Shown here piece after piece: positions 1-64,000 of a stretch of DNA of 64,000 nt. Location: NCBI GenBank assembly GCA_934394565.1, contig CAKRQV010000002.1, forward strand, positions 16,792 to 80,791, read 5' to 3'. Source of the stretch: an uncultured Lachnospiraceae bacterium. GTDB lineage: Bacteria > Bacillota > Clostridia > Lachnospirales > Lachnospiraceae. The translations under genes and the position numbers were made by a program. The notes beneath the pieces are model-generated. The model was not told the DNA's origin. It searched no databases and saw only the letters and a program-made list of their open reading frames with translations. The first letter of the stretch is position 1. Every line of letters starts with the position of its first letter.

Positions 1-46
1 CCTCTCTGTGCTTTTTCTTACAGCAACAGCATTTTTCTTCATCCAT
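1..46 (-). CDS. Partial 5' end of a CsoR/RcnR-family metal-sensing repressor; the gene continues off the left edge of the window.
   Basis: The minus strand reads GGAGGAG-7nt-ATG GAT GAA GAA AAA TGC TGT TGC TGT AAG AAA AAG..., giving MDEEKCCCCKKKHRE. A Cys-rich, Lys-rich N-terminus is typical of clostridial CsoR-like repressors. Two operator-like palindromes lie just upstream. Confidence 0.4.
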   Translation of the reverse strand, partial: MDEEKCCCCKKKHRE

Positions 47-70
47 AGTATGTCTCCTCCGCATAGTATT

Positions 71-87
71 ATACCCTGTAGGGGTAT
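71..87. promoter_or_regulatory. CsoR-type operator-like pseudo-palindrome ATACCCTGTAGGGGTAT
   Basis: The half-sites ATACCC/GGGTAT flank a G/C tract. Its reverse complement differs by one base from the second copy at 107-123. Confidence 0.45.
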
Positions 88-106
88 TCCTTACATCTGC
101 AAGAAT

Positions 107-123
107 ATACCCCCACAGGGTAT
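107..123. promoter_or_regulatory. Second CsoR-type operator-like pseudo-palindrome ATACCCCCACAGGGTAT
   Basis: This is an inverted copy of the 71-87 site, separated from it by 19 nt. It lies upstream of the partial minus-strand repressor gene. Confidence 0.45.
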
Positions 124-126
124 TTG

Positions 127-1116
127 TCAATCCTTTTTTCCGATTTTTTTCTTTCTTTTTTTCAGAACTGCACTGCAGACAATGCAAACCACTGTTAAAA
201 CGGCCAGCGTCAGATTTATCTGTAAAAGACGTTGTCGTGTTTGCAGGCTTTTTACCGCCTGCGCATTGCTGTGCGCCGCAAATGCTTCTGTAAGCGCAGC
301 TTTGCAGACAGCACAAAAATCATGTTCCCTGCCAAGGTACTGCATCTTACAGTCCTGCGAAGGTCTGTACCAGCTGTTATTACTTTCCGGGAAAGGATAC
401 ACACCGACACCGTCCGTTCCTACAAGCTTTGCCCAGGGTACCAGCGCCGGCTTTGACTGTCTTGTCGTATTTGGCGTCTCCGTAATCTGATCAGCCCCCG
501 GCCAGTATTCATCTCCCAGCCCGGCAATCGTATGTCCCAGCTCATGCAGCACGATCTCCAGAGACTCCTCATGCAGGGACGCCACACATACCTCACCGCC
601 ACTGCCGCCATAAGCCGTGGCATTTACCAGCAATATACTGTAATCCACGTCCGGCACGAACTGCCTGGAAAGCAGTTTTGCCTTCTTTTCGTCCTCCTCC
701 GGCATGGCCAGAAGCCGCTGTACGCCGTCCGTCCAGTAACTGCTGTGATAAAAGGTATCCCGCCGGTCAGCCAGCGCTTCCTGTAAAGAAGACGCCTGTT
801 CTCCTCTGGCTCCCGATTCCGCAGAAGGTTCAAAAACACCATAGAATTTAAACAGCTCCTTTTGTTCCCTGTAAGGGGAAGTGCCGAGTATATACTCCGC
901 TGTTTGCTTCGCCTGCGAAAAGAATGCCGTCTGTTCGCTTTCTGTAAATCCATCACCCAGGATCACAAAGACAAAGGCATCGGTATCCCGCAGGGCTTTG
1001 TTCCCTGCCAGAAATTCCATTTTCTGCGTATCCTCGGCCGCGGCACAGGGCACAGTCTTTAACAGCAGTATGACCAGAAGCAGCAGAAAAAATCTCCTCT
1101 TTCTTCTATTTTTCAC
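127..1116 (-). CDS. M64-family (IgA-peptidase-like) zinc metallopeptidase with an N-terminal signal peptide and a C-terminal TM anchor
   Basis: It has HELGHTIAGLGDEYW (HExxH...DEY), a hydrophobic N-terminal signal, and a C-terminal hydrophobic stretch followed by KKRKKK. The start is GTG and overlaps the larC stop codon (GTGA). Confidence 0.75.
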   Translation of the reverse strand: MKNRRKRRFFLLLLVILLLKTVPCAAAEDTQKMEFLAGNKALRDTDAFVFVILGDGFTESEQTAFFSQAKQTAEYILGTSPYREQKELFKFYGVFEPSAESGARGEQASSLQEALADRRDTFYHSSYWTDGVQRLLAMPEEDEKKAKLLSRQFVPDVDYSILLVNATAYGGSGGEVCVASLHEESLEIVLHELGHTIAGLGDEYWPGADQITETPNTTRQSKPALVPWAKLVGTDGVGVYPFPESNNSWYRPSQDCKMQYLGREHDFCAVCKAALTEAFAAHSNAQAVKSLQTRQRLLQINLTLAVLTVVCIVCSAVLKKRKKKIGKKD

Positions 1117-2378
1117 GCTTTTTCATCCTCACTGGCTGCAGCCAGTGCCTGTATCCGGGCAAATACCTCAGGAAAAGCTTCGCCTGTTTTTTTACAGACT
1201 GCAGCCACATCATCATATTCCGGGAAACATCTCACCTGACTGCCAAAGTGGCATTCCTTAATGTGTACTAACCCCCAGGGGGTATCTATCTGCCGTATTT
1301 TCCGCGTCTGCACTGTGCGTTCCATACGGCACCGCCGAATACCGATCGTCGTTGTTTCGCGGAAAATGACAGCTTCCAGCGTTTCTCTCAGATCGTCCGT
1401 ACAGATAACCTGCAGCTGATAGGCCGGACGGTTTTTCTTCGTAAAGACCGGCAGATAATGCGCTTCCCTTGCCCCTGCTTTAAACAGACAATCCAGACAG
1501 TACGCCAGTGCTTCGCCGCTGCAGTCGTCAATATCCGATTCCAGCTTCCAGACGGTATCCTTTGTATCCTCTGCGGTCTCAATCTCCATGATCCGCAAGA
1601 TACCCGGAAGTTCGTATTCCCGCTTGCCTGCGCCGATACCACAGCGCACGATCCGATACGAATCCGGCAGCTTTTCTTCTGTCCGAAAGCATGCCGCAAT
1701 GGCCGCTCCCGTCGGTGTCACCAGCTCCCCCTGCACACCGGTATAGCGAAGCGGCAATCCATACGTCTGCGCCACCGCAGCCACCGCCGGTACAGGTATC
1801 GGCATCAGGCCATGCTGACAGCGGATCATGCCCTGACCTTCGCTCAAAGTTGGAAGGATCACGTTTTCGATGCCCAGGCTGTCCGCGCAGACAGCGACCG
1901 ACAGGATATCCACGATAGAATCGATCGCTCCCACCTCATGAAAATGGACGTGGGCAAGATCTGTGCCGTGGGCCTTTGCCTCTGCTTCACCAAGGATTGT
2001 AAAAAGCCGTACCGCCAGCACCCGGGCATGAGCCGTCATATCTGCCTTTTCGATGATCGCCAGCACATCCTGATAGCCTCTGTGGGTGTGGGCATGTCCG
2101 GCATGGGCAGAATGCTCATGCGAATGTGTATGCTCTCCATACAGCCACTGCATATCATGATCGTGGTTTTCATGCGCTGCATCCAGGATCACATCGAAAT
2201 CACATGCATCCAGCCCCGACTTTAACACTCTTTTGATCTCCACCCGGAAATTCTGCTCCGGCAGACTTTTTAACATGCGTTCCAGCGCCGCGCGGTCCGC
2301 ACCGAGATCCAGAAGGGCTGCCACCGTCATATCGCCGCTGATACCGCTTAAACATTCAAAATAAAACATTCTACTCAT
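1113..2378 (-). CDS. larC: Nickel-pincer cofactor biosynthesis protein LarC (nickel insertion, DUF111)
   Basis: The N-terminus is FYFECLSGISGDMTVAALLDLGAD. A His-rich stretch (HENHDHD...HTHSHEHSAHAGHAHTH) is present, and the length of 421 aa fits a full-length LarC. Confidence 0.85.
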   Translation of the reverse strand: MSRMFYFECLSGISGDMTVAALLDLGADRAALERMLKSLPEQNFRVEIKRVLKSGLDACDFDVILDAAHENHDHDMQWLYGEHTHSHEHSAHAGHAHTHRGYQDVLAIIEKADMTAHARVLAVRLFTILGEAEAKAHGTDLAHVHFHEVGAIDSIVDILSVAVCADSLGIENVILPTLSEGQGMIRCQHGLMPIPVPAVAAVAQTYGLPLRYTGVQGELVTPTGAAIAACFRTEEKLPDSYRIVRCGIGAGKREYELPGILRIMEIETAEDTKDTVWKLESDIDDCSGEALAYCLDCLFKAGAREAHYLPVFTKKNRPAYQLQVICTDDLRETLEAVIFRETTTIGIRRCRMERTVQTRKIRQIDTPWGLVHIKECHFGSQVRCFPEYDDVAAVCKKTGEAFPEVFARIQALAAASEDEKA

Positions 2379-3126
2379 AATGGTTCACCGCCAGTCTGTT
2401 GATCTGTGTTGCAATATACCCTGCACCGTAACCATTGTCGATATTGACCACAGAAATCCCGTTTGCACAGGAATTGATCATCGTCAGAAGTGCCGAAAGG
2501 CCATGGAAGCTCGCACCATACCCGACCGACGTCGGCACAGCGATCACCGGCTTATCCACCAGACCGCCCAGCACACTGGCCAGTGCGCCCTCCATACCAG
2601 CCACAGCAACTACACAGTTGGCGCTCTGAATCACATCAAGCTTTGACAATACCCGGTGGATGCCACTCACCCCTACATCGTATACACGCTCCACCTTACT
2701 GCCAAAGTACTCTGCCGTCTGTGCTGCCTCCTCGGCCACCGCAATATCCGCTGTTCCCGCCGTACATACCACAATCCGGCCGATCAGCTCCTCTTTTCGC
2801 TCCGGCAGGATCTTTAAAATACGGGAAAGCGGATCATACTGAATCTCCGGGATCTCCTTTCTGACCAGCTCGTACTGGTGCTCACTGGCTCTCGTACCAA
2901 AGACACAGCCATCTGCCTCATACAAACGTTTTACAATGTGCACCAAAGGATCATCCGCCTTATTGCTGCAGTAGATCACCTCAGGAAAACCGGAGCGCAC
3001 CTTTCTGTGCATATCCAGCTTGGCATATTCCATATCCTCAAATGGCTCCTGCCGGAAAAACTTTTCGGCTTCGTCCAACGAGATTTTTCCTTCTTTAAAC
3101 CGTTCCAATACTGCTCTTGTGTCCAT
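2371..3126 (-). CDS. larB: Nickel-pincer cofactor biosynthesis protein LarB (PurE-like NaAD carboxylase/hydrolase)
   Basis: It carries RSGFPEVIYCSNK and a PurE-like C-terminal half (VVCTAGTADIAVAEEA...VAVAGMEGALASVLGG). The ATG at 3126 follows a GGAAAGGA ribosome binding site. The gene overlaps the larC start. Confidence 0.8.
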   Translation of the reverse strand: MDTRAVLERFKEGKISLDEAEKFFRQEPFEDMEYAKLDMHRKVRSGFPEVIYCSNKADDPLVHIVKRLYEADGCVFGTRASEHQYELVRKEIPEIQYDPLSRILKILPERKEELIGRIVVCTAGTADIAVAEEAAQTAEYFGSKVERVYDVGVSGIHRVLSKLDVIQSANCVVAVAGMEGALASVLGGLVDKPVIAVPTSVGYGASFHGLSALLTMINSCANGISVVNIDNGYGAGYIATQINRLAVNHYE

Positions 3127-3373
3127 AGGTTTTCCTTTCCCGGAACCGTTACACATGTTCCGCACATATATAGTATCCGGTTGCATACCAGATGCGATAT
3201 ACCAACCGGTTTATTTCTGTCTTATCATACAAAATTTCCGTTCTTCTGTAAACCTCCCACCTGTGTACCTTTTCTTCCTGCCAAAAATCTCTTCTGGAAC
3301 TATGCCCCAAAATACAGTATAATAGGTACATCTGCCCATCCGGGCTTACTAAATATACAGAAAGAGTGATATT

Positions 3374-4513
3374 ATGAATAAAAAAGAAATCGCGGAGATC
3401 CGCCGCCATTTTACCCTGAATAACTGTACAGCCACAAAGATCTGGGGCTGCTACGTTGATCATGAAAAAAACAAGAAATTCGAAACCAAGGAAGCCTTTC
3501 TCTCCCTGCCGGAGGAAGAAGAATTCAAATACTTTGATATTTTCAAACGTACTCTGGGCGGTACACTGGGCAAGAATCTCTTAAATCTGGAATTCCCCCT
3601 TGCTCAGGAAATGGAAGGCGGCACACAGGAATTTCTCTACCGCCTGCGCAATACCGGTCTGGACAATGAAGATCTCGTCCACGAGTTTTTTGACAAGATT
3701 ATCGAAAACTTTGACTACGCAGAAAATTACTACATAACCCTGACCCACTCCGTCTACGACGTTCCCGGCAAGACTTCAGACAGTCTCGATCTCGACGACG
3801 CTTCCGAAGAAGTCTACACTTATCTCCTGTGCAGCATCTGTCCGGTCAAAATGTCCAAGGCCTGTCTCTCCTATAATGCCGAGACAAACTGCATGGAAGA
3901 CCATATCCGTGACTGGCTCGTGGAAATGCCGATCACCGGTTTCCTCTTCCCGGCCTTTAACGACCGCAGCACCGATCTGCATGCCATGCTGTATTTCAAA
4001 AAGAAGCCGGAAGATATCCAGGATGCACTGGTGGAAAATGTTTTTGGCGCAACTGAGCCCATGACCCCGAAAACACAGCAGGAAACCTTTATGGCCGTGC
4101 TCGAAACCTCCCTCGGCGAAGAAGCCGATTACGAGACAGTCAAATCGGTCTATGAAAATATTTCCCTGCTGGTGGCCGATACCAAGGAATCCCCGGATCC
4201 CCTGACCTTCACAAAACCGGAGGTACAGCGTATCCTGGAGGACAGTGGTATGACAGATGATCAGCTGACTACCTTCAGTGCCTGTTATGACGAAGCCATC
4301 GGTGAACAGACCTCCCTGCAGGCAGCCAACCTGACCAACACGAAAAAATTTGAAATCAAAACGCCGCACATCCGCATTCAGATCGATCCCGAATGTACCG
4401 GCCAGATCGAGACAAAGATGGTTGATGGCCGTCAGTGCCTTGTGATCGCCGTTGACGACCACGTGGAAGTGAATGGTATGGAAGTGAAAACGCTGGTCAA
4501 GACAACCGAATAA
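3374..4513 (+). CDS. Conserved hypothetical protein, DUF4317-like
   Basis: The N-terminus MNKKEIAEIRRHFTLNNCT resembles clostridial DUF4317 proteins as I recall them. I saw no catalytic motif. Confidence 0.45.
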   Translation: MNKKEIAEIRRHFTLNNCTATKIWGCYVDHEKNKKFETKEAFLSLPEEEEFKYFDIFKRTLGGTLGKNLLNLEFPLAQEMEGGTQEFLYRLRNTGLDNEDLVHEFFDKIIENFDYAENYYITLTHSVYDVPGKTSDSLDLDDASEEVYTYLLCSICPVKMSKACLSYNAETNCMEDHIRDWLVEMPITGFLFPAFNDRSTDLHAMLYFKKKPEDIQDALVENVFGATEPMTPKTQQETFMAVLETSLGEEADYETVKSVYENISLLVADTKESPDPLTFTKPEVQRILEDSGMTDDQLTTFSACYDEAIGEQTSLQAANLTNTKKFEIKTPHIRIQIDPECTGQIETKMVDGRQCLVIAVDDHVEVNGMEVKTLVKTTE

Positions 4514-4552
4514 ATCTACATAATAAAAGAGAGACCACCCAGAGGTATCATC

Positions 4553-4642
4553 GGGAGTATCCCAAAGTTTGTGTAAACCTCCAAACTGATGTAAGATAAA
4601 ATTACTCAGTTTGGAGGTTTACACAAACTTTAGGATACTCCC
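4553..4642. repeat. Long intergenic hairpin with a 37-bp stem (1 mismatch) and a 16-nt loop
   Basis: GGGAGTATCCCAAAGTTTGTGTAAACCTCCAAACTGA ... TCAGTTTGGAGGTTTACACAAACTTTAGGATACTCCC. There is no adjacent T-run. Confidence 0.9.
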
Positions 4643-4654
4643 TTATCTGTGATA

Positions 4655-4712
4655 TTAAAAAGAACTGTTGCCACTGCTCTATTTCAACACATACTGTGGT
4701 ACAACAGTTCTT
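4655..4712 (-). terminator. Rho-independent terminator of the 4723-5649 gene
   Basis: The stem AAGAACTGTTG(TA)CCAC / GTGGCAACAGTTCTT is followed by TTTTT on the minus strand. Confidence 0.6.
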
Positions 4713-4722
4713 AATATGCTCT

Positions 4723-5649
4723 TTATAAACGTAATGCCGCCATAGCTACATCCAACGTCTCTGTATCACCACCGGACTTTCTTATATCCTCTGCCTTTTC
4801 TCCATTTCGTAATCGCTGCATCATTTGTAACAGCCCTTGCCTTCCTTCACGTTCTCCTGTTACCCGCGCTTTCTGTAATTCTTCTTCGATTTCATCTGCC
4901 ATAAGTTCCCTTAACGCCTGACACATAAATTGTTCTCCTTTCAACTTTTCAAAAATTTCTTTGTTATTTGCCATTGCCAGCTGCAACACAGAGTCTGCCC
5001 ATTCTCTTTCATCTGGATATTCCAATTCTTGCATTTCCAGAACCAGTACTTTTGCATGCTCCAGCGAAATTTTTCGCTGTAATGCAGTTACCCAGATATG
5101 CTGTCTCCATTCCATCTCCCGCAATACCAGAATCTGCACAGGGAACAGTAGTTTGTCTGTTCCAATCTGATAAATTCCCGACGCACATTCTGCTATATCA
5201 TACATCGTTTCTAACTCTTTCAATAACTTTTCTGGCTTTCGCTCACGTATCATTGTAATAGAAATCTCCGTCCGTGGAATTTCACCTGTCCGACTTTCTT
5301 GTGCTTTATACAAGCATCCGTATGCCAGCGTTTTATAAAACACATCTAAATTCAGTTCATCGTCCGGTGATTTAAATTCAATAATATTATGCTTACGGAA
5401 TCCCATTGTGATCTCGTCCAGTGCCCAGGCTACTTCCCCTTCTGCTCTGGCCAGCATATCAATCTGCAATGGTTTCGTATTTAATATATACTCCCCATCA
5501 TACCGATATCCCTGTCGGTTCTGCATAAGTTCCAGTCGCATCGAGCCAAAATATGGTCCATGCCACTGCTTTCTTTCCAGCTCCGTTGTTCCAGATACTA
5601 CAGAAACTGGATTGCCTGTATTATCCTCCGTGTTCCTTGCTTTCTTCAT
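4723..5649 (-). CDS. Rpn/YhgA-like PD-(D/E)XK nuclease (putative transposase-like protein)
   Basis: The core ...IDMLAR...NIIEFKSPDDE... resembles the D...E-x-K / IEHQS core of Rpn-family proteins. The C-terminal half is helical and E/K-rich. The gene is visibly more AT-rich than its neighbours. Confidence 0.45.
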   Translation of the reverse strand: MKKARNTEDNTGNPVSVVSGTTELERKQWHGPYFGSMRLELMQNRQGYRYDGEYILNTKPLQIDMLARAEGEVAWALDEITMGFRKHNIIEFKSPDDELNLDVFYKTLAYGCLYKAQESRTGEIPRTEISITMIRERKPEKLLKELETMYDIAECASGIYQIGTDKLLFPVQILVLREMEWRQHIWVTALQRKISLEHAKVLVLEMQELEYPDEREWADSVLQLAMANNKEIFEKLKGEQFMCQALRELMADEIEEELQKARVTGEREGRQGLLQMMQRLRNGEKAEDIRKSGGDTETLDVAMAALRL

Positions 5650-5804
5650 AGAGATGTCCCTTCCGTAAAGTCAGTACGCCCTGAACATTCCTAAAACACG
5701 CTTAATATTTCAATGATAAAAATATGTCCTAACTCTACTTTCTTATTTTCATATGGGGATCGGTGACCGACTGGTCTTATGAACTTTCCCAGATATGTAT
5801 CTTT

Positions 5805-5833
5805 ACTATACCAAATAGCATTCGTACTGTCAA
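5805..5833 (-). promoter_or_regulatory. Consensus sigma-A type promoter (TTGACA-17-TATAGT) for the Rpn-like gene
   Basis: The minus strand reads TTGACAgtacgaatgctatttggTATAGT. This implies a 5' leader of about 150 nt. Confidence 0.55.
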
Positions 5834-5864
5834 TAGATAGTCTATAATTTTAATCTTATTTTCT

Positions 5865-5900
5865 CAAAAAAAACAGCAGACAACCGTCTGCCATTTTTTT
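5865..5900 (-). terminator. Rho-independent terminator downstream of rpmF
   Basis: The stem GCAGAC-GGTT-GTCTGC is followed by a T-run on the minus strand. Confidence 0.6.
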
Positions 5901-5910
5901 GTATCGCCAA

Positions 5911-6090
5911 TTAGTCCTGAGCGATGATTTCTTTTTTGTTGTAGGATCCACAAGCTTTGCAAACTCTGTGCGGCATCATCAGGGCGCCACATTTGCTGCA
6001 CTTAACAAGATTCGGAGCGCTCATTTTCCAGTTTGCTCTTCTCTTATCTCTTCTACCTTTGGATGATTTATTCTTTGGACAGATGGACAT
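5911..6090 (-). CDS. rpmF: 50S ribosomal protein L32
   Basis: This gene is not in the ORF track because it is only 59 aa. Manual translation gives MSICPKNKSSKGRRDKRRANWKMSAPNLVKCSKCGALMMPHRVCKACGSYNKKEIIAQD, with the CxxC...CxxC zinc ribbon. It lies immediately downstream of yceD. Confidence 0.9.
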   Translation of the reverse strand: MSICPKNKSSKGRRDKRRANWKMSAPNLVKCSKCGALMMPHRVCKACGSYNKKEIIAQD

Positions 6091-6092
6091 TA

Positions 6093-6623
6093 CTACACCT
6101 CCTTAAAATTACTGAATATTTCTCTGAATGCTGCCATGCGCGGATCAAGACTCTCCTGATCGCAGGAGCACTGCCCCTTGTTCAGATCCTGCCCGCATAC
6201 TGTGCAGATCCCCTTACAGTCCTCCTTGCAGAGCACTCTAAGCGGCCAATGGATAAGAATCTCATTATGCACCAGTCGGTCGACATCCAGACATTTTTCT
6301 TCCGTGATACAGTTTATCATCTCCGACTCATCTTCGTCTTCGTCGAGATGCATCACATCCACACGATGCTCAAAGTCCAGATCGATAGCCACTCTGACAG
6401 GTGTCAGGCAACGGGCACAGGCCGCTGTTGCTGTCACCGAACACTGTCCGGTGATATGAAGCACCTGATCTTTCTCATGCTCAATCGTGAGCCACACAGG
6501 TGATTTCTCGATGAGTTTATACTGCTCACCCTTTGCACGTTTGAAATGCGTCAGTTCCAACGGAACTTCCATCTCCTGTGTTATGTTTTCCTGAGATAAA
6601 ATCTTTGTCAGATCAATAAGCAT
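6093..6623 (-). CDS. yceD: YceD-family (DUF177) protein
   Basis: It has the conserved yceD-rpmF synteny and the C-terminal Cys cluster CKEDCKGICTVCGQDLNKGQCSC. Confidence 0.8.
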   Translation of the reverse strand: MLIDLTKILSQENITQEMEVPLELTHFKRAKGEQYKLIEKSPVWLTIEHEKDQVLHITGQCSVTATAACARCLTPVRVAIDLDFEHRVDVMHLDEDEDESEMINCITEEKCLDVDRLVHNEILIHWPLRVLCKEDCKGICTVCGQDLNKGQCSCDQESLDPRMAAFREIFSNFKEV

Positions 6624-6707
6624 AATCGTCTCCTAATCACACTTTGATTAGTATAGCGTCAGTTTTTCGCTTTGTCAAGTAATTTTTCTTGATACTTTGA
6701 AAGAATA

Positions 6708-6741
6708 ATTGAAAACTCCGTACGGCCTGCACCGTACGGAG
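6708..6741 (-). terminator. Rho-independent terminator downstream of ackA
   Basis: The stem CTCCGTACGG / CCGTACGGAG is followed by TTTTC on the minus strand. Confidence 0.6.
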
Positions 6742-6775
6742 CAAATATTACCTTATCTTTCCGAAGGAACAGCGA

Positions 6776-7966
6776 TTATTTTACCAGTGCCACAGTATCA
6801 CGGCAGATAGCCAGCTCTTCGTTGGTCGGGATAACGGCAACTTTAATCTTGGAAGCGGCTGTAGAGATCAGGTTGTTTTCGCCACGTTTCTGGTTAGCTT
6901 CTTTGTCAAGCTCTGCACCCAGATAGCCCAGACGATCCAGAACCCACTCACGTACCAGCGGAGCGTTCTCACCGATACCTGCGGTGAAAGCGATTGCGTC
7001 TACACCGTTCATGGCTGCTGCGTATGCACCGATGTATTTTGCTACGTTGTAGCAGAATACCTGCAGTGCATCTTTACATCTCTCGTTACCCTCTTCCATA
7101 CCCTGCTCCAGGTCACGGAAGTCGCTGGATACACCGGAAATACCCTGTACACCGGATTTCTTGTTCAGAACGTTCATAACACCTGTGATATCCAGATCTT
7201 CTTTCTTAGCGATGTACTCCATGATAGCCGGATCGATATCACCGCAGCGTGTACCCATAACCAGACCGGCCAGAGGTGTCAGGCCCATGGATGTATCGAT
7301 ACATTTGCCGTTCTTTACAGCGGAGATGGATGCACCGTTACCAAGGTGGGCAACGATGATCTTGGAATTGTTGATATCCAGTCCCAGGAATTTGGCAGCC
7401 TCTTTGGATACGAAGCTGTGGCTGGTTCCGTGGAAACCATAACGGCGAACGCCGTATTTCTCATAATATTCATACGGAAGACCATACAGGTAAGCTTCCT
7501 TTGGCATGGTCTGATGGAAAGCTGTATCAAATACACCTACCATCGGTACATTCGGCATCAGCTCTTTACAAGCATTTACACCGATCAGGTTGGCCGGGTT
7601 ATGCAGCGGAGCCAGATCGTTGCAGGACTCTACAGCTTTGATCATCTCATCATCGATCACTGCGGAGCTTGTGAATTTCTCACCGCCGTGTACCATACGG
7701 TGACCTACAGCACCAACCTCAGCCAGGCTCTTGATCGCACCTGTCTTGTCATTTGTCAGGGCATCCAGTACCATCTTGATGGCTTCTTTATGTGTCGGCA
7801 TCGGAGCTTCTGTGATTTCTTTGTCAAGACCGGCTTTCTGGTATGTCAGACGTCCATCGATACCGATTCTCTCGCAGAGACCCTTTGCCAGTACTTTCTC
7901 GCTCTCGGAGTCGATCAGCTGATATTTCAGAGAAGAACTACCGCAGTTGATAACTAATACGTTCAT
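6776..7966 (-). CDS. ackA: Acetate kinase
   Basis: The protein begins MNVLVINCGSSSLKYQL and continues with homology along its full length (GHRMVHGG, FDTAFHQTMP, GFHGTSH). I place the start at 7966, behind an AGGAGGA ribosome binding site. The longer ORF reaching 8008 was rejected. Confidence 0.95.
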   Translation of the reverse strand: MNVLVINCGSSSLKYQLIDSESEKVLAKGLCERIGIDGRLTYQKAGLDKEITEAPMPTHKEAIKMVLDALTNDKTGAIKSLAEVGAVGHRMVHGGEKFTSSAVIDDEMIKAVESCNDLAPLHNPANLIGVNACKELMPNVPMVGVFDTAFHQTMPKEAYLYGLPYEYYEKYGVRRYGFHGTSHSFVSKEAAKFLGLDINNSKIIVAHLGNGASISAVKNGKCIDTSMGLTPLAGLVMGTRCGDIDPAIMEYIAKKEDLDITGVMNVLNKKSGVQGISGVSSDFRDLEQGMEEGNERCKDALQVFCYNVAKYIGAYAAAMNGVDAIAFTAGIGENAPLVREWVLDRLGYLGAELDKEANQKRGENNLISTAASKIKVAVIPTNEELAICRDTVALVK

Positions 7967-8008
7967 TGTAAAAATCCTCCTGATTTTTATATCATTTTTA
8001 TATAACAT

Positions 8009-8039
8009 CCTGCAGGATCTGTTGATACGATCCTGCAGG
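8009..8039 (-). other. Intercistronic hairpin between pta and ackA
   Basis: It has an 11-bp perfect stem, CCTGCAGGATC ... GATCCTGCAGG. Confidence 0.5.
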
Positions 8040-8067
8040 ATATAGGAATCTTATCTATGTAGCTGAA

Positions 8068-9066
8068 TTATTTGGCAGCCTGGCACTGTACGGATGTGAT
8101 GGCAACAACACCAACGATATCCTCAGCGGAGCAACCTCTGGACAGGTCATTGACCGGAGCAGCGATACCCTGTGTGATAGGTCCGTAAGCTTCTGCCTTG
8201 GCCAGTCTCTGTGTCAGCTTGTAACCGATGTTACCTGCATCCAGGTTCGGGAAGATCAGGACATTTGCTTTACCTGCAACATCGCTGTTCGGAGCTTTGG
8301 AAGCACCTACACTCGGAACGATGGCTGCATCCAGCTGGAACTCACCGTCAAGTTTGAGCTCCGGATTCTGCTCTTTTGCGATCTTGGTAGCCTCAACAAC
8401 TTTGTCAACCAGTGCATGTTTTGCACTGCCCTTTGTGGAATGGGACAGCATAGCAACAACCGGCTCTTTCTGTACCAGAGTCTGGAAAGAATCTGCGGAG
8501 GAAGCTGCGATAGCTGCCAGCTCTTCCGGATTCGGATCCTGATTTAAGCCGCTGTCTGCGAATACGAATGTACCGTCAGCACCAAATTCGCAATCCGGCA
8601 CTACCATCAGGAAGAATGCGGATACAAGCTTTGTGCCCGGTTTTGTTTTCAGGATCTGCAGACACGGTCTTAAAGTATCTGCTGTGGAGTGGCATGCACC
8701 GGATACCATACCGTCTGCATCACCCATTTTTACCATCATAACACCGTAGTACAGATACTGGTTTAAAAGGATCTCTCTTGCCTGCTCCGGTGTCATACCT
8801 TTTTTGCTTCTCAGTTCAACAAGCTTCTCAACGTAAGCGTCTGTTCTGTCAGATGTAGCCGGATCAACGATAATTGCACCAGTCAGATCCAGTCCCTCGC
8901 TGCCTTTTTTAACAGCCTCTTCGGAACCTACTAAAACGATCTTTGCGATACCCTCTTTCAGTACCTGTGCTGCTGCTTCATATGTTCTTCTGTCTTCTGT
9001 CTCCGGAAGAACGATTGTCTTAATGTCTGCTTTAGCTCTTGCTTTAATTGTGTCAATAAAACCCAT
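8068..9066 (-). CDS. pta: Phosphate acetyltransferase
   Basis: It starts MGFIDTIKARAK..., is a 332-aa PTA_PTB-type protein, and is adjacent to ackA. Confidence 0.95.
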   Translation of the reverse strand: MGFIDTIKARAKADIKTIVLPETEDRRTYEAAAQVLKEGIAKIVLVGSEEAVKKGSEGLDLTGAIIVDPATSDRTDAYVEKLVELRSKKGMTPEQAREILLNQYLYYGVMMVKMGDADGMVSGACHSTADTLRPCLQILKTKPGTKLVSAFFLMVVPDCEFGADGTFVFADSGLNQDPNPEELAAIAASSADSFQTLVQKEPVVAMLSHSTKGSAKHALVDKVVEATKIAKEQNPELKLDGEFQLDAAIVPSVGASKAPNSDVAGKANVLIFPNLDAGNIGYKLTQRLAKAEAYGPITQGIAAPVNDLSRGCSAEDIVGVVAITSVQCQAAK

Positions 9067-9264
9067 TGTTTATGACTCCTTTCGTATATAATCCGTCCAT
9101 AGGGGCATACGGTCAGCCCAAATGCCCGTATAGTAAAATTATACCCCTATAAAATCACTTTCGCAAGTCAAATGTACCGGAAAATTCACCACGTATCAGC
9201 TTGAACTTGTGCATTTTTCCGTACAATGCTATGATACTTGTAATTACAGTTGCAGGAGGTCATC

Positions 9265-10455
9265 ATGAAAACTGCCGGTATCATTGCCGAATACAACCCA
9301 TTTCACAATGGACATGCTTATCATATAGAAGAAACCCGTAAGAAAACAGAAGCTGACTATATCATTGCCGTTATGAGTGGCTCCTTTGTCCAGCGGGGTA
9401 CACCCGCCATCTGTGACAAACATCTGCGCGCCGAAACGGCACTGCAAAACGGTGTCGATCTGGTGCTGGAGCTTCCCGTATCTTATGCGGTCGGAAGTGC
9501 CGAGATTTTTTCCCGTGGTGCCGTGGAAATTCTGGACAGGCTGGGGATTGTTGACACCTTAAGCTTTGGTGCCGAAACAGACGATATTGAAGAGCTGTCC
9601 GCCATCGCCGATTTCCTCCTGCAGGAATCCGAGGAATACAAAGCAGAACTGCAAAAGAATCTCGCCCAGGGACAGAATTTTGCCAAAGCCCGGGCGGCGG
9701 CCATTCCGAAAATTCATGCCGAAATCTTTTCTTCACCCAATGCGATCCTCGGCATCGAATATCTGAAAGCCTTAAAACGCCGCCACAGCCGGATCGAGCC
9801 ATTCGTCATCCAACGAAAGGGGGCTGGATATAACGATCATAAGCTTTTTACACCGATAAAAGAAACCGGTTTTTCCAGCGCCAGCAGTATCCGCCAGGAA
9901 CTGTTTAAAACGCAGGGCAGAGACAGTGCTCCGGTCTTTCTGTCCGAAGCCGTCCCCGCCGACATGCAGACTGCGCTTGCCGCCCTCTGTCAGGTAAACG
10001 CCCTGCTGTCCGAGGATGATTTTTCAGAACTGCTGCACTATAAAATACTGACGCAGGCAGAAGAAGAACTTTGCCTGTGTCCCAGTGTTTCCCCCGATCT
10101 GGCCAGGCGCATCAAACGCCACCAGTACCGTTTTAAAACTTTTTCCACATTTGCCGATCTGGTCAAATGTAAAAATTTCACCCACAGCCGCATCCGCCGT
10201 GCCCTGTGTGAGATTCTTCTGGATTTAAAAGAGCCGGAACCAATCCGTCATGTGCGTGTACTCGGATGCCGGAAAAATGCTCTACCGCTGCTGTCTGCAA
10301 TTGCCGAAAACGGAACGATTCCGCTTGTGACATCTCTTTCCAAAGAGGACTGTTTCTGGCAGAGTGACATCGTGTATGAAATGGTTCTTTCCCACAAGAA
10401 AAAGGCTCCGATGATGCCGGAACCCTCCAAAGGAATGAAGATCGTTGAACTGTGA
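9265..10455 (+). CDS. tmcAL: tRNA(Met) cytidine acetate ligase (YlbM/UPF0348 nucleotidyltransferase)
   Basis: The N-terminus is MKTAGIIAEYNPFHNGHAYHIEE. The ATG at 9265 follows a GCAGGAGG ribosome binding site. Confidence 0.8.
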   Translation: MKTAGIIAEYNPFHNGHAYHIEETRKKTEADYIIAVMSGSFVQRGTPAICDKHLRAETALQNGVDLVLELPVSYAVGSAEIFSRGAVEILDRLGIVDTLSFGAETDDIEELSAIADFLLQESEEYKAELQKNLAQGQNFAKARAAAIPKIHAEIFSSPNAILGIEYLKALKRRHSRIEPFVIQRKGAGYNDHKLFTPIKETGFSSASSIRQELFKTQGRDSAPVFLSEAVPADMQTALAALCQVNALLSEDDFSELLHYKILTQAEEELCLCPSVSPDLARRIKRHQYRFKTFSTFADLVKCKNFTHSRIRRALCEILLDLKEPEPIRHVRVLGCRKNALPLLSAIAENGTIPLVTSLSKEDCFWQSDIVYEMVLSHKKKAPMMPEPSKGMKIVEL

Positions 10456-10517
10456 TACCCCAAAAGGCCTCGTAGTGACCATACGATTTCATGCGTTTTT
10501 TAACACATGATACGCAA

Positions 10518-10553
10518 TGACCGGAAGCTCTGCATTAACAGAACTTCCGGTCA
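10518..10553. terminator. Hairpin between the convergent tmcAL and dipeptidase genes
   Basis: It has a 10-bp stem, TGACCGGAAG ... CTTCCGGTCA. Confidence 0.45.
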
Positions 10554-10621
10554 TATCTTTATTGCCGTGCATACGAAAAAAATCCCGTAAACCTTTTTTA
10601 TGTATTTCTCAGCTTCAGTTT

Positions 10622-12088
10622 TTAATTATCCGACCGGGAGAACGCATTTTTCATCTTGCCGCTGGACGCAAACAGAATCTTTTGCAGCAGCCCTTGTGTC
10701 TCTTTCTTCGCCATATCCGCGAACTGCTGATTGCATTCTTCCAGATAAGCAGACACATCTTCCGGTTTCTGTTCTTTGTACGCCCGGTCAAACGTATGCA
10801 GCATCTCATGCCCCAGCGACCGTACCTTCAGCTGGTACCGTTCGATATGAATACTGCAGGTATTGAAATGCGGATCAGCCAGTGCTGCGATCAGACGGTT
10901 GTTCCAGTAGAAATTGTCCGTTGTAACCTCTGCTGTCGTATTCGCCAGATACTCCGGTGTCGTATTGACATTGCCATAAAACGGCACCATCTCATTAAAT
11001 GCATTCGATCCGACAGCGATCCATTCAACGGCCCGGATTTCTTCCGGCATATACGGACGCAGCTGTGTGATGGCCACAAAGTTATTGCGGTTGATACCGA
11101 TCGGACGGTATTTACCCTGCAAACGCTTGTCGGCATGGCTGTCATACGGATCAAAATCCGTACCCTGATAATAGGAGGACAGTACATACTTGATATCCTC
11201 CGGTGTGATCTTTCTCTCCGGCACCATGCACCATGGCAGGAAATCCGACTCCGGCGAAAAGTCCGCATCCGGCCCCTCCCAGATAAAGGTATTGGGATTT
11301 AACGTTTTCAGCATATACCAGGCTCTCGGCGTATTATAGACATGATCCGAATCGTCATGGCTGCCAAAGGCCCCGCGCACATCAAAGTCCGTATTTTCTG
11401 CCGGATCCATACCATCCATGGACAGATCCAGATGGTAGTCCCGGATAAAATCGAGCAAATCCGCCGAACACATATGTGATTTTTTCTCGCCAAAAGCATC
11501 CACAAAATCAAAGCTGTCAATGCCCTGCTGGTTTGGCATCACCACATACGCATCGTCCGGCACACGTTTGGCAATCCAGTGATGGCCGCCGATGGATTCC
11601 AGCCACCAGATCTCCTCCAGATCCTGAAAACCAATACCATTGATCTCATATGTACCATACTGCTCCAGCAGTGCACCCAGACGAAGGACACCCTCCCTCG
11701 CGCTCTTGATATACGGCAGCACGATTGTCAGCATATCTTCCTCTCCGATGCCTCCCTTTACCAGCGGATCCGCACCAAGGACACGGGAATTGCTTGTCAG
11801 GGTTTCTGTCTCGCTCATTGCCACATTACATTCATTAAATCCGGCCTCTCCCCAGATACCTTCATCCGGCAGGGCATTCGGCATTGCCGTATAGCGCATC
11901 GGGTCATCCGGCAGATCAATTTCTACTTTTGAGATCACCGATACATAATGGCGGGGCTGTTTATCCGGTGTCACAACGATAAATTTCTTCGGATCAAAAG
12001 AACCTCCGCCGGAATCCTCGTTTCTCGCCATCATCGTGGAGCCATCGTAGGTCGCCTTTTTGCCGACCAGTATTGTTGTACAGGGCAT
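10622..12088 (-). CDS. C69-family dipeptidase
   Basis: The N-terminus [25 protein letters not shown] places the nucleophile Cys right after the initiator Met-Pro. The start is at 12088. The longer ORF reaching 12376 runs into the tRNA terminator and gene. Confidence 0.85.
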
Positions 12089-12314
12089 AATATGTCTTCC
12101 TTTCTGCTGTTTCTCTATTGTATGCAAAGCAGCCGGGATGCGCACATCACGCATATCCCGGCTGCACACTACACTCATTATGCACTTTTTGTCAGAAAAT
12201 GTAAATAGACAGGTCACCTGCCACAGATCCCCCAGACCGCTGCAGGCGGTGATAACCCCCTCAATGCCGAACAGAATCAGATAAAAACCGACCAGATACG
12301 AAAACACCCAGAAG

Positions 12315-12344
12315 TAAAAAAAACCTCTTATCTTTCGATAAGAG
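12315..12344 (-). terminator. Rho-independent terminator of the tRNA-Leu gene
   Basis: The stem CCTCTTATC-GAAA-GATAAGAGG is followed by T8 on the minus strand. Confidence 0.7.
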
Positions 12345-12350
12345 GCTTTC

Positions 12351-12435
12351 ATGCGGAAGATGGGACTTGAACCCACACGAGCGCAATGCTCACAAGATCC
12401 TTAGTCTTGCTCGTCTGCCAGTTCCGACACTTCCG
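12351..12435 (-). tRNA. tRNA-Leu (class II, long variable arm); the anticodon reads AAG
   Basis: I folded it by hand. The acceptor is GCGGAAG/CTTCCGC with discriminator A. The anticodon stem is CAAGA/TCTTG with loop CTAAGGA. The variable arm is GAGC-ATTGC-GCTC. The T arm is GTGGG-TTCAAGT-CCCAT. CCA is not encoded. Confidence 0.85.
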
Positions 12436-12467
12436 CATATCTGATCGGTAACCCGAACGACAAGTAG

Positions 12468-12496
12468 TACTATACCATCAGTCGCGGAAGTTGTCA
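12468..12496 (-). promoter_or_regulatory. Consensus promoter TTGACA-17-TATAGT driving the tRNA-Leu gene
   Basis: The minus strand reads TTGACAacttccgcgactgatggTATAGT and is preceded by an A/T-rich UP-like tract. Confidence 0.7.
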
Positions 12497-12547
12497 ACAT
12501 GTTTTTTGAATTTTTTTATGTTTTCTTATTTTTTTAAATTTTTGTTT

Positions 12548-15500
12548 CTATTCAGACAATTCGTCATATTCCTGTGTGCCCATAAACTGGTACAACGTCT
12601 GATCCAGCATCTGCAGATTGACTGGCTTGGACAGATGCGCATTCATGCCGCTGGCCAGCGACTGTTTCACATCTTCCGCAAAAGCATTGGCACTCATCGC
12701 TACGATTGGAACCGTCTGGCAATATGATCGTTGCATCTGTCGTATGATTTTTGCAGACTCCAGCCCATTCATTACCGGCATCATAATATCCATGAGGATC
12801 ATATCATAATAGCCATCTACGCATTCCTTCATCCGTTCTACAGCTTCCTGGCCATTCATGGCCTCCTCCACCTGGATCTGCCGTTCCTCCAAAAGTGTAC
12901 GGATGATCTCCATATTCAGAGCATTATCCTCTACCACCAGAATCCTTCTGCCCGGAAAGCTGATCTGGACCGGCAGTTCTTTCTTTATGTTCTGTTCATG
13001 TGTGACAGGCTGCAGCTGTATCGTGAAGCTGAAGGTGCTGCCCTCTTGCGGTTCACTCTCCAGCTGAATCTCAGCATCCATCATATGTACCAGACGGCTG
13101 CTGATTGCCAGTCCCAGACCTGTTCCCTGCTTTCTGGCCTGTCGCGAATCATCGGCCTGCTCAAAGCTCTTAAAAATCAGTTGTTGTTTATCTTTTTCAA
13201 TACCAATACCATCGTCGGTCACTGCGAAATAAATACTCGAGATCTCCGGTGTCTGACAGGTTTCTACAACCTTTAGACACACATGTCCACCGATATGGGT
13301 ATATTTAATAGCATTGCTCAACAGATTGACCAGAATCTGGTGCAGTCGCAGTTCATCACAGACAAACCAGGTATGTATCAGCTCAATCTGCTGCGTATAA
13401 TGAATCTGTTTTTCAGCTATTTTGGCTTCCAGAAGTGTCTCCAGTTCTCCCAGCAGCCCGCTAAGATCATGTTTTTCCATGACAAGACGCATTTTGCCGC
13501 TTTCAATCTTTGACATATCGAGAATATCGTTCAAAAGCCCCAGCAGATAATTGGAGGAGCTGCGGATCTTTTTCAGGCATTCCTCCCGCTGCTTTTCACT
13601 CTGTCCATCTTTTAATGCAATCTCTGTCATGCCGATAATTCCATTCATCGGTGTACGGATCTCATGGGACATACGGGCCAGGAAGTCTGATTTTGCCTGT
13701 GCCGATTCATCATGGCGTTGCAAATTGATCCGGTTCTGTATCACAGAAGCCATCTCTGTAAACTGCTTGTGTTCTGTCTCTTCTGCAAGTACAGCTTCAT
13801 CTATACCGCAAAACAGAATCGAACCGGAATACACTCCCTGATCCGTCATATGGAATAAAACACCTTGTGTTCCCTCAGCAAAAGCTCCCAGTGTCGGATC
13901 CTCCCACAGTGTTTCATCATAACCCAGTATTTCATGCATGTGCTTACTTTCCACATAGTTTTGATACTGCGATCCGGAACAGTGAAGAATGTCCACGCTG
14001 TTTTTTTCCGGATACCAGCTGTACAGCAGACTGTTTGCCAGAAATTCCCGGTTAAAGTGGGTAATGACCAGATTTTCAAGACTGTATTTTTCCCGTATCT
14101 TTACTGCCAGCATATCCAGTACAACAGCCAGTTCCCCGCCATGGTCAAACATATTGATAGCCAGCGAAGTCAGTCCCAGCTGACACATCTGTCCTGTAGA
14201 AATGACTTCATCCAGCACAAGACTGCATCTTTCCTGTTTTTCTTCCTCTGTCAGATTTTCATATACCGCACTGAATTCACGACGGTGTCTGGCAGCCAGA
14301 AGTGCCGCTTTTATGTGGGAAAGTCCCTCATATGTCGAGAGCTGTCTGTCATAAGCAGCTACACCAAAACAAAGCGATAGTGCAAGATACCCCTTACGGA
14401 CAAGTGTAGTAAACTGCCGCTGGATCTGTGAAGCCAGTTGTTGTGCACAGGGCACATCACAGGCCGGAATCCACAGAAGAAGCTGTGATGCCCCTGCGCG
14501 GATACCGATCATCTTTGCAAATCCAGCCTGCTGACAGCTGTTTTTACAAAGCACCGCCAACTGTTCCAGCAGAATATCACCAAAAATCAAACCATACTGT
14601 TCATTAATATAGGAATACTCCCGGATCTCCAGCAGTACCAGAGCTCCTCCATAATGTTTCCGTGTATCCGACCGAATCGCCTCCAGACCATATTTCAGTC
14701 GATAAAACTCTGTTACCGGATCGTAGAACTGCTTCTGCTGCTGTTCCCTTTCCAGAAGCTTTCTCTGCTGGATATCATGGACACAACCAACCAGCCGTGT
14801 CTGCTCACCCTTCTCATTCTGAAGCACCGTGCCATACAAATTGACCCAGCGATACTCCTCGCTGCGATCCACCCGCACACGAAATTCCAGATCAAGCTGA
14901 TGCTCTGCAGCCCTGATTTCTCTGCAAACACGTTTTCTGTCTGATGGGTGTATCAGGCTGCCATCAATATACTCGGGATATATCCTGCAATCCCAAATGC
15001 CGTCATATGTATCACTGTTTACAATCTCCAGCACCTGTGCTGTATTATCCAGCGTAAAAAACATATCCTGCGAACTTTCGACAGCAATGCGGTACCGTTC
15101 CTTTTCTTCCAGCAACTGTTCCTGCGTTTTTTTCTGTGTATCTGTCAGATGTTCCACAACATCATGCAATTCATCGATCTCCTGAATACCGGATTTTTTA
15201 AAATCATGGATTCCTGTCACACCGCCACGCACGCTCTCCATCAGATGATATATCGGATGTATGGTTTTTTTCACCAGAGCATAGACAGCCACCGCTGCCA
15301 TCACCATGGCACAGCAGATGGCAATCAGCAAACGTACAAAGATTTCCTCTCCCAGACCATAGATTGATTTTTCGGTCACCAGGCCACAAAGCACCCAGGC
15401 TGTATCCGTATACGGCACATTTGTACTATACAGATCAAGTGGTTCTACGACACCATAAATCGCCTGTTTTCCCTGTCTGGCATTTTCCACAAGGTACAGA

Positions 15501-16465
15501 TCATCTTCTTCCTGTACCGCAAGAGATATCCTTGTCTTTTCTCTGGTTACGGTATCATATAAGACTCCTTTTCCGGCAATACTTTCGTATGTTCCATCCT
15601 CACCCTGTATCATCAGGGCATATCCCGCATTCAGATCTGCGTCCAGATCTTTCACAGCAAAATAATCAGAAAGATAGCTGACAGCAATCTCTGTTCCCAG
15701 AACGCCGTATACTGTATTATCATAGACAAGTGGCATGGAGTAGGTAATCATCCAGTGATTATCAGTATAACTTTCTTCCAGGACAAAAGGCTTCGACCAG
15801 TAACCAAGGTTGACCATAGCCGTATCCATATGATCCCCGGCCGCCTGCAAAGGTTTGTAAAAGAAATCATCTGCACTGCGTACACTCTCTCCGGCGAAGG
15901 AAAAATCCGTTGACCACGGCGTATCCAGCGGAATATTGTTGCCCTGGGACAGCTGTTTGTCGCCCCGCTCCAACAGCAGATCCGTATTATTCGCCGTACG
16001 GGACTGGGAATCCGAATCCCTCACAAAGAAACCATGGTATTTACCCGCTTCTTTTGGCGAAGAGGTATTGGAAAGCACCAGAAAAAGACCAGAGGTCTGA
16101 TCTCTCTGTAACGCATCTATCATTTCCGGGAAAACGTCAGAAAGATATGCATTCTGCAACTCATCCGATTCCAGAAACGACTGTATATCCGTCTGCTGTT
16201 CTTCCAGAAACGACGACAGTTTCTGCAAAAGCCAGCCTTCTTCTTTGTATACAGAACCCCAATGTTCCACCATTTCGGTTTCCAGAAGAACCTGTCTGTT
16301 CTGCACGGTATGTCGGTCCATACGGATCGCATTTTCTTCCAGCTTTTTCTGTAATCCTGTAGAAAAAAGTGTCAGAAACGTCACACTGCCCTGTAGCAAT
16401 ACGATGATCAGAATCGGTAAAAGAAATATCCTGAGCAATGTTTTTTTCTTTTTCTTTTTCTTCAT
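12548..16465 (-). CDS. Hybrid sensor histidine kinase/response regulator (extracellular Cache-like domain, TM, PAS, degenerate GGDEF-like, HisKA, HATPase, REC)
   Basis: The H-box is SDFLARMSHEIRTPMNGIIG and the ATPase G-box is GTGLGLAIS. The REC domain reads RILVVEDNALNMEI...ILMDIMMPVMNG...SKP. The N-terminus has a signal/TM segment, and a second TM lies near residue 380. Confidence 0.85.
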   Translation of the reverse strand: MKKKKKKKTLLRIFLLPILIIVLLQGSVTFLTLFSTGLQKKLEENAIRMDRHTVQNRQVLLETEMVEHWGSVYKEEGWLLQKLSSFLEEQQTDIQSFLESDELQNAYLSDVFPEMIDALQRDQTSGLFLVLSNTSSPKEAGKYHGFFVRDSDSQSRTANNTDLLLERGDKQLSQGNNIPLDTPWSTDFSFAGESVRSADDFFYKPLQAAGDHMDTAMVNLGYWSKPFVLEESYTDNHWMITYSMPLVYDNTVYGVLGTEIAVSYLSDYFAVKDLDADLNAGYALMIQGEDGTYESIAGKGVLYDTVTREKTRISLAVQEEDDLYLVENARQGKQAIYGVVEPLDLYSTNVPYTDTAWVLCGLVTEKSIYGLGEEIFVRLLIAICCAMVMAAVAVYALVKKTIHPIYHLMESVRGGVTGIHDFKKSGIQEIDELHDVVEHLTDTQKKTQEQLLEEKERYRIAVESSQDMFFTLDNTAQVLEIVNSDTYDGIWDCRIYPEYIDGSLIHPSDRKRVCREIRAAEHQLDLEFRVRVDRSEEYRWVNLYGTVLQNEKGEQTRLVGCVHDIQQRKLLEREQQQKQFYDPVTEFYRLKYGLEAIRSDTRKHYGGALVLLEIREYSYINEQYGLIFGDILLEQLAVLCKNSCQQAGFAKMIGIRAGASQLLLWIPACDVPCAQQLASQIQRQFTTLVRKGYLALSLCFGVAAYDRQLSTYEGLSHIKAALLAARHRREFSAVYENLTEEEKQERCSLVLDEVISTGQMCQLGLTSLAINMFDHGGELAVVLDMLAVKIREKYSLENLVITHFNREFLANSLLYSWYPEKNSVDILHCSGSQYQNYVESKHMHEILGYDETLWEDPTLGAFAEGTQGVLFHMTDQGVYSGSILFCGIDEAVLAEETEHKQFTEMASVIQNRINLQRHDESAQAKSDFLARMSHEIRTPMNGIIGMTEIALKDGQSEKQREECLKKIRSSSNYLLGLLNDILDMSKIESGKMRLVMEKHDLSGLLGELETLLEAKIAEKQIHYTQQIELIHTWFVCDELRLHQILVNLLSNAIKYTHIGGHVCLKVVETCQTPEISSIYFAVTDDGIGIEKDKQQLIFKSFEQADDSRQARKQGTGLGLAISSRLVHMMDAEIQLESEPQEGSTFSFTIQLQPVTHEQNIKKELPVQISFPGRRILVVEDNALNMEIIRTLLEERQIQVEEAMNGQEAVERMKECVDGYYDMILMDIMMPVMNGLESAKIIRQMQRSYCQTVPIVAMSANAFAEDVKQSLASGMNAHLSKPVNLQMLDQTLYQFMGTQEYDELSE

Positions 16466-16575
16466 CCGTTCCCCCTGTTACTCCTGGCTTAACTTTGTTG
16501 CTGTTTCCAGAGCTTCACAAAATTGTGCGACCACTGTTCAAAAGTCTCGTCAGCAAGATATGGTGCCAGTGTCTC

Positions 16576-17757
16576 TCATTCCCAGCTGATATTGTCCGGG
16601 ATATCACTCATCTCTTCTATTTTCTGCTTTACACGCTCTTTTTCTTTTCCCTTCAGTATTCTTGGTCGGTAATCGTTCTTCTTTGTCGAAGAAGATAAAC
16701 TACAGGGCAGAATCCGCACCTGGTCATCGTCAAGCAGATTACCGCCTTCAAAGGTGAAGGTCTGCTGGAAGATCATTGTATCCTTATCCGAAGGATTCCT
16801 GTTACCGCCAAAGCAGAAATTGCCAAGACTGTAGCAGATATATCGTCCATTGTACTTTTCTACCCCCTGCAGAACATGGGGATGATGTCCCAGTACAAGA
16901 TCTGCACCGGCATCGATAGCCGCATGAGCTGCTGTTTTCTGGTATTCTAACGGCGCATACTGGCGCTCCTTCCCCCAGTGAAAAGAAACAATCACCAGAT
17001 TGCCGCCCTCAACCTTGGCCTTTGCAACACTTTCTTTCATCTGTTCTATGGTGCTTTCCCTTTTTGACAAAAGATTGTACCCCAAAAGAGTTACCTGCAG
17101 ATCTTTCATTTTCATTGTTGCCGTGCGTTCATAGCCAAAATTTACGATTCCGGCCGCATCCAGTGCCTCAATCGTATCCGTATAGCCTTTTTCTCCATAA
17201 TCCCGGCTATGATTGTTTGCCAGATTCACCGCCTCTACAGAGCCTTCTGTCAATATATCCGCATAGGCCGCATCTGCCTTAAAATTGAAGCTTTTCTCCA
17301 CAATAGTATCAGACTCTGTCAACGTGCCCTCCATATTGGTGATTGTCAGATCATCCCCTTCAAATACGGATTTCACATCTTCCAGAAAATACGAAGCACC
17401 CCGCGCATCATAAAAAGCATTCAGACTGGTAGCATATGCCGCTGCCTTATCTTTGCCAAGCGTGCAGTCCCCTGCTGCACTGATTGTGAGCTGCACGGTT
17501 TCCGATTGCGTCGAGGTCCCGGGCTGTTCACTCTGGCTTTCAGATCCAGCCGCCGTATGTCCGGCATCATCCGCCGGTGTTTCTCCCACGGTACTTTCCG
17601 CAGATGCCACAGATGAGACTATTGTTTCCTTTTTATTTTCTGTGGTCTTCGCTGTTTTTTCCTGCCGTCCAATCTGTGAAACGACAGCAAGCACAAGAAG
17701 TAAAGCCACTATCACGCTGATTTCTATCCGGGCCAGTATTTTTTTCTTTTGTTTCAT
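16576..17757 (-). CDS. CapA-family (PGA_cap metallophosphatase-like) membrane-anchored protein
   Basis: Motifs are AAGDCTLG, NLANNHSRDYG and GADLVLGHHPHVLQG. An N-terminal TM anchor is present. Confidence 0.8.
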   Translation of the reverse strand: MKQKKKILARIEISVIVALLLVLAVVSQIGRQEKTAKTTENKKETIVSSVASAESTVGETPADDAGHTAAGSESQSEQPGTSTQSETVQLTISAAGDCTLGKDKAAAYATSLNAFYDARGASYFLEDVKSVFEGDDLTITNMEGTLTESDTIVEKSFNFKADAAYADILTEGSVEAVNLANNHSRDYGEKGYTDTIEALDAAGIVNFGYERTATMKMKDLQVTLLGYNLLSKRESTIEQMKESVAKAKVEGGNLVIVSFHWGKERQYAPLEYQKTAAHAAIDAGADLVLGHHPHVLQGVEKYNGRYICYSLGNFCFGGNRNPSDKDTMIFQQTFTFEGGNLLDDDQVRILPCSLSSSTKKNDYRPRILKGKEKERVKQKIEEMSDIPDNISWE

Positions 17758-17793
17758 CTTTTTTCATATCCTCTGTAAAATGACCGCCCATAT

Positions 17794-18303
17794 TCAGCTT
17801 TTCTTCGCCATACGCAGCTGTTCCAGAAGCAGTTCCAGAGTCTTCTCAATACCATGACGTCCTTCGTCCACAGTAATATCTGCATATTTTTCATACAATG
17901 CACAACGTTCATCATATATCGAACGCAACGTCTGTCCATCTCTGAGCACTACACCACGGCCTTTCAGATCACCAAGTCTTCTGGTCAGTCTTTCATAAGG
18001 ACATTTCAGATAAACTACGCAGGCAATCTCTTTAAGGTGTTCCATTGCCTCACGTCCGTATACTACACTTCCTCCTGTTGCAATAACCGATTTCTCAGTT
18101 TTGATGGATGCATTGACATCGTTTTCCACCTGTAAAAAGCCATCGATACCATCTCTGGCGATAATGTTCTTTAACAGACAGCCTTCCCGTTCCTGGATCA
18201 ACAGATCAGAATCCATAAACTGATAGCCAATCTCCTTTGCCAGAATAACACCAATGGTACTCTTACCTACACCAGGCATACCGATCAATACAATATTTTT
18301 CAT
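17794..18303 (-). CDS. aroK: Shikimate kinase
   Basis: The P-loop is MKNIVLIGMPGVGKSTIG. The ATG at 18303 follows an AGAGGAGA ribosome binding site. Confidence 0.85.
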   Translation of the reverse strand: MKNIVLIGMPGVGKSTIGVILAKEIGYQFMDSDLLIQEREGCLLKNIIARDGIDGFLQVENDVNASIKTEKSVIATGGSVVYGREAMEHLKEIACVVYLKCPYERLTRRLGDLKGRGVVLRDGQTLRSIYDERCALYEKYADITVDEGRHGIEKTLELLLEQLRMAKKS

Positions 18304-18519
18304 TTTATCTCCTCTTTTGCATTTTTTGCGGTTTTCTCTTATGTATCTCGACAAACGAACAACATACTTCCCTCTTTCCCAGAGTCCGTATATTCTTAAC
18401 TTTGATTATAGCAAAGCACTTCTCAATATACAATAATGAACCTGTTGCAGCTTTTAAAAAAAAATGTTATACTATTGGCGTTCTACAAGTAATTCGGGGG
18501 AACGATTTGGAGGAAGAAA

Positions 18520-18912
18520 ATGAAGATTCAGGAATCAGCAGAAAATTATCTTGAGACCATTCTGGTACTGCATAACCGTAAAGGGTATGTCCGTTCTACA
18601 GATATTGCCAATGAGCTTAGTTTTTCCAAACCAAGTGTCAGTGTTGCTATGAAAAATCTCCGCACAAACGACTATATCGTCATGGATGAAAATGGCTTTA
18701 TATCTCTGACAGACAAAGGCTTGAAGATTGCCTCCTCTGTCTATGAAAAGCATACCGTTCTTTCCAAATGGCTCGTATCTCTCGGTGTCGACCCGACCAC
18801 CGCTGCTGAGGATGCCTGCCGTATGGAACATGTCATCAGTCAGGAGAGTTTCAACTGTCTCAAAGATCATGCAGAGAAATGCCACTTCAACGAAGTCGGT
18901 GAGAACAAATAA
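18520..18912 (+). CDS. DtxR/MntR-family metal-dependent transcriptional regulator
   Basis: ESAENYLETILVL...VRSTDIANELSFSKPSVSVAMKNL is a winged HTH typical of the DtxR family. Confidence 0.8.
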   Translation: MKIQESAENYLETILVLHNRKGYVRSTDIANELSFSKPSVSVAMKNLRTNDYIVMDENGFISLTDKGLKIASSVYEKHTVLSKWLVSLGVDPTTAAEDACRMEHVISQESFNCLKDHAEKCHFNEVGENK

Positions 18913-18931
18913 ATCAATTTGTCCTACACAG

Positions 18932-18964
18932 AAAAATCCATCTTTCGATGGATTTTTCTTTTGC
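18932..18964. terminator. Bidirectional terminator hairpin
   Basis: The stem AAAAATCCATC-TTTC-GATGGATTTTT has flanking A-runs and T-runs and lies between convergent genes. Confidence 0.6.
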
Positions 18965-18986
18965 CTAAAAAACTCACTTCTCTGTT

Positions 18987-19802
18987 TCAGCCCACCAGCC
19001 ATTTATACTTCGCCACACTGTACAATGGCACAAACGGCAACAGAATCGGTGTCTTCTTCACATATTTCTGATACTCCGGATCAGCCCCATAATTCCGGTT
19101 CTGCCGAAGCTCCAGTCTTCTTGCACTGCCAAACATGATATAGACGATCGCTATATATCCCAGAAGCGCCGCCAGCCATTCCCAGAAACCATCCAGAATA
19201 TTCACAGCCGACCAAAAGACGCCCGTCCATACCAGCACCTCTCCCAGATAATTCGGACAACGCACCAGTCTGTAAAGCCCCGTCCGGCAAAATGTATGCG
19301 GAGCCAGAAGCTTCGCCTTCGCCTTCTGCAGATCCGCCACAGTCTCCAGGACAATCCCACACAGCATGATCACAGCACCAACCCAGGTCACACCATCCGC
19401 GCCATAGCCATTCTCCAGCCGGAAATACACCGGCGAAACCTGCAGCGCATACAAAAGCGCACAGCAAAACCAGATCCCGACCTTCGCACTCAGCTTCTTA
19501 TCCGAGCCGTCCTTGATCTCCTTCACCATCACACGCTGATACGAAGCACTGTTTCTCTCCCTGACCAGCAGATATCCCCCAAGCCGGCATCCATACACAA
19601 TCAGCAAAAGACACATCACCACCGTCGCCGGTTCCAGATCATCACGGTAGATCAAAAGCAAAACAACACCCTCCGCCGCGATCGAAAAACCATATCCCAG
19701 AGAAATAAAATACACAAACTTCTTAAACCCAATCGAACTCACCACAAGACAGACCAGAAGCAGGATATAAAAATGCACAGTAAAACTGTCCGTAAAACCC
19801 AT
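18987..19802 (-). CDS. DUF1295 / steroid-5-alpha-reductase/ICMT-like polytopic membrane protein
   Basis: It has multiple TM helices and the RCPNYLGEVLVW motif. The ATG at 19802 lies 8 nt after an AGGAGG ribosome binding site; the ORF-track start at 19808 is a TTG. Confidence 0.65.
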   Translation of the reverse strand: MGFTDSFTVHFYILLLVCLVVSSIGFKKFVYFISLGYGFSIAAEGVVLLLIYRDDLEPATVVMCLLLIVYGCRLGGYLLVRERNSASYQRVMVKEIKDGSDKKLSAKVGIWFCCALLYALQVSPVYFRLENGYGADGVTWVGAVIMLCGIVLETVADLQKAKAKLLAPHTFCRTGLYRLVRCPNYLGEVLVWTGVFWSAVNILDGFWEWLAALLGYIAIVYIMFGSARRLELRQNRNYGADPEYQKYVKKTPILLPFVPLYSVAKYKWLVG

Positions 19803-19901
19803 AGCCAATACCTCCTATACTTTATATCGTCTACCTATACATCATACACCCTTTTCCATCTTATGCCAACACAAAAAATCTATGACTACTGCCATTAAAC
19901 A

Positions 19902-20173
19902 GATGAGAGCCGCCAGGCTGTCCCTGCCTGTGTATCCGGGCAAAACCGTAAAGCGAGGGCGAGCAGCTTCTTAGCTCCTGCGGTATCAAAAAAGCAGGAC
20001 AGATGGCGTCTCCCAGACGACATCTGAGGGTGGTCTGAGCATCGTTTTCATCAGAAAACGGTGCGAATCCACCCGATGCCTGATTTTTTGGTAACGCAGG
20101 AGCTTAGAAGCTGCCGCCTAGGCGTCCGGTTTTGCCCGGATACACAGGCAGGGACAGCCTGGCGGCTCTCATC
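19902..20173. repeat. 272-bp palindromic element (MITE-like) with perfect 47-bp terminal inverted repeats
   Basis: The left arm is GATGAGAGCCGCCAGGCTGTCCCTGCCTGTGTATCCGGGCAAAACCG and the right arm is its exact reverse complement. A second, imperfect inner arm pair of about 31 bp follows (GCAGCTTCT.AGCTCCTGCG....CAAAAAA). The central region of about 90 nt contains two sub-hairpins. Confidence 0.85.
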
Positions 20174-20228
20174 GTCCGTCCTCCAATCAAAGAAACCTCC
20201 ACCGGAGCTTTCTTTGATATGCTAAGGC

Positions 20229-20266
20229 AACAAAAGAAACGGACAGCCATAAGCCATCCGTTTCCC
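20229..20266 (-). terminator. Rho-independent terminator of the ABC transporter operon
   Basis: The stem GAAACGGA...TCCGTTTC is followed by TTTTGTTG on the minus strand, just after the stop of the last ATPase gene. Confidence 0.55.
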
Positions 20267-20284
20267 CAAAATCCATTATACAAT

Positions 20285-21235
20285 TCAGGCTTTCAAACAA
20301 GCCACCATATGCCCGTTTCCAACATCCTTCAGCGGAATATCCCCCTTCGAACATTCCTCCGTAGCATACGGACATCTCGCCGCAAACCGGCATCCCGGCG
20401 CCGGATTGACCGGACTCATAACCTCACCCCGCATCAGCTCATGCAACTTACCGCGGGAGGTTGCACTCGGTACCGGAATCGCCGCCAGAAGACCCTGCGT
20501 ATATGGATGCAGCGGTCTTGCAAAAATCTCATCATAGGACGCCTTCTCCACACAGCATCCCATATACATAACCATGATCTCATCGGAAATATGTTTTACA
20601 ACCGACAGATCATGTGTAATAAACAGATACGACAGATTCATCTGCTCCTGCAGATCCATCAGCAGATTCAGAATCTGTGCCTGGATCGAAACATCCAGAG
20701 CAGACACCGGCTCGTCACATACCACCAGCTTCGGCTCCAGAATCAAAGCCCTGGCCACACCGATACGCTGACGACGGCCACCATCCAGCTCATGCGGATA
20801 CGCATCCGCCAGACGCTGTGCCAGACCTACCGTTTCCATCATCTTATCTACACGTTCCCACATCTCCTGCTTTGACTTGCAGACACGATTGACGATCAGC
20901 GGCTCCGCGATCAGCTGACGTACCGTCATACGGCCATTCAGACTGGAAAACGGATCCTGAAAGATCATCTGCATCTTTGGCTGTACGGCCTTGAACTCAT
21001 GCTTGCCCATCGTCGTCAGCTCCTTGCCATCAAAGACAACAGAACCAGACGTCGGCTTATTCAGCATTAAAAGTGTACGGCCCAGTGTAGACTTACCACA
21101 GCCCGACTCACCGACAATCCCCAGCGTCTTTCCCTTTTCCAGTGTCAGGGATACCCCATCCACCGCATGCAGCTCACCGGCAGCCACGTTAAAATATTTT
21201 TTCAGATCTTTTACTTCCAGAAGCTTCTCACTCAT
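20285..21235 (-). CDS. Peptide/nickel-type ABC transporter ATP-binding protein (OppF/DppF-like)
   Basis: Walker A is GESGCGKST, the signature is ELDGGRRQR-type, and Walker B is LVVCDEPVSALD. The C-terminus has the oligopeptide-transporter domain. Confidence 0.9.
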   Translation of the reverse strand: MSEKLLEVKDLKKYFNVAAGELHAVDGVSLTLEKGKTLGIVGESGCGKSTLGRTLLMLNKPTSGSVVFDGKELTTMGKHEFKAVQPKMQMIFQDPFSSLNGRMTVRQLIAEPLIVNRVCKSKQEMWERVDKMMETVGLAQRLADAYPHELDGGRRQRIGVARALILEPKLVVCDEPVSALDVSIQAQILNLLMDLQEQMNLSYLFITHDLSVVKHISDEIMVMYMGCCVEKASYDEIFARPLHPYTQGLLAAIPVPSATSRGKLHELMRGEVMSPVNPAPGCRFAARCPYATEECSKGDIPLKDVGNGHMVACLKA

Positions 21236-22230
21236 GCCTGCACCTCACTTTCTGCTGTTCCCGGTTTGAAACGGTGACAGCGAATACAGTGTCCGTTCTT
21301 CTCATATACCTGCGGTTTTTCCTCACAGCAGGCTTCATGGTACGGACAGCGTGGCGCAAAGGCACACCCCTTCGGCAGATTGGTCGGATCCGGTACCATG
21401 CCCTCGATCGGATGCAGACGTTTCTCATCGTCTGTCAGACTCGGGATGGAGGCGAACAATCCCTGGGTATACGGATGGTGATTCTTTGTCTTATCAAACA
21501 GATCCTCCACCGTACCGTATTCCACAATCTCGCCGGCATAAACAACGCCAACCTTATCACTTGTCTCAGCAATAACGCCAAGATCATGTGTGATCATGAT
21601 CACAGAAGTTCCGTATTTTCTCTGCAGCTCACAGATCATTGTCAGGATCTGTGCCTGGATCGTTACATCCAGCGCCGTTGTCGGCTCGTCTGCGATCAGA
21701 AGTTCCGGATGGCAGATCAGTGCCATGGCGATCACGACACGCTGCTTCATGCCACCGGAAAACTGATACGGATACTCATTTTTACGGGTTTTCGGGATAC
21801 CGACAAGCTCCAGTGTTTTTTCTACTTCTTTATCCAGCTCATCTTTGGACAGATTTTCCGTATTATGCAGATACAGTGCCTCACGGATCTGGTCTCCGAC
21901 ACGTACGACCGGATTTAAGGCCGTCATCGGATCCTGAAAGATCATGGCGATCTTCTGTCCACGGACTTTTTCCATCTGTTTATCATTTAACTGTAACAGA
22001 TCCTGTCCTTCATACTCCACTTTACCACCTGTCACATGACCTGTACGCTCCGGCAAAAGCCCGAGGATTGCCATAGCTGTGGTTGTTTTTCCTGCACCTG
22101 TCTCACCGACCAGACCGATTGTCTCGCCCTTGCCAACGGAGAAGCTGAGTCCATTGACCGCATGTACTGTCTCCGCATCTGTGCGGTATTCTACCTGCAG
22201 ATTTTCTACATTTAATAATGTTTCACCCAT
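21232..22230 (-). CDS. Peptide/nickel-type ABC transporter ATP-binding protein (OppD/DppD-like)
   Basis: Motifs are [17 protein letters not shown] and [12 protein letters not shown]. It overlaps the downstream ATPase gene by 4 nt. Confidence 0.9.
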
Positions 22231-22243
22231 CGTCTCTCTCCTT

Positions 22244-23113
22244 TTAATCCTTCAGCTTCGGATCCAGTGCATCCGTCAGACCATCACCCACAAGGTTAAA
22301 GCTCAGGGCTGAAAGGATGATAAAGATACCGGGGAACAGTAACATATACGGTGCCGTAAACATATAGGCTTCCGCTTCGGATAACAGCGCACCCCATTCC
22401 GGTGATGGTGGCTGGATACCCATACCGATAAAGCTTAAACCTGCAGCGGAAAGGATCATACCGGCAATACTCATCGTTGTATTGACGATGATCGGTCCCA
22501 TCGCATTCGGCAGCACATAGCGGAAAATAATACGGGCTTTTGACGTACCATAGGAACGGGCCGCTTCAATATAGTCCTCTTCCGCTACCGTCATAACGAC
22601 CGAACGTACCAGACGGACATTACCCGGAATACAGGATACCGTAATGGCAATGATCAGGTTCCTGAGGTTTGCACCCAGGGCTGCCACAACAGCCAGGGAC
22701 AGTAAGATCGGAGGTACGCATAAGAATACATCCGTAATACGGCAGATGATATTATCGACAACACCGCCAAAATATCCGGCACTTGCACCAAGTACAGCGC
22801 CGACGATCAGGGCGATCAAACTCGTTGCCACACCAATGAAGAGAGAATATCTCGCACCATGGATGACACGGGCAAACAGATCACGTCCATACTCGTCTGT
22901 CCCGAACCAGTGGGCAGCACTCGGAGCTAACAGTCTCTCAGAACCAGACTGTGCGATTACCTTTTCATAGGGAACGATCAGATCCGCACAGACAGCCAGC
23001 AAAACGATCACCGTCAGGATGATCAGACCGATAACAGCGGCTTTATTCTTGCAGAAGCGACGCCAGATTTCTTTTCTCATATGTCCTTTTCTTGTTTTAT
23101 CCACGACGTCCAC
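22244..23113 (-). CDS. Peptide ABC transporter permease (OppC/DppC-like)
   Basis: It is polytopic and carries the BPD_transp_1 EAA-type loop (EEDYIEAARSYGTSKARII). The start codon is uncertain: GTG at 23113 or 23104, or ATG at 23080. Confidence 0.8.
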   Translation of the reverse strand: MDVVDKTRKGHMRKEIWRRFCKNKAAVIGLIILTVIVLLAVCADLIVPYEKVIAQSGSERLLAPSAAHWFGTDEYGRDLFARVIHGARYSLFIGVATSLIALIVGAVLGASAGYFGGVVDNIICRITDVFLCVPPILLSLAVVAALGANLRNLIIAITVSCIPGNVRLVRSVVMTVAEEDYIEAARSYGTSKARIIFRYVLPNAMGPIIVNTTMSIAGMILSAAGLSFIGMGIQPPSPEWGALLSEAEAYMFTAPYMLLFPGIFIILSALSFNLVGDGLTDALDPKLKD

Positions 23114-24047
23114 CTCCGTTCTTATATTTCGCCATGATTCTCGGATCGATAAAGGCGTACAGAATATCTACCAGCAGAATGATCAGGCTGAACAAAAATG
23201 CCAGAAACAGCGTAGATCCCATAACGACCGGGATATCTTTCTGACGGATCGCTGTTGTGATCAGCATGCCCATTCCCGGCATGGCGAAAACAGTCTCCGC
23301 AATGATCGCACCGCCAAGGGAGGCGCCAAAGTTTGTACCCAGTGTTGTAACAACCGGCAGCATGGCATTTCTCATCGCATGTTTCCAGATGATACGTCTT
23401 TCAGAAGCACCTTTGGCTTTTGCCGTCTTGATATACTCCTGTCGGATTGTCTCCAGCATGGCAGAACGGGTCAGTCGCAGGATACTTGCCGCTGATCCCG
23501 CCGCCACCGTGATGGTTGGCAGAATAAAGTGGATCAGGTCATCCGCGCCAAAGGATGGCAGGATGCGCAGCTGCAGGGCAAACCCCATGATCAGCATCAG
23601 TCCCAGCCAGAAGCCCGGGATGGAAGCAAATACAAGGGCTGTGATCACACAGAAGTGATCCAGTACGGAATATTTGCGGACAGCGGAGATAACGCCCAGC
23701 GTAATACCGATAATTGCAGATACTGTCATGGACAGAATCGTCAGTAACAGTGTATTCGGGAATCTGGCCGCAATATCTGTAATCACCGGTTCACGGGACT
23801 GATAGGAAGTCCCAAGATCCAGATGACAGACAATACCACGGATATAATCAAAAAAGCGGAGCAGGAATGGCTGGTCATAGCCGAATTCATGATTTAATGC
23901 TGCGATATCATCCGGAGATGCTGTCACGCCCAGAATGATCGTACCCGGATCGCCAGGTGTCAGTGACAGGATAGCAAAAACTAAAAATGCTACACCAAAA
24001 AGCACCAGGATCATATATAACAGACGTTTTCCTATATATTTGCCCAT
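23097..24047 (-). CDS. Peptide ABC transporter permease (OppB/DppB-like)
   Basis: The N-terminus is MGKYIGKRLLYMILVLFGV... and the EAA loop is QEYIKTAKAKGASERRIIWKHAMRNA. Confidence 0.9.
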   Translation of the reverse strand: MGKYIGKRLLYMILVLFGVAFLVFAILSLTPGDPGTIILGVTASPDDIAALNHEFGYDQPFLLRFFDYIRGIVCHLDLGTSYQSREPVITDIAARFPNTLLLTILSMTVSAIIGITLGVISAVRKYSVLDHFCVITALVFASIPGFWLGLMLIMGFALQLRILPSFGADDLIHFILPTITVAAGSAASILRLTRSAMLETIRQEYIKTAKAKGASERRIIWKHAMRNAMLPVVTTLGTNFGASLGGAIIAETVFAMPGMGMLITTAIRQKDIPVVMGSTLFLAFLFSLIILLVDILYAFIDPRIMAKYKNGGGRRG

Positions 24048-24049
24048 CT

Positions 24050-25600
24050 TTAGTTGCCTCCTTTCTGACTATCCCAGGAGAAGTCATAAATATAATAGAA
24101 TCCTTCATAACCGATCTGGCTGCAATTCAGCTCCCGGTTATGGGCAAACAGCTGATACGGGTTACAGATCGCACCGTAAACGGCCAGCTCCTGTACCTTG
24201 GAAAAGATCTCATTATACAGTTCTTTTCTTTCCTCCTGATCATTACTCTCTCCGGATTTTTTAAAAAGCTCATCAATCTCCGGATCAGAGAAACGGGCAT
24301 TGTTCGCCATACCGATATAATCGGTAGTCAGAGCCAGGGCCATCTGCTGGGTATCGCCCTCCAGCGTCATATTCAGAGCCGTGATACCGTAGTTGCCCTG
24401 CGTCAGGTCACTGATATAGGCATTAAATTCCTTAACCTCAATCTTGACTTCCAGACCGACTTCATGCAACTGACTCTGTACAACAGTGGCGATATTGGAA
24501 TACCGTTCCGGCACAAGCATGGATCCCAGATCGTACGGTGTCGTAATGCCGGCCTCTTTCAGTAGCTCTTTGGCCTTTTCCGGATCATAATCGTATTTTT
24601 TCTGCTCCTCGGTATAACCAAGACGCTCCTTTGAACACAGGTTGGAGTTGACTTCTGCCTCCCCATCGTAACAGATATCCGTGATGGTCTGACGGTCGAG
24701 TGCATAGTTGATGGCCTGGCGCACCAGCTGGTTGTCGTATGGTGCTTTTTCCAGATTCATGGATACATATGTAAAACTGGAACTCTGGATACGCTCGATA
24801 TCTATACGGTCATTACCTTTCAGGGCAAGGATACTTGAAGAGTCGATCACACCAAAGTTTACCTCACCGGTCTGCAGAGCAATTGCCTTTGTCGTAGCGT
24901 CCGGAATGATTTTGAACGTTACATGCTTGATAGCTGCTTCGCCACGGTAATACTTCCCATAAGCATCCAGGATGATTTTGCTTCCCTTTTCCCTGCTGAC
25001 AAAACAGTACGGACCACTGCCCATCGGCTGGCTTGCAAAGGTATCCGGAGAAGTTTCATAATAATTTTTGGAAGCGATATGTACACGGCTCACGCCCAGT
25101 AAAAACGGGGAATATGGATGCTGCATATGACAGATTACGGTATAGTCGTCAGTGCTTTCTGCAGAATCCAGGCCGTCTACATAGCCGTTCTGGTAATTGG
25201 AATTCTGGTAGAGTTCCAGAGAAAATACAACGTCCTGTGCGGTCACCGGTGTGCCGTCATGGAAGGTCGCATCTTTTCTCAGATGGAAGGTATAGGTCAT
25301 ACCATCGTCAGATACATCCCAGGTCTCAGCCAGACGGGGTTCAGGATCTTTGCTTCCGCTCATATCCATATAGAGCAGCGTATCATAAACCTGATCCAGG
25401 ATCTGGGACTCAATATTTGTAGAATAATCGGAAGGGTGCAAGGAATCGACATCCGCAGCCAGAGCTACGGTAAGGCTCTCTTCTTTTTCGGCTTTTTCGA
25501 TGTAGTTTTCACCACAGCCGGTAAATAAAAGCATCAGTGCAGCAGTAAAAAGGAGGTACAAAAGCAGCTCCTTGCCGCCTTTTGTTTTTTTCTCGTTCAT
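24050..25600 (-). CDS. Family-5 (peptide/nickel/opine-type) ABC substrate-binding lipoprotein
   Basis: It has a lipobox (LLFTGCG), is 516 aa, and has typical SBP_bac_5 composition. Confidence 0.85.
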   Translation of the reverse strand: MNEKKTKGGKELLLYLLFTAALMLLFTGCGENYIEKAEKEESLTVALAADVDSLHPSDYSTNIESQILDQVYDTLLYMDMSGSKDPEPRLAETWDVSDDGMTYTFHLRKDATFHDGTPVTAQDVVFSLELYQNSNYQNGYVDGLDSAESTDDYTVICHMQHPYSPFLLGVSRVHIASKNYYETSPDTFASQPMGSGPYCFVSREKGSKIILDAYGKYYRGEAAIKHVTFKIIPDATTKAIALQTGEVNFGVIDSSSILALKGNDRIDIERIQSSSFTYVSMNLEKAPYDNQLVRQAINYALDRQTITDICYDGEAEVNSNLCSKERLGYTEEQKKYDYDPEKAKELLKEAGITTPYDLGSMLVPERYSNIATVVQSQLHEVGLEVKIEVKEFNAYISDLTQGNYGITALNMTLEGDTQQMALALTTDYIGMANNARFSDPEIDELFKKSGESNDQEERKELYNEIFSKVQELAVYGAICNPYQLFAHNRELNCSQIGYEGFYYIYDFSWDSQKGGN

Positions 25601-25670
25601 CAGCTTTTCTCCTGTGTCTGCAGCAGATATCTTTCATAGGATTTCCATGACATTTTTTCAAAATTCCAGA

Positions 25671-25686
25671 CGAAAGATATCTTTCG
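25671..25686. promoter_or_regulatory. Perfect 16-bp palindrome CGAAAGATATCTTTCG in the M42/SBP intercistronic gap
   Basis: The palindrome was read directly from the sequence. A half-site copy, AGATATCTTTC, recurs at 25625-25635. Confidence 0.3.
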
Positions 25687-25741
25687 CAGTATTCTTTTTT
25701 CAGCCGGCAGTCTCACTTTCCTGTCGGACAGACAGCTCTTA

Positions 25742-26764
25742 TTAATAGGTAAATTCGTATGCGGCAAATGCTGCGCACAGACGTACACCTGCTTCGATAT
25801 CACGAAGAGAGGCCACACAGCTCTGGCAGTGCGGATAACGGGTAGATACAACCACACCACCGGCACGTACACCGTAATGGGATACATTCATACTTGAAGC
25901 ATCCGTGCCCCCCTGGTCAATGACTTCACGCTGGTACGGGATATCCTGTTTTTCACAACAGTCGATCATCGCTGCTACCACATGACGGTCACAGATAACC
26001 GAAGGATCACAGATTTTGATACCTATCCCGGCATTGACTGTATTGCTGCCTTCAAGATCACATGGATAATCATGGGCCGGTGTGATATCTACAGCTACAC
26101 CGATATCCGGTTTGATGGCTGCAGCTGACGGTTTGGAACCACGGCACCCCAGCTCTTCCTGTACTGTAAATACATAGTAGATATCGTTCGGACCTTTGCC
26201 GTCATTTTCCTTCAGTGCTTCGATCAGCTGGAAGCAGCCGATACGATTGTCCAAGGACTTGGAGCATACAAGATCATTCTGCATATGCAGGTACTCACCG
26301 ATATAACCGATCGGATCGCCGAGTTTTACATATTTTTCTGCATCTGCCTTATCCTTGGCTCCGATATCTACAAACAGCTTGCCTGCTTTGTTGTTGGCCT
26401 CCTCGATCGGACCGTTGCAGCCGACAACACCTGTCATACCATTGGCAAACTGTACTCTGCCATTATAGGCAGAACCCGTCCAGTTCCATCCCAGGTTGCA
26501 GACCTGTAAAGTACCGTCCGGCTGGATCTTTTTAACCATAAAACCGATCTCATCCATATGAGCCGCAAACATGATTCTCTTTTTATGCGGACTGTCCACA
26601 CCCTTTTTCAGGACGATCAGGTTACCCATGGCATCTTCTGTGATCTCATCGGCATATGGTGTGACCTCACGACGGATGATTTCACGGACATTATCCTCAA
26701 ATCCTGCAACACCAAAAGCCTGTGTCAGCTCTTTTAATAAGGCTTCGTTTCTTACTGGTTCCAT
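25742..26764 (-). CDS. M42-family metallo-aminopeptidase (FrvX/CelM-like)
   Basis: The N-terminus is MEPVRNEALLKELTQAFGVAGFE, with AHMDEIGF and VQEELGCRG motifs. The ATG at 26764 follows a GGGAGGAA ribosome binding site. Confidence 0.85.
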   Translation of the reverse strand: MEPVRNEALLKELTQAFGVAGFEDNVREIIRREVTPYADEITEDAMGNLIVLKKGVDSPHKKRIMFAAHMDEIGFMVKKIQPDGTLQVCNLGWNWTGSAYNGRVQFANGMTGVVGCNGPIEEANNKAGKLFVDIGAKDKADAEKYVKLGDPIGYIGEYLHMQNDLVCSKSLDNRIGCFQLIEALKENDGKGPNDIYYVFTVQEELGCRGSKPSAAAIKPDIGVAVDITPAHDYPCDLEGSNTVNAGIGIKICDPSVICDRHVVAAMIDCCEKQDIPYQREVIDQGGTDASSMNVSHYGVRAGGVVVSTRYPHCQSCVASLRDIEAGVRLCAAFAAYEFTY

Positions 26765-26814
26765 AACATTTCCTCCCACTGCGACATCTGTGTTTTTGTA
26801 CAGCTGCCATATGT

Positions 26815-27102
26815 TTATTTTTCCTTCGGTTCCGGTTTGACCGGTACGAATTTGGTTCTGTTCATTACCGGATGCTGGATACGGAGTGCGCCCTTTTTCG
26901 GACAGACCATCACGCATGCACCACAATAATAACACTCTCCCGGATACATGACGATCGGGTGTTTGCCTTTTTCCGGATTTGGCAACAGAATATCACACTG
27001 GCAGATCTCTGCGCAGGCATTACAGCCGATGCATTTCTCTTCATCATAAATCAGCGGTGTGGCACTGCAGGGAATGACTTCAGCGGTCAATTTATTCATC
27101 AT
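26815..27102 (-). CDS. 2x[4Fe-4S] ferredoxin-domain protein (AprB N-domain-like)
   Basis: It has two CxxCxxCxxxC(P) motifs: CIGCNACAEICQC and CYYCGACVMVCP. It overlaps the stop of the upstream flavoprotein gene. Confidence 0.8.
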   Translation of the reverse strand: MMNKLTAEVIPCSATPLIYDEEKCIGCNACAEICQCDILLPNPEKGKHPIVMYPGECYYCGACVMVCPKKGALRIQHPVMNRTKFVPVKPEPKEK

Positions 27103-29036
27103 TTTGCTTCACCTCCGATATAATCCTGGTTTCTCTTCTCGTACTCTTCTTTCAGATCACCAAAATAGTCTTTCGGTACGGTTCCACGAACCGGCACACC
27201 ATGTTCCTGACGGATTGTGATAAAGCAGTGATCCTCTGCCGGATCCATTTCCGGATAATCACTTCTGTAGAAGCAAAGCTGCTTAGAGCTTGACTTACGC
27301 ATCAGGCAGGCATTGAGGATCATCTCAGACACATCCAGAATATCCAGCACCTCATGCGTACGCATCAGTTCGTGCGGATTATGGCAGTACAGCTGCGGTA
27401 CGATCTCTTCGCGGTAGCTCTTTAACAGATCCAGGCCTTCTTTTAACAGGGCTTCACATTTGACACCGCCACAGTAATTCTGCATGCATTTGGAAATGGC
27501 AAAATTCAGCTCTTTCCATGTCACGCCCTCGGTGCGGTACATCGGTGCATACAGTCTCTCGCGCTCGGCATCGACATCAGCCTGGGTGACTTCTCCCAAT
27601 TCTACTGTACCGCTGTAATCTGCTGCCTTACGTCCTGCATAATAACCGGTCGCACAGGCAAATCCGGCACAGTCAGAAGCAAACAGCTGGTCACCGGCAG
27701 CATAGATACCATCGATATTTGTCTTTAAATCCCAGTCATGCATGATACCACCCGGTGCACCAAACAGCTGTCTCTCCTGTTCAAGGAAAGCTGCGGACTG
27801 CCAGCCTGTACCATAGCTCTGGAACATATATTTCTCAGGATCAAAGCCTTTTTCTGTATAATACTGCAGAACCGGGATTTTCGTTTTTCCTTCTTCACCG
27901 ACCATCATACCCCAGATGACTTTTCGCTCCATCTCCGGCATGCGGCTTAAATCTGCATAGAAAGGCAGCTGATAGCCACGTCTGATCAGCTCATCAAATG
28001 GCATAGTCTCCGGTCCCCTGTATTCATACTTCGGCTCGTCGATAACGCCACCTTTTAAGAAGAATTTCTGTCCCTTTACCGGGTAATATCTCTCGGATAC
28101 AGTCTTTAAAACATTGCCGTCACGGTCGAGATACGGGATTTCTACGCCTCTGGCATCGACCATTGTAGCCGCATACCAGGTGTTGTGGTTATTACCCGTA
28201 CTGTACGGCGGGAAACTTCTGCCGGATGCAGAGAACTCACCTTTAACTGATTTCTCCATCATCGTAAACTCAACACCAGCACGCCATCCCATTGCATGGC
28301 CACTGCCGATGGACTGCATCGGGCGGAATTCGCAAAGTCCGGTCAGATCCGGATTAAACAGCCATACACGGGCCGGTCTGGACATCGTTAATGTCGTAGC
28401 CTTGGCACGAAATACCATGAGTTTTCCTGTATGTACATTCATACCGATGGCTCCGATACCGCGTTTTTTACCGTTCTTTTCTTCCACCAGAAGGGCTGTT
28501 GCCTCGGTACGGTCATAAATTTTGACCCCCAGACGTTTCATCTCTTTATACAGAGACGGTTTAAATGTGGAACCCCAGACACGCAAAGTGAATTTGTTCT
28601 TATAATCATAGGCAAACATCAGCTTTGTTTCGTCATCCCTGAACTCTGCGCCCTTAAATTCATCCTCTGTATCTCGGATCTTGCCGCCGAAGCTCTCCAT
28701 ATCAAGCATACGGTCGTAACCCTCACGGCATTCAATATAATGGGCGATACCGTTGCTGTAGTGATCCTGCTCATCTACATAAGCATTGGCGATCTCTTCC
28801 GGTGTGACACCGGAACACGGGTTTGTACAGGCGGATTCCCAGTGATCAAATCCGGTACCTCCTGAACCGCTTCGTTTGGTAGCACCTTTCTCTACCAGCA
28901 CTACTCTTTTGCCTTTTCTGGCAGCTGCGATCGCAGCGTAACATCCGGCCAGTCCACCACCAAGAACCAGGACGTCTGATTCGACGGTCTCTGTCTGGTT
29001 AAACTCGTCCGGATATGGCCATGCATATTCTGCCAT
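27099..29036 (-). CDS. FAD-dependent oxidoreductase of the fumarate reductase / APS reductase alpha (AprA-like) superfamily
   Basis: The dinucleotide fold is DVLVLGGGLAGCYAAIAAARKG, with GSGGTGFDHWE and a distal AAGD motif. The length of about 645 aa is similar to AprA. I place the start at 29036, behind an AAGGGAG ribosome binding site. Confidence 0.7.
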   Translation of the reverse strand: MAEYAWPYPDEFNQTETVESDVLVLGGGLAGCYAAIAAARKGKRVVLVEKGATKRSGSGGTGFDHWESACTNPCSGVTPEEIANAYVDEQDHYSNGIAHYIECREGYDRMLDMESFGGKIRDTEDEFKGAEFRDDETKLMFAYDYKNKFTLRVWGSTFKPSLYKEMKRLGVKIYDRTEATALLVEEKNGKKRGIGAIGMNVHTGKLMVFRAKATTLTMSRPARVWLFNPDLTGLCEFRPMQSIGSGHAMGWRAGVEFTMMEKSVKGEFSASGRSFPPYSTGNNHNTWYAATMVDARGVEIPYLDRDGNVLKTVSERYYPVKGQKFFLKGGVIDEPKYEYRGPETMPFDELIRRGYQLPFYADLSRMPEMERKVIWGMMVGEEGKTKIPVLQYYTEKGFDPEKYMFQSYGTGWQSAAFLEQERQLFGAPGGIMHDWDLKTNIDGIYAAGDQLFASDCAGFACATGYYAGRKAADYSGTVELGEVTQADVDAERERLYAPMYRTEGVTWKELNFAISKCMQNYCGGVKCEALLKEGLDLLKSYREEIVPQLYCHNPHELMRTHEVLDILDVSEMILNACLMRKSSSKQLCFYRSDYPEMDPAEDHCFITIRQEHGVPVRGTVPKDYFGDLKEEYEKRNQDYIGGEAK

Positions 29037-29096
29037 AGTTTTTCTCCCTTCTTTTATCTTTGCCATTGGTGTATTGATTCACCACAGCTTATACAC

Positions 29097-29108
29097 TTTT
29101 TGCAAAAA
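29097..29108. promoter_or_regulatory. Palindromic box TTTTTGCAAAAA upstream of the flavoprotein operon
   Basis: It is a perfect 12-bp palindrome. A related box lies at 29169-29180, and a degenerate TTTGCATAA lies between them. Confidence 0.3.
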
Positions 29109-29168
29109 AGGTACATAAAGGGACCGCCTTTATGCACCTTTGCATAATCTGTTACTGTTTCATTTTGT

Positions 29169-29180
29169 ATTTTGCAAAAT
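29169..29180. promoter_or_regulatory. Palindromic box ATTTTGCAAAAT
   Basis: It is a perfect 12-bp palindrome, about 72 bp from the first box, in an AT-rich promoter region. Confidence 0.3.
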
Positions 29181-29440
29181 GTTTATTACAAAAGTAACTA
29201 TAGCACTTCTATGTACGCTTGTAAATACAGAAAATGTAGTTTTTCTTACTTTTTTCCCAAATAGTTTATAAATTTCATGATCATTTTCTAAAATGCACAT
29301 AGTTTTGTCACATTCTTGCGGTATTCTATTAACTGTCAGAGGGAAAACTACAAAAGCTTACCTGAAGACATTGATACAGATATTTCCCCACTGTAAAAAG
29401 TGCGGATGACATATAACCGAATTTTTTCTCTCTTTCCTTT

Positions 29441-29480
29441 CAAACGAAGAGCCGGCCAATAAGGGACGGCTCTTCGTTTG
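29441..29480. other. Intergenic hairpin with a 14-bp perfect stem
   Basis: The stem is CAAACGAAGAGCCG ... CGGCTCTTCGTTTG. There is no adjacent T-run on either strand. Confidence 0.6.
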
Positions 29481-29507
29481 TGTGTAAAAAGATGTGGAGG
29501 TTGTGAG

Positions 29508-29596
29508 GCCTCTGTGAGCACAGCATATACTCCCTCGGAAAACGCAAACCGTTTTTGAACGTTTTCCGGGGGAGTATATGCTGCACTCGCAGAGGC
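29508..29596. repeat. Hairpin-repeat family member A (37-nt arms, 15-nt conserved loop)
   Basis: GCCTCTGTGAGCACAGCATATACTCCCTCGGAAAACG-caaaccgtttttgaa-CGTTTTCCGGGGGAGTATATGCTGCACTCGCAGAGGC. It shares ATATACTCCC...GCAAACCGTTTTT.AA...GGGAGTATAT with the element at 51471-51553. Confidence 0.85.
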
Positions 29597-29683
29597 ATGA
29601 ACGGTTATGAGATTTTTTTACACAAAAACTCACCGCAAGGAAGTGAGGGGATTTAGGTTGTGGCGACTGTAAGGGTGATATCT

Positions 29684-30412
29684 TTATAGAGTGTTTTTCA
29701 AAGCTTGCAGGGTGGTGAAGCCCAGGTATCCGGGTTCGTGGTAGATATCGGAGGTGTTTTGGTAAGCGATGAGGGCTTGCCTGGTTGTATCATCAAATAC
29801 TCCTGTTATGGACAAATCGTAGCCTGATTCAAGCAGAGCATGCTGCAGCCATTTCACCTGATCACCTTCTTCTCCGGGCAATAGTATAGCTGTCGGTATT
29901 GGATAAATATTGGGACTCGGTGCACTTCCGGAAGGCAGCGGTTCCGAATAGGTAAAATCCTTCAAAAGCAGTCCATGGGTAAAACCGCGACCTGCAATCT
30001 TTGACAGACAACAGCCATGCTCCAGACCGCGGGATTCTATACAGCAGGGCGCGTTATCCATATACCCGATAAAGACGGCCACATGTCCCTTTTTCCAGAG
30101 AAGTGTTCCTGCCGGAAATTGATCTATTGTTTCAACAGGCATACGAAGACTGGCACTGGCATAGAGCTGAGCTGTGCCAAATGAACGGCCTGTGTACCCG
30201 GCAATAAGTCCGGAACAGTCGCAACAGACACGTCCGGGCAGTCCTCTGCGTATGGCTATCTCCATATATTGCTCCGTTACAACAGACGGATGTTTCCTGT
30301 GCATAGTCTGCATAAATTCTTCCGTAAGCGGCTGCATCTTCGCTCCGAAGAAATAGGGTGTTCCGAGTTTTTTTCTCGCATAGTCACAGAGTCCCTCACC
30401 TGTCTTCTCCAT
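29684..30412 (-). CDS. NlpC/P60 (C40) cell-wall hydrolase with a C-terminal PG_binding_1 domain
   Basis: The catalytic Cys context is CDCSGLI, with a downstream GHVAVFIG His. The C-terminus reads DQVKWLQHALLESGYDLSITGVFDDTTRQALIAYQ. Confidence 0.8.
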   Translation of the reverse strand: MEKTGEGLCDYARKKLGTPYFFGAKMQPLTEEFMQTMHRKHPSVVTEQYMEIAIRRGLPGRVCCDCSGLIAGYTGRSFGTAQLYASASLRMPVETIDQFPAGTLLWKKGHVAVFIGYMDNAPCCIESRGLEHGCCLSKIAGRGFTHGLLLKDFTYSEPLPSGSAPSPNIYPIPTAILLPGEEGDQVKWLQHALLESGYDLSITGVFDDTTRQALIAYQNTSDIYHEPGYLGFTTLQALKNTL

Positions 30413-30449
30413 AGACTGTTACCTTTTTCTTTATTATATGTTGCCGCTG

Positions 30450-30552
30450 CAACTATAAGAAACACGCTTTGCGAGTTTCTTATAGTTATCGCGGCAGTCG
30501 CCAAGGTCTCGTACAGGCACGGACTCTGGCTCGTTGCCTGCGTAAATAAAAA
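30450..30552. repeat. Dispersed ~100-nt repeat, copy 1 (the second copy is at 58944-59043)
   Basis: The shared core is ATCGCGGCAGTCGCCAAGGTCTC..CA.GCACGGACT.TGGCTCGTTGC..GC.TAAA, plus CAACTAT.AGAAACAC. It sits in the 5' region of the NlpC/P60 gene. Confidence 0.8.
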
Positions 30553-30595
30553 GCCGATAACAGTTATTGCATTTTGCTGCAAAACCATTATCGGC
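30547..30595 (-). terminator. Rho-independent terminator of the GntR gene
   Basis: The stem GCCGATAA...TTATCGGC is followed by TTTTT on the minus strand. Confidence 0.55.
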
Positions 30596-30606
30596 AATAA
30601 ACATGC

Positions 30607-31260
30607 TTATACTTCCTTTTGCTCCGGCCATACGGCCTGTGCATATACAAGAGAATGCATCAGATGCGCTTTCATCTTTGCAGCGGCTTCTTCAGCTTCT
30701 CCCCTGGCAAACGATGCAAAGATAGCTCTGTGCTCCTCATAAATATGAGATCTGTTGTCCGTCTGCTGTTCGTACTGATAGGAAGCCACAGACAACTGAG
30801 AGCGCAAGCGCTCTGCCGAATTCTTGAGACGGGAATTATCGCAATATTCGTAAAACAGCAGATGGAACTCATCAGACAGCTGCAGTAGCTTTTTGGTGTC
30901 AGTTTCTTTTTTACAGGCTTCCAGATTTTCTCTCAGTTGATCTGTCAGTGTATCCCGTTTGGCATGCTCTGCCGCATACCGCACAGCCAGCGCATCCAGA
31001 TCTCCCATAAACTGAAAAATTTCCCGAAGATCCTGTGATGTAAATTCAAGCACACGCACACCAATGTTGGAATAGTAAAACATCAGTCCTTCTTCCGAAA
31101 GGCGGGTCAGAGCCTCACGAATCGGAGTTGAGCTGACCTCAAAGCGTTCCTGCAGGACTTTCAAAGTCAGTTTGGTGCCACATTTGATTTTTTGTGTAAG
31201 AATATCCTGTCTGAGTATCTCATAGATCTGCTCGGACAGTGTCTGTTTATTTAAACGCAT
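30607..31260 (-). CDS. GntR-family transcriptional regulator (FadR/FCD subfamily)
   Basis: The N-terminal winged HTH is IYEILRQDILTQKIKCGTKLTLKVLQERFEVSSTPIREAL. The C-terminus is an all-helical FCD-like domain. Confidence 0.85.
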   Translation of the reverse strand: MRLNKQTLSEQIYEILRQDILTQKIKCGTKLTLKVLQERFEVSSTPIREALTRLSEEGLMFYYSNIGVRVLEFTSQDLREIFQFMGDLDALAVRYAAEHAKRDTLTDQLRENLEACKKETDTKKLLQLSDEFHLLFYEYCDNSRLKNSAERLRSQLSVASYQYEQQTDNRSHIYEEHRAIFASFARGEAEEAAAKMKAHLMHSLVYAQAVWPEQKEV

Positions 31261-31304
31261 AGATAGTAAAGTTCCTTTTCTTCAGGGTATTTCGCAGCTG
31301 ATGT

Positions 31305-31487
31305 TTATCCTCTCCACCTGTTTCTCTGGCGACTGCGTTTCAGACTGGCAATCTCCTGTTCTTTTTTCTCAAGATCAGCCTCTAACTGCGCTATGTATCT
31401 GTCTTTTTCCCCCGGGAGCAGATGCTTTTCTGCCACATATTCTTTCGCTCTCTGAATACTTTTATTTACCACATCTTTTAATTCCAT
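31305..31487 (-). CDS. Small (60 aa) coiled-coil hypothetical protein
   Basis: The ATG at 31487 follows a strong AAGGAGAGG ribosome binding site. The sequence begins MELKDVVNKSIQRAKEYVAEK... I recognise no family. Confidence 0.4.
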   Translation of the reverse strand: MELKDVVNKSIQRAKEYVAEKHLLPGEKDRYIAQLEADLEKKEQEIASLKRSRQRNRWRG

Positions 31488-31700
31488 TGCGGCCTCTCCT
31501 TTTTCACGAAATATACAGCATGTCTGACCGACAACCCGTACCAAGAATTAGTATACACCCGTGATATAGAAATTACCATAAAAAAGTCCTTTTCCTCCAC
31601 GCTTTACATCCGATATTTATACGTTTTTTCAAATCATACCCGCTTTTTAACAGTCGCGGCCATGGGAACTGCATATATATCTGTGTTGGATCCTTTGTAC

Positions 31701-31743
31701 AATAAAAATACCGTAAAACAACAGGATTCCTGTTATCTTACGG
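31701..31743 (-). terminator. Rho-independent terminator of the LysR gene
   Basis: A 15-bp stem, CCGTAA(G/A)A(T)AACAGG, is followed by a T-rich run on the minus strand. Confidence 0.55.
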
Positions 31744-31767
31744 CACATAAAAACGTATGGTAGCGCA

Positions 31768-32688
31768 TCATGAAATTCCCAGATATTTCCGTATCGCTTT
31801 GATGTAGCTTTCTCCCATACGGCTGAGCAGAATGTTTTTTTGTGTAATATATCCGATCTCCATCACACTGTTCGGATTTTCTTCATCGGAATGAAAAGGC
31901 ACGGCACGGTAATCACTGCCATTTAACTCCTCGCAGATGATACCGGAACACAGCGTATAGCCGTTTAACCCCACCATCATATTCAGCATCGTGGCCCTGT
32001 CATTGGCTTTGATGACCTGGGAATATTCATTCGTTGACAAAATTTCCTCCGCCAGATAAAACGAGCTGTTATCTCCCTGTTCAAAAGACAGGCAGGGATA
32101 ACCTTCCAGCTGTTCAAAACTGATGGATGCTTCGCCCGCCAGCGGATGATGTTTCCACAGATATACATACGCCTGACATTCAATCAGGTGATGAAACTCC
32201 AGATTTGCTGTCTTTAACAGCTTCTGGATGGCCTTTCGGTTGTAATCGCTCAGATACAACACACCAATCTCGCTTTTCAACGTGCTCACATCACTGATGA
32301 CCTCAGCCGTCCTCGTCTCCCGGATTGCAAATTCATACTTGGACATATCAAATTCTTTTGCCATATCCACAAAGGCCTTGACCGCAAAGGAATAGTGCTG
32401 GGTCGAAACACCAAATTTCTTTTTATAATTGCCGTTTTTCCCATACTTTTCCATGACATTTTCATACTCACCGTAAATCTGGCGGGCATGCAAAAGGAAT
32501 TCTGCCCCATCGTTTGTCAATGTCACACCCTTGCCGCTGCGAAAAAACAGCGTGATACCCAGCTCCTTTTCCAGCTCTTTGATCGCATTTGTTAAAGACG
32601 GCTGTGCAACGTAGAGCAGCTCTGCCGCCTTATTCATGGATTTTGTCTCCGCGATCGTTATCACATAATGGATCTGTGTCAGTGTCAT
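31768..32688 (-). CDS. LysR-family transcriptional regulator
   Basis: The N-terminal HTH is MTLTQIHYVITIAETKSMNKAAELLYVAQPSLTNAIKELEKELG. The length is 306 aa. Confidence 0.85.
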   Translation of the reverse strand: MTLTQIHYVITIAETKSMNKAAELLYVAQPSLTNAIKELEKELGITLFFRSGKGVTLTNDGAEFLLHARQIYGEYENVMEKYGKNGNYKKKFGVSTQHYSFAVKAFVDMAKEFDMSKYEFAIRETRTAEVISDVSTLKSEIGVLYLSDYNRKAIQKLLKTANLEFHHLIECQAYVYLWKHHPLAGEASISFEQLEGYPCLSFEQGDNSSFYLAEEILSTNEYSQVIKANDRATMLNMMVGLNGYTLCSGIICEELNGSDYRAVPFHSDEENPNSVMEIGYITQKNILLSRMGESYIKAIRKYLGIS

Positions 32689-33168
32689 CTTCTGGTCTCC
32701 TCTCTGGCTGCGTTTCGTGTCATTTTACGCTCATAAAACTATCCGGGATCATCCGCCTGCAGCTTTTTTTGCCACCGCTGTGTATTTATCCGTGTCCTGT
32801 CATTTCTTTTTGTGCATCCTGTCACAAAATATGTAACAGAAGCATATTACAGGCTGTTCCGGCTCCAATGGAAAGAAATGTATTGCATTTCCATTTATAG
32901 GAAACAATCACCACAACTGTTGCCACCAGATGTGGTATCGTATCTTTGCCCCGGCAGACCGGGTGTTTTATGATTCTATCATATATATCTTTGCTATGGT
33001 AGCACTTTTTTCTCTTAAAGTCTATATAGTTACTGGGAATTATATGGATTAATTTTGACACATACAAAAAAAGCAGGAAAAAAACGACACAACCTTACCA
33101 GTCTTTCATCTATTCCTGCCAGTACCAGTCCTGTAGTCTAAAATAGCTTCTCCATTTTTCTTCCACTG

Positions 33169-33177
33169 TGCTATAAT
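33169..33177 (+). promoter_or_regulatory. Extended -10 element TGCTATAAT, candidate promoter of the ArsR gene
   Basis: The element was read directly from the sequence, about 120 nt upstream of the ATG at 33295. Confidence 0.4.
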
Positions 33178-33244
33178 AGATAAAATATGTTTTGTCCGGT
33201 ATCCGTGTTTTCGCCCGGATGACCGTCGAACGGCTATATCCCTA

Positions 33245-33263
33245 TGTACACTGTCTGTGTACC
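33245..33263. promoter_or_regulatory. Inverted repeat TGTACAC-N5-GTGTACC, candidate ArsR/SmtB operator
   Basis: The arms match at 6 of 7 bp. It lies between the candidate promoter and the ArsR start codon. Confidence 0.3.
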
Positions 33264-33294
33264 ATATAAAAACCGAGGAGGTTCTAAACAAGCC

Positions 33295-33663
33295 ATGGCA
33301 AACGAAGCCCTTCCCCACAATCACGGTACATTTTCCGCATCAGAACAGCTAATTGCAAGAATAGCCAAAACTGAAGATTTTCAGACAGTCGCCGAATACT
33401 TCAAACAGCTGTCTGACGGCAACCGGCTGCGCATCTTTCTGCTATTATGCCATTGCGAAGAATGTGTCATCAACATATCGTTGTTAATGGACATGAGCAG
33501 TCCCGCTGTCTCCCATCATCTGAAGCAGCTAAAAGCGATCGGTCTGATTTCCAGCCGCCGTCAGGGCAAAGAGATGTACTACAAAGCATCCGATACACCG
33601 GAGGTACAGCTGTTACATAAAGCGATCGAACATCTGATGCAGATCACCTGCCCCGATGAATAA
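33295..33663 (+). CDS. ArsR/SmtB-family metalloregulator
   Basis: LSDGNRLRIFLLLCHCEECVINISLLMDMSSPAVSHHLKQLKAIGLI contains the HTH_5 domain and an alpha3 Cys cluster (CHCEEC). Confidence 0.8.
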   Translation: MANEALPHNHGTFSASEQLIARIAKTEDFQTVAEYFKQLSDGNRLRIFLLLCHCEECVINISLLMDMSSPAVSHHLKQLKAIGLISSRRQGKEMYYKASDTPEVQLLHKAIEHLMQITCPDE

Positions 33664-33710
33664 GCAGCTTTTGCTTTATCCATACGAGAATATGCCATAC
33701 ATGCATCTAT

Positions 33711-33823
33711 AAAAAACTGCCATACAGCAACTCTGTAACCTGCTTTTTGAAAAACGGCAATTGCCAGTCTGCTATCCATCTTTTTCAAAAGCAGGTTATT
33801 AGTTGTCATATGGCAGTCTTTTT
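33711..33823. terminator. Long imperfect hairpin acting as a bidirectional terminator between the convergent ArsR and GH13 genes
   Basis: The outer arms are AAAAAACTGCCATACAGCAACT / AGTTGTCATATGGCAGTCTTTTT. The inner arms are AACCTGCTTTTTGAAAAA / TTTTTCAAAAGCAGGTT. T-runs are present on both strands. Confidence 0.5.
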
Positions 33824-33857
33824 GTTACTGCGAACTGCAGCTTTTTTGTATCTCTCT

Positions 33858-35522
33858 TTACATTTCCGCAACCAGCACACCGCATCCCGGAAGTACAATG
33901 CAATCCGCCTCTACTTCAACCGGCTGATTAAACAGCAGTACCTGTTTTACCGGCTGCTGCACAGGTAAAACGACTTCCGTTTCTCCGAAATTGGCAGCCA
34001 CCAGTACTTTTTTTTCATCCAGTATTCTGGTATACGCCATGATATGGTCCATTTCACCATATACCTGAGTGAATTCTCCATATGTGAAAAGCTCGCGATA
34101 CGCTTCTGATTTTCGCAGTGCAATCAGTTTTCTGTAATACTGCAGCACAGAATCCGGATCTTTCTCCTGAGCAGCCACATTGATGGCATGGTATTTCTCG
34201 TTGACTTTCAGCCAAGGTGTTCCTGTCGTAAAACCGGCATTCTCCGTATCTGACCACTGCATCGGCGTACGGGCATTGTCACGGCTCATTTCTGAACAGA
34301 CCTTCAGAGCTTCGGCATCTGACAAACCTGCCTTTCTGGCTGTCTGATACTGGTCGATCGTATTGATATCATTAAACTCCTCCACACTGTTCCAGACAGC
34401 ATTCTGCATACCGATCTCCTGTCCCTGGTAAATAAAGGGCATACCCCGAAACAGCACACTCACCGTTCCGAGCATCTTTGCACCCGCCGCATTCCTGGCA
34501 TAGGACGGAAGAAATCTTGAAACGCCCCGTGGTTCATCGTGATTTTCAATGATATTTGCCTCAAACCCGACCTTCTGCACTCTGCGCTGAGAATCGCACA
34601 GTGCCTGTCGCCATGCCTCAAACGTAATCGGCTTTGCATCGTACCAGCCATGTTTACCATCACTGAGCATGTGGGCACTAAAATCAAAGATTGTAGAGAA
34701 ATGGCCATTGTCCCCGATAAAGTCTGCCATTTCGTCTTCTTTCATGTTGAAAACTTCTCCGACAGTAAAAGCATCCCTTTTGGCAAAGGTATGTGCTTTC
34801 AGATCCTCGAGCATCTCACCGACACCGTCCACACGTTCCACCATCTTCCAGCAGGCCGCCAGTCCGTCTGGGCCATCCGGCTCAAGATCAGGAAAAGCAA
34901 GATCTTTTTTGATATTGATGATCGCATCAATACGAAAACCTGCCAGTCCCTTATCCAGCCACCAGTTGACCATCCTGTAGACACTCTCACGCACTTTCGG
35001 ATTTTCCCAGTTTAGATCCGGCTGTTCCTTGGCAAACATATGAAAATAGTAATAGTCGGTACCTTTTACCGGCTCCCAGCAGTTCCCACCAAAATAGGAA
35101 CGGTAGTTGCTTGGCGCTCTACCGTCCTTTCCCTTACGGAAATAGAAATACTGGCCATATTCACCTTCCGGATCTTTCAGCGCTTTCTGAAACCACACAT
35201 GCTGGTCAGAACAGTGATTGACAACCAGATCCATGATGATACCGATGCCACGTTTCTTTGCCTCAGCCAGAAGCTCATCGAAATCTTCCATCGTACCAAA
35301 CTGCTCTGCGATCGCATAATAGTCGGCAATATCATATCCCTGATCTACAAACGGGGACTTATAGATCGGTGAGAGCCAGAGGATATCAATGCCCAGTGCT
35401 TTCAGATAGTCCAGCTTGGAAATAATACCTTTCAGATCACCGATACCATCTCCGTTACTGTCACAAAAGCTTTTCGGATAGATCTGATAAGCTACTTTGT
35501 CATGCCACCATTTTTTTTGCAT
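33858..35522 (-). CDS. GH13 alpha-glucosidase (oligo-1,6-glucosidase / trehalose-6-P hydrolase-like)
   Basis: The N-terminus is MQKKWWHDKVAYQIYPKSFCDSNGDGIGDLKGI, with motifs DLVVNHCSDQH, GFRIDAI, GEVF and ENHDEPR. Confidence 0.85.
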   Translation of the reverse strand: MQKKWWHDKVAYQIYPKSFCDSNGDGIGDLKGIISKLDYLKALGIDILWLSPIYKSPFVDQGYDIADYYAIAEQFGTMEDFDELLAEAKKRGIGIIMDLVVNHCSDQHVWFQKALKDPEGEYGQYFYFRKGKDGRAPSNYRSYFGGNCWEPVKGTDYYYFHMFAKEQPDLNWENPKVRESVYRMVNWWLDKGLAGFRIDAIINIKKDLAFPDLEPDGPDGLAACWKMVERVDGVGEMLEDLKAHTFAKRDAFTVGEVFNMKEDEMADFIGDNGHFSTIFDFSAHMLSDGKHGWYDAKPITFEAWRQALCDSQRRVQKVGFEANIIENHDEPRGVSRFLPSYARNAAGAKMLGTVSVLFRGMPFIYQGQEIGMQNAVWNSVEEFNDINTIDQYQTARKAGLSDAEALKVCSEMSRDNARTPMQWSDTENAGFTTGTPWLKVNEKYHAINVAAQEKDPDSVLQYYRKLIALRKSEAYRELFTYGEFTQVYGEMDHIMAYTRILDEKKVLVAANFGETEVVLPVQQPVKQVLLFNQPVEVEADCIVLPGCGVLVAEM

Positions 35523-35599
35523 TTTACTTCCTCCCACCCCGTAATATAAGAATCCCCGGATCCTGTGACCCGGGGATAGATTATCTTATATAGCGGAAA

Positions 35600-36685
35600 T
35601 TATTCCTCAACATCCTCTTCAGCATCTTCTGCAGGAGCTTCCAGAGCTTTCATGCTCAGGCTGATTTTCTTATCTTCGCCGTTGAAATCAACAACTTTAG
35701 CTTCGATAACCTGTCCGATGGACAGTACATCAGACGGTTTCTCTACATGCTCTCTGGAAATCTGGGATACATGCAGCAGAGCATCTACACCCGGCTCCAG
35801 TTCAACAAATGCGCCAAAATCTGTCATACGGGCTACTTTACCCTCAACAACATTGCCCACAGCATACTTATCGTCAGCTGTCAGCCACGGATTCTTGTCT
35901 TCAAATTTCAGACTCAGAGCGATCTTCTCACCCTTGATGTCTTTGATCAGAACCTCAACCTCGTCTCCAACCTTGAAGACCTTCTTCGGGTTCTCTACAC
36001 GGCCCCAGCTCATCTCAGAGATGTGCAGCAGACCATCTGCGCCGCCCAGATCGATGAATGCACCGAAATCTGTAACGTTCTTAACAACACCTTTGACAAC
36101 ATCGCCAACATGGATTCTTGCGAACAACTCTTCCTGCAGTTTAGCTTTCTCAGCGGCTACCAGCTGTTTTCTGTCACCAATGATTCTTCTTCTGCGCGGG
36201 TTGAACTCTGTGATCACGAACTGGATCTCCTGACCTGCATATTTGCTCAGGTCTTTCTCATAAGTATCAGATACAAGGCTGGCCGGGATGAATACTCTTG
36301 TTTCTTCAACAATCACACTTAAACCACCTGTCTTAACCTGATCAACTTTGGCTGTCAGAACCTCATGGTTCTCGAAAGCCTCTTCCAGTCTCTTGTTGCC
36401 TCTCTCAGCAGCAAGTCTCTTGTATGTCAGAAGAACCTGTCCCTCACCATCGTTCACTTTCAGGACTTTAACTTCCATCTTATCACCAACGTTTGCTACA
36501 GTTGTCAGATCCACGCTGGAATCGTTGCTGTATTCGTTTTTGGTAAGAACGCCATCTGCTTTATAACCGATATTTAAAATGATTTCTTCGGGTTTAACAC
36601 CGATGACTGTACCCTCAACCACATCTCCGTTTCTGATAGTTTTGAAAGAATCTTCCAACATTTGCTCAAAGCTTAATTCTGACAT
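35600..36685 (-). CDS. rpsA: 30S ribosomal protein S1 (four S1 domains)
   Basis: It has repeated S1 OB-fold motifs (GDVVEGTV.., GDVVKGVVKNVTDFGAFIDLGG.DGLLHISE, VEGKVARMTDFGAFVEL). The ATG at 36685 follows a GAGGAGG ribosome binding site and overlaps the 3' end of ispH. Confidence 0.85.
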   Translation of the reverse strand: MSELSFEQMLEDSFKTIRNGDVVEGTVIGVKPEEIILNIGYKADGVLTKNEYSNDSSVDLTTVANVGDKMEVKVLKVNDGEGQVLLTYKRLAAERGNKRLEEAFENHEVLTAKVDQVKTGGLSVIVEETRVFIPASLVSDTYEKDLSKYAGQEIQFVITEFNPRRRRIIGDRKQLVAAEKAKLQEELFARIHVGDVVKGVVKNVTDFGAFIDLGGADGLLHISEMSWGRVENPKKVFKVGDEVEVLIKDIKGEKIALSLKFEDKNPWLTADDKYAVGNVVEGKVARMTDFGAFVELEPGVDALLHVSQISREHVEKPSDVLSIGQVIEAKVVDFNGEDKKISLSMKALEAPAEDAEEDVEE

Positions 36686-37514
36686 ATCTTTGAACCTCCT
36701 CAATTATTTTGTTTGGGGTGGAAGCCCCTGCTGTAATACCTACATGACGAAAAGATTGAAAAGGCTTAATGTCCAAATCAACGAGTGTCTGTATATAGTA
36801 AGTATTTTCACATGCATGCCTGCATATTTCAAATAGCTTCTGCGTATTCGAACTGGAACGGCCGCCGATGACGATCATCGCATCAACTCTGGAGGCAAGT
36901 GCAACCGCCTCTGTCTGTCGTTCTTCTGTCGCACTACAGATCGTATTTAAAACAAGTCTATCATAACGCTTTTTGTCAAGAATTTCAACTATATCTTTAA
37001 ATTTGTTGTAATTAAATGTCGTCTGGGACACCACACAGATGGGTGTGCCCTCCGGCAGGTCAAATTTCTGTGCCTCTTCCACGGAACTGATCACAAAGGG
37101 TTCTGTTTTGCTCCAGCCTTTGATGCCCTCCACCTCCGGATGATGGTCATTCCCGACAATCACGATCCGACGGCCTGCGGCGCTGTGCTTCTCCACAAGC
37201 TTATGGATTTTGCGCACATAGGGACAGGTGGCATCTGCATAGCGTATCTGTTTTTCTTCCAGCAGACGATACACCTTTTCCGGCACACCATGGGAGCGGA
37301 TTACAACGATGCCGTCTTTCACAGTGGCCAGCTCCTCCAGGGAATGCAGCACCGTCACACCCTTTGCTTCCAGATCCGATACAACTTCTTCATTATGAAT
37401 GATAGGGCCATAAGTATAGACCTTGTCCTCGGTGTCTGCCAGCTCATAAACCTTATCCACAGCCCTGCGTACACCGAAGCAAAAGCCCGCTGTTTTTGCG
37501 AGTGTTACTTCCAT
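36666..37514 (-). CDS. ispH: 4-hydroxy-3-methylbut-2-enyl diphosphate reductase
   Basis: The N-terminus is AGFCFGVRRAVD. Conserved Cys and His residues are present (DATCPYV, VVGNDHHPEV), along with SSNT. Confidence 0.9.
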   Translation of the reverse strand: MEVTLAKTAGFCFGVRRAVDKVYELADTEDKVYTYGPIIHNEEVVSDLEAKGVTVLHSLEELATVKDGIVVIRSHGVPEKVYRLLEEKQIRYADATCPYVRKIHKLVEKHSAAGRRIVIVGNDHHPEVEGIKGWSKTEPFVISSVEEAQKFDLPEGTPICVVSQTTFNYNKFKDIVEILDKKRYDRLVLNTICSATEERQTEAVALASRVDAMIVIGGRSSSNTQKLFEICRHACENTYYIQTLVDLDIKPFQSFRHVGITAGASTPNKIIEEVQRYVRIKL

Positions 37515-37523
37515 ACTGTCCTC

Positions 37524-38189
37524 CTACGCCTTTTTCACCAGATTAAGGATTGCGTCAACTACTTCCTCAATCGTCATATCTGACGAATCCACCAGTACGG
37601 CATCCTCCGCCTGGCAGAGTGGTGAGATCTCCCGGTGCATATCGCGATAGTCACGTTCCTCGATATCCGCCTCGATCATTTCCAGTGATTTTGAGGTATC
37701 TCCCTTTTCCTGAAGTTCTTTATAACGACGCTCTGCACGCGTATGTGCACTGGCCGTCAGGTACACCTTGACCTGCGCATCCGGAAGAACGCAGGTACCG
37801 ATATCTCTTCCGTCCATAACAACGTTTTCTCTGTCTGCAAGATCCTTTTGCAGCTGCGTCAGCTTGACACGCACCTCCGGGATCGGCGAGCTTTTGGATG
37901 CCATATTGCCCACTTCCTCCTGGCGGATAAAAGGTGTGACATCCTGATCATTCAGAACAACCTTCTGTTCCCCGTTTTCATAGCGGATTGATACATGCGC
38001 ACCACCGACCGCCTCTTTGATCTTTTCCGTATCATTTTCTTTCAGGCCAAGCTGCAGAAAATAATACGCCATGGCTCTGTACATCGCACCTGTATCCACA
38101 TAAATATAAGAAAGCTCCTTTGCCACTTTTCTGGCTATCGTACTCTTTCCGGCTCCTGCCGGTCCGTCTATGGCAATTGCAAAACTCAT
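37524..38189 (-). CDS. cmk: Cytidylate kinase
   Basis: The P-loop is IAIDGPAGAGKSTIAR, followed by DTGAMYR. Confidence 0.9.
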   Translation of the reverse strand: MSFAIAIDGPAGAGKSTIARKVAKELSYIYVDTGAMYRAMAYYFLQLGLKENDTEKIKEAVGGAHVSIRYENGEQKVVLNDQDVTPFIRQEEVGNMASKSSPIPEVRVKLTQLQKDLADRENVVMDGRDIGTCVLPDAQVKVYLTASAHTRAERRYKELQEKGDTSKSLEMIEADIEERDYRDMHREISPLCQAEDAVLVDSSDMTIEEVVDAILNLVKKA

Positions 38190-39448
38190 GTTGTTACCTC
38201 ACTTTGTTTTATTTTTCCCATGATATCTCTGACTGCCGCATCTGCCGTGGACCAGGCAATCTGCAGATTGAATCCGCCTGTCACAGCATCCAGATCCAGC
38301 GTTTCCCCGATAAAATACAACCCACTAACCTTTTTGGCTGCCATCGTCTTCGGATCGATCTCCTTTACAGAAACACCACCTTTGGTAACGATAGCTTCCT
38401 CAAATCCTCGCAGACCGGTCACGGTAAATGGAAATGCCTTTAACTGACCGGCAATTGCCGCACGCTCAGCCTTTGTCGTCTCACATGCCATTTTCCGACT
38501 GTCCAGAGACAGGATCGACAAAAATGGATCGATCATCTTTGCCGGAAGCAGGCTGCCCATGATCGTTGCCAGCTGTTTTTTGGGGTTTTCCTGAAATTCC
38601 CGGATCAGTCGGTGATCCAGCTGTTCTGCTGAAAGTGCCGGTTTCAGATCTATCAAGGCCTGAAACTCACCTTTGGCCAGCTTTTTGCCACAGCGGGCAC
38701 TGGCTGTGAGCACCAGCGGACCACTGATACCAAAATGCGTAAAGAGCATTTCACCGAATTCTTTATACAGTACCTTCTTTTTCTGCAAAAGCTTTAATTC
38801 TACGTTTTTCAGGGAAAGGCCCTGCATCATCGGAATATATTCTTCGGCCGTCTCCATCGGTACAAGGGATGGCAAAAGATCTGAGACCTTCATTTCCTGT
38901 TCCCGTGCAAATTTCATACCGTCCCCGGAAGATCCTGTAACCGGATAGGAAACACCACCGGTTGCCACGATCACGGTATCTGCCGGCACATGATGGCCAT
39001 TTTCAAGGATCACACCGATCACACGTCTGTCCACGACAGAAAGACTCCGGACACGACTGTTCAGATGTACGCAGACTTTATTTTTTTTGATACGGTTCTC
39101 CAGCGCACGGAGCACATCGGATGAATGATCCGATGCCGGAAAAACACGGTTACCGCGTTCCGTTTTCAGACGCAGCCCCAGATCCTGTTCAAAATAGTCC
39201 ATCACCGCATGATTATCAAAGGCCTGCAGAGAGCTGTACATGAATTTTCCGTTGCTCACAATAGCATTCATCAGCTCCGGCAGTTCACAGGCATTCGTCA
39301 GATTGCACCGCCCCTTACCTGTGATAAAAAGCTTTTTCCCCAGTTTTTCATTGCGTTCAAACAGGTGGATGCGGGCATCTTTCCCCTGCAGTCTGGCCGC
39401 TGCCATCATACCAGCCGCACCGCCACCGACAATTACGATTTCCTGCAT
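38186..39448 (-). CDS. HI0933/BaiN-family NAD(P)/FAD-dependent oxidoreductase
   Basis: Motifs are VIVGGGAAGMMAAA, TGKGRCNLTN and YFIGETLDLDAVTGGFNLQ. It overlaps cmk by 4 nt and rpiR by 1 nt (TAATG). Confidence 0.8.
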   Translation of the reverse strand: MQEIVIVGGGAAGMMAAARLQGKDARIHLFERNEKLGKKLFITGKGRCNLTNACELPELMNAIVSNGKFMYSSLQAFDNHAVMDYFEQDLGLRLKTERGNRVFPASDHSSDVLRALENRIKKNKVCVHLNSRVRSLSVVDRRVIGVILENGHHVPADTVIVATGGVSYPVTGSSGDGMKFAREQEMKVSDLLPSLVPMETAEEYIPMMQGLSLKNVELKLLQKKKVLYKEFGEMLFTHFGISGPLVLTASARCGKKLAKGEFQALIDLKPALSAEQLDHRLIREFQENPKKQLATIMGSLLPAKMIDPFLSILSLDSRKMACETTKAERAAIAGQLKAFPFTVTGLRGFEEAIVTKGGVSVKEIDPKTMAAKKVSGLYFIGETLDLDAVTGGFNLQIAWSTADAAVRDIMGKIKQSEVTT

Positions 39449-40368
39449 TATCTGTTCTCTCCGTCTGTATTCATGATCCGTGCCTGCGGATCGATATAAT
39501 TAATTTCATCGTTACTGTACACCTGGTATTCATCCCAGATGTGCTCGAGATTTTCCAGCGTCTGCACCATCTCATCCTGCTTTTTCATGCAAAGCGCCAC
39601 AACCAGCGCATTGATGATACTCAAAGGTGCAACCAGTGAATCCACGATGGAAGCCATATCGCTTCTGGCGATCAGATTGCAGGATGAATACAGATTGATC
39701 GGAGAATGCACACTGTCAGTCAGGGTAATAACCTTGGCATTTCTCTTATTGGCAAATTCCAGTGCTTTCAGTGTCAGCATGGAGTAGCGTGGAAAGCTGA
39801 TGCCAAAGATTACGTCATCCTCCTGGATCCGCAGCATCTGTTCAAAAATATCACTTGTATTGTGGGTCGTCAGCACATGCACATTATCAAAAATATAATT
39901 CATATAAAAAGCCAGGAAATTAGCCAGCGGTGCACAGCTGCGGATACCGATAATGTAGATATTTTTAGCCGAAGACAGCGTCTCGACAGCCAGATTGAAT
40001 GCATCATGGTCGATCGCTTCCATCGTCAGTTTGATCTTTTCGATATCGGAATGCAGTACCCGGTCCAGGATCTCCACCTGGGGCACATTGCCATAGGTTA
40101 CCTTCATACGCTGGATCGAATTTAACTTGTTTCGCACAAGCTCTTCCAGTGCACGGTGAAATTCCGGATAACCTTCAAATCCAAGCTGTGTTGCAAAACG
40201 TACCGTCGTTGATTCACTGACCCCGGCTTCTTTCCCCAGCTTTGCAGCGGTCAGAAATACAGCTTCGTCATAATGTTCCAGAATATAGGATGCCAGTCGT
40301 TTCTGGCCTTTGCTGAATGTTTTATACTGGGCCTGTATCCGTCCCAGCAGATTATCTGATGTGTCCAT
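39448..40368 (-). CDS. MurR/RpiR-family transcriptional regulator (HTH_6 + SIS)
   Basis: It has FSKGQKRLASYILEHYDEAVFLTAAKLGKEAGVSESTTVRFATQLGF and a SIS domain. The ATG at 40368 follows an ACGGAGGAAAA ribosome binding site. Confidence 0.8.
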   Translation of the reverse strand: MDTSDNLLGRIQAQYKTFSKGQKRLASYILEHYDEAVFLTAAKLGKEAGVSESTTVRFATQLGFEGYPEFHRALEELVRNKLNSIQRMKVTYGNVPQVEILDRVLHSDIEKIKLTMEAIDHDAFNLAVETLSSAKNIYIIGIRSCAPLANFLAFYMNYIFDNVHVLTTHNTSDIFEQMLRIQEDDVIFGISFPRYSMLTLKALEFANKRNAKVITLTDSVHSPINLYSSCNLIARSDMASIVDSLVAPLSIINALVVALCMKKQDEMVQTLENLEHIWDEYQVYSNDEINYIDPQARIMNTDGENR

Positions 40369-40515
40369 TTTTCCTCCGTTTCCTGCTTGCATATTCATGT
40401 TGTCTCTTTCATATTTTGAAGCAGCACACTGCCAGCAGGCTTTCAAACAGGTTCGATTATACACTATTTTGCAAGGCAAAGAAAGGCTAACTTGCAAAAT
40501 AGTCTGCCTTTTCTA

Positions 40516-40557
40516 CAGAAAACAGGGACCGTCAGTCCGACAGTCCCTGTTTTTTTG
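40516..40557. terminator. Terminator hairpin downstream of the methyltransferase operon
   Basis: The stem is ACAGGGAC...GTCCCTGT. It is followed by TTTTC on the minus strand and T7 on the plus strand. Confidence 0.5.
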
Positions 40558-40685
40558 GATAATGTTTACTGGTTTAGCTGCTCTTCTCACACCGGGATTA
40601 CTTTTTCACATTTCTGTGCCACAGATGCGCAGAAGCTGCGCTGTCATCCCATCGGAAGTGCATGGCAAAACTCCCTCATATTGTA

Positions 40686-41777
40686 TTACTTAGTCTCTCT
40701 GTGATACAGCTTGTTATAATATTCCAGAGAATAATTATACAGCTCATCATGGGCTACGATCGACTGTTTCGGATTGCTCATATCCGTCATGATACACGGC
40801 ATACATCTGCCCTTGGCACCAAAGTGGTCTACAAAATCACGGATGATCTTGCGGATTTCTGTCTCATCGGCTTTCGGGTCGATATTTAGCCAGAAGGCGA
40901 AGGTCATCTGATCACCGTATTTTTCGTAGAGCAGATCTGGATCGTTGATGACGGCCTGCGGTGTCCACATATCGATGCCCATCTCGATCATTTCCGGTAC
41001 GTACTGGACATTCTTTCCACAGGAATGCAACTCAATAAATTTACCCTGATCCTTGACAAACTTCAGGAAACGGGAGGTGGCCGGCATGATCTGTTCTCTG
41101 AACATCTCATTGGAGAAGAAGCCGCTTCTCTGGGTACCCCAGTCATCATGATACAGCACACCGTCTACACGACCGTAGTTATCAAAAATCTTCTGACAGG
41201 ATTCAATCTTGTAATCTGCCATTTTCTGGAAGAAATCTTCCAGAAGCTCCGGTTCCTCATAAAAAGCCAGCAGTGTTTCATCAAATGGCATCATTTCATG
41301 CAGTCGTTCAAAGATGCCTTCTACGCATTCGTAAATATGGACTCTGTCCGGATCCAGCATTTTCTGGATTTTTTCGCCATCTGTCTTAAAATCAACAACA
41401 GAAAGATCCGGCCATTCTACTTCTTCCTTCCAGTTGGCAAAATCAGAAATCACACGTGTACCCGGTTTTGTGATCATGCCGCCTGCTGACTCGACCATTA
41501 CCCAGTAAACACCCCACCAGTCATAGCCGTCTACTTCCGGTACGGGATGCTCTTCCATCGCATCTGGCCAGATGATATTGCTCTCCGTCATGTAAGCCGG
41601 CATCCAATATGGCTTTTCACCTTTGACACAGCGGATGTAGTTGTCACGTACACTGTAGGGTCTGCCGGTGATCGGCTCTTTCGCTCTCTGGAAAATCCAC
41701 GGGAAGGTTCCCACACCCTGCCATTCTTTCGAATAATCACGGTTTGCTGCTGTCTGCATAAATTTACCAACACTCAT
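40686..41777 (-). CDS. UroD/MtaA-family (zinc-dependent, corrinoid-type) methyltransferase, paralog B
   Basis: It has URO-D-like TIM-barrel length and composition. The His-x-Cys zinc motif is ELHSCGK, with distal Cys residues (GRCMPC). The ATG at 41777 follows an AGGAGGAA ribosome binding site. Confidence 0.7.
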   Translation of the reverse strand: MSVGKFMQTAANRDYSKEWQGVGTFPWIFQRAKEPITGRPYSVRDNYIRCVKGEKPYWMPAYMTESNIIWPDAMEEHPVPEVDGYDWWGVYWVMVESAGGMITKPGTRVISDFANWKEEVEWPDLSVVDFKTDGEKIQKMLDPDRVHIYECVEGIFERLHEMMPFDETLLAFYEEPELLEDFFQKMADYKIESCQKIFDNYGRVDGVLYHDDWGTQRSGFFSNEMFREQIMPATSRFLKFVKDQGKFIELHSCGKNVQYVPEMIEMGIDMWTPQAVINDPDLLYEKYGDQMTFAFWLNIDPKADETEIRKIIRDFVDHFGAKGRCMPCIMTDMSNPKQSIVAHDELYNYSLEYYNKLYHRETK

Positions 41778-41897
41778 GTTTTGTTCCTCCTTTTTATGCT
41801 TTGTATCCATCCATTCTTGTTGCAGTCTGTTGTTCTTGCAGGGTACATGCTGATACATTCTCCCTGTTTTTAAATACAGGCAACTACAACTTTATTT

Positions 41898-42350
41898 TTA
41901 TATACACAGGGCTTCTCTGATCTCCGTAAACATCTGCTCCGCAAGTGCATACGCTGTCATCTCATCCAACAACAGGATAATGGCTGCAAATTTACCGCCT
42001 GCCTCACAGCCTGCACCCTTACGGATATCGGCATGATCCAGCGTCACGGAAAATACAGCGGTCTCCTGAAAATCCACCGAGGCCTTGATATGTCCGACGA
42101 TACCACCGGCATCCTGTACTCGCTTTGCCATCTGCTCCATGCCTTGGCTCAAAATCTGTGAGATTTTTTCACGATCGCCTTCGAAATAAAACTCTGCTGA
42201 TACCACAATGGCTTCATCCTGGGTTTTCACCGACAAGCGGACATCCTGTGGTTTAGTATCTTCCAGCGACAAAAAGCGGTCTTTTTTCTGAAAATATAAC
42301 TGTCCGCCTGACTTTTTTGTATCCACACGCATCTGTACAGCTCTTTTCAT
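41898..42350 (-). CDS. Hypothetical 150-aa protein with no family I recognise
   Basis: The ATG at 42350 lies 10 nt after AAAGGAG; the ORF-track start at 42359 is a GTG. I saw no TM segment and no DxHxxG B12-binding motif. It sits between the GTPase gene and methyltransferase B. Confidence 0.5.
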   Translation of the reverse strand: MKRAVQMRVDTKKSGGQLYFQKKDRFLSLEDTKPQDVRLSVKTQDEAIVVSAEFYFEGDREKISQILSQGMEQMAKRVQDAGGIVGHIKASVDFQETAVFSVTLDHADIRKGAGCEAGGKFAAIILLLDEMTAYALAEQMFTEIREALCI

Positions 42351-42410
42351 CCATGTCACGCTCCTTTTTACATCCTTCGGCCTTTTTTCAAAAGATACGC
42401 CTGTAAATCA

Positions 42411-43040
42411 TCACCGCATGTCCGGCTTATGCTGACTGTTATCCTCCCCCAGTACCAGCTTCCATACATTATCACTCTGTCCGGTCGTGGCACATGTGCG
42501 TACACAGCAAGTCTCTGGCTGTATTCGGTATATATCTGTCTCGCAGAGTTGGATCTCTTCTTCTGTAGCCAGATCTGTCTTATTGATCAGTGTTACATCT
42601 GCGCAGGAAATCTGCCCTGTCAGCAACGTCTCCATAGGCTTGCGGATCCGTTTCCAGCGCTGGGCATCCACCACAGTGCAAATCCGGCAGTCTTTATTAC
42701 AGGCTGCTTTGAGATTATCCCGGATCAGACCCGGATAGGCCAGTCCTGTGGTTTCCAGGATCATCCAGTCCGGTGCATATGTTTCTTCTATATAAGATAC
42801 CGCCCGGATCAGTTCGCCGCCAACGGTGCAGCAGGCACAGCCCGCAAACAGATTTTCCACCTGAAAGCCTCTGTTTTTCAGCAGGGCATCATCTACGCCT
42901 TTATCACCAACCTCATTTTCAAGGATGATGACCCTGGGTGCATCCCCCTTTGTTGCCTCTCTGGCAAGGAAACGGGCCAGACCCATCAGCAGGGAGGTCT
43001 TTCCGGATCCTAAAAATCCACTTAAGATTACTACCTGCAT
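42411..43040 (-). CDS. COG0523/G3E-family (CobW-like) metallochaperone GTPase, N-terminal domain only
   Basis: The P-loop is GFLGSGKTSL, the CxCC motif is GCACCT, and NKTD is present. The protein is only 209 aa and has no CobW_C domain. Confidence 0.8.
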   Translation of the reverse strand: MQVVILSGFLGSGKTSLLMGLARFLAREATKGDAPRVIILENEVGDKGVDDALLKNRGFQVENLFAGCACCTVGGELIRAVSYIEETYAPDWMILETTGLAYPGLIRDNLKAACNKDCRICTVVDAQRWKRIRKPMETLLTGQISCADVTLINKTDLATEEEIQLCETDIYRIQPETCCVRTCATTGQSDNVWKLVLGEDNSQHKPDMR

Positions 43041-43122
43041 GATGTTCGCCTCCTTTTATCTGTTGCTTTTGCAGGCACGCTGTCCATTGACAACGTGCCT
43101 TTATCCATTCCCTTTATGCTTC

Positions 43123-44154
43123 TTATTTGTAGAACTGATCGCCGTATTTGTACACTTCGTCCATCAGTACGGCATTCTTTCTGTTGACTTCCGGATCATC
43201 CACCGGACCGAGATACCCACCACACCAGCAGAAGCCGCCGCCTTTAGCATAAGTATCGATCGTATCACGTACAGACTGTCGGATCTCTTCATCCGTAACA
43301 TCTGGTGAAAGCAGATGGTCTCTGGCATCCCAGCCACCCATCAGTACGAGACTGTTTCCAAATTTGGCCTGTACGGCTTTCAGGTCGTTACAGGTCTGGG
43401 CCGGATCCCATGCATTGACACCGATACTTCTTAAATCTTCCATAAAGCCTTCGGCTTTACCACAATTATGCATAGTGATCGGGATACCTGCATCACGTCC
43501 GAATTTTGCCTGACGGTTATGGAACGGAAGCACCAGCTCACGGTACATTTTCGGAGAAATAAACGGTGCACCCCAGGCTGCCGTATCATCCATCATGGTC
43601 AGAACATCCGGCTGCACATACGGCCAAATCCGTCTCGTTACTTCTGTATAGAAATCGCACATATAATCAAACAGCGCATATACCTCTTCGGGCTCTTCAT
43701 ACATCGCACATAAGCCTTCGGTAAATCCCATGAAAGCCATCAGGTTCTGGAAATACCCCACATGCAGGTTCAGGGAAATTGCTGTTTCTTCTCTTCTGAC
43801 ACCCATTTTATAGAACATTTCCAGGTGATCTTTTGCCATCTTTTCCCAGTCAATACCATCCAGTGATGGTGCTTTGATCACATCACGCCAATGGCGGATA
43901 TCATCCAGAATGAATTCATCCGGCTTCGGCAGCAATGCATTTCCGGTCTCATAGGTCGGTACATATTCCACTCCCCAGACGTCTTTTCCGCCGCCTTTGA
44001 AGCGGAATTCACTTAAAAGCATCGGCTCAAGCATACAGGATGCGCATGGTCTCGTCTGACCCGGCATCGGGCCGAAGGTGTACACCGGTACCCATTCCGG
44101 CTGTTCTCCTCTAAGGGTGCGCAGATAATTTTCTTTTTCGGAAATCTTTGTCAT
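43123..44154 (-). CDS. UroD/MtaA-family (zinc-dependent, corrinoid-type) methyltransferase, paralog A
   Basis: The His-x-Cys motif is TMHNCGK, with a distal GGGFCWCGG. The ATG at 44154 follows an AAGGAGGA ribosome binding site. The longer ORF reaching 44385 was rejected. Confidence 0.7.
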   Translation of the reverse strand: MTKISEKENYLRTLRGEQPEWVPVYTFGPMPGQTRPCASCMLEPMLLSEFRFKGGGKDVWGVEYVPTYETGNALLPKPDEFILDDIRHWRDVIKAPSLDGIDWEKMAKDHLEMFYKMGVRREETAISLNLHVGYFQNLMAFMGFTEGLCAMYEEPEEVYALFDYMCDFYTEVTRRIWPYVQPDVLTMMDDTAAWGAPFISPKMYRELVLPFHNRQAKFGRDAGIPITMHNCGKAEGFMEDLRSIGVNAWDPAQTCNDLKAVQAKFGNSLVLMGGWDARDHLLSPDVTDEEIRQSVRDTIDTYAKGGGFCWCGGYLGPVDDPEVNRKNAVLMDEVYKYGDQFYK

Positions 44155-44488
44155 CTGTGTTATCCTCCTTTTTACAGATTTGTGGCAGCCACAGCTTCCT
44201 CCCTGTCGGCTGTCCTTTTCCTTTCCTTTTCTGATAAGTCTATTATATCGTTTCACGTTCCGGATACTATGTACGGAAACTACAAGAAACGTATCAGCAA
44301 AATATCCATTTTTTGTAGATTTGTGCTCTACTTTTTTGTTAAAATTTTGTATACTATATAGGTACACTAGATATAGTGTGTGCAAAAACTACAGAGTGGT
44401 CATGAGCTGCCATGCAGCCATCAAAACATACATAAAACTGTCCACCGTATGTTCTCTGTATATAAAGGGACATAAAGGAGTCTGCAAT

Positions 44489-45949
44489 ATGAAACTAAGT
44501 ATGTGGATGATCGCCAACCGACTGCATTCTTTAGATATGAAACTGGATATAAAGGAAGACGCACCTGTCATCTTAAACAGCGCACGAAGAGTCTATGCCA
44601 CTAACTGCGTGCATGTCTACAGCGAAGGCAACGATGTGATCTGTAACGGCGAGGGTGATTCGATCCGTTTTGAAAACACGGATCTGACACTTGGCTTTGA
44701 GATCGTTGCCAGCGTCTTTGATTATTTTCAGGACTGGATGGACCGGCTGATCCGGCTGTCCCGTGAGCATGATTATCAGGGAGTTGTGGATCTGGCCTAT
44801 GAAGTGTTTAAAAACCCGATCGTTCTGTTAGATGGTAATAACCGGGTACTCGGCATCACACGGCAGTATGATGCCGATGCACTGGATGATGAATGGGCCT
44901 ATCTGTCACAGTATGGCTATTCTTCTTTAAATGCCGTCCAGCAGATGCGCTATGATTATAACAATTTTGACTACTGGTATCATGGGCCGAAAAAATTCAG
45001 ATTCTCCGGCAGCAATCTGCTGGATTACGACGGTCTTACCTACTGTATGTACTGCAATGATTCAATCTGCGGACGCATCAATGTTCTTGCCAAAGACCGC
45101 CCTTTAAATGCCGGGGATTCCCAGCTGCTGGACCAGATCGCCATGATCCTGGAGCCGGTACTCGGTCAGACATATTACGAAAGTGTACTGAACCATACCA
45201 ATGTCTTCCATAATATCCTCTTTGGTCTGCCTTATGATAAACGGCAGCTGGACAAACAGCTGTCCTATCAGCAGTGGACGGCTGACAACGACTATTATCT
45301 GACTGTCATTGAAGTATTTGATATAGCCGGACGTCCTGCCACAGATGCCAATGTAGAACAGCTTTTACAGGTACTGGCCCGGCAGGCTTCCGGGTGTGCT
45401 GCAATGAAAAAAGATACCTGTATCCTGTTACTTGGCACTTCGAATCTGGTGCTCGATGTTTCCATGACACCGATCTTTAACACACTGACTGCCCGCAATC
45501 CGATCCGTATTGCCTTCAGTCTTCCGGTGCATGGCATTGAAAATGCAGGAACCCTATATAAACAGTGTTTATATGCTCTCCGAGAAGGCAAAAAGACACA
45601 TCTGGAAGGGAAATATTATGATTTCTTTGACTATGCCATAGACTATATCCTGGAATCCGGTTCCCTGCTGGCTTCTGTTCGTGCCTGCATGCCTGCGGTC
45701 GCTGATCTGTGGGAAAAGTATCAGCAAACCGGAGATGAACTGTTCCAGACATTAAAAACTTTTCTCGAAAACGAACGTTCTATCTCCAAAACCTCCGAAG
45801 CACTGTTTACCCACAGAAATACGGTACTCTACCGTATCCGAAAGATTCAGGGAATGCTGGATCACGATCTGAATGATCCTTATGTACGGGAATACTGTTT
45901 GCTGTCTATCAAAGTTCTGGAGTTGTACAATCGTAAAAATACTATATAA
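44489..45949 (+). CDS. PucR-family transcriptional regulator
   Basis: The C-terminal PucR HTH is SISKTSEALFTHRNTVLYRIRKIQGML. The ATG at 44489 follows an AAAGGAG ribosome binding site. The gene is divergent from the methyltransferase operon. Confidence 0.75.
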   Translation: MKLSMWMIANRLHSLDMKLDIKEDAPVILNSARRVYATNCVHVYSEGNDVICNGEGDSIRFENTDLTLGFEIVASVFDYFQDWMDRLIRLSREHDYQGVVDLAYEVFKNPIVLLDGNNRVLGITRQYDADALDDEWAYLSQYGYSSLNAVQQMRYDYNNFDYWYHGPKKFRFSGSNLLDYDGLTYCMYCNDSICGRINVLAKDRPLNAGDSQLLDQIAMILEPVLGQTYYESVLNHTNVFHNILFGLPYDKRQLDKQLSYQQWTADNDYYLTVIEVFDIAGRPATDANVEQLLQVLARQASGCAAMKKDTCILLLGTSNLVLDVSMTPIFNTLTARNPIRIAFSLPVHGIENAGTLYKQCLYALREGKKTHLEGKYYDFFDYAIDYILESGSLLASVRACMPAVADLWEKYQQTGDELFQTLKTFLENERSISKTSEALFTHRNTVLYRIRKIQGMLDHDLNDPYVREYCLLSIKVLELYNRKNTI

Positions 45950-45963
45950 ACTACAGCATACAT

Positions 45964-46007
45964 AAAAACGCTTTCTATCTTTATTTCATTGATAGAAAGC
46001 GTTTTTT
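45964..46007 (+). terminator. Rho-independent terminator of the PucR gene
   Basis: The stem AAAACGCTTTCTATC...GATAGAAAGCGTTTT is followed by a T-run. Confidence 0.6.
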
Positions 46008-46010
46008 CAT

Positions 46011-46048
46011 CAAAAAGGGAGAGCCGTCCAGGACAGCTCTCCCCTTTT
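46011..46048 (-). terminator. Rho-independent terminator of the decarboxylase operon
   Basis: The stem GGGAGAGC...GCTCTCCC is followed by TTTTT on the minus strand. Confidence 0.55.
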
Positions 46049-46072
46049 CACACTCCGTTAAAACGTCAAGGT

Positions 46073-47485
46073 TTAGACCGGATATGCCTTATTTTCAGCA
46101 TCTGCTACAGTAGCATCTACCTTTGTTTTCTGTGCATCTCTGTACTTGAAGTACTCTGTAGCTACCTGCGGGAACAGAGCGTAGGTCAGTACATCCTCTT
46201 CCTGCTCTGCATACGGAGCAACCTCTTCTTTCAGCTTATCCAGCTGCGGCGGAATCAGATCAGCAGGACGACAGGTGATCGGTTCTACATCGCCGATGCA
46301 TTTCTTCTGTACTTCTTTGTTGAACGGTTTTACAGTAGCGCCGTATTTACCGCTTAAGACATCCTTTGTCTGCTGCGGAACCATCTTATAACGCTCACCC
46401 TGGATAACGTTCATAACAGCCTGTGTACCAACGATCTGGGAAGACGGTGTTACCAGCGGGCACTCACCAAGATCCTCACGCACACGCGGAACCTCTTCGA
46501 GTACCTGATAGTACTTGTCTTCTGCGCCAAGATCCTTTAACTGGCTGGTCAGGTTGGACAGCATACCACCCGGTACCTGATACAGCAGAGTCTTGATGTT
46601 TACACCCAGGTTCTTCGGATTTAACAGACCGCTCTCCAGAGCCTCGTCACGGATCGGACGGAAGTAATCTGCGATCTCAGCCAGCAGATTCTGGTCAAAT
46701 CCCGTATCATACGGTGTGCCCTTGAAGGTCTCTACCATAACCTCTGTTGCCGGCTGGGAGGTACCCAGGGCAAACGGAGACATAGCGGTATCGATCACAT
46801 CAACACCAGCTTCAACAGCTTTCAGGTATGTCATGGAAGCTACACCGGAAGTATAGTGTGTATGCAGCTGGATCGGGATGCTGACAGTCTCTTTCAGAGC
46901 CTGTACCAGCTCCGTTGCCTTGTACGGCAGAAGCAGACCGGCCATATCCTTGATACAGATGGAGTTAGCACCCATATCTTCGATCTTCTTGGCCATCTCT
47001 GTCCAGTACTCCAGAGTATACGGCTCACCCAGTGTATAGGAAAGAGCCACCTGTGCATGTCCTTTTTCTTTATTAGCTGCTGTAACGGCTGTCTGCAGGT
47101 TGCGGATGTCGTTTAAGCAGTCAAAGATACGGATGATATCGATACCATTGGCGATGGATTTCTGTACAAAGTACTCTACAACATCGTCAGCGTACTGGCT
47201 GTAGCCCAGGATATTCTGGCCTCTGAACAGCATCTGCAGCTTGGTGTTCTTAAAGCCGTCACGGAACTTACGAAGTCTGTCCCACGGATCTTCCTTCAGG
47301 AAACGAAGGGATGCATCGAATGTAGCACCACCCCAGCACTCTACGGAATGATAGCCGACTTTATCCAGTTTATCAACGATCGGAAGCATCTGCTCTGTTG
47401 TCATACGGGTGGCGATCAGAGACTGATGTGCGTCACGCAGAATGGTTTCTGTAATTTTAATTGGCTTTTTAGCGATTTCTGCCAT
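46073..47485 (-). CDS. Oxaloacetate decarboxylase alpha / transcarboxylase 5S-type carboxyltransferase (no biotinyl domain)
   Basis: It has ITETILRDAHQSLIATRMTTEQM and HTHYTSG. The protein is 470 aa and ends before any MKM biotinylation motif. Confidence 0.85.
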   Translation of the reverse strand: MAEIAKKPIKITETILRDAHQSLIATRMTTEQMLPIVDKLDKVGYHSVECWGGATFDASLRFLKEDPWDRLRKFRDGFKNTKLQMLFRGQNILGYSQYADDVVEYFVQKSIANGIDIIRIFDCLNDIRNLQTAVTAANKEKGHAQVALSYTLGEPYTLEYWTEMAKKIEDMGANSICIKDMAGLLLPYKATELVQALKETVSIPIQLHTHYTSGVASMTYLKAVEAGVDVIDTAMSPFALGTSQPATEVMVETFKGTPYDTGFDQNLLAEIADYFRPIRDEALESGLLNPKNLGVNIKTLLYQVPGGMLSNLTSQLKDLGAEDKYYQVLEEVPRVREDLGECPLVTPSSQIVGTQAVMNVIQGERYKMVPQQTKDVLSGKYGATVKPFNKEVQKKCIGDVEPITCRPADLIPPQLDKLKEEVAPYAEQEEDVLTYALFPQVATEYFKYRDAQKTKVDATVADAENKAYPV

Positions 47486-47510
47486 GATTAAACCTCCATA
47501 TTATTTGAAA

Positions 47511-48668
47511 TTAAACACCGAAGATAGCCATGAATGTACCGGCTGCTACTGCAGTACCGATAACACCGGCAACGTTCGGACCCATTGCATGCATCAGAAG
47601 GAAGTTTGTCGGATCTGCCTCAGCACCGACCTTCTGAGATACACGAGCTGCCATAGGAACGGCAGAAACACCGGCGGAACCGATCAGCGGATTGATCTTG
47701 CCGCCTGTAGCCTTGCACATGATCTTACCAAACAGCACACCACCTGCAGTACCGATAGCGAATGCGATCAGACCCAGGATAACGATCTTGATTGTCTGCA
47801 TGTTCAGGAAAGCCTCGGCACTTGTGGTAGCACCAACGGAAGTTCCCAGCAGAATAACAACGATATACATCAGGGCATTGGAAGCTGTCTCCTGCAGCTG
47901 CTTAACCACACCACTCTCGCGGAACAGGTTACCAAGCATCAGCATACCAACCAGCGGAGCTGTGGTCGGAAGCAGCATACAAACAACGATGGTGATAACG
48001 ATCGGGAAAAGGATCTTCTCCAGTTTGGATACCGGACGAAGCTGCTCCATCTTGATCTTGCGCTCTTTTTCTGTTGTCAGAAGCTTCATGATCGGCGGCT
48101 GGATGATCGGTACCAGGGACATATACGAATATGCCGCCACGGCGATCGGTCCCATCAGCCCCGTCTGTCCCAGCTTACCGGCAAGGAAGATAGAGGTCGG
48201 TCCATCGGCACCACCGATAATGGAGATCGCTGCAGCTGCCTTTCCGCCGAATCCCATAAAGATGGCGAAGAAGTAAGCGGCATAGATACCCAGCTGAGCT
48301 GCTGCACCAAGCAGAAAGCTCTTCGGGTTTGCGATCAGCGGACCAAAGTCAGTCATCGCACCGACACCCATGAAAATCAGGGACGGCAGGATACTGTATT
48401 CATCCAGAATATAGAAATAATGCAATAAGCCGGCTGCATGCTCGATACCATTTGCATCCACGTATGCTTCAGCCATGATATCCGGATAGATATTAACTAA
48501 AAGCATACCGAAAGCGATCGGTACCAGAAGCAGAGGCTCAAATCCTTTTTTGATTGCCAGATACAGAAAGACACAGGCTACGGCGATCATGATGTAGTTG
48601 CCTACAGTCAGATTCATAAAGGCAGTCTGCGCTAACAGATTTGACAAAGTGTTAGTCACATAAGACAT
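47511..48668 (-). CDS. Na+-translocating decarboxylase beta subunit (OadB/GcdB/MmdB)
   Basis: It is polytopic, with motifs GADGPT and [15 protein letters not shown]. Confidence 0.9.
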
Positions 48669-48706
48669 TTTTGTACCTCCATAGTAGTTTCAAGCAAGTG
48701 TTTGAA

Positions 48707-49069
48707 TTAGTTCAGTGTAGCCAGTGTATCGCCGTTTTCTACGGTATCACCAACAGCTACATTGATGCTTGCTACGGTACCATCCTGCGGAGCAACAACC
48801 GGGATCTCCATCTTCATGGATTCCAGAACAACGATGCTGTCGCCGGCCTTTACGGCCTGTCCTACGGTTGCTTCTACCTTGAATACTTTGCCCGGTACGG
48901 AAGCGCCTACGGTTACGGAACCAGCGCCTGCTGCTGCCGGAGCTGCTGCTGCTTTCGGAGCTGCCTTCGGTGCTGCCTTCGGAGCTGCCACCGGTGCACC
49001 GGATGTCTGTCCTTCTTCAACGGTTACATCATATACATTGCCATTTACTGTGATTGTATAGGTTTTCAT
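48707..49069 (-). CDS. Biotin carboxyl carrier protein (1.3S/MmdC/GcdC-like)
   Basis: It has an Ala/Pro-rich linker and the biotinylation motif LESMKMEIP. Confidence 0.85.
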   Translation of the reverse strand: MKTYTITVNGNVYDVTVEEGQTSGAPVAAPKAAPKAAPKAAAAPAAAGAGSVTVGASVPGKVFKVEATVGQAVKAGDSIVVLESMKMEIPVVAPQDGTVASINVAVGDTVENGDTLATLN

Positions 49070-49087
49070 TCTTAAATCCTCCTGTGA

Positions 49088-49825
49088 TTAGGCGTTGCGC
49101 CATTTGCTCTTATTGACTTTTTTGATGGAACGAACTACAAAGCTGTCTGTTGAAGTATTCTCAGCGGCTGCAATAGCGGCTGCGATAACAGCAACAAGCT
49201 CCAGATCATCTGTCTCCTCAACAACCGGTGCAGCTGCGGGAGCCGGTGCCGATGCCTTTTTCTCTTCTTTCTTGCCTTCGCCGGAAAGCTTGCCGACATA
49301 TTTAAACAGGGAAATCAGGCAGCTCAAGAAGATCAGAATAATAAATACGATGCCGACACCCATCACGGTATTTAATCCGGCACGTTCCAGAGATTCACCA
49401 AGACTGTACTCAGCCTCGAAAGTGATAGACTCCGGTGTAAAACTCTGGGATTCCATTTTCAGGGTCAGGGTAACGATCGCTGTTCTCTGCTCGAACTGTG
49501 CGATGGATGTTACGGTGTATTCCTTATCATCCACCTCAACCTCTGTGCTGTTCAACCCCTTATAAGCGCCAAGTTCATCCATAACGCCCTCAAAGTTTGT
49601 TACAGCTGCAACAGTAAAGGTATCGTCTACCTGCTCGTACTGCTTAAGCTCGTCAGCGGACATACCGCCCAAAGTAGCAAGCAGGGAATCCATCTGCTGC
49701 TCCATATAGCTCTGTGTCGTCTCATCAACGGCAGCTACATCAACAGAAGAACCACAGGCTGCCAGAGATGCCATACACAGGACGGCAATAACAACTGCCA
49801 GTAATCTTTTTGTTATCTTTTTCAT
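49088..49825 (-). CDS. OadG/MmdD-like decarboxylase small subunit fused to an N-terminal lipoprotein domain
   Basis: It has a lipobox (LAACGSS), a TM helix (GVGIVFIILIFLSCLISLF), an Ala/Pro linker, and the C-terminal motif LVAVIAAAIAAA...VVRSIKK. The ATG at 49825 follows a GAGGTG ribosome binding site. Confidence 0.6.
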   Translation of the reverse strand: MKKITKRLLAVVIAVLCMASLAACGSSVDVAAVDETTQSYMEQQMDSLLATLGGMSADELKQYEQVDDTFTVAAVTNFEGVMDELGAYKGLNSTEVEVDDKEYTVTSIAQFEQRTAIVTLTLKMESQSFTPESITFEAEYSLGESLERAGLNTVMGVGIVFIILIFLSCLISLFKYVGKLSGEGKKEEKKASAPAPAAAPVVEETDDLELVAVIAAAIAAAENTSTDSFVVRSIKKVNKSKWRNA

Positions 49826-49839
49826 CTGCTTCACCTCGC

Positions 49840-51276
49840 TTAAATCGTGCCGTGTTTTTTAGCCGGGCGATTTTCTCTCTTTGCGTAAAGCATCTCAAAA
49901 GCACCGATCACATATTTTCTTGTATCTTCGGGCTCAATGATCGTATCAACGTATCCACGTTTTGCTGCGGAAACGACGTTGGACTGCAGTGCTTCATATT
50001 CTGCTGCCTTCTCATTTAATGTCTGTGCGTCAGCACCGGCATACATGATGTTTGCAGCGGATTTGGCTTCCATCATGCCGACTTTGGCTTCCGGCCATGC
50101 GTATACCATGTCCGCACCGATGGATTTACTGTTCATAGCCACGTAAGCGCTTCCGAATGCTTCACCGATGATAACATTTACTTTCGGTACAGTAGCATCT
50201 GCGAATGCATAGGTCAGGGAAGCAACAGCTTTGGCAATATTGTGCTCGGAGCACTTGGTAGCCAGGAAGCCCTTAACATTTGTCAGGGTCAGAACCGGGA
50301 TATTGAAAGCGTCACAGAATTTAACGAACTCTGCTGCTTTCTTTGCTCCGCGCGGGGAAAGAACAGCGTCAAATTTCTCAGCGATCTCACCGTCATCACC
50401 AAATACGGCTGTTCTGTTGGCTACGGCACCGACTGTTGTACCATTGAGTTTCATGAAACCGGTTACCATGCTGGTACCGTAATCTGCTTTTGTCTCGAAG
50501 AAGATCTGGTCATCTGCGATACGGCTCAGTGCTACAGCTGTATCTGCTGCACAGTCTTTGATATCTGCACATACACGGTTCAGATCGTCTTCACAGCCTG
50601 TAAATGTATCGTCATCTACATTGTTGGCCGGAAGCAGGGAAACCAGGGCACGGATCTGTGCCAGGATATCTTCCTGTGTACCAACGTAGTCGATCAGTCC
50701 TGTCTCTTTGCTCTGGTAAGCTGCGCTGGCGGTATCACATTTGGATACTTCGTTGCCTTCGATGGCATTCGGAGAGTTGACAAATAACTTTGCGTCTTTC
50801 TCTTCCATAAATGTAAAGTCCGTCATGCCCGGTACTAAAGCAAGTCCGCCGCCACATGTACCAAAGACTGCGGTGATCTGCGGAATCACACCGGATGCTG
50901 CTGCCTGTTTCTGGTAGATCTCGCCCAGTGCATTTAATGCATCTGTAGCTTCCTGAAGACGAATACCTGCACAGTCGATCAGTCCGATCACCGGTGCTCC
51001 GGTCTTCATAGCGAAATCATACAGTCTGGCGATCTTCTTGGCATGCATCTCGCCGACAGTTCCGCCTAATACGGAAGCGTCCTGGCTGTAGACATAGACA
51101 AGATTGCCGTCGATCACACCGTAACCTGTGATAACGCCGTCAGAAGGAGTTTCCTTCTCAGACATATTGAAATCAGTTGCTCTGGCTGTAACCTGGCCGC
51201 CGATTTCAACAAAACTGTTGTCGTCAAGCAGAGAAGCAATTCTCAGGCTTGCTGCGCTTTGTGCTGTGTTACTCAT
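49840..51276 (-). CDS. Acyl-CoA carboxyltransferase (12S / MmdA / PccB-like)
   Basis: It has the carboxyl_trans domain (VITGYGVIDGNLVYVYSQDASVLGGTVGEMHAKKI). The length is 478 aa. Confidence 0.85.
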   Translation of the reverse strand: MSNTAQSAASLRIASLLDDNSFVEIGGQVTARATDFNMSEKETPSDGVITGYGVIDGNLVYVYSQDASVLGGTVGEMHAKKIARLYDFAMKTGAPVIGLIDCAGIRLQEATDALNALGEIYQKQAAASGVIPQITAVFGTCGGGLALVPGMTDFTFMEEKDAKLFVNSPNAIEGNEVSKCDTASAAYQSKETGLIDYVGTQEDILAQIRALVSLLPANNVDDDTFTGCEDDLNRVCADIKDCAADTAVALSRIADDQIFFETKADYGTSMVTGFMKLNGTTVGAVANRTAVFGDDGEIAEKFDAVLSPRGAKKAAEFVKFCDAFNIPVLTLTNVKGFLATKCSEHNIAKAVASLTYAFADATVPKVNVIIGEAFGSAYVAMNSKSIGADMVYAWPEAKVGMMEAKSAANIMYAGADAQTLNEKAAEYEALQSNVVSAAKRGYVDTIIEPEDTRKYVIGAFEMLYAKRENRPAKKHGTI

Positions 51277-51470
51277 TAATTCAGCCCTCCATTTTTATTA
51301 GAATATATTTATTACAATTTCAGCCGAGTTTATTATAAGGGAAAAGGTTGGGATTTTCAATGGGCATTACGGCGAAATACACAAAAATTTTGATGATTTA
51401 TCGTACAAAAAGGAGATTTGTATTGTCGCTTTGTCGTTAGGGGGACTTATTTTTTTTGTAAGACGGACAA

Positions 51471-51553
51471 CACAGACAGGACATATATATACTCCCGCCG
51501 GTCGCAAACCGTTTTTAAGCGACTGGCGGGAGTATATATATGTCCTGTCTGTG
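51471..51553. repeat. Hairpin-repeat family member B (35-nt arms, 13-nt loop)
   Basis: CACAGACAGGACATATATATACTCCCGCCGGTCGC-aaaccgtttttaa-GCGACTGGCGGGAGTATATATATGTCCTGTCTGTG. The only imperfection is a G.T pair on the plus strand. Confidence 0.85.
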
Positions 51554-51636
51554 TCTGATTTTAAAAAAAGACAACCATATTTCTAAGTACCAATATGTAT
51601 GGGTGTGCATTCAGAGAGCAGCTACAAAATGGGGGA

Positions 51637-53133
51637 TCAGATATCTTTGGCAAGACCGAAGCTGCGTCCTACGGCCTGTTTCCAGCCGCGGATGAGGAGA
51701 CTCATTTTCTTTGTATCCATCTGCGGATTGAACTCGTGGCCGAGCTGCCAGTTGGTTTTGATTTCTTCAATATCTTTATAGTAGCCTGTGGCAAGGCCGG
51801 CGAGGTAGGCAGCGCCAAGGGCTGTGGTTTCGTAGGTCTGGGGGCGCAGTACCGGTGACTGTAAGATATCAGACTGAAACTGCATGAGGAAATTGTTGGC
51901 GCTGGCACCACCGTCGGCTTTTAATGCGCGGATCTGGATACCGGATACTTCTTCCATGACAGCTACGAGATCGCTGACCTGGTAGGCCAGGGATTCTACT
52001 GTAGCACGGATCACATGGTCTTTATTGGTTCCTCTGGTGAGGCCGACCAGAACACCTCTGGCATAGGGATCCCAGTAAGGTGCACCAAGACCGGTAAAGG
52101 CCGGTACGAGATATACGCCGTTGGTATCTTCTACTGCCAGACAGTGTTCTTCACTCTCTGCAGCGGTCTGGATCAGTCCCATCTCGTCTCTGAGCCACTG
52201 GATCGCCGCACCGGCTACGAATACACTGCCTTCGAGGGCATACTGGATCTCGCCGCCAACACTTGCGGCGATTGTTGTCAACAGACCGTCCCTGGCTTCT
52301 ACGGCACGGTTGCCGGTATTCATCAGAAGGAAGCAGCCTGTACCATAGGTGTTTTTAACTTCTCCCGGTTCAAAGCAGCACTGGCCGAAAAGAGCCGACT
52401 GCTGGTCTCCTGCTGCTCCGGCGATCGGGATCGCACCGCCAAGGATATTTTCTCTCGTATAGCCGTAAATACAGCTGGACGGCTTTACCTCCGGGAGCAT
52501 GGACGCCGGGATATGCAGCTCGTCGAGGATCTTCTGATCCCAGCACAGCTTGTGGATATCAAACAGCATCGTGCGGGAAGCGTTGGTATAATCGGTCACA
52601 TGTACCGTGCCGCCGGTCAGCTTCCAGATCAGCCAGGTATCGACTGTACCGAATAAGAGATCGCCTTTCTCAGCTTTTTCTCTCGCACCTTCGACATGAT
52701 CCAGAATCCAGGCGATCTTTGTTGCTGAAAAATATGGATCTGGAATCAGACCGGTCGTTTTCTGTATATATTCGCCCAGTGCACTGTTTTTTAACTTTTC
52801 TGCCTGTGACGCTGTACGACGGCATTGCCATACGATGGCATTATATACCGGTTTCCCGCTTAAACGGTCCCAGACGATCGTCGTCTCTCTCTGGTTCGTG
52901 ATACCGATGGCAGCCACATTATCAGCGGTCACACCGATCTTACTCATGGCCTCTACTGCCACCGTCAGCTGGGAGGACCAGATCTCCATCGGATCATGTT
53001 CAACCCACCCGGCCTTCGGATAAATCTGCTGGTATTCCTTCTGGGCGCTGCTGCACACCTTACCGGACTTGTCAAAAAGAATAGCTCTGGAGCTTGTTGT
53101 TCCCTGATCCAGGGACAGTATGTATTCCCACAT
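51637..53133 (-). CDS. glpK: Glycerol kinase
   Basis: It starts [18 protein letters not shown] and shows GlpK homology along its full length. The ATG at 53133 follows a TGGAGGAA ribosome binding site. Confidence 0.95.
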
Positions 53134-53152
53134 AAGATATTCCTCCAATACT

Positions 53153-54253
53153 TTAAATCTTTCCCTCTTTTTTTGCATAAGCCAGTATTTCCCGCAAGCC
53201 TTCTGCATATTCTCCGAGAGACTCTATATTCAAAGTATATATCACCTTATTGCACTTGTCTATCCATTTTTTGGCCCGTAAAACAGCCTCCTTACTTATC
53301 GGCTCAAACGGTGCTGTACTGATCGTTTCTTCTGCAAGTGCCATTGCTGAAGGATAATCCAGATCATTTTCCCACAATATCCCTGTCACAAAAGGAATAT
53401 TGTCTCTTTGCAGTCTTCGATAGATGGGTGTAGCGCTGCCATTGCCAGCGATCACAAACACCTTTGGTGTCCCCTGTACCCGCGCAAGCTCCAGATTTCC
53501 TGTTCTTTCTTCATATGTACCGGTTGTCATCTGATACAGCCTGGGAATATATCCTGCTGTAAAAATCTCTTCCGGAGTACCAAAGCGATCAATATGATCT
53601 CCTTTTACACACGCAATCTTATCAGAGATCCTGCCTGCCAGATCAAGCTCATGCAAAGACATGATCACAGACAGATTTCTTTTTCGTGACATGTTCTGTA
53701 TGATAGAGAGAAACTCCAGCTTGTAACGGATATCCAGAAAGGATGTAGGTTCATCCAGAACAATGATATCCGGCTGCTGGCAAAGCGCCCTGGCCAGCAT
53801 TACTCTTTGCTTTTGTCCATCGCTTGTTTTTGAAAAATCACGATCTGCCAGCGTATGTATTCCGACAAGCTCCATGGATTCCTCTACGATACTCTTGTCA
53901 CTCTCTGTCAGGACGCCGAATTTTCCGGTATACGGATAACGCCCGGTAGCCACAACCTCACGACACGTCATCATTTCCGGATGTATCCTTTCTGTCAATA
54001 CAACCGACAGATGTTTTGAAAGCTCTTGCCCTTCATACGTATCCATCGACTGACCATCGAGCACAGCCACTCCTCCCAATGGCTTTAGCTGCCGGATAAT
54101 ACTTCGGAGAATAGTTGTCTTTCCCGCACCGTTAGGGCCGATAAGCGTCAGGATCTCGCCTCTTTTTATCTGAAGACAGATATTCTGGATCAACGGTTTT
54201 CCATGATACCCCACAGTGAATCCTTCTGTATAAAAATAAAATTCGTCTTTCAT
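53153..54253 (-). CDS. Iron/cobalamin-type ABC transporter ATP-binding protein (BtuD/FepC-like) with a ~110-aa C-terminal extension
   Basis: Motifs are [18 protein letters not shown] and [12 protein letters not shown]. An additional C-terminal domain (...[39 protein letters not shown]...) belongs to no family I recognise. Confidence 0.85.
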
Positions 54254-54257
54254 AGGC

Positions 54258-55271
54258 TTATGCTTCCTTTTCTTTTCTGCGATGCACCATGATATATATA
54301 ACAACCGGAGCACCAAATACAGCGGTCACTGTACTGATGGATAGCTCCGTTGGTGAAAAAAGGGTTCGTGCCAAAAGATCACAAAAAAGACAAAATACCG
54401 AACCGCCCAGAAAGCAGGCAGGAATCATCAGAATCGGTTTCGCCGTTTTAAACAGATTTTTAACCAGATGCGGCACTGCAATACCCACAAAAGAGACCGG
54501 CCCGGCAAATGCTGTCACACAGGCAGACAAAATACTTGACAAAAGCACCAAAAGCACTCTGAAGCGCTGTACATTCAATCCCATGTTTCTTGCATAGGCT
54601 TCTCCCATCTGATAGGCGCTCAACGGCTTTGACATCAAAAACACCCCAACCGACGTTACCAGAATCACGATCGCCATAACAGATACATTCTGCCATGTAA
54701 TCCCGGAAAAGCTTCCCTTTGACCAGTTATGCAGATTTACAATATCCGCATCATCCGCAAAAGTCACCACAAAATCTGTAATTGCCGAACAGATATAGCC
54801 GATCATGACACCACTTACGATCAGCATAGCCATCTGATCCATCACCCTTGACATCAGAATCACAAAGCCCATGCAAAGCATGGCACCTGCAAAAGCCGCC
54901 AGGATCATAACCCATGAGCTCAGTGTAAGGGCATTTCCCAGTGCAGCTACCATGACAAGCGCTACGACAAGCTTTGCCCCTGAAGAAATACCCAGCGTAA
55001 ACGGGCCCGCAATCGGATTATGAAAAAATGTCTGTAAAAGATATCCTGACAAAGCCAGTCCACCACCAAGGATTGCTGCCGCAAGTGCTCTGGGATATCT
55101 GATCTGCATCACAATGTCCGTATATGTTTCATCCTGTCCGGCACCAAGTAAAATGGCCGGGATATCCTTAAATGGCACATTGACACTGCCAATGCAGATA
55201 TTTAACAGGATCAGGAACACCAGAAGTATGCAAAGTAAAGTATAGGCCGCAAAATATCTGTGTTTTTTCAT
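54258..55271 (-). CDS. FecCD-family ABC permease (BtuC-like)
   Basis: It is polytopic, with RYPRALAAAILGGGLALSGYLLQ. Confidence 0.9.
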   Translation of the reverse strand: MKKHRYFAAYTLLCILLVFLILLNICIGSVNVPFKDIPAILLGAGQDETYTDIVMQIRYPRALAAAILGGGLALSGYLLQTFFHNPIAGPFTLGISSGAKLVVALVMVAALGNALTLSSWVMILAAFAGAMLCMGFVILMSRVMDQMAMLIVSGVMIGYICSAITDFVVTFADDADIVNLHNWSKGSFSGITWQNVSVMAIVILVTSVGVFLMSKPLSAYQMGEAYARNMGLNVQRFRVLLVLLSSILSACVTAFAGPVSFVGIAVPHLVKNLFKTAKPILMIPACFLGGSVFCLFCDLLARTLFSPTELSISTVTAVFGAPVVIYIMVHRRKEKEA

Positions 55272-55274
55272 GTT

Positions 55275-56417
55275 TTACTCCAGTCTGTATAAATACACCA
55301 GATCCGCATCATCGTTTTCCAGCATACGGTGGATATCACCGGTAATCGTACCCAGCGACATCGTGGACTGGTAGAGGTTTTTTGTTGTACAGTACACATG
55401 GCCTTCCTGCACGGCTTTGCATTTCTGCAAAAGCGGGCTTTTCGCCAAAAGGTCCTCCAGCGTGTCCAGTTCTCCGTCTATCGTACTGTTATAGATCATA
55501 TAATCCGCATCTTTTGCTTTTGCATAGAATTCTTCCATCTGCATGGAGATCGTAGACGTTGCTTCTGCATCTTTACCCAGATCCTCAAAGATATACTTTC
55601 CGCCCGCATCTTCGATCATTTTTGGCAGATAGTCCGACGATTTTCGTACATTTACTTCTCCATTGCTTGTTACATAGAAAAAGGCCACTGTCTTGCCTGT
55701 TTTATCCGTATTTCCCACTTTTGCAAAGGCTTCTTCTTCTCTTTCAAAGGCTTTTTCTGCTTCTTTCTCATGATCCGTCAGAAGTCCATACAGCTTCACC
55801 CATTCCGTTCTTCCAAGCGGTTCCGGCTCATAGCTGGATCTGTCCACCAAGACGGCGATATTGAAGCGTTCCAGCTGTTCCTGCACCTCCGGGCTGTGAC
55901 CGATCATTGTGTTTTCTATTGCCAGGCTGCAGTTTTCTGCACGAATCATTTCATAATCCGGCGCAGAATACTTTCCGGCATACAAAATATCCCCTCTTTG
56001 CATGGCTTCTCTGGCCTCCGGTATGTACCAATTGTCTGCCTGAAGCCCGCTGAAGCGTATCGTATCAAGAGCATCCAGCGAAACAAACATATCCATAACC
56101 GCGGAAGCTACCAGGTACATATTTTTGAGAGGCTTTTGCAGCACTGTAATATCCTCTGAAAGATCTTTTGGCGCCTTTTTTCCCTCTGGAACCACCAGAT
56201 ACCGGCTGCCATCTGCAATTGTTATAAGAGCATACCCGTCTTCGTAATAATCCACAGCAAACTCTTTTGCATAGGATGTTTCCAGACTGCTTGTATATGT
56301 CAGGCTGCTACTTACCGCAGTATCCCTGTTTTCAATGGTTTTGTTTTCTTTGGCACCACAGGCAGTCAAAAGCCCCACCAATAAAACTGCCAGTAAGACC
56401 ATTCTCTTTTTCTTCAT
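55275..56417 (-). CDS. Periplasmic-binding-protein type 2 substrate-binding lipoprotein (BtuF-like)
   Basis: It has a lipobox (LLTACGA) and a Peripla_BP_2-like layout. It sits in the B12-riboswitch operon. Confidence 0.8.
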   Translation of the reverse strand: MKKKRMVLLAVLLVGLLTACGAKENKTIENRDTAVSSSLTYTSSLETSYAKEFAVDYYEDGYALITIADGSRYLVVPEGKKAPKDLSEDITVLQKPLKNMYLVASAVMDMFVSLDALDTIRFSGLQADNWYIPEAREAMQRGDILYAGKYSAPDYEMIRAENCSLAIENTMIGHSPEVQEQLERFNIAVLVDRSSYEPEPLGRTEWVKLYGLLTDHEKEAEKAFEREEEAFAKVGNTDKTGKTVAFFYVTSNGEVNVRKSSDYLPKMIEDAGGKYIFEDLGKDAEATSTISMQMEEFYAKAKDADYMIYNSTIDGELDTLEDLLAKSPLLQKCKAVQEGHVYCTTKNLYQSTMSLGTITGDIHRMLENDDADLVYLYRLE

Positions 56418-56863
56418 ACTTTCTTTTTCCTTCTATTTTTTCCTATCACAACTGCTGCAGTCACTACAGCACACACAAGGAAAATCCCTCCAAACAATAT
56501 TCCTGTATTCCTGTCCGACGCTTTTGCAGGTTTTACAGAGGCAGAGGCAAATGTAAGTGTGTACTCGATCTCATGCGGAATACTCATCGCTGTAGTGTCT
56601 GCTGTAACTGGTATAGCCTCATCAAATGCCGAAACCGGTACCTCGAACACAGAATTCCCCTCTGTATTTACAGGCAGCAGTTTTTCATCCTTCACCACCA
56701 TATAGTCATAGTGAGAGCTGCTCCATTCAATCCGCGCGATTTTTTCTCCCGACTGTACTGTAAGCTCTGCCGGTGATGTGATACCTGCTCTTCCAGATCC
56801 TCCCTCAAGCTGTACATCCACTGTATATAAGCCATCTTCAAGCTGCAGATTTTCACTTTCCAT
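56414..56863 (-). CDS. Hypothetical protein with a C-terminal TM anchor; paralog of the 56978-57553 domain
   Basis: The ATG at 56863 follows a GAGGAGAAGG ribosome binding site. It has LEDGLYTVDV...ELTVQSGEKIARIEWSS...FEVPVSAFDE. The C-terminal helix is followed by KNRRKKKV. There is no N-terminal signal peptide. Confidence 0.5.
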   Translation of the reverse strand: MESENLQLEDGLYTVDVQLEGGSGRAGITSPAELTVQSGEKIARIEWSSSHYDYMVVKDEKLLPVNTEGNSVFEVPVSAFDEAIPVTADTTAMSIPHEIEYTLTFASASVKPAKASDRNTGILFGGIFLVCAVVTAAVVIGKNRRKKKV

Positions 56864-56977
56864 AGTCCTTCTCCTCTTCGTCCGGATAAGTTTCCGGAGC
56901 GATGTATCCTCTTTTAGTAGTAAAGGCTGCTGCAAAACATGTCCTCATGCTGCAGCAGCCTTTGTAGATTCTGTATT

Positions 56978-57553
56978 TTAGTCTTCCAACGGCACAGGAT
57001 TCGACACAGAAACCTTATGATCATACCAGGTTCCCTTTGTTCCTATAAGTGCCAGATCAAACTCTTCATCCAATGCCGGAACCGGCACATCAAATCCATA
57101 CACTTCTTCTGTTGTGCCATCCTCGTATGTCACTGTATCAGTCGTCGGCTCTAGTAGCTGTGCACCATCCTTTTTTGCATCCTTGGCAAGACCGGCATAC
57201 AGATTCACGATTTTTTTGGAAGACAGTGAGATATGTATCGTCATCTGTCCGTCCTTTACCGTCAGTCTGCCTACACCGTCACATGCCTCATTTACATGGA
57301 ACATGCTGCTGTCTGTATCAAACGCTGCAGAATATACACCATCCTCCAGTGCAGCTGCTGTATTATCCGTCGGTGCACTCTCATCAACAGGAGCTATGTC
57401 ACTTGTTACGCCGGAGGACTCTGCCTCTGTTGTCTGAGAACCTGTCGCCTTAGATGCTTCTGCCTGTGTTTTGTCCTGCTGTCCGCCACAACCGGCTAGC
57501 ACGGTCAGGCCCAAGGTTGCTGCAGTCATCAGTATAGCTATCCTTTTTTTCAT
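56978..57553 (-). CDS. Lipoprotein of unknown function; paralogous domain to 56414-56863
   Basis: It has a lipobox (LAGCGG) and a low-complexity linker, followed by LEDGVYSAAFD...RLTVKDGQMTIHISLSS...FDVPVPALDEE. Confidence 0.55.
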   Translation of the reverse strand: MKKRIAILMTAATLGLTVLAGCGGQQDKTQAEASKATGSQTTEAESSGVTSDIAPVDESAPTDNTAAALEDGVYSAAFDTDSSMFHVNEACDGVGRLTVKDGQMTIHISLSSKKIVNLYAGLAKDAKKDGAQLLEPTTDTVTYEDGTTEEVYGFDVPVPALDEEFDLALIGTKGTWYDHKVSVSNPVPLED

Positions 57554-57576
57554 AAAATACAAGTCCGTCCTTTACT

Positions 57577-58866
57577 TTATTTCATTGCCTCAGCTGTGTG
57601 AGCAACATAGATATCCTGAATAGCCTTGATCTGTCCAAGACCTTCGATCTGCACATCTACATTTTCAAACTTACCGGAAGCTTTGAACTGGCTTAACCAG
57701 GAATCATCATCATCGCCAGCCATATCGTTGTTTGCATGATCACCGGCAACAACCATCAGCGGACGAAGGATAACCTTTGTATAACCGGCTTCGGCTACTT
57801 TTTCGATAACAGCTTCACAAGCTGTGTCTTCCGGCTCGCCCTCTACTGTACCGATAAATACATTATCATAGCCAAGCTCCTGCATCTGTGTCTGCATCTG
57901 GCTGTATGTAATCTTTGCTGTATGAGATGTACCATGTCCCATAAATACAAAAGCTGTCTTGTCTTCCTTAACAGCATCCAGAGAATCATAACCGGCTGTC
58001 TTTACAGCTTCTGCTGTGATAGCCTCTGCTGCGGCTTTCTTGTCGTCGTTGATTGCGGAAGCATCAGCTCCAACCTCGCCAAGGAGCGGCTCAGCTACTT
58101 TTACAGACTCAAATTTGTCTTTATAAGAATCCACAGCCTCCATCAGCTCATCATACTCCGCACCATGCATCAGATGTGTCGGCTGTACAACCAGATTTTT
58201 TACACCATTTGCTACTGCACGATCAAGTGCCTGATCCATATTATCGATATGCTCATCGTCTCTTGCCTGCACATGATTGATGATGATCTGTGCTGTAAAT
58301 GCACGTCTGACAGACCAGTCCGGATAAGCTGCCTGCAGCGCATCCTCAACACCCTTGATATCCTCTGCACGGCTATCGTTAAAGGACGTACCAAAGCTTA
58401 CGACCAGGAGTTCATTTTCACCGATATCATCCCCGTTGCGCGGATCATCCTTGGAAGCATCGCCGGTATCTCTGCCAAAATAATCCGGATCTGCCTCTTC
58501 TCCTTCAACCATCTCTTTCTGCGCATCTGTCAGTGCATCCCATGCTTCTTTTGCTTCCTTACACTGTGCATCTGTGTTCTCGGTTCTTTCCTGTACATAG
58601 ATCGCATCGATCAGCTCTGCCACATGATCAGCTGCGGCTTTGTCAGCATCTTCCTCAGTTGCAGATGCTTCAGCAGCTGCAGATGCTGTTTCTGTGGCTG
58701 CCGTACTTGACTCCGCTGCAGCAGAAGCAGTCTCTGACTGTGCTGCACTCTCAACCGGTGTCGAAGATACTGCGGTGCTTGAAGAAGCATTGCCTCCACA
58801 GCCAACGATCATGGATGCTGTCAAAGCACCTACACACAATACTGTTGCAAATTTTCTCTTCATCAT
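57577..58866 (-). CDS. Lipoprotein homolog of sirohydrochlorin cobaltochelatase CbiK (predicted extracytoplasmic)
   Basis: It has a lipobox (MIVGCGG) and a Ser/Ala/Thr/Glu-rich linker. The CbiK core follows: LLVVSFGTS, VVQPTHLMHGAEYDEL, FVFMGHGTSH, LRPLMVVAGDHANNDMAG. The ATGATG start at 58866 follows a GGGAGGA ribosome binding site. Confidence 0.75.
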   Translation of the reverse strand: MMKRKFATVLCVGALTASMIVGCGGNASSSTAVSSTPVESAAQSETASAAAESSTAATETASAAAEASATEEDADKAAADHVAELIDAIYVQERTENTDAQCKEAKEAWDALTDAQKEMVEGEEADPDYFGRDTGDASKDDPRNGDDIGENELLVVSFGTSFNDSRAEDIKGVEDALQAAYPDWSVRRAFTAQIIINHVQARDDEHIDNMDQALDRAVANGVKNLVVQPTHLMHGAEYDELMEAVDSYKDKFESVKVAEPLLGEVGADASAINDDKKAAAEAITAEAVKTAGYDSLDAVKEDKTAFVFMGHGTSHTAKITYSQMQTQMQELGYDNVFIGTVEGEPEDTACEAVIEKVAEAGYTKVILRPLMVVAGDHANNDMAGDDDDSWLSQFKASGKFENVDVQIEGLGQIKAIQDIYVAHTAEAMK

Positions 58867-58943
58867 TTTCTTATCCTCCCGAAAAATGATTAATGTATTA
58901 TGCATACATAAACCACACATAGACGGGAGTCAATGAAATGTGA

Positions 58944-59043
58944 CAACTATGAGAAACACTCTGTGCGATTTTCGCAAGATATCGCGGCAGTCGCCAAGGT
59001 CTCACGCAAGCACGGACTTTGGCTCGTTGCTCGCATAAAAAAA
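58944..59043. repeat. Dispersed ~100-nt repeat, copy 2 (copy 1 is at 30450-30552)
   Basis: It has the same core, ATCGCGGCAGTCGCCAAGGTCTC...GCACGGACT.TGGCTCGTTGC. It lies between the riboswitch terminator and the first gene of the operon. Confidence 0.8.
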
Positions 59044-59067
59044 TCCAACGCAAAAAAGCGCTGGATT
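59035..59067 (-). terminator. Intrinsic terminator (expression platform of the cobalamin riboswitch)
   Basis: On the minus strand, AATCCAGCGC-TTTTTT-GCGTTGGATT is followed by T7. Confidence 0.65.
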
Positions 59068-59094
59068 GAGTGTATCTGTCCTCATTCGGTACAA

Positions 59095-59300
59095 TCAATC
59101 CTCGTGATCTGGAATATCGCATTCCCCGTACCACAGTCTGGCAGGTCTCCTGGCTCACAGCTACGCATACAACCGCCTTCCCGATAGGATCAGTGACATA
59201 TATGGCCGTATACTTCTGCTTACAGTGACGAGATCGCGCAGGATTCTCACCTGCTTCCCTATTCTCCGCCTTATACAGGCGGCACCAGCTGTTTCTTATG
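59095..59300 (-). promoter_or_regulatory. Cobalamin (B12) riboswitch
   Basis: The minus strand contains GGTGCC...AATAGGGAAGCAGGTGAGAATCCTGCGC...CACTGTAA and the B12 box GCCAGGAGACCTGCC. Confidence 0.85.
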
Positions 59301-59324
59301 CAGTTTTATGTATCCATTAGCTGC

Positions 59325-59352
59325 ATTATAGCACTCTTTGTTAAAAATTCAA
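59325..59352 (-). promoter_or_regulatory. Promoter of the riboswitch-controlled operon (TTGAAT-16-TGcTATAAT)
   Basis: An extended -10 element was read on the minus strand, about 25 nt upstream of the riboswitch. Confidence 0.55.
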
Positions 59353-59403
59353 CATATTTGCCAGATAATTTACAATATATTGACGATTTTCTTGTATTTT
59401 CAT

Positions 59404-60612
59404 CTATACACTTACAATAGACTGAACAAAATGCTGAAAAACCTGCCGGAAACACCACAAAAGCGAAACCCTGTACACATCCTGCCTAAGCTGTATTCTG
59501 CTTTTTTTTATGCACTGCCCGCCAAGCCAGTACCTTACCTCCCCGCAGTCCATCCCCGCAGCTGCAGGCGCTTCCAAAGTGCTGACATAACGATACGTGG
59601 CGCGTATGGTTTCTTCCGTTCCCAGCAATACTGTGGTCACTGACTTTTCCGGTACTTCTGTAAGCCAAACCTTCGGATTTCTTTTTTCTCCCCATCCATA
59701 CACTGCACCCTCGGCCGGTATCTCTGCCTCAAATTGCAAGGGCACAATCGTATGCAATCTATAATTCTCTTTGCCATATTGCAAAAGCGTCAGTGCATCC
59801 TTCCATTTCCATGTTTTGTTTCCCGGCCATCCACAGCCAAGCAACGCAATTACAAAGGTACGGCCTTCGCTCTTTACTGCACAGACATAACAGTATCCTG
59901 CATCATTTGTAAATCCTGTCTTTCCGCTTAAAACGCCTTTCGTCATCCGTAAAAACTGATTATGGTTTGTACAGCTGTAATTCATCTGTCCTTCCAGATC
60001 CGAAAAGCTGTGGTTTTCCTTCTGCGTAATTGCAAGAAACTGCTCTGCCTGTAAAGACTGTCCTGTACAGTAGCGCATAATAGCAGCCAGATCAGCAGCT
60101 GTTGTGTGATGTGTCCCTTTTGCATCTTTGGCATCCAACCCATTCGGTGTAATAAAATATGTGTTCTCACAGCCAAGCTCTTTTGCTTTTTCATTCATCC
60201 GCCGGGCAAAGGCTTCCACTGAACCATCCAGATGCTCTGCCAGCATCACCGCTGCATCGTTATAGGATTCCAGCATCAGGGCATATAAAAGATCCTTTAA
60301 CAGAAACCTTTGGCCCTTTTGCACTCCCAGACGCACCTTTGGCTGCTTTACGGCATTTTGCGAAGCGATCACGGTCTCTGTCAGATCACAGTTTTCCAAA
60401 ATAAGGATACAGGTCATGATCTTTGTCGTACTGGCCATGGCCATTTCCTGTGTTTCATTTTTTCCATATAAAATACGCCCGCTGTCCCCGTCCATCAGAC
60501 AGGCTCCGCGGGCGTACAGCCGGCCGGGATCCGTCTGGGCAGCCCGGCAGTTTATACATACCATATACTCGAGAAAAACCAGAACGCACAGCGCTGTTAC
60601 CAGTTTTTTCAT
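59404..60612 (-). CDS. Serine-type D-Ala-D-Ala carboxypeptidase (S11, PBP5-like)
   Basis: It has a signal peptide and the motifs SxxK (ASTTKIMT), SxN (LESYND) and KTG (GKTGFT). The ATG is at 60612. Confidence 0.85.
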   Translation of the reverse strand: MKKLVTALCVLVFLEYMVCINCRAAQTDPGRLYARGACLMDGDSGRILYGKNETQEMAMASTTKIMTCILILENCDLTETVIASQNAVKQPKVRLGVQKGQRFLLKDLLYALMLESYNDAAVMLAEHLDGSVEAFARRMNEKAKELGCENTYFITPNGLDAKDAKGTHHTTAADLAAIMRYCTGQSLQAEQFLAITQKENHSFSDLEGQMNYSCTNHNQFLRMTKGVLSGKTGFTNDAGYCYVCAVKSEGRTFVIALLGCGWPGNKTWKWKDALTLLQYGKENYRLHTIVPLQFEAEIPAEGAVYGWGEKRNPKVWLTEVPEKSVTTVLLGTEETIRATYRYVSTLEAPAAAGMDCGEVRYWLGGQCIKKSRIQLRQDVYRVSLLWCFRQVFQHFVQSIVSV

Positions 60613-60656
60613 GGTTTTTCCTTTCACCTTTTATTGCAGCTATATAGCCTTATTCT

Positions 60657-61385
60657 TTACAACTCATCTTCTTCTGAAATGCTTTCGCTGTGTGCTTCAC
60701 TTTCGCCTTCAGCAGCTTTTGGGGGCTTTTCAGCAAACATTCCCTCTGTATCCAGAATCTCCTCCGGGAACTCGATCTGAAGACCGTCCCCCTGGATTTC
60801 TTCTTTGTTTTCCTCTTCCGGCTTTTCATCCTTGAAGATCTCGGCCTCAGCCTCGGCCTTAAAATCCTCCATTTTGACCGTACTTACCTCAGGCAGCTCG
60901 GAAATCGCAGAAACACCGAATTTGCGTAAAAATTCCTGCGTCGTGCCAAAAAGGATCGGACGGCCCGGTGCATCCAGACGACCAAGCTCCGTGACCAGAT
61001 TGTACTCGACAAGGCGGTTGACCGCATGATCCGACTTCACACCGCGGATCTTTTCAATCTCTGATTTCGTAATCGGCTGCTTATAAGCAATGATCGACAG
61101 CGTTTCCAACATAACATCCGTCAACACCGCCTTTTTCGGCTGGGATGCCAGCCGGATCAGAACGTTATAATATTCTTTCTTCGTGCAGAGCTGCCATGAA
61201 TCTTCCAGCTCCAGCAGGCGGATACCTCTGTTTTCTTCCTCGTAGCGGATGCGCAGACCATCGATCAGCTTCCTTGTTGTCTCCTTATCCTGCTCTATGG
61301 CTTTGGCAATACTTGTAGTATCCACCGGCTCACCCATAGTAAACAGGATTGCTTCAATCGCTGCTTCCAGCTGCGGTATCGTCAT
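60657..61385 (-). CDS. scpB: Segregation and condensation protein B
   Basis: It has LEAAIEAILFTMGEPV and LSIIAYKQPITKSEIEKIRGV. The ATG at 61385 follows an AAGGAGGA ribosome binding site. It overlaps the 3' end of scpA. Confidence 0.85.
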   Translation of the reverse strand: MTIPQLEAAIEAILFTMGEPVDTTSIAKAIEQDKETTRKLIDGLRIRYEEENRGIRLLELEDSWQLCTKKEYYNVLIRLASQPKKAVLTDVMLETLSIIAYKQPITKSEIEKIRGVKSDHAVNRLVEYNLVTELGRLDAPGRPILFGTTQEFLRKFGVSAISELPEVSTVKMEDFKAEAEAEIFKDEKPEEENKEEIQGDGLQIEFPEEILDTEGMFAEKPPKAAEGESEAHSESISEEDEL

Positions 61386-62142
61386 GTACAGTATCCTCCT
61401 TTTCCTTTGTATCGATATAGATTTCTCCAAACGTTTCTTCCTGTCTGAGCGAGATATCCCCGCTCTTCATCAGCTCCAGTATGGCAAGAAATGTAACGAT
61501 CACCTGCGTTTTGGATGACTGGGCATGTAAAAGAGAACGGAACGTAAAATGTCCGTGATTTTTAGCATATACCCGGACATATTCCAGCTTATCCGGCAGA
61601 GAAACCTCTTCCTTTTTGATCTTGCCAAAAGCGCTTCGGATCGGGTCTTTTTTATTTTCCTGCCGTTTAATGACATCTTTAAAGATCTCGTTAAGCTTCT
61701 GCAATGTCATATCATCCAGAAGATGGCTCGTGTCCACCGGAGCCCTGTACTCGGCAACCTCCTTTGGCAGATGCCCCTCATGGTACATCTGCTGTCCGGC
61801 ATCCTCCATACGGTCTCTGAGTTCAAAGGACATATACTTATACATCTTGTATTCCAGCAGTCGTTCCACCAGCTCGGCACGCGGATCCTCTTCTTCGCCC
61901 TCTTCATTGACCTCTTTTGGCAGAAGCATCCGGCATTTGATATCGAGAAGCGTCGCCGCCATGACCATAAACTCACTCATGAGATTCAGATCCTCTTTCC
62001 GCATCTGCCGCACATAGTCCAGATACTGATCCGTGATCATCACGATCGGAATATCATAGATATCTATTTTGTTTTTATCGATCAGGTGCAAAAGAAGGTC
62101 AAGTGGGCCTTCAAACACCGGTAATTTTACTGAAAGTTCCAT
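61354..62142 (-). CDS. scpA: Segregation and condensation protein A
   Basis: The sequence is FEGPLDLLLHLIDKNKIDIYDIPIVMITDQYLDYV. The ATG is at 62142. Confidence 0.85.
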   Translation of the reverse strand: MELSVKLPVFEGPLDLLLHLIDKNKIDIYDIPIVMITDQYLDYVRQMRKEDLNLMSEFMVMAATLLDIKCRMLLPKEVNEEGEEEDPRAELVERLLEYKMYKYMSFELRDRMEDAGQQMYHEGHLPKEVAEYRAPVDTSHLLDDMTLQKLNEIFKDVIKRQENKKDPIRSAFGKIKKEEVSLPDKLEYVRVYAKNHGHFTFRSLLHAQSSKTQVIVTFLAILELMKSGDISLRQEETFGEIYIDTKEKEDTVHDDTAAGSSD

Positions 62143-62248
62143 ATATACCTCAATTATCTGCGCTGTACCTTTTCCGGCCGCGCAGATCTTTGTTCTATGA
62201 TCTGGCGAAACCATTGTGACCGGCTGCTGTTTTTATCGCCACCGGTAC

Positions 62249-63115
62249 TTATGGCCGGTTTTCCAGCTGTACGATCACAAGCTCCCGCGGATTAAACAGA
62301 CGCAGCGGAATCGTATGTTCTCCAAGTCCTGCGCTGACAAGCATCGTCTGTTCTCCCCTGTTGATCCGGCCATATCCATAGGAAGGAAACAACCTGCCAT
62401 CCGTACCGATCACCGGACGTCCAAAAAGCCTCACGATACCTCCATGCATATGACCGGCCAATGTCAGATCCGCTCCCCAGTCAAAATATGTGTCCACATA
62501 GAGGGGATTATGTGCAAGCAGTACATTCACCATCTCTTTTCCCGGATGGCCGACCAGATGTTCCATCATATCCTGTGAAAACGGGACTTTATGCCATTTT
62601 TTATAATTGACTGCAGGGATTTCAAGTCCGGTAAAGCAGACAGCCATACCGTTATGCTCTGTTACCGTACGACTGTTTCGAAGCAGTGTAAGCGGCAGTT
62701 TTTCCAGTGCCTTCTGATATGCCTCCCCCTCACCTTTGTACATCTCCGGATAGATACACATACGATATTCATGATTGCCATATGCATAAATCGTCCGATA
62801 CCGCTGTGCCACCTGAGACACCAGCGAAAGTGCCGGTGCAAAAGAAACATCCGGCTTTCCTACCAGCATATCACCGCCGATCACCACCAGATCCGGTGAA
62901 AGCACCCGTAACGATGCCAGAACCTCTGTTTCCACCTGCTTGTGCCCATTATGAAAATCGGAAAGGAATGCCAGTGTGATCTGCCCGGCAGCGATTCCCG
63001 GTTTATGTACCGTGTGCGTGTATGTTTTTACCGATATCGCTGCCATTTTCTCTCTTTCATTCCTTTCTGCCGTTGCTTCTGTGATCCTTTTTCCATACTT
63101 TTCTGCTAAATACAT
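62249..63115 (-). CDS. Calcineurin-like metallophosphoesterase (YkuE-like)
   Basis: Motifs are LSDFHNGH, GGDMLVG, YGNHEY, LLAHNP and LAGHMHGG. Confidence 0.8.
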   Translation of the reverse strand: MYLAEKYGKRITEATAERNEREKMAAISVKTYTHTVHKPGIAAGQITLAFLSDFHNGHKQVETEVLASLRVLSPDLVVIGGDMLVGKPDVSFAPALSLVSQVAQRYRTIYAYGNHEYRMCIYPEMYKGEGEAYQKALEKLPLTLLRNSRTVTEHNGMAVCFTGLEIPAVNYKKWHKVPFSQDMMEHLVGHPGKEMVNVLLAHNPLYVDTYFDWGADLTLAGHMHGGIVRLFGRPVIGTDGRLFPSYGYGRINRGEQTMLVSAGLGEHTIPLRLFNPRELVIVQLENRP

Positions 63116-63262
63116 TTTCAGTCATAAAAACCGCAGGATAACAGTCTTTACCGAGTATACAATACTTTTCCTTATACTTCAAGAAAGAATCCGCTGTACC
63201 ACCTGCTGCTTATGTTACAGTTCAAAGTTTTCCTGCAAACAATAACCTTTTTTCCTCTGATA

Positions 63263-64000
63263 CTATGCCTCTGCACCTGACGTCTGCGGCTGTTCTTTAT
63301 GCAGCAGTTTGTCATACAGTTCCCTCAGGCAGTCCTGCCAGGTTTTCTTTTCCACATCCTCTGTAAGCACCAGCTCCATTTGTCCAATCTGCTGTCCCTG
63401 CAGAGTATATATGACTTTTCCCACGCTGTCGCCCTTCTGCAGCGGTGCTGTAAGCTCTTCCGAAAACTGATATGTCTTTTCAACAGCAGATATATCTGAT
63501 TTTTTCGTATCCAGCCAGGTAAAATCCTGCGGCATCCGGGCCTGATAGCTGCCCCTTTTTGCCCCGGCAATTTGCGGGCATTCCACAGTCTGCGCAGAAT
63601 CTGTATACAGATGACAGAGACCAAAGCCATATGTCAGGAGGGATGCCGCATCTCTAAACCGTTCTTTGGATGTCTCGCCGCCAAGGATCACAGCAATCAT
63701 TGTCAGGTCATCCCTTTTGGCCACTTCGCTGACACAATAGCCCGCCCGCGAGGTACTGCCAGTTTTCAGTCCGATACATCCATCGTAGCTACGCAGTAAC
63801 TTATTAGTATTCGTCAATGTAAAGGTGCTGTCCCCACGACGGGTATGATGGGTAATATCCTCCATCCATACAGTTGAATATCCAAAAAGCTCCGGGAAAC
63901 GAAGAACCAGCTCCCGGGATACCACGGCAATATCTCCTGCAGACATATAATGTGCTGCATCATCCGTCAGACCACAGCAGTCCACAAAATGGGTATGTTC
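63263..64000 (-). CDS. Serine-type D-Ala-D-Ala carboxypeptidase, 3' part only (the N-terminus lies beyond the window end)
   Basis: It has the KTG motif (LKTGSTSRAG) and a PBP5 C-terminal beta domain. The reading frame is open to the window edge. Confidence 0.75.
   Translation of the reverse strand, partial: EHTHFVDCCGLTDDAAHYMSAGDIAVVSRELVLRFPELFGYSTVWMEDITHHTRRGDSTFTLTNTNKLLRSYDGCIGLKTGSTSRAGYCVSEVAKRDDLTMIAVILGGETSKERFRDAASLLTYGFGLCHLYTDSAQTVECPQIAGAKRGSYQARMPQDFTWLDTKKSDISAVEKTYQFSEELTAPLQKGDSVGKVIYTLQGQQIGQMELVLTEDVEKKTWQDCLRELYDKLLHKEQPQTSGAEA

What the first reader, a model, noticed from the sequence alone, without database searches (positions are those of the whole stretch)
40686..45949. 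PucR-linked cluster: two UroD/MtaA-type zinc methyltransferases flank a COG0523 GTPase and an orphan protein, with no corrinoid protein
Both methyltransferase paralogs keep the His-x-Cys zinc motif (MHNCGK and LHSCGK) plus distal cysteines. This matches MtaA-type and O-demethylase MT-I-type enzymes, which act on corrinoid proteins. The operon contains no B12-binding (DxHxxG) corrinoid protein, no pterin-binding methyltransferase, and no reductive activase.

Instead, the two methyltransferase genes bracket a G3E-family metallochaperone GTPase (CxCC motif GCACCT) and an unrecognisable 150-aa protein. A divergent PucR-type regulator suggests induction by substrate. The arrangement suggests a dedicated metal-insertion step (Zn, or possibly Co) for these methyltransferases. 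Alternatively it could be a non-canonical methyl-transfer system.
Basis: partly seen in the sequence, partly recalled or inferred. Interest (0 to 1): 0.65.

Follow-up and report, generated by a model that had tools for sequence, protein, structure and literature searches.

The report
Demethylase genes with split metal chaperone
A gut Lachnospiraceae operon joins two methyl-ether-type methyltransferases to a two-gene metal-delivery GTPase system; this module is conserved across phyla but unstudied, probably loads a metal (most likely zinc) into one of the enzymes, and its vitamin-B12 carrier protein is probably just encoded elsewhere.

Summary
On the minus strand lie MT-A (URO-D family, 343 aa, MHNCGK), a 209-aa CobW-type GTPase with only the N-terminal domain (GCACCT), a 150-aa protein with no Pfam or NCBIfam family, and MT-B (363 aa, LHSCGK). 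A PucR regulator is divergent. No corrinoid protein, pterin methyltransferase or activase occurs anywhere in the 64-kb window.

The order MT-A, short GTPase, orphan recurs across distant taxa: Blautia producta, Sporobacter termitidis, Treponema primitia, and many termite and rumen Oscillospiraceae. In T. primitia it sits beside a complete corrinoid O-demethylase set.

The orphan belongs to an unmodelled family with a GG(I/V)(I/V)GHIKA motif. 36 of 42 members carry extreme His/Cys-rich tails, and one is fused to the GTPase. The pair therefore looks like a split COG0523-type metallochaperone whose likeliest client is MT-A.

A "non-canonical, corrinoid-free" system is not supported. Isolated MT-I genes are common, and the window carries a B12-riboswitch-controlled uptake operon.

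COG0523 linkage to corrinoid methyltransferases was noted in 2009. I found no description of the split form, its partner domain or its specific client. I rate it a new variant of a known kind, of moderate interest.

The parts
43123..44154 (-). MT-A. A UroD-superfamily methyltransferase of the 'veratrol:corrinoid protein methyltransferase'-named clade (MT-I type), with H229-x-C231 and C309/C311. It is the first gene of the operon and the likely client of the chaperone pair.
   Evidence: Pfam URO-D 2.5e-18. The best NCBIfam hits are MtaA/CmuA/MtbA models, all below cut-off. There are 1019 homologs, many named veratrol--corrinoid protein methyltransferase at 56-62% identity. H229, C231 and D189/D190 are invariant. 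The AF2 model has pLDDT 93, and Foldseek finds UroD and MtaA at TM 0.58-0.67.
42411..43040 (-). Short CobW-type G3E GTPase ('cobWs'). It has a COG0523 N-terminal domain with a GCxCC metal motif and no CobW_C domain.
   Evidence: Pfam cobW 3e-36. It matches E. coli YjiA residues 6-167 at E=1.7e-14. All 38 family members in related loci keep the P-loop, ENExG, GCxCC, E(T/S)TG and NKxD motifs. Within the species there are zero amino-acid changes.
41898..42350 (-). Orphan 'GHIK-domain' protein, the partner of the short GTPase. The core is residues 37-150, with invariant G86-H87-x-K89, S101 and T103. This clade lacks the usual His-rich tail.
   Evidence: No Pfam or NCBIfam model matches any of 50 members. 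The family has 168 representatives at 50% identity. The AF2 core has pLDDT >95 with a bb-a-bb-a topology, and there is no PDB fold match at E<=1e-3. 36 of 42 relatives have His/Cys-rich tails. P0172 is a natural GTPase::orphan fusion. The gene sits directly after cobWs in 35 of 39 genome loci.
40686..41777 (-). MT-B. A second UroD-superfamily methyltransferase from a different orthologous group, about 28% identical to MT-A, with H251-x-C253 and C325/C328. It is probably an MT-I of different substrate specificity.
   Evidence: Pfam URO-D 2e-10. There are 671 homologs, 60-87% identical, in Lachnospiraceae and Eubacteriaceae including Acetitomaculum ruminis and Blautia liquoris. Elsewhere it stands alone or with MFS and PucR, without the chaperone pair.
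44155..44488 (.). Divergent intergenic region between MT-A and PucR. It presumably holds both promoters and an operator. It contains an imperfect palindrome, ACTATATAGGTACACTAGATATAGT.
   Evidence: Sequence read. Consensus promoter and terminator scans gave no more hits than shuffled sequence, so this part is inferred only.
44489..45949 (+). PucR-family transcription regulator, divergent from the operon.
   Evidence: Pfam HTH_30 1.2e-17 and GGDEF_2 2e-5. PucR genes also flank MT-I genes or the pair in L014, L015, L017-L019, L021, L029, L042 and L060.
53153..59301 (-). Context, not part of the operon. A cobalamin riboswitch (59123-59301) is followed by a CbiK-domain protein, two small ORFs and a Peripla_BP_2/FecCD/ABC_tran transporter. 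This is a B12-regulated corrinoid uptake operon and shows that the organism uses corrinoids.
   Evidence: Rfam RF00174 at 105 bits, E=3e-25. Pfam CbiK 4e-74, Peripla_BP_2 2e-31, FecCD 3e-82, ABC_tran 2e-30.

Best explanation
This is a PucR-controlled operon of an uncultured gut Lachnospiraceae bacterium.

The methyltransferases. MT-A and MT-B are UroD-superfamily methyltransferases that carry a metal site and are probably substrate-specific. Most likely they are the MT-I components (methyl donor to Co(I) of a corrinoid protein) of corrinoid-dependent demethylase systems for methoxylated aromatics. The shared corrinoid protein, the methyl-corrinoid:tetrahydrofolate methyltransferase and the ATP-dependent activase would be encoded elsewhere in the genome, as is usual for MT-I genes.

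The chaperone pair. The two middle genes form one functional unit, a split COG0523-type metallochaperone:
- The 209-aa GTPase carries the GCxCC metal site.
- The GHIK-domain protein takes the place of the His-rich linker plus C-terminal domain of canonical COG0523 proteins. In most species it provides a large His/Cys-rich metal reservoir.
- GTP binding and hydrolysis would drive delivery of a metal, most likely Zn(II), into the His-x-Cys...Cys site of MT-A.

Shown here: domain identities, motif conservation, the conserved gene order across phyla, the natural fusion, the His-rich tails, and co-location with complete corrinoid systems in some species.

Inferred: that the two proteins form a complex, that MT-A is the client, that the metal is zinc, that the substrate class is aryl methyl ethers, and that a corrinoid protein exists elsewhere in this genome.
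For: 1. Identity of the parts.

2. The MT-A clade is named veratrol:corrinoid protein methyltransferase by several sources. It is present in known O-demethylating anaerobes: Sporobacter termitidis, Treponema primitia ZAS-2 and Blautia producta (the Sporobacter physiology is cited in PMC8359953).

3. Association seen from the orphan side, in 39 species-level genome loci. The short GTPase lies directly upstream in 35, with 2 more cut by contig ends. MT-A-type lies directly upstream of that in 25, with 2 more cut by contig ends.

4. Association seen from the MT-A side. All 5 sampled homologs at 60-73% identity have the cobW-short gene and a small ORF without a Pfam family next door or within 4 kb.

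5. The pair is a unit. Their genes overlap by 4 bp in L011 and L013. P0172 fuses both domains through a His-rich linker.

6. Metallochaperone signature. 36 of 42 orphan homologs have tails with 6-39 His per 70 residues, often with CxC motifs. Other members have HxHxH tails, and one carries a LarC-like N-terminus. GCxCC is kept in 38 of 38 GTPases.

7. Corrinoid context. In T. primitia L014 the pair lies 6 kb from Pterin_bind, B12-binding, DUF2284 and RACo genes. RACo and DUF2284 lie directly upstream of MT-A in L033 and L034. FTHFS, MT-II and MTHFR lie beside the pair in L042. The window has a cobalamin riboswitch and uptake operon.

8. Zinc is the established metal of UroD-superfamily corrinoid methyltransferases (PMC10418091; Haas 2009 on MtaA/MtaB). 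COG0523 subfamily 13 was already noted to co-localise with corrinoid-dependent methyltransferases (PMC2770081). A cobW gene was also noted in an Intestinibacter O-demethylase cluster (PMC8398226).

9. The orphan is a real gene under purifying selection: within-species dN/dS is 0.35, and the family spans Bacillota, Spirochaetota and Actinomycetota.
Against: - No corrinoid protein, MT-II or activase was found in the 64 kb, and the rest of this genome could not be searched.
- No characterised MT-I (OdmB, VdmB, MtvB, MtoB) could be compared directly. The 'veratrol' names are transferred annotations.
- MT-A and MT-B score far below the curated MtaA/CmuA cut-offs, and no solved structure is close.
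- PMC10418091 states that O-demethylases of this superfamily usually replace one or both Cys ligands by carboxylates. Both proteins here keep His-x-Cys plus a distal Cys, which looks more like the S-methyltransferases.
- The distal Cys311 is not invariant: it is N or S in 3 of 18 members.
- 8 of 39 loci have the pair without an adjacent MT-A, so the client may not be exclusive.
- The window's clade has lost the His-rich tail. Its GTPase and orphan have diverged far faster than the enzymes: 69% and 48% identity against 97% versus the sister species.
- The metal is not identified. His-rich tails and a LarC-like fusion would also fit Ni or Co.
- The orphan shows no detectable similarity to CobW_C.
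Confidence: 0.6

Rival explanations
1. MT-A and/or MT-B are sulfur (or selenium) methyltransferases rather than aryl-ether MT-I enzymes. They would be either methylcobamide:thiol methyltransferases (MT-II-like, as MtaA/MtbA/MtsA) or methylthiol:corrinoid enzymes. The chaperone pair would still metallate them.
For: Both proteins keep His-x-Cys plus a distal Cys. PMC10418091 describes this as the S-methyltransferase signature and says O-demethylases usually carry carboxylates instead. The only NCBIfam and PDB similarities are to MtaA, MtbA and CmuA. Sporobacter-type organisms make methanethiol and dimethyl sulfide from methoxy groups (PMC8359953).
Against: The hits to MtaA models are very weak (22-45 bits against cut-offs of 235-600). 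The distal Cys is not invariant in the MT-A family. The clade is enriched in termite, rumen and gut lignin-demethylating taxa, and sources name it veratrol MT-I. In T. primitia a separate pterin-binding MT-II is present beside it.
Confidence: 0.15
2. The GTPase and GHIK protein serve the corrinoid side rather than the methyltransferase. They would supply cobalt (CobW-like) or assist cofactor loading or repair of the corrinoid protein (MeaB-like).
For: CobW, the founding COG0523 member, is a cobalt chaperone, and G3E MeaB works on a B12 enzyme (Haas 2009). Sources annotate such genes as cobW. RACo lies adjacent in L014, L033 and L034. The window organism imports corrinoids.
Against: In the 39 species-level genome loci, none has a corrinoid protein within 7-10 kb of the pair, whereas 25 have MT-A immediately upstream in fixed order. 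MeaB-type proteins lack CxCC, and here GCxCC is invariant. An organism that imports corrinoids under riboswitch control has less need of a cobalt insertase.
Confidence: 0.12
3. This is the first reader's alternative: a non-canonical methyl-transfer system that needs no corrinoid protein. For example, MT-A would use free cobalamin, or a chaperone-inserted metal centre, as the methyl acceptor.
For: The triad stands far from any corrinoid protein in this window and in nearly all relatives. In Blautia producta it is an isolated three-gene unit between housekeeping genes. Heterologous expression of the Blautia lignan methyltransferase Glm reportedly failed (review PMC13515148), although Glm was not shown to be an MT-A ortholog.
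Against: Scattered MT-I genes that share one carrier are normal in demethylating anaerobes. MT-B homologs show the same isolation without any chaperone. Where neighbours are informative they are canonical: B12-binding protein, Pterin_bind, RACo, FTHFS and MTHFR. No extra domain in MT-A could hold a cofactor; it is a single 343-aa TIM barrel.
Confidence: 0.05
4. The pair is a general low-zinc-response COG0523 system (like ZigA, YeiR or ZNG1) that happens to sit beside methyltransferase genes and has no specific client in the operon.
For: Many COG0523 proteins act in zinc homeostasis (Haas 2009). 8 of 39 loci have the pair among unrelated genes.
Against: The fixed order MT-A, GTPase, orphan persists with short gaps or overlaps from Lachnospiraceae to Oscillospiraceae and other Bacillota (and within 4 kb in a spirochaete), while the surrounding genes differ completely. 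The regulator here is PucR, not Zur. All 5 MT-A homologs sampled carry the pair.
Confidence: 0.05

Closest known systems
MT-I components of anaerobic corrinoid-dependent O-demethylases (OdmB and VdmB of Acetobacterium dehalogenans; MtvB, MtoB)
   Same: UroD-superfamily TIM barrel of about 340-360 aa. Sources name the MT-A clade veratrol:corrinoid protein methyltransferase. It occurs in O-demethylating acetogens and termite-gut bacteria. In T. primitia it lies beside the corrinoid protein, MT-II and activase.
   Different: No direct comparison with the characterised proteins was possible. His-x-Cys plus a distal Cys is kept, whereas O-demethylases are said to use carboxylates. A dedicated GTPase and partner gene follow MT-A; I found this mentioned only in passing ('cobW' in an Intestinibacter cluster) and never with a role assigned.
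MtaA/MtbA/MtsA methylcobamide:coenzyme M methyltransferases (PDB 4AY7)
   Same: Same superfamily. H-x-C at the end of a barrel strand with a Cys about 77 residues later, matching the MtaA zinc site as I recall it (my own knowledge). They give the best NCBIfam hits, and Foldseek TM is about 0.65.
   Different: Only 13% identity. Scores are 22-45 bits against cut-offs of 235-600. The host is not a methanogen and no coenzyme M context is present.
COG0523 G3E metallochaperone GTPases (CobW, YjiA, YeiR, ZigA, ZNG1), in particular 'subfamily 13' of Haas et al. 2009, which co-localises with corrinoid-dependent methyltransferases
   Same: P-loop, switch motifs, GCxCC and NKxD are present. There is homology to the YjiA N-domain (E=1.7e-14). 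His-rich stretches are associated. The genes are linked to corrinoid methyltransferase genes.
   Different: The protein stops after the GTPase domain (about 200 aa against 320-400). The His-rich region and a C-terminal-like domain are on a separate gene, and its fold and sequence are not detectably CobW_C. Membership of subfamily 13 was not tested phylogenetically.
Two-protein nickel chaperone sets (HypB with HypA/SlyD; UreG with UreE)
   Same: A G3E GTPase works with a separate small metal-binding partner that often carries a His-rich tail. Haas 2009 argues that His stretches mark the metallochaperone role.
   Different: The GHIK domain shows no sequence or fold similarity to HypA, UreE or LarC. 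The neighbouring enzyme is a methyltransferase, not a hydrogenase or urease.

Membership tests
UroD superfamily (Pfam PF01208 URO-D) | Sequence match above the Pfam gathering score, and a UroD-type TIM barrel | tested here: met
   MT-A scores 66.7 bits and MT-B 40.6 bits against a cut-off of 23.9. The MT-A AF2 model has pLDDT 93. Foldseek hits UroD and MtaA at E 1e-12 to 1e-10 and TM 0.58-0.67.
Bona fide uroporphyrinogen decarboxylase (HemE) | Match to curated HemE models, and a haem-pathway context | tested here: not met
   No HemE model appears among the NCBIfam hits at E<=0.01; only MtaA, CmuA and MtbA models do. The neighbours are a GTPase, a PucR regulator and decarboxylase genes, not hem genes. 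The fold alone does not discriminate.
MtaA/CmuA subfamily (TIGR01463, NF040654, NF041608) | Score at or above the curated cut-off (235-600 bits) | tested here: not met
   MT-A scores 35-45 bits and MT-B 17-23 bits. They are related to this subfamily but are not members.
Corrinoid-dependent O-demethylase MT-I | Close relationship to characterised MT-I (OdmB, VdmB, MtvB, MtoB) | not tested
The only evidence is transferred names on homologs at 56-62% identity.
Corrinoid-dependent O-demethylase MT-I | Genomic partners: corrinoid protein, methyl-corrinoid:THF MT-II, ATP-dependent activase | tested here: inconclusive
   These are absent from the 64-kb window. They are present beside the homologous module in T. 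primitia and partly in L033, L034 and L042. The rest of this genome was not searchable.
Corrinoid-dependent O-demethylase MT-I | Methyl transfer from an aryl methyl ether to Co(I) | not testable with these tools
   This needs an enzyme assay.
Zinc-dependent UroD-superfamily methyltransferases | Metal ligands: His-x-Cys plus a third Cys or carboxylate | tested here: met
   H229/C231 (MT-A) and H251/C253 (MT-B) are invariant across both families. Distal C309/C311 and C325/C328 are present, but C311 is N or S in 3 of 18 MT-A relatives. Metal content was not measured.
COG0523 / G3E GTPases | GTPase motifs (P-loop, switch ENExG, ExTG, NKxD) plus the GCxCC metal motif | tested here: met
   All motifs are present in the window protein and in 38 of 38 relatives. 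Pfam cobW 3e-36. YjiA 1NIJ E=1.7e-14.
COG0523 / G3E GTPases | C-terminal CobW_C domain on the same polypeptide | tested here: not met
   The protein ends at residue 209, just after the GTPase domain. The next gene is not detectably CobW_C: 0 of 50 members hit PF07683, hhalign probability against YjiA/YeiR is below 1%, and there is no significant fold hit to any PDB entry, YjiA (1NIJ) included.
COG0523 subfamily 13 (Haas et al. 2009) | Co-localisation with corrinoid-dependent methyltransferase genes; phylogenetic placement in that subfamily | tested here: inconclusive
   Co-localisation is met. The phylogenetic placement was not tested, because no subfamily 13 sequences were at hand.
PucR/CdaR-type regulators | C-terminal PucR HTH (PF13556) with a GGDEF-like middle domain | tested here: met
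   HTH_30 63.9 bits, GGDEF_2 25.3 bits.

The most novel reading that the evidence does not exclude
The triad of MT-A, short GTPase and GHIK protein is a self-contained demethylase module that does not use a corrinoid carrier protein. The chaperone pair would install a metal other than zinc (Co or Ni) in the His/Cys site of MT-A, or MT-A would work with free cobamide. This would explain why the triad sits alone, away from any B12-binding protein, in this window and in nearly all of the about 40 species examined.

A milder and much likelier form (about 0.5) is that the pair is a previously undescribed two-component class of COG0523 chaperone with an operon-encoded, specific client.
Probability: 0.06. 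Interest if true: 0.85.

Novelty: new variant of a known kind. Interest (0 to 1): 0.5.

Why it matters
Few COG0523 metallochaperones have a known client. Here a conserved operon points to one specific client, a clade of methyl-ether methyltransferases. It also points to an unmodelled partner domain (GHIK) that replaces the usual C-terminal half. That gives a clean system for asking how G3E GTPases choose metal and target.

In practice, gut O-demethylation activates dietary lignans and alters oral drugs. Attempts to express such methyltransferases heterologously have failed (Glm, as reported in PMC13515148). A required maturation pair could be one missing ingredient.

The finding does not reveal a new kind of methyl-transfer chemistry.

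Tried and rejected
- PDB sequence searches with MT-A, MT-B and an MT-A profile gave nothing usable; MtaA appeared only at E=0.94.
- Foldseek on the MT-A model could not separate UroD from MtaA, since both give TM about 0.6-0.67.
- Orphan: a PDB profile search hit only His-tags. Foldseek gave no hit at E<=1e-3, only generic two-layer a/b folds.
- Orphan, continued: Pfam and NCBIfam scans of 50 members gave only noise and His-rich 'Zip' matches.
- Orphan as a detached CobW_C domain: rejected at the sequence level and unresolved at the fold level.
- Orphan as related to LarC: rejected, since only the His-rich stretches align.
- The word-indexed homolog search for the orphan found only relatives at 53% identity or more. 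The exhaustive HMMER search was needed.
- The genome scan did not return the window's own species. Its organism is known only as a 'Lachnospiraceae bacterium' MAG.
- Promoter and terminator scans gave no more than chance.
- I could not establish whether the Blautia producta triad (L021) is the published glm locus. The supplement and the journal version are not held.
- One look-up of a window protein failed.

Full report
**What is there**

The region 40686-45949 holds four same-strand genes on the minus strand and one divergent regulator. Gene calls for the identical locus in ten human-gut metagenome contigs (L001-L010, Hadza and other cohorts) fix the products at 343, 209, 150, 363 and 486 aa.

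- Pfam assigns URO-D to the first and fourth genes: MT-A at 2.5e-18 and MT-B at 2e-10.
- It assigns the cobW nucleotide-binding domain to the second (3e-36) and nothing to the third.
- It assigns PucR HTH plus GGDEF_2 to the regulator.
- NCBIfam gives only weak, sub-threshold matches of the two methyltransferases to MtaA/CmuA/MtbA models and none to HemE. The GTPase matches CobW, YjiA, ZigA and a 195-aa 'CobW-related selenoprotein' model, all below cut-off.
These are MHNCGK (H229, C231) with C309/C311 in MT-A, LHSCGK (H251, C253) with C325/C328 in MT-B, and GCACCT in the GTPase, together with the P-loop, ENEVG, ETTG and NKTD.

The organism is an uncultured Lachnospiraceae bacterium.

**No corrinoid components in the window, but corrinoid use is evident**

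phmmer searches with the Treponema primitia corrinoid protein, pterin-binding MT-II, DUF2284 and RACo found nothing in any six-frame ORF of the 64 kb. Pfam annotation of nearly all genes shows none of PF02310, PF02607, PF00809 or RACo.

However, a cobalamin riboswitch (59123-59301, 105 bits) precedes an operon. That operon holds a CbiK-domain protein, two small ORFs and a Peripla_BP_2/FecCD/ABC_tran transporter. The organism therefore senses and imports corrinoids.

**What the methyltransferases are**

- MT-A has more than 1000 homologs. Those at 56-62% identity include proteins that NCBI records name 'veratrol--corrinoid protein methyltransferase'. They also include proteins of Sporobacter termitidis and Treponema primitia ZAS-2.
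- MT-B belongs to a different, very conserved group, 60-87% identical across Lachnospiraceae and Eubacteriaceae. This group includes Acetitomaculum ruminis and Blautia liquoris.
- The two are about 28% identical to each other. They share invariant D189/D190, H229 and C231.
- No solved structure is close.
- A confident AF2 model of MT-A (pLDDT 93) is a UroD-superfamily barrel, equally distant from UroD and MtaA at TM 0.58-0.67 and 13-16% identity.
- They are therefore members of the UroD superfamily. They are not HemE and not members of the MtaA/CmuA subfamily proper. They are best read as MT-I-type substrate:corrinoid methyltransferases.
- One caveat applies. PMC10418091 states that O-demethylases of this superfamily usually replace the Cys ligands by carboxylates, whereas His-Cys-Cys marks S-methyltransferases. 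I keep a sulfur-substrate rival for this reason.

**The middle pair is a conserved unit**

- The word-indexed search found only close relatives of the orphan.
- An exhaustive HMMER search of 1.8 billion representatives found 168 family representatives, mostly 130-170 aa.
- The alignment shows a core of about 110 residues, with invariant G-H-x-K in GG(I/V)(I/V)GHIKA and S-x-T.
- P0172 fuses a cobW domain to the orphan domain through a His-rich linker. P0152, P0239 and P0242 carry long HxHxH tails. P0195 carries a LarC-like N-terminus.
- In 42 family members read from loci, 36 have 6-39 histidines in the 70 residues before the core, often with CxC motifs.
- The AF2 model of the core is confident (pLDDT >95, bb-a-bb-a topology) but has no significant PDB neighbour.
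- None of 50 members hits any Pfam or NCBIfam family, CobW_C included.
- hhalign against the C-terminal domains of E. coli YjiA and YeiR gives a probability below 1%. LarC aligns only through its His stretch.
- The GTPase is homologous to the N-domain of YjiA (E=1.7e-14) and ends where that domain ends.
- All 38 relatives keep GCxCC and the GTPase motifs.

**Gene-neighbourhood survey**

A scan of one genome per species with the orphan profile returned 39 loci. They include Blautia producta DSM 2950, B. hominis, B. celeris, Murimonas intestini, Sporobacter, many termite, rumen and gut Oscillospiraceae MAGs, and Coriobacteriales, Actinomycetota and Peptococcaceae MAGs. I annotated them with my own HMMs.

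| Feature among the 39 loci | Count |
|---|---|
| Short GTPase directly upstream of the orphan | 35 (2 more cut by contig ends) |
| MT-A-type gene directly upstream of the GTPase | 25 (2 more cut by contig ends) |
| MT-B downstream of the orphan | 3 (the three closest relatives) |
| Corrinoid protein in the locus | 0 |
| RACo in the locus | 2 |
| MT-II in the locus | 1 |

From the MT-A side, all 5 sampled homologs carry the pair next door or within 4 kb.

In T. primitia the locus also holds Pterin_bind, a B12-binding protein, DUF2284, RACo, three further URO-D genes and two PucR genes. In L042 the pair follows PucR and lies beside FTHFS, MT-II and MTHFR. In B. producta the unit PucR, MT-A, GTPase, orphan is isolated between rsmF and glgC-type genes. 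MT-B homologs elsewhere have MFS and PucR neighbours but no chaperone.

**Interpretation**

The conserved order, the frequent 4-bp overlaps, the natural fusion and the His-rich tails make the GTPase and GHIK protein a two-part metallochaperone. It corresponds positionally to a COG0523 protein split after the GTPase domain.

Its tightest partner is the MT-A clade, not the corrinoid protein and not MT-B. Zinc is the established metal of this enzyme superfamily. The most economical mechanism is therefore GTP-dependent delivery of Zn(II) to the His-x-Cys...Cys site of MT-A. The rest of the demethylase (carrier, MT-II, activase) would be encoded elsewhere.

The client, the metal and the substrate class are inferences.

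**Oddities**

- Against the syntenic sister species L017 (flanks about 90% nucleotide identity), MT-A and MT-B are 97% identical with dS about 0.7.
- In the same comparison, PucR, the GTPase and the orphan are 80%, 69% and 48% identical, with dS about 1.4 or saturated.
- Within the species the GTPase has no amino-acid change, while the orphan has dN/dS 0.35.
- The window's clade has lost the His-rich tail.
- Eight loci have the pair without MT-A.

These points are unexplained. They limit confidence that the client is exclusive.

**Comparison with what is known**

Haas et al. 2009 (PMC2770081) already recorded that COG0523 'subfamily 13' co-localises with corrinoid-dependent methyltransferase genes: mtaABC and ramM in Methanosarcina, and a MeTr homolog in Desulfitobacterium. 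They also noted that about 40% of COG0523 proteins carry His stretches. A 2021 survey mentions a cobW gene in an Intestinibacter O-demethylase cluster (PMC8398226).

I found no description of four things:
- the truncated GTPase form;
- the GHIK-domain partner;
- the specific coupling to one MT-I clade;
- any functional test.

I therefore rate this a new variant of a known kind. It is not a new methyl-transfer system.

Noticed in passing
window 53153-59301 (-): A cobalamin riboswitch (59123-59301, 105 bits) lies upstream of a 447-aa protein with a CbiK chelatase domain and a 170-residue N-terminal extension. Two ORFs with no Pfam family and a Peripla_BP_2/FecCD/ABC_tran transporter follow. A CbiK-like protein inside a B12-regulated uptake operon is unusual and might bind or remodel corrinoids.
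   Followed up: partly
window 1113-3186 (-): larC (Ni_insertion, E=1.6e-127) and an AIRC-domain, larB-like gene lie side by side. This suggests synthesis of the nickel-pincer nucleotide cofactor. LarC has its own His-rich stretch.
   Followed up: partly
window 40686-45949 compared with L017 6500-11600: Divergence inside the operon is mosaic. The enzymes are 97% identical to the sister species, but PucR is 80%, the GTPase 69% and the orphan 48%, with roughly doubled or saturated dS. This points to patchwise allelic replacement or very fast evolution of the non-enzyme genes.
   Followed up: partly
L060 1-3892: The natural fusion of the cobW domain and the GHIK domain (P0172) sits after a divergent PucR gene and an MFS transporter. 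Its CxCC motif is degenerate (DGTALS).
   Followed up: partly
L011 1-13300: A gut MAG carries seven URO-D-family genes and three MFS transporters around one MT-A, GTPase, orphan, MT-B core. This suggests a demethylase island with many substrate specificities.
   Followed up: no
L013, L020, L045, L052, L059 (downstream of the orphan): An Amidohydro_2 gene follows the triad in about ten Oscillospiraceae loci. This family includes metal-dependent aromatic-acid decarboxylases. It may be a further step on the demethylated aromatic, or merely conserved synteny.
   Followed up: partly
window 46073-51276 (-): A complete membrane-bound biotin decarboxylase gene set lies immediately beside the PucR gene. 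It comprises a carboxyltransferase, an OAD-gamma fusion, a biotin carrier, OAD beta and a PYC_OADA alpha subunit, and is conserved in the sister species.
   Followed up: no
window about 44352-44376: An imperfect palindrome, ACTATATAGGTACACTAGATATAGT, lies in the MT-A/PucR intergenic region. It is a candidate operator.
   Followed up: no

Follow-up and report, generated by a model that had tools for sequence, protein, structure and literature searches.

We propose that a six-gene operon in an uncultured Lachnospiraceae bacterium is probably an undescribed Gram-positive uptake system for B12-type cobalt tetrapyrroles. The whole operon and its control elements lie on the minus strand at 53153-59352 of the window, the 64,000-nucleotide stretch of DNA analysed here, with six co-oriented, closely packed genes following a riboswitch, as the first-pass annotation had described. 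The reading we favour, to which we give an even chance, is that of a cobalamin-repressed, Isd-like surface relay that would pass corrinoids, complete and/or incomplete (e.g. cobinamide or cobyric acid), to a type II ABC importer. The features are, from upstream to downstream:

59325..59352, minus strand: candidate promoter, TTGAAT-16 nt-TG-extended TATAAT (consensus match 10/12, TG preceding the -10 element)
59123..59301, minus strand: cobalamin riboswitch aptamer, RF00174 (105 bits, E 3e-25, full length, model 1-189/189)
59140..59154, minus strand: B12 box GCCAGGAGACCTGCC, by direct reading of the sequence
59033..59067, minus strand: intrinsic terminator (10-bp stem, 6-nt loop, T-run)
57577..58866, minus strand: g1, encoding K, a CbiK-like class II chelatase lipoprotein of 429 aa (PF06180, E 4e-74; lipobox IVGC)
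56978..57553, minus strand: g2, encoding A, a lipoprotein of 191 aa (lipobox LAGC; predicted NEAT fold, residues 70-188)
56922..56963, minus strand: stem-loop between g2 and g3, from the fold of the intercistronic spacer
56414..56863, minus strand: g3, encoding B, 149 aa (predicted NEAT-fold domain at residues 10-105, C-terminal transmembrane helix and KNRRKKKV tail)
55275..56417, minus strand: g4, encoding a Peripla_BP_2 substrate-binding lipoprotein of 380 aa (PF01497, E 2e-31; lipobox LTAC)
54258..55271, minus strand: g5, encoding a FecCD-type (type II) ABC permease of 337 aa (PF01032, E 3e-82)
53153..54253, minus strand: g6, encoding an ABC ATPase of 366 aa from the ATG at 54253 (PF00005, E 2e-30)

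The riboswitch, first read from the letters together with its B12 box and terminator, was confirmed by the RF00174 scan, for which the gathering score is 31.5. The B12 box falls on columns that are invariant in an alignment of seven riboswitches. The terminator (AATCCAGCGC-TTTTTT-GCGTTGGATT, then TTTTTAT) is located between the aptamer and g1, a position that fits a transcription stop on ligand binding, and it is likely that low intracellular cobalamin would permit readthrough. The promoter-like site lies 24 nt ahead of the riboswitch start; such sites are not more numerous in the region than expected from shuffling, and the candidate stands as a consensus match only. Known targets of cobalamin riboswitches are corrinoid/cobalt uptake, B12 synthesis and B12-independent isozymes (PMC545781).

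Domain B is encoded in at least 593 GTDB species, with 1639 clusters at 50% identity, and the order riboswitch-K-A-B-substrate-binding protein-permease-ATPase is near-universal among the 80 related loci fetched. This recurrence in hundreds of gut Firmicute species puts the arrangement far beyond chance, and the three upstream genes belong to a conserved, co-regulated module of the importer, as had been suggested. Co-occurrence with cobalamin riboswitches was also borne out: a co-oriented one precedes the operon in 63 of the 80 loci, or 63 of the 75 whose upstream sequence is long enough, across many families; the other 12 evaluable loci lack it. A and B are fused into one lipoprotein in 61/80 loci, and in five (L022, L056, L057, L064 and L066) A, B and the substrate-binding protein form a single ORF, which provides a Rosetta-stone argument for ligand hand-off; more fusions to the binding protein were found among the representatives. 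Domain B is kept even in the minimal versions, three loci (L027, L038 and L065) that lack K and A, two of which (L038 and L065) read riboswitch-B-substrate-binding protein-permease-ATPase. Of 76 loci, 36 have cbi/cob genes at a distance of about 4 kb or less, and in five loci recorded under four different groups the C-terminal extension of the ATPase is replaced by full-length CbiD. No heme-degradation family was present among the common neighbour clusters of the related loci.

The annotation of g1 as a CbiK-homologous lipoprotein stands. The protein consists of the lipobox, an acidic/Ser-Thr-Ala linker, a helical segment and the chelatase domain at residues 152-428, and it scored 191 bits against the NCBIfam CbiK equivalog, under the cut-off of 400. 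The closest solved structures are S. enterica CbiK (1qgo), P. gingivalis FetB (9b86) and D. vulgaris periplasmic CbiK (2xvx). Residues H311, E342 and H377, equivalent to H145, E175 and H207 of CbiK, are invariant in 71/71 homologs. A lipobox was found in 60 of 69 K homologs and the remaining nine have an N-terminal hydrophobic, signal-like segment (seven by a hydrophobicity filter, two, L025 and L036, judged by eye); by these signals, K proteins are predicted to be exported throughout the set. For FetB, an exported homolog, in vitro work showed insertion of Co and Mn into porphyrin, and hemin was not dechelated in the reverse reaction (PMC13065792). We suggest that K, with its complete chelatase site, may, at the surface, act on or hold ligands of the class that its neighbours would bind, the exact step being the least certain part of the proposal.

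The domains of g2 and g3, previously listed as unknown, are both predicted to adopt the NEAT fold of a well-characterised Gram-positive heme-receptor family. A matched no Pfam or NCBIfam family; its model (AF2 pLDDT >90 for residues 70-188, following a linker disordered to about residue 65) retrieved NEAT-N2 of Hbp2 (4myp, E 1.2e-4) and Shp (2q7a, E 2.5e-4) with Foldseek, and its homologs number at least 8000 clusters at 90% identity. B, modelled at a pLDDT of about 90 for residues 11-110, matched IsdX1 (3sik, E 2.6e-5, TM 0.73) as well as IsdX2-N5, Hbp2-N2, IsdB-N2 and IsdH-N3, and also a Co-porphyrin structure (PDB 3qzp) of a NEAT domain, a class known to accept Co-porphyrin. Against Pfam NEAT g3 itself reached only 16.7 bits versus a threshold of 32.8, while some family members pass it, such as P0265 with 55 bits. 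A and B are best described, from models and profiles, as highly diverged NEAT domains. That g3 is a membrane-anchored paralog of the g2 domain holds at the profile level (hhalign probability 95%, E 2e-8) and for the C-terminal helix, but BLASTP detected no similarity between the two. Where NEAT domains carry YxxxY, B has an invariant PHExxY, with H replacing the axial Y, and its lip, aligned to IsdX1, is shortened and lacks SxxxxY. No sortase signal was found.

The true start of g3, at MESEN, was set by homologs of 149-152 aa. Since the protein has no N-terminal signal peptide and only the C-terminal helix and tail, its surface exposure is presumed. The 117-nt spacer between g2 and g3 folds at -39.9 kcal/mol (z -5.96), and an inverted repeat is present in 6/6 A-B spacers tested from split-type loci (L001-L004, L020 and L072), where the repeats are unrelated in sequence with stems of 10-18 nt that are 72-100% complementary.

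The start of g4 overlaps the stop of g3 (ATGA). The label BtuF-like given to g4 did not hold, since its family profile matched Listeria Lmo2184 (5joq, E 1.7e-8), which we take to be an IsdE-type heme binder, and, at E<=1, none of the solved BtuF structures. NCBIfam IsdE gave weak matches in 21 of 36 family members, and by sequence solved BtuF appears to be further from g4 than the IsdE-type heme binders are. In Lmo2184 the residue presumed to be the IsdE axial heme ligand, His at position 229 (equivalence assumed), lies within an insertion, across from the YNS-T that the g4 family conserves, and g4 has not kept it. For g5 and g6 the BtuC- and BtuD-like labels agree with the best NCBIfam models, but the scores are below the curated cut-offs: BtuC (NF003001) gave 218 bits against 334, and "corrinoid ABC transporter ATPase" (NF007082) gave 197 against 537, the latter match spanning residues 33-360 of g6 and so reaching into its C-terminal extension of about 110 aa.

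We propose that K and A, lipid-anchored, and B, held by its C-terminal helix, would be displayed outside the membrane, with A and B joined in most species. A and B would bind the cobalt tetrapyrrole, probably via an axial His/Tyr of the last beta-strand (candidates are H97-x-x-x-Y101 in B and Y177-x-H179 in A), and pass it to the IsdE-like g4, which would dock on g5/g6 for import. The riboswitches, the cbi/cob neighbours, the ATPase::CbiD fusions and the best models for g5 and g6 point to B12 and favour such a corrinoid relay, as do the conserved order, the coupling of A, B and the binding protein, and parts of tetrapyrrole type (NEAT, class II chelatase, chelate-binding protein class). Several observations count against this relay. 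By homology, the NEAT domains, binding protein and CbiK/FetB are all closest to heme/porphyrin binders and to no known B12 binder; g4 has no detectable similarity to solved BtuF, and g5 and g6 stay under the cut-offs of the BtuC and corrinoid-ATPase models. The size of a NEAT pocket suits a planar porphyrin, and a cobamide would bring in its nucleotide loop as well; mere capture needs no invariant catalytic triad in an exported K. The 12 loci lacking a riboswitch and the missing signal peptide of g3 also weigh against it.

The invariant site of exported K and its place at the head of corrin-ring operons suggest a serious rival that the first-pass annotation had not considered, although we think it unlikely: K would be a surface cobaltochelatase, inserting Co2+ into a metal-free tetrapyrrole such as sirohydrochlorin/factor II (cell-released or from the gut) or another porphyrinoid, and the planar product would be imported and enter B12 synthesis at CbiL. 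The NEAT-like domains would hold this cobalt tetrapyrrole by an axial ligand, as Isd does heme, before the IsdE-like binder, so that cobalt acquisition and the chelatase step would be one. The in vitro activity of FetB, the metalloporphyrin type of every binding part and the Co-porphyrin NEAT structure are in line with this, as are the CbiD fusions; in L074 one transcription unit runs riboswitch-K-A=B-binding protein-permease-ATPase::CbiD-CbiL-CbiF-CbiG-CbiH-CbiJ-CbiET. The module heads corrin-ring operons in 11 loci, whose flanks contain TP_methylase (30), CbiG (10), CbiJ (9), CbiD (6) and CbiC (2), while CbiK/CbiX and CbiM/N/Q each occur in fewer than two members; only L043 carries another CbiK inside 20 kb. 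These operons, having no other CbiK/CbiX nearby, fit precursor import better than corrinoid capture, but a cytoplasmic chelatase or cobalt transporter could sit beyond the 20-kb loci compared. The operon has no exporter for a metal-free precursor, and sirohydrochlorin is not known as an environmental metabolite. The late/salvage genes CobQ-CobU-CobS lie directly downstream in eight loci, including the K-less L038 and L065, which fit corrinoid salvage. Adjacency to cbi/cob genes does not discriminate by itself, because B12 transporters within cob operons are reportedly common in Gram-positives, and the operon in the window does not adjoin cbi genes.

Ordinary Isd-type acquisition of heme or iron, with NEAT-like domains binding heme for the importer and a secondary link to B12, is improbable in our view. 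In that case K would handle the iron of heme, a role proposed for IhtB/FetB of P. gingivalis and the periplasmic CbiK of D. vulgaris, both close to K, and the folds of A and B, the P0265 match, the nearness of g4 to Lmo2184/IsdE, the NCBI name "iron transporter" on one fused homolog and the riboswitch-less loci would all agree. However, heme uptake offers no rationale for a cobalamin riboswitch in so many families. The enrichment of cbi/cob neighbours, with no heme-degradation family among the common neighbour clusters, and the ATPase fused to CbiD speak against it, as do the missing sortase signal and the lack of hemin dechelation by FetB. The first-pass annotation had named a match of the unknown domains to a heme or siderophore family as a result that would refute its idea; kinship with a heme family exists at the fold level (NEAT, IsdE-like g4), but a B12 role survives it, since both the regulation and the gene neighbourhood are specific to B12 and the usual heme-ligand positions are altered, with B lacking SxxxxY and having PHExxY for YxxxY, and g4 lacking the position-229 His, which also argues for a corrinoid over heme. 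That only g4-g6 serve B12 import, with K, A and B as unrelated surface proteins (e.g. in adhesion or redox), is very improbable: BtuFCD alone is sufficient for B12 uptake in B. subtilis (PMC9600662) and three loci do without K and A, but the gene order is conserved across at least hundreds of species, A-B-binding protein fusions exist, K, A and B are all of tetrapyrrole-binding folds, and the minimal versions retain B.

The earlier view that the upstream trio lies outside known Firmicute B12 uptake agrees with our literature search, in which no paper connected cobalamin with NEAT domains and none was found describing a K-A-B-binding protein-permease-ATPase system. The capture of cobamides outside the cell by Gram-positives is described as "entirely uncharacterized" in a 2026 review (PMC13616437). 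Of the "capture or remodelling module" proposed earlier, capture is retained as part of a conserved importer module, but remodelling found no support. The parts resemble those of the Isd relay (NEAT receptors, an IsdE-type binder), with B12-type regulation and gene context instead, and the system is therefore an Isd-type relay re-deployed rather than a set of orphan domains.

The first-pass annotation had described six genes behind a cobalamin riboswitch, and both were borne out at 53153-59352 on the minus strand by the gene families and by Rfam. Of the two Rfam matches that cmscan returned in the window, one was the cobalamin riboswitch RF00174 at 59301..59123 on the minus strand, with 105 bits against a gathering threshold of 31.5, an E-value of 3e-25 and coverage of model positions 1-189 of 189. 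The genes are separated by gaps of -4 to 23 nt, with the single exception of a 114-nt spacer between g2 and g3. The control sites and the genes are as follows, where A and B denote the domains of g2 and g3.

Control sites and genes of the operon
59352..59325, minus strand: promoter-like site TTGAAT-16-TG-TATAAT
59154..59140, minus strand: B12 box GCCAGGAGACCTGCC, invariant across 7 aligned riboswitch copies
59067..59042, minus strand: terminator hairpin with a 10-bp stem and T-run, between the aptamer and g1
58866..57577, minus strand: g1 (K), 429 aa; CbiK, PF06180, E 4e-74; lipobox IVGC
57553..56978, minus strand: g2 (A), 191 aa; lipobox LAGC; without a family match
56863..56414, minus strand: g3 (B), 149 aa; weak NEAT match
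56417..55275, minus strand: g4 (binding protein, SBP), 380 aa; Peripla_BP_2, E 2e-31; lipobox LTAC
55271..54258, minus strand: g5 (permease), 337 aa; FecCD, E 3e-82
54253..53153, minus strand: g6 (ATPase), 366 aa; ABC_tran with a C-terminal extension of ~110 aa

Judged from their arrangement, the aptamer and the terminator would form a transcription-terminating "off" switch of the usual kind. A B-domain profile scan of one genome per GTDB species confirmed the domain in at least 593 species, and the homologs fell into 1639 clusters at 50% identity. Eighty related 20-kb loci (L-numbers) were fetched from Lachnospiraceae, Oscillospiraceae, Ruminococcus, Faecalibacterium, Anaerovoracaceae, Peptococcaceae and Coriobacteriaceae/Atopobiaceae; the nearest operons among the loci listed were from Lachnospiraceae, for example Hominisplanchenecus, Candidatus Merdisoma and Lachnoclostridium sp. 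An131. In six of the first seven loci, Rfam located RF00174 some 2 kb upstream and in the same orientation. A covariance model made from the riboswitch copies of these first loci, when run on the 80 loci, found the riboswitch in 63, or in 63 of 75 counting only loci with sufficient upstream sequence. In nine related loci no riboswitch was found by Rfam despite ample upstream flank; the association between riboswitch and operon is strong but not absolute. The Candidatus Merdisoma locus also has a lysine riboswitch (RF00168, 105 bits; L001:5891-6062, plus strand), which is a separate, adjacent regulatory unit placed 1.7 kb ahead of the cobalamin riboswitch.

The domains A and B belong to families that are uncharacterised and large, with at least 8000 (g2) and at least 4788 (g3) clusters at 90% identity, and their homologs are often single lipoproteins of ~300 aa in which an A-type domain is followed by a B-type domain. 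BLASTP of g2 against g3 gave only an insignificant 10-residue match; it took a comparison of profiles to show the two domains as distant paralogs (hhalign probability 95%, E 2e-8). Searches of the PDB with the g2 and g3 sequences returned no match, the B profile matched IsdX1 alone and marginally (E 0.16), and a match of the A profile to 5cyb was discarded as a signal-peptide artefact. Since these searches by sequence were uninformative, a comparison of folds was needed. The AlphaFold models of A and B, made from the family alignments, had confident cores (pLDDT above 90), and their Foldseek matches in the PDB were almost exclusively NEAT domains. The g3 model matched IsdX1 (3sik, E 2.6e-5, TM 0.73) and more than 40 other NEAT chains, among them IsdX2-N5, Hbp2-N2, IsdB-N2, IsdH-N3 and IsdA, while the g2 model matched Hbp2-N2 (4myp, E 1.2e-4) and the streptococcal heme-transfer protein Shp (2q7a, E 2.5e-4). 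Both domains are accordingly modelled with the eight-stranded immunoglobulin-like NEAT beta-sandwich fold. The first-pass annotation had held that a match to a well-characterised heme or siderophore family would refute corrinoid capture, and at the level of the fold AlphaFold and Foldseek returned just such a match.

In Pfam, g3 scored 16.7 bits against NEAT (PF05031), under the gathering threshold of 32.8, and g2 had no match; the homologous protein P0265 passes the threshold with 55 bits, and PF05031 is precomputed on many homologs in which A and B are fused in one ORF. Since the folds are NEAT, the Pfam score is weak and some relatives lie above the threshold, A and B are best regarded as strongly diverged NEAT domains. 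The last strand of B carries an invariant P96-H97-E98...Y101 (HxxxY) in place of the NEAT YxxxY, and the lip between its first strands is 6 residues shorter than that of IsdX1 and is without SxxxxY. In A, the last strand has an invariant W176-Y177-D178-H179 (YxxxV) and the lip reads S82-S83-M84-F85-H86. With positions equated by strand order in the models, neither domain appears to carry the canonical heme-site signature of YxxxY and SxxxxY. H97 and Y101 are set against YxxxY by strand position only, since hhalign of the B profile with an IsdA NEAT sequence gave no alignment. Seven large homologs of 880-1600 aa (P0266, P0269, P0302, P0323, P0324, P0381 and P0386) contain 4-5 copies of the B-type domain and resemble multi-NEAT hemophores such as IsdX2; no fusion to known B12-binding domains was seen in ten long multi-domain relatives.

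The anchor of A is a lipobox and not a sortase signal (LPXTG/NPQTN). Where B is encoded separately it always ends in a C-terminal transmembrane helix and basic tail, whereas the fused A-B proteins are usually without a membrane anchor at their end. A signal peptide is present in the split B of seven loci (L002, L014, L015, L023, L038, L072 and L075), but g3 and the split-type B subfamily of 149-152 aa to which it belongs (L001, L004, L005, L012, L013 and L020) have no N-terminal signal peptide, and consist of an acidic NEAT-like domain of ~115 aa, the transmembrane helix and a strongly basic tail. Since the positive-inside rule would keep the basic tail in the cytoplasm, the NEAT-like domain of g3 would lie outside the membrane even though the signal peptide is missing; the signal-less forms may, however, face the cytoplasm. 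Sortase anchoring of g3 was rejected since no conserved motif precedes the helix (DRNTG, DKNTG and SERIGG in close homologs).

The split arrangement of g2 and g3 is kept in close relatives. The spacer between the two genes contains a stem-loop at 56922-56963 on the minus strand (spacer folding energy -39.9 kcal/mol, z -5.96). Inverted repeats, with stems of 10-18 nt and 72-100% complementarity, were found in all six split-type A-B spacers tested (L001-L004, L020 and L072), and since their sequences are unrelated it seems that the structure of the spacer is conserved and not its sequence. The stem-loop could act on mRNA stability or, through partial termination, set the A:B ratio. The joining of g2 and g3 by read-through or frameshifting was considered, as they share a common frame, and rejected, as two stop codons, the strong hairpin and the Shine-Dalgarno sequence of g3 lie between them.

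The chelatase domain of K aligns with S. enterica CbiK (1qgo), P. gingivalis FetB (9b86) and the periplasmic CbiK of D. vulgaris (2xvx). Its catalytic and metal-binding residues H311, E342 and H377 (H145, E175 and H207 of CbiK) are invariant in all 71 related-operon homologs. A lipobox is present in 60 of 69 homologs and the remaining nine have an N-terminal hydrophobic signal-like segment, seven detected by a hydrophobicity filter and two (L025 and L036) by eye. Against the NCBIfam CbiK model NF047852, K scores 191 bits, with a cut-off of 400. Its sequence fits the CbiK fold and profile and the catalytic His/Glu/His, but not the cytoplasmic CbiK of the anaerobic B12 pathway. With its invariant triad and its export signals, K is an exported protein of the chelatase type with its active site under selection.

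For the binding protein, the g4 family profile matched Listeria Lmo2184 (5joq, E 1.7e-8) in the C-lobe only, with the Met78 region unaligned, and found no solved BtuF at E<=1; there was also no match to a BtuF model in NCBIfam. The NCBIfam IsdE model gave weak matches to 21 of 36 g4-family members. We take Lmo2184 to be an IsdE-type heme binder of the srtB locus, and its His at position 229 to be the counterpart of the axial heme ligand of IsdE, an assumed and unmapped equivalence; this residue falls opposite an insertion beside the conserved YNS-T of the g4 family. The best NCBIfam model for g5 was BtuC (NF003001, 218 bits against a cut-off of 334), and for g6 it was the archaeal "corrinoid ABC transporter ATPase" (NF007082, 197 against 537), the match covering part of the C-terminal extension. 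By these comparisons the riboswitch, FecCD permease and ABC ATPase agree with a BtuFCD system, but the scores stay below those of the curated equivalogs.

When the window proteins and the profiles of A and B served as queries against the translated ORFs of the 80 loci, the order riboswitch-K-A-B-SBP-permease-ATPase was found almost everywhere. A and B form one ORF in 61 loci, are split as in the window in 11, and in eight B is alone or the contig is cut. Five loci encode A, B and SBP as a single lipoprotein ORF of ~665-710 aa.

ORFs fusing A, B and SBP
L022:3934-6069
L056:9332-11410
L057:2908-4989
L064:9305-11326
L066:7655-9664

The riboswitch is present in L022 and absent from the other four of these loci (confirmed by Rfam for L057, L064 and L066), three of which have CobQ, CobU and/or CobS downstream. 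More SBP fusions, as well as proteins with 4-5 repeats, were found among the 1639 representatives at 50% identity. One locus labelled Prevotella sp. (L077, CAVIPV010000132.1) is a 7.7-kb contig with K, fused A-B and SBP as in Firmicutes and with lipoprotein-type anchors; it is probably a mis-binned contig and not a Gram-negative occurrence.

The largest clusters of neighbouring ORFs, confirmed by NCBIfam, were CbiF, CobQ/CbiP, CobU, CbiC, CobS, CbiD, CobD, CbiH and CbiB, and at least one cbi/cob gene was present within ~4 kb in 36 of 76 loci. No heme-degradation family was seen among the common neighbour clusters, which held cbi/cob genes, regulators and sugar ABC genes instead. The neighbourhood therefore points to B12 and not to heme. 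The late or salvage genes CobQ-CobU-CobS are directly downstream in eight loci, including the K-less L038 and L065 (Roseburia), and corrin-ring genes are directly downstream in eleven. L074, from a Faecalibacterium MAG, reads riboswitch, K, fused A-B, SBP, permease, an ATPase fused to CbiD, then CbiL-CbiF-CbiG-CbiH-CbiJ-CbiET. The same-strand flanks of the eleven ring-synthesis loci contain TP_methylase (30), CbiG (10), CbiJ (9), CbiD (6) and CbiC (2), neither CbiK/CbiX nor CbiM/N/Q was present in as many as two members, and a second CbiK lies within 20 kb only at L043. In five loci, labelled Coriobacteriaceae, Clostridia, Lachnospiraceae and, twice, Faecalibacterium, the ATPase reading frame continues into that of CbiD, a cobalt-precorrin-5B methyltransferase present at full length. 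We know of no other transporter ATPase fused to a corrin-ring enzyme.

ORFs fusing the ATPase to CbiD
L008:10117-12030
L041:12497-14389
L059:10210-12156
L074:12798-14741
L079:9613-11529

By homology the parts are those of a heme relay of the Isd type with an exported chelatase added, while the regulation and neighbourhood are those of the B12 regulon. The riboswitch, the salvage-gene neighbours, the A-B-SBP fusions and the departures from heme-type sites favour the reading of the operon as a B12-repressed surface relay, in which corrinoids are captured and then passed via SBP to the importer; we give this reading an even chance of being correct. The NEAT-like A and B would capture the corrinoids and pass them via the IsdE-like binding protein to the importer, and one of their His or Tyr residues would contact the cobalt axially. 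The surface capture proposed in the first-pass annotation is partly supported: the module is real and linked to B12, but its domains are NEAT and import of a cobalt precursor is a live alternative.

According to that alternative, K works outside the cell as a cobaltochelatase, and what the relay imports is a planar cobalt-tetrapyrrole precursor. It explains better than a corrinoid relay why the catalytic triad of K is invariant, and it also better accounts for binders of the porphyrin type, for a module that heads ring-synthesis operons without another chelatase or cobalt importer nearby, and for the fusions of the ATPase to CbiD. It requires an extracellular source of metal-free precursor. 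We consider this alternative somewhat unlikely. Faecalibacterium is a B12 auxotroph in vitro (PMC7360928). Its possession of the full operon might seem to exclude precursor import, but the argument fails since the Faecalibacterium MAG loci L074 and L079 head a complete corrin-ring operon. In a bolder form of this alternative, which we consider unlikely, the exported and catalytically intact CbiK would metalate a metal-free B12 precursor, a sirohydrochlorin-like "cobaltophore", at the surface of Gram-positive gut anaerobes, and the NEAT/IsdE relay would then import the cobalt tetrapyrrole into the CbiL-to-CbiC pathway, in some species via the ATPase-CbiD fusion. The cbi/cob context, and the fact that the cobalamin riboswitch is kept in many families, are hard to square with a plain role in heme or iron uptake, which we regard as very doubtful. 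That K, A and B are mere "passenger" proteins is highly improbable given the fusions.

Compared with the corrinoid relay favoured here, the Isd relays (S. aureus IsdABCH-IsdEF, B. anthracis IsdX1/X2 and Listeria Hbp1/2-Lmo2184) likewise place NEAT receptors beside an IsdE-type lipoprotein and a FecCD-type importer; in both, a protein can have several NEAT domains and a tetrapyrrole would be relayed through the wall to the transporter. The operon differs in its control by a cobalamin riboswitch where the Isd relays have Fur, in anchoring by lipid or transmembrane helix and not by sortase, in NEAT similarity that lies under the Pfam thresholds, with a shortened B lip and HxxxY for YxxxY, and in a binding protein in which the position-229 His of Lmo2184, presumed to be the axial ligand, is unconserved. 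It also has no IsdG-type heme oxygenase, has cbi/cob neighbours, and has the exported CbiK in addition. With BtuFCD (E. coli, B. subtilis btuFCDR, Thermotoga and Halobacterium) it shares a B12-riboswitch type II importer and a Peripla_BP_2 protein, but SBP is without detectable similarity to solved BtuF and there are three extra conserved exported proteins.

Exported class II chelatases with an intact metal site, like K, are known in D. vulgaris CbiK(P) (2xvx) and P. gingivalis FetB/IhtB (9b86), the latter encoded alongside a TonB receptor and an ABC transporter. These are Gram-negative periplasmic or outer-membrane proteins without NEAT partners and are discussed for heme or iron, whereas K occurs in Gram-positives as a lipoprotein, has a long linker and always comes with NEAT-like domains. 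Co and Mn are inserted into porphyrin by FetB (PMC13065792), and both cbiK-cbiL and btuCDF are governed by a B12 element in Desulfovibrio (PMC545781). In Bacteroidota, the surface lipoproteins BtuG, BtuH, BtuJ and BtuK, encoded in riboswitch-controlled loci, capture corrinoids ahead of the transporter (PMC13616437, PMC8941943). The first-pass annotation had drawn the analogy with BtuG and BtuH, and the relay of BtuG, BtuH, BtuJ (DUF4465) and BtuK with BtuB is a functional analogy only: the folds are a beta-propeller and DUF4465 there and a NEAT beta-sandwich and chelatase here, where there is also no outer membrane or TonB-dependent transporter, and the window proteins had no Pfam/NCBIfam match to the BtuG beta-propeller, the BtuH C-terminal domain or DUF4465.

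In a 2014 census of NEAT domains no new ones were reported from Human Microbiome Project data and cobalamin was unmentioned (PMC4143258), and the way in which Gram-positive Firmicutes capture cobamides outside the cell is called "entirely uncharacterized" in a 2026 review (PMC13616437). Full-text literature searches gave no description of such a system and no paper that connects NEAT domains to cobalamin or cobamides, and public annotations of the homologs read "hypothetical protein", "iron transporter" or plain CbiK. We regard the operon as a relay of the Isd kind that is coupled to an importer of the BtuFCD class and brought under the B12 regulon; it is very widespread in dominant gut Firmicutes.

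In the window no B12 genes were found in the operon flanks. Just upstream of the promoter are housekeeping surroundings, in which two Peptidase_S11 (D-alanyl-D-alanine carboxypeptidase) genes at 59404-60627 and 63263-63985, both on the minus strand, enclose scpA-scpB and a metallophosphoesterase. Downstream, a glycerol kinase (FGGY, 51637-53133, minus strand) begins at a probable start (MWEYIL...) ~20 nt past the g6 stop on the same strand. No terminator-like site was found at this junction, and the only promoter-like match, a weak one at 53262-53234, falls within g6 near its 3' end; transcripts of the riboswitch operon may therefore read through into the glycerol kinase gene. At 40686-44385 on the minus strand, a CobW/HypB/UreG-family GTPase lies between two URO-D-family proteins, with a divergent PucR-type regulator at 44180-45949 on the plus strand. 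The URO-D family includes methylcobamide methyltransferases of the MtaA/MtbA type, and this cluster may be a corrinoid-dependent methyltransferase system; no corrinoid-protein gene was identified there. At 46073-51276, also on the minus strand, a carboxyl transferase, an OAD gamma-like protein, an OAD beta Na+-pump subunit and a PYC_OADA/HMGL-like subunit make up a membrane decarboxylase of the oxaloacetate or methylmalonyl-CoA decarboxylase type. In propionate producers, a pathway of this type parallels the B12-dependent methylmalonyl-CoA mutase.

When B12 producers are predicted from genomes, exported CbiK homologs may be taken for biosynthetic chelatases, and the importer may be mislabelled as an iron system. 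If the cobalt precursor is what is imported, the chelation step of anaerobic B12 synthesis can happen outside the cell, which would be new biochemistry; if metalation occurs at the surface, cobalt acquisition and the committed chelation step would be merged extracytoplasmically and NEAT would gain a non-heme natural ligand. Among the Gram-positive bacteria of the gut, Lachnospiraceae, Oscillospiraceae and their relatives dominate, and gut communities are shaped by competition for corrinoids. For these bacteria the operon is a concrete and very widespread candidate for the capture of corrinoids outside the membrane. If A and B bind corrinoids, these would be a second class of natural ligand for NEAT domains, and the Isd paradigm would reach from heme theft by pathogens to vitamin scavenging by commensals.
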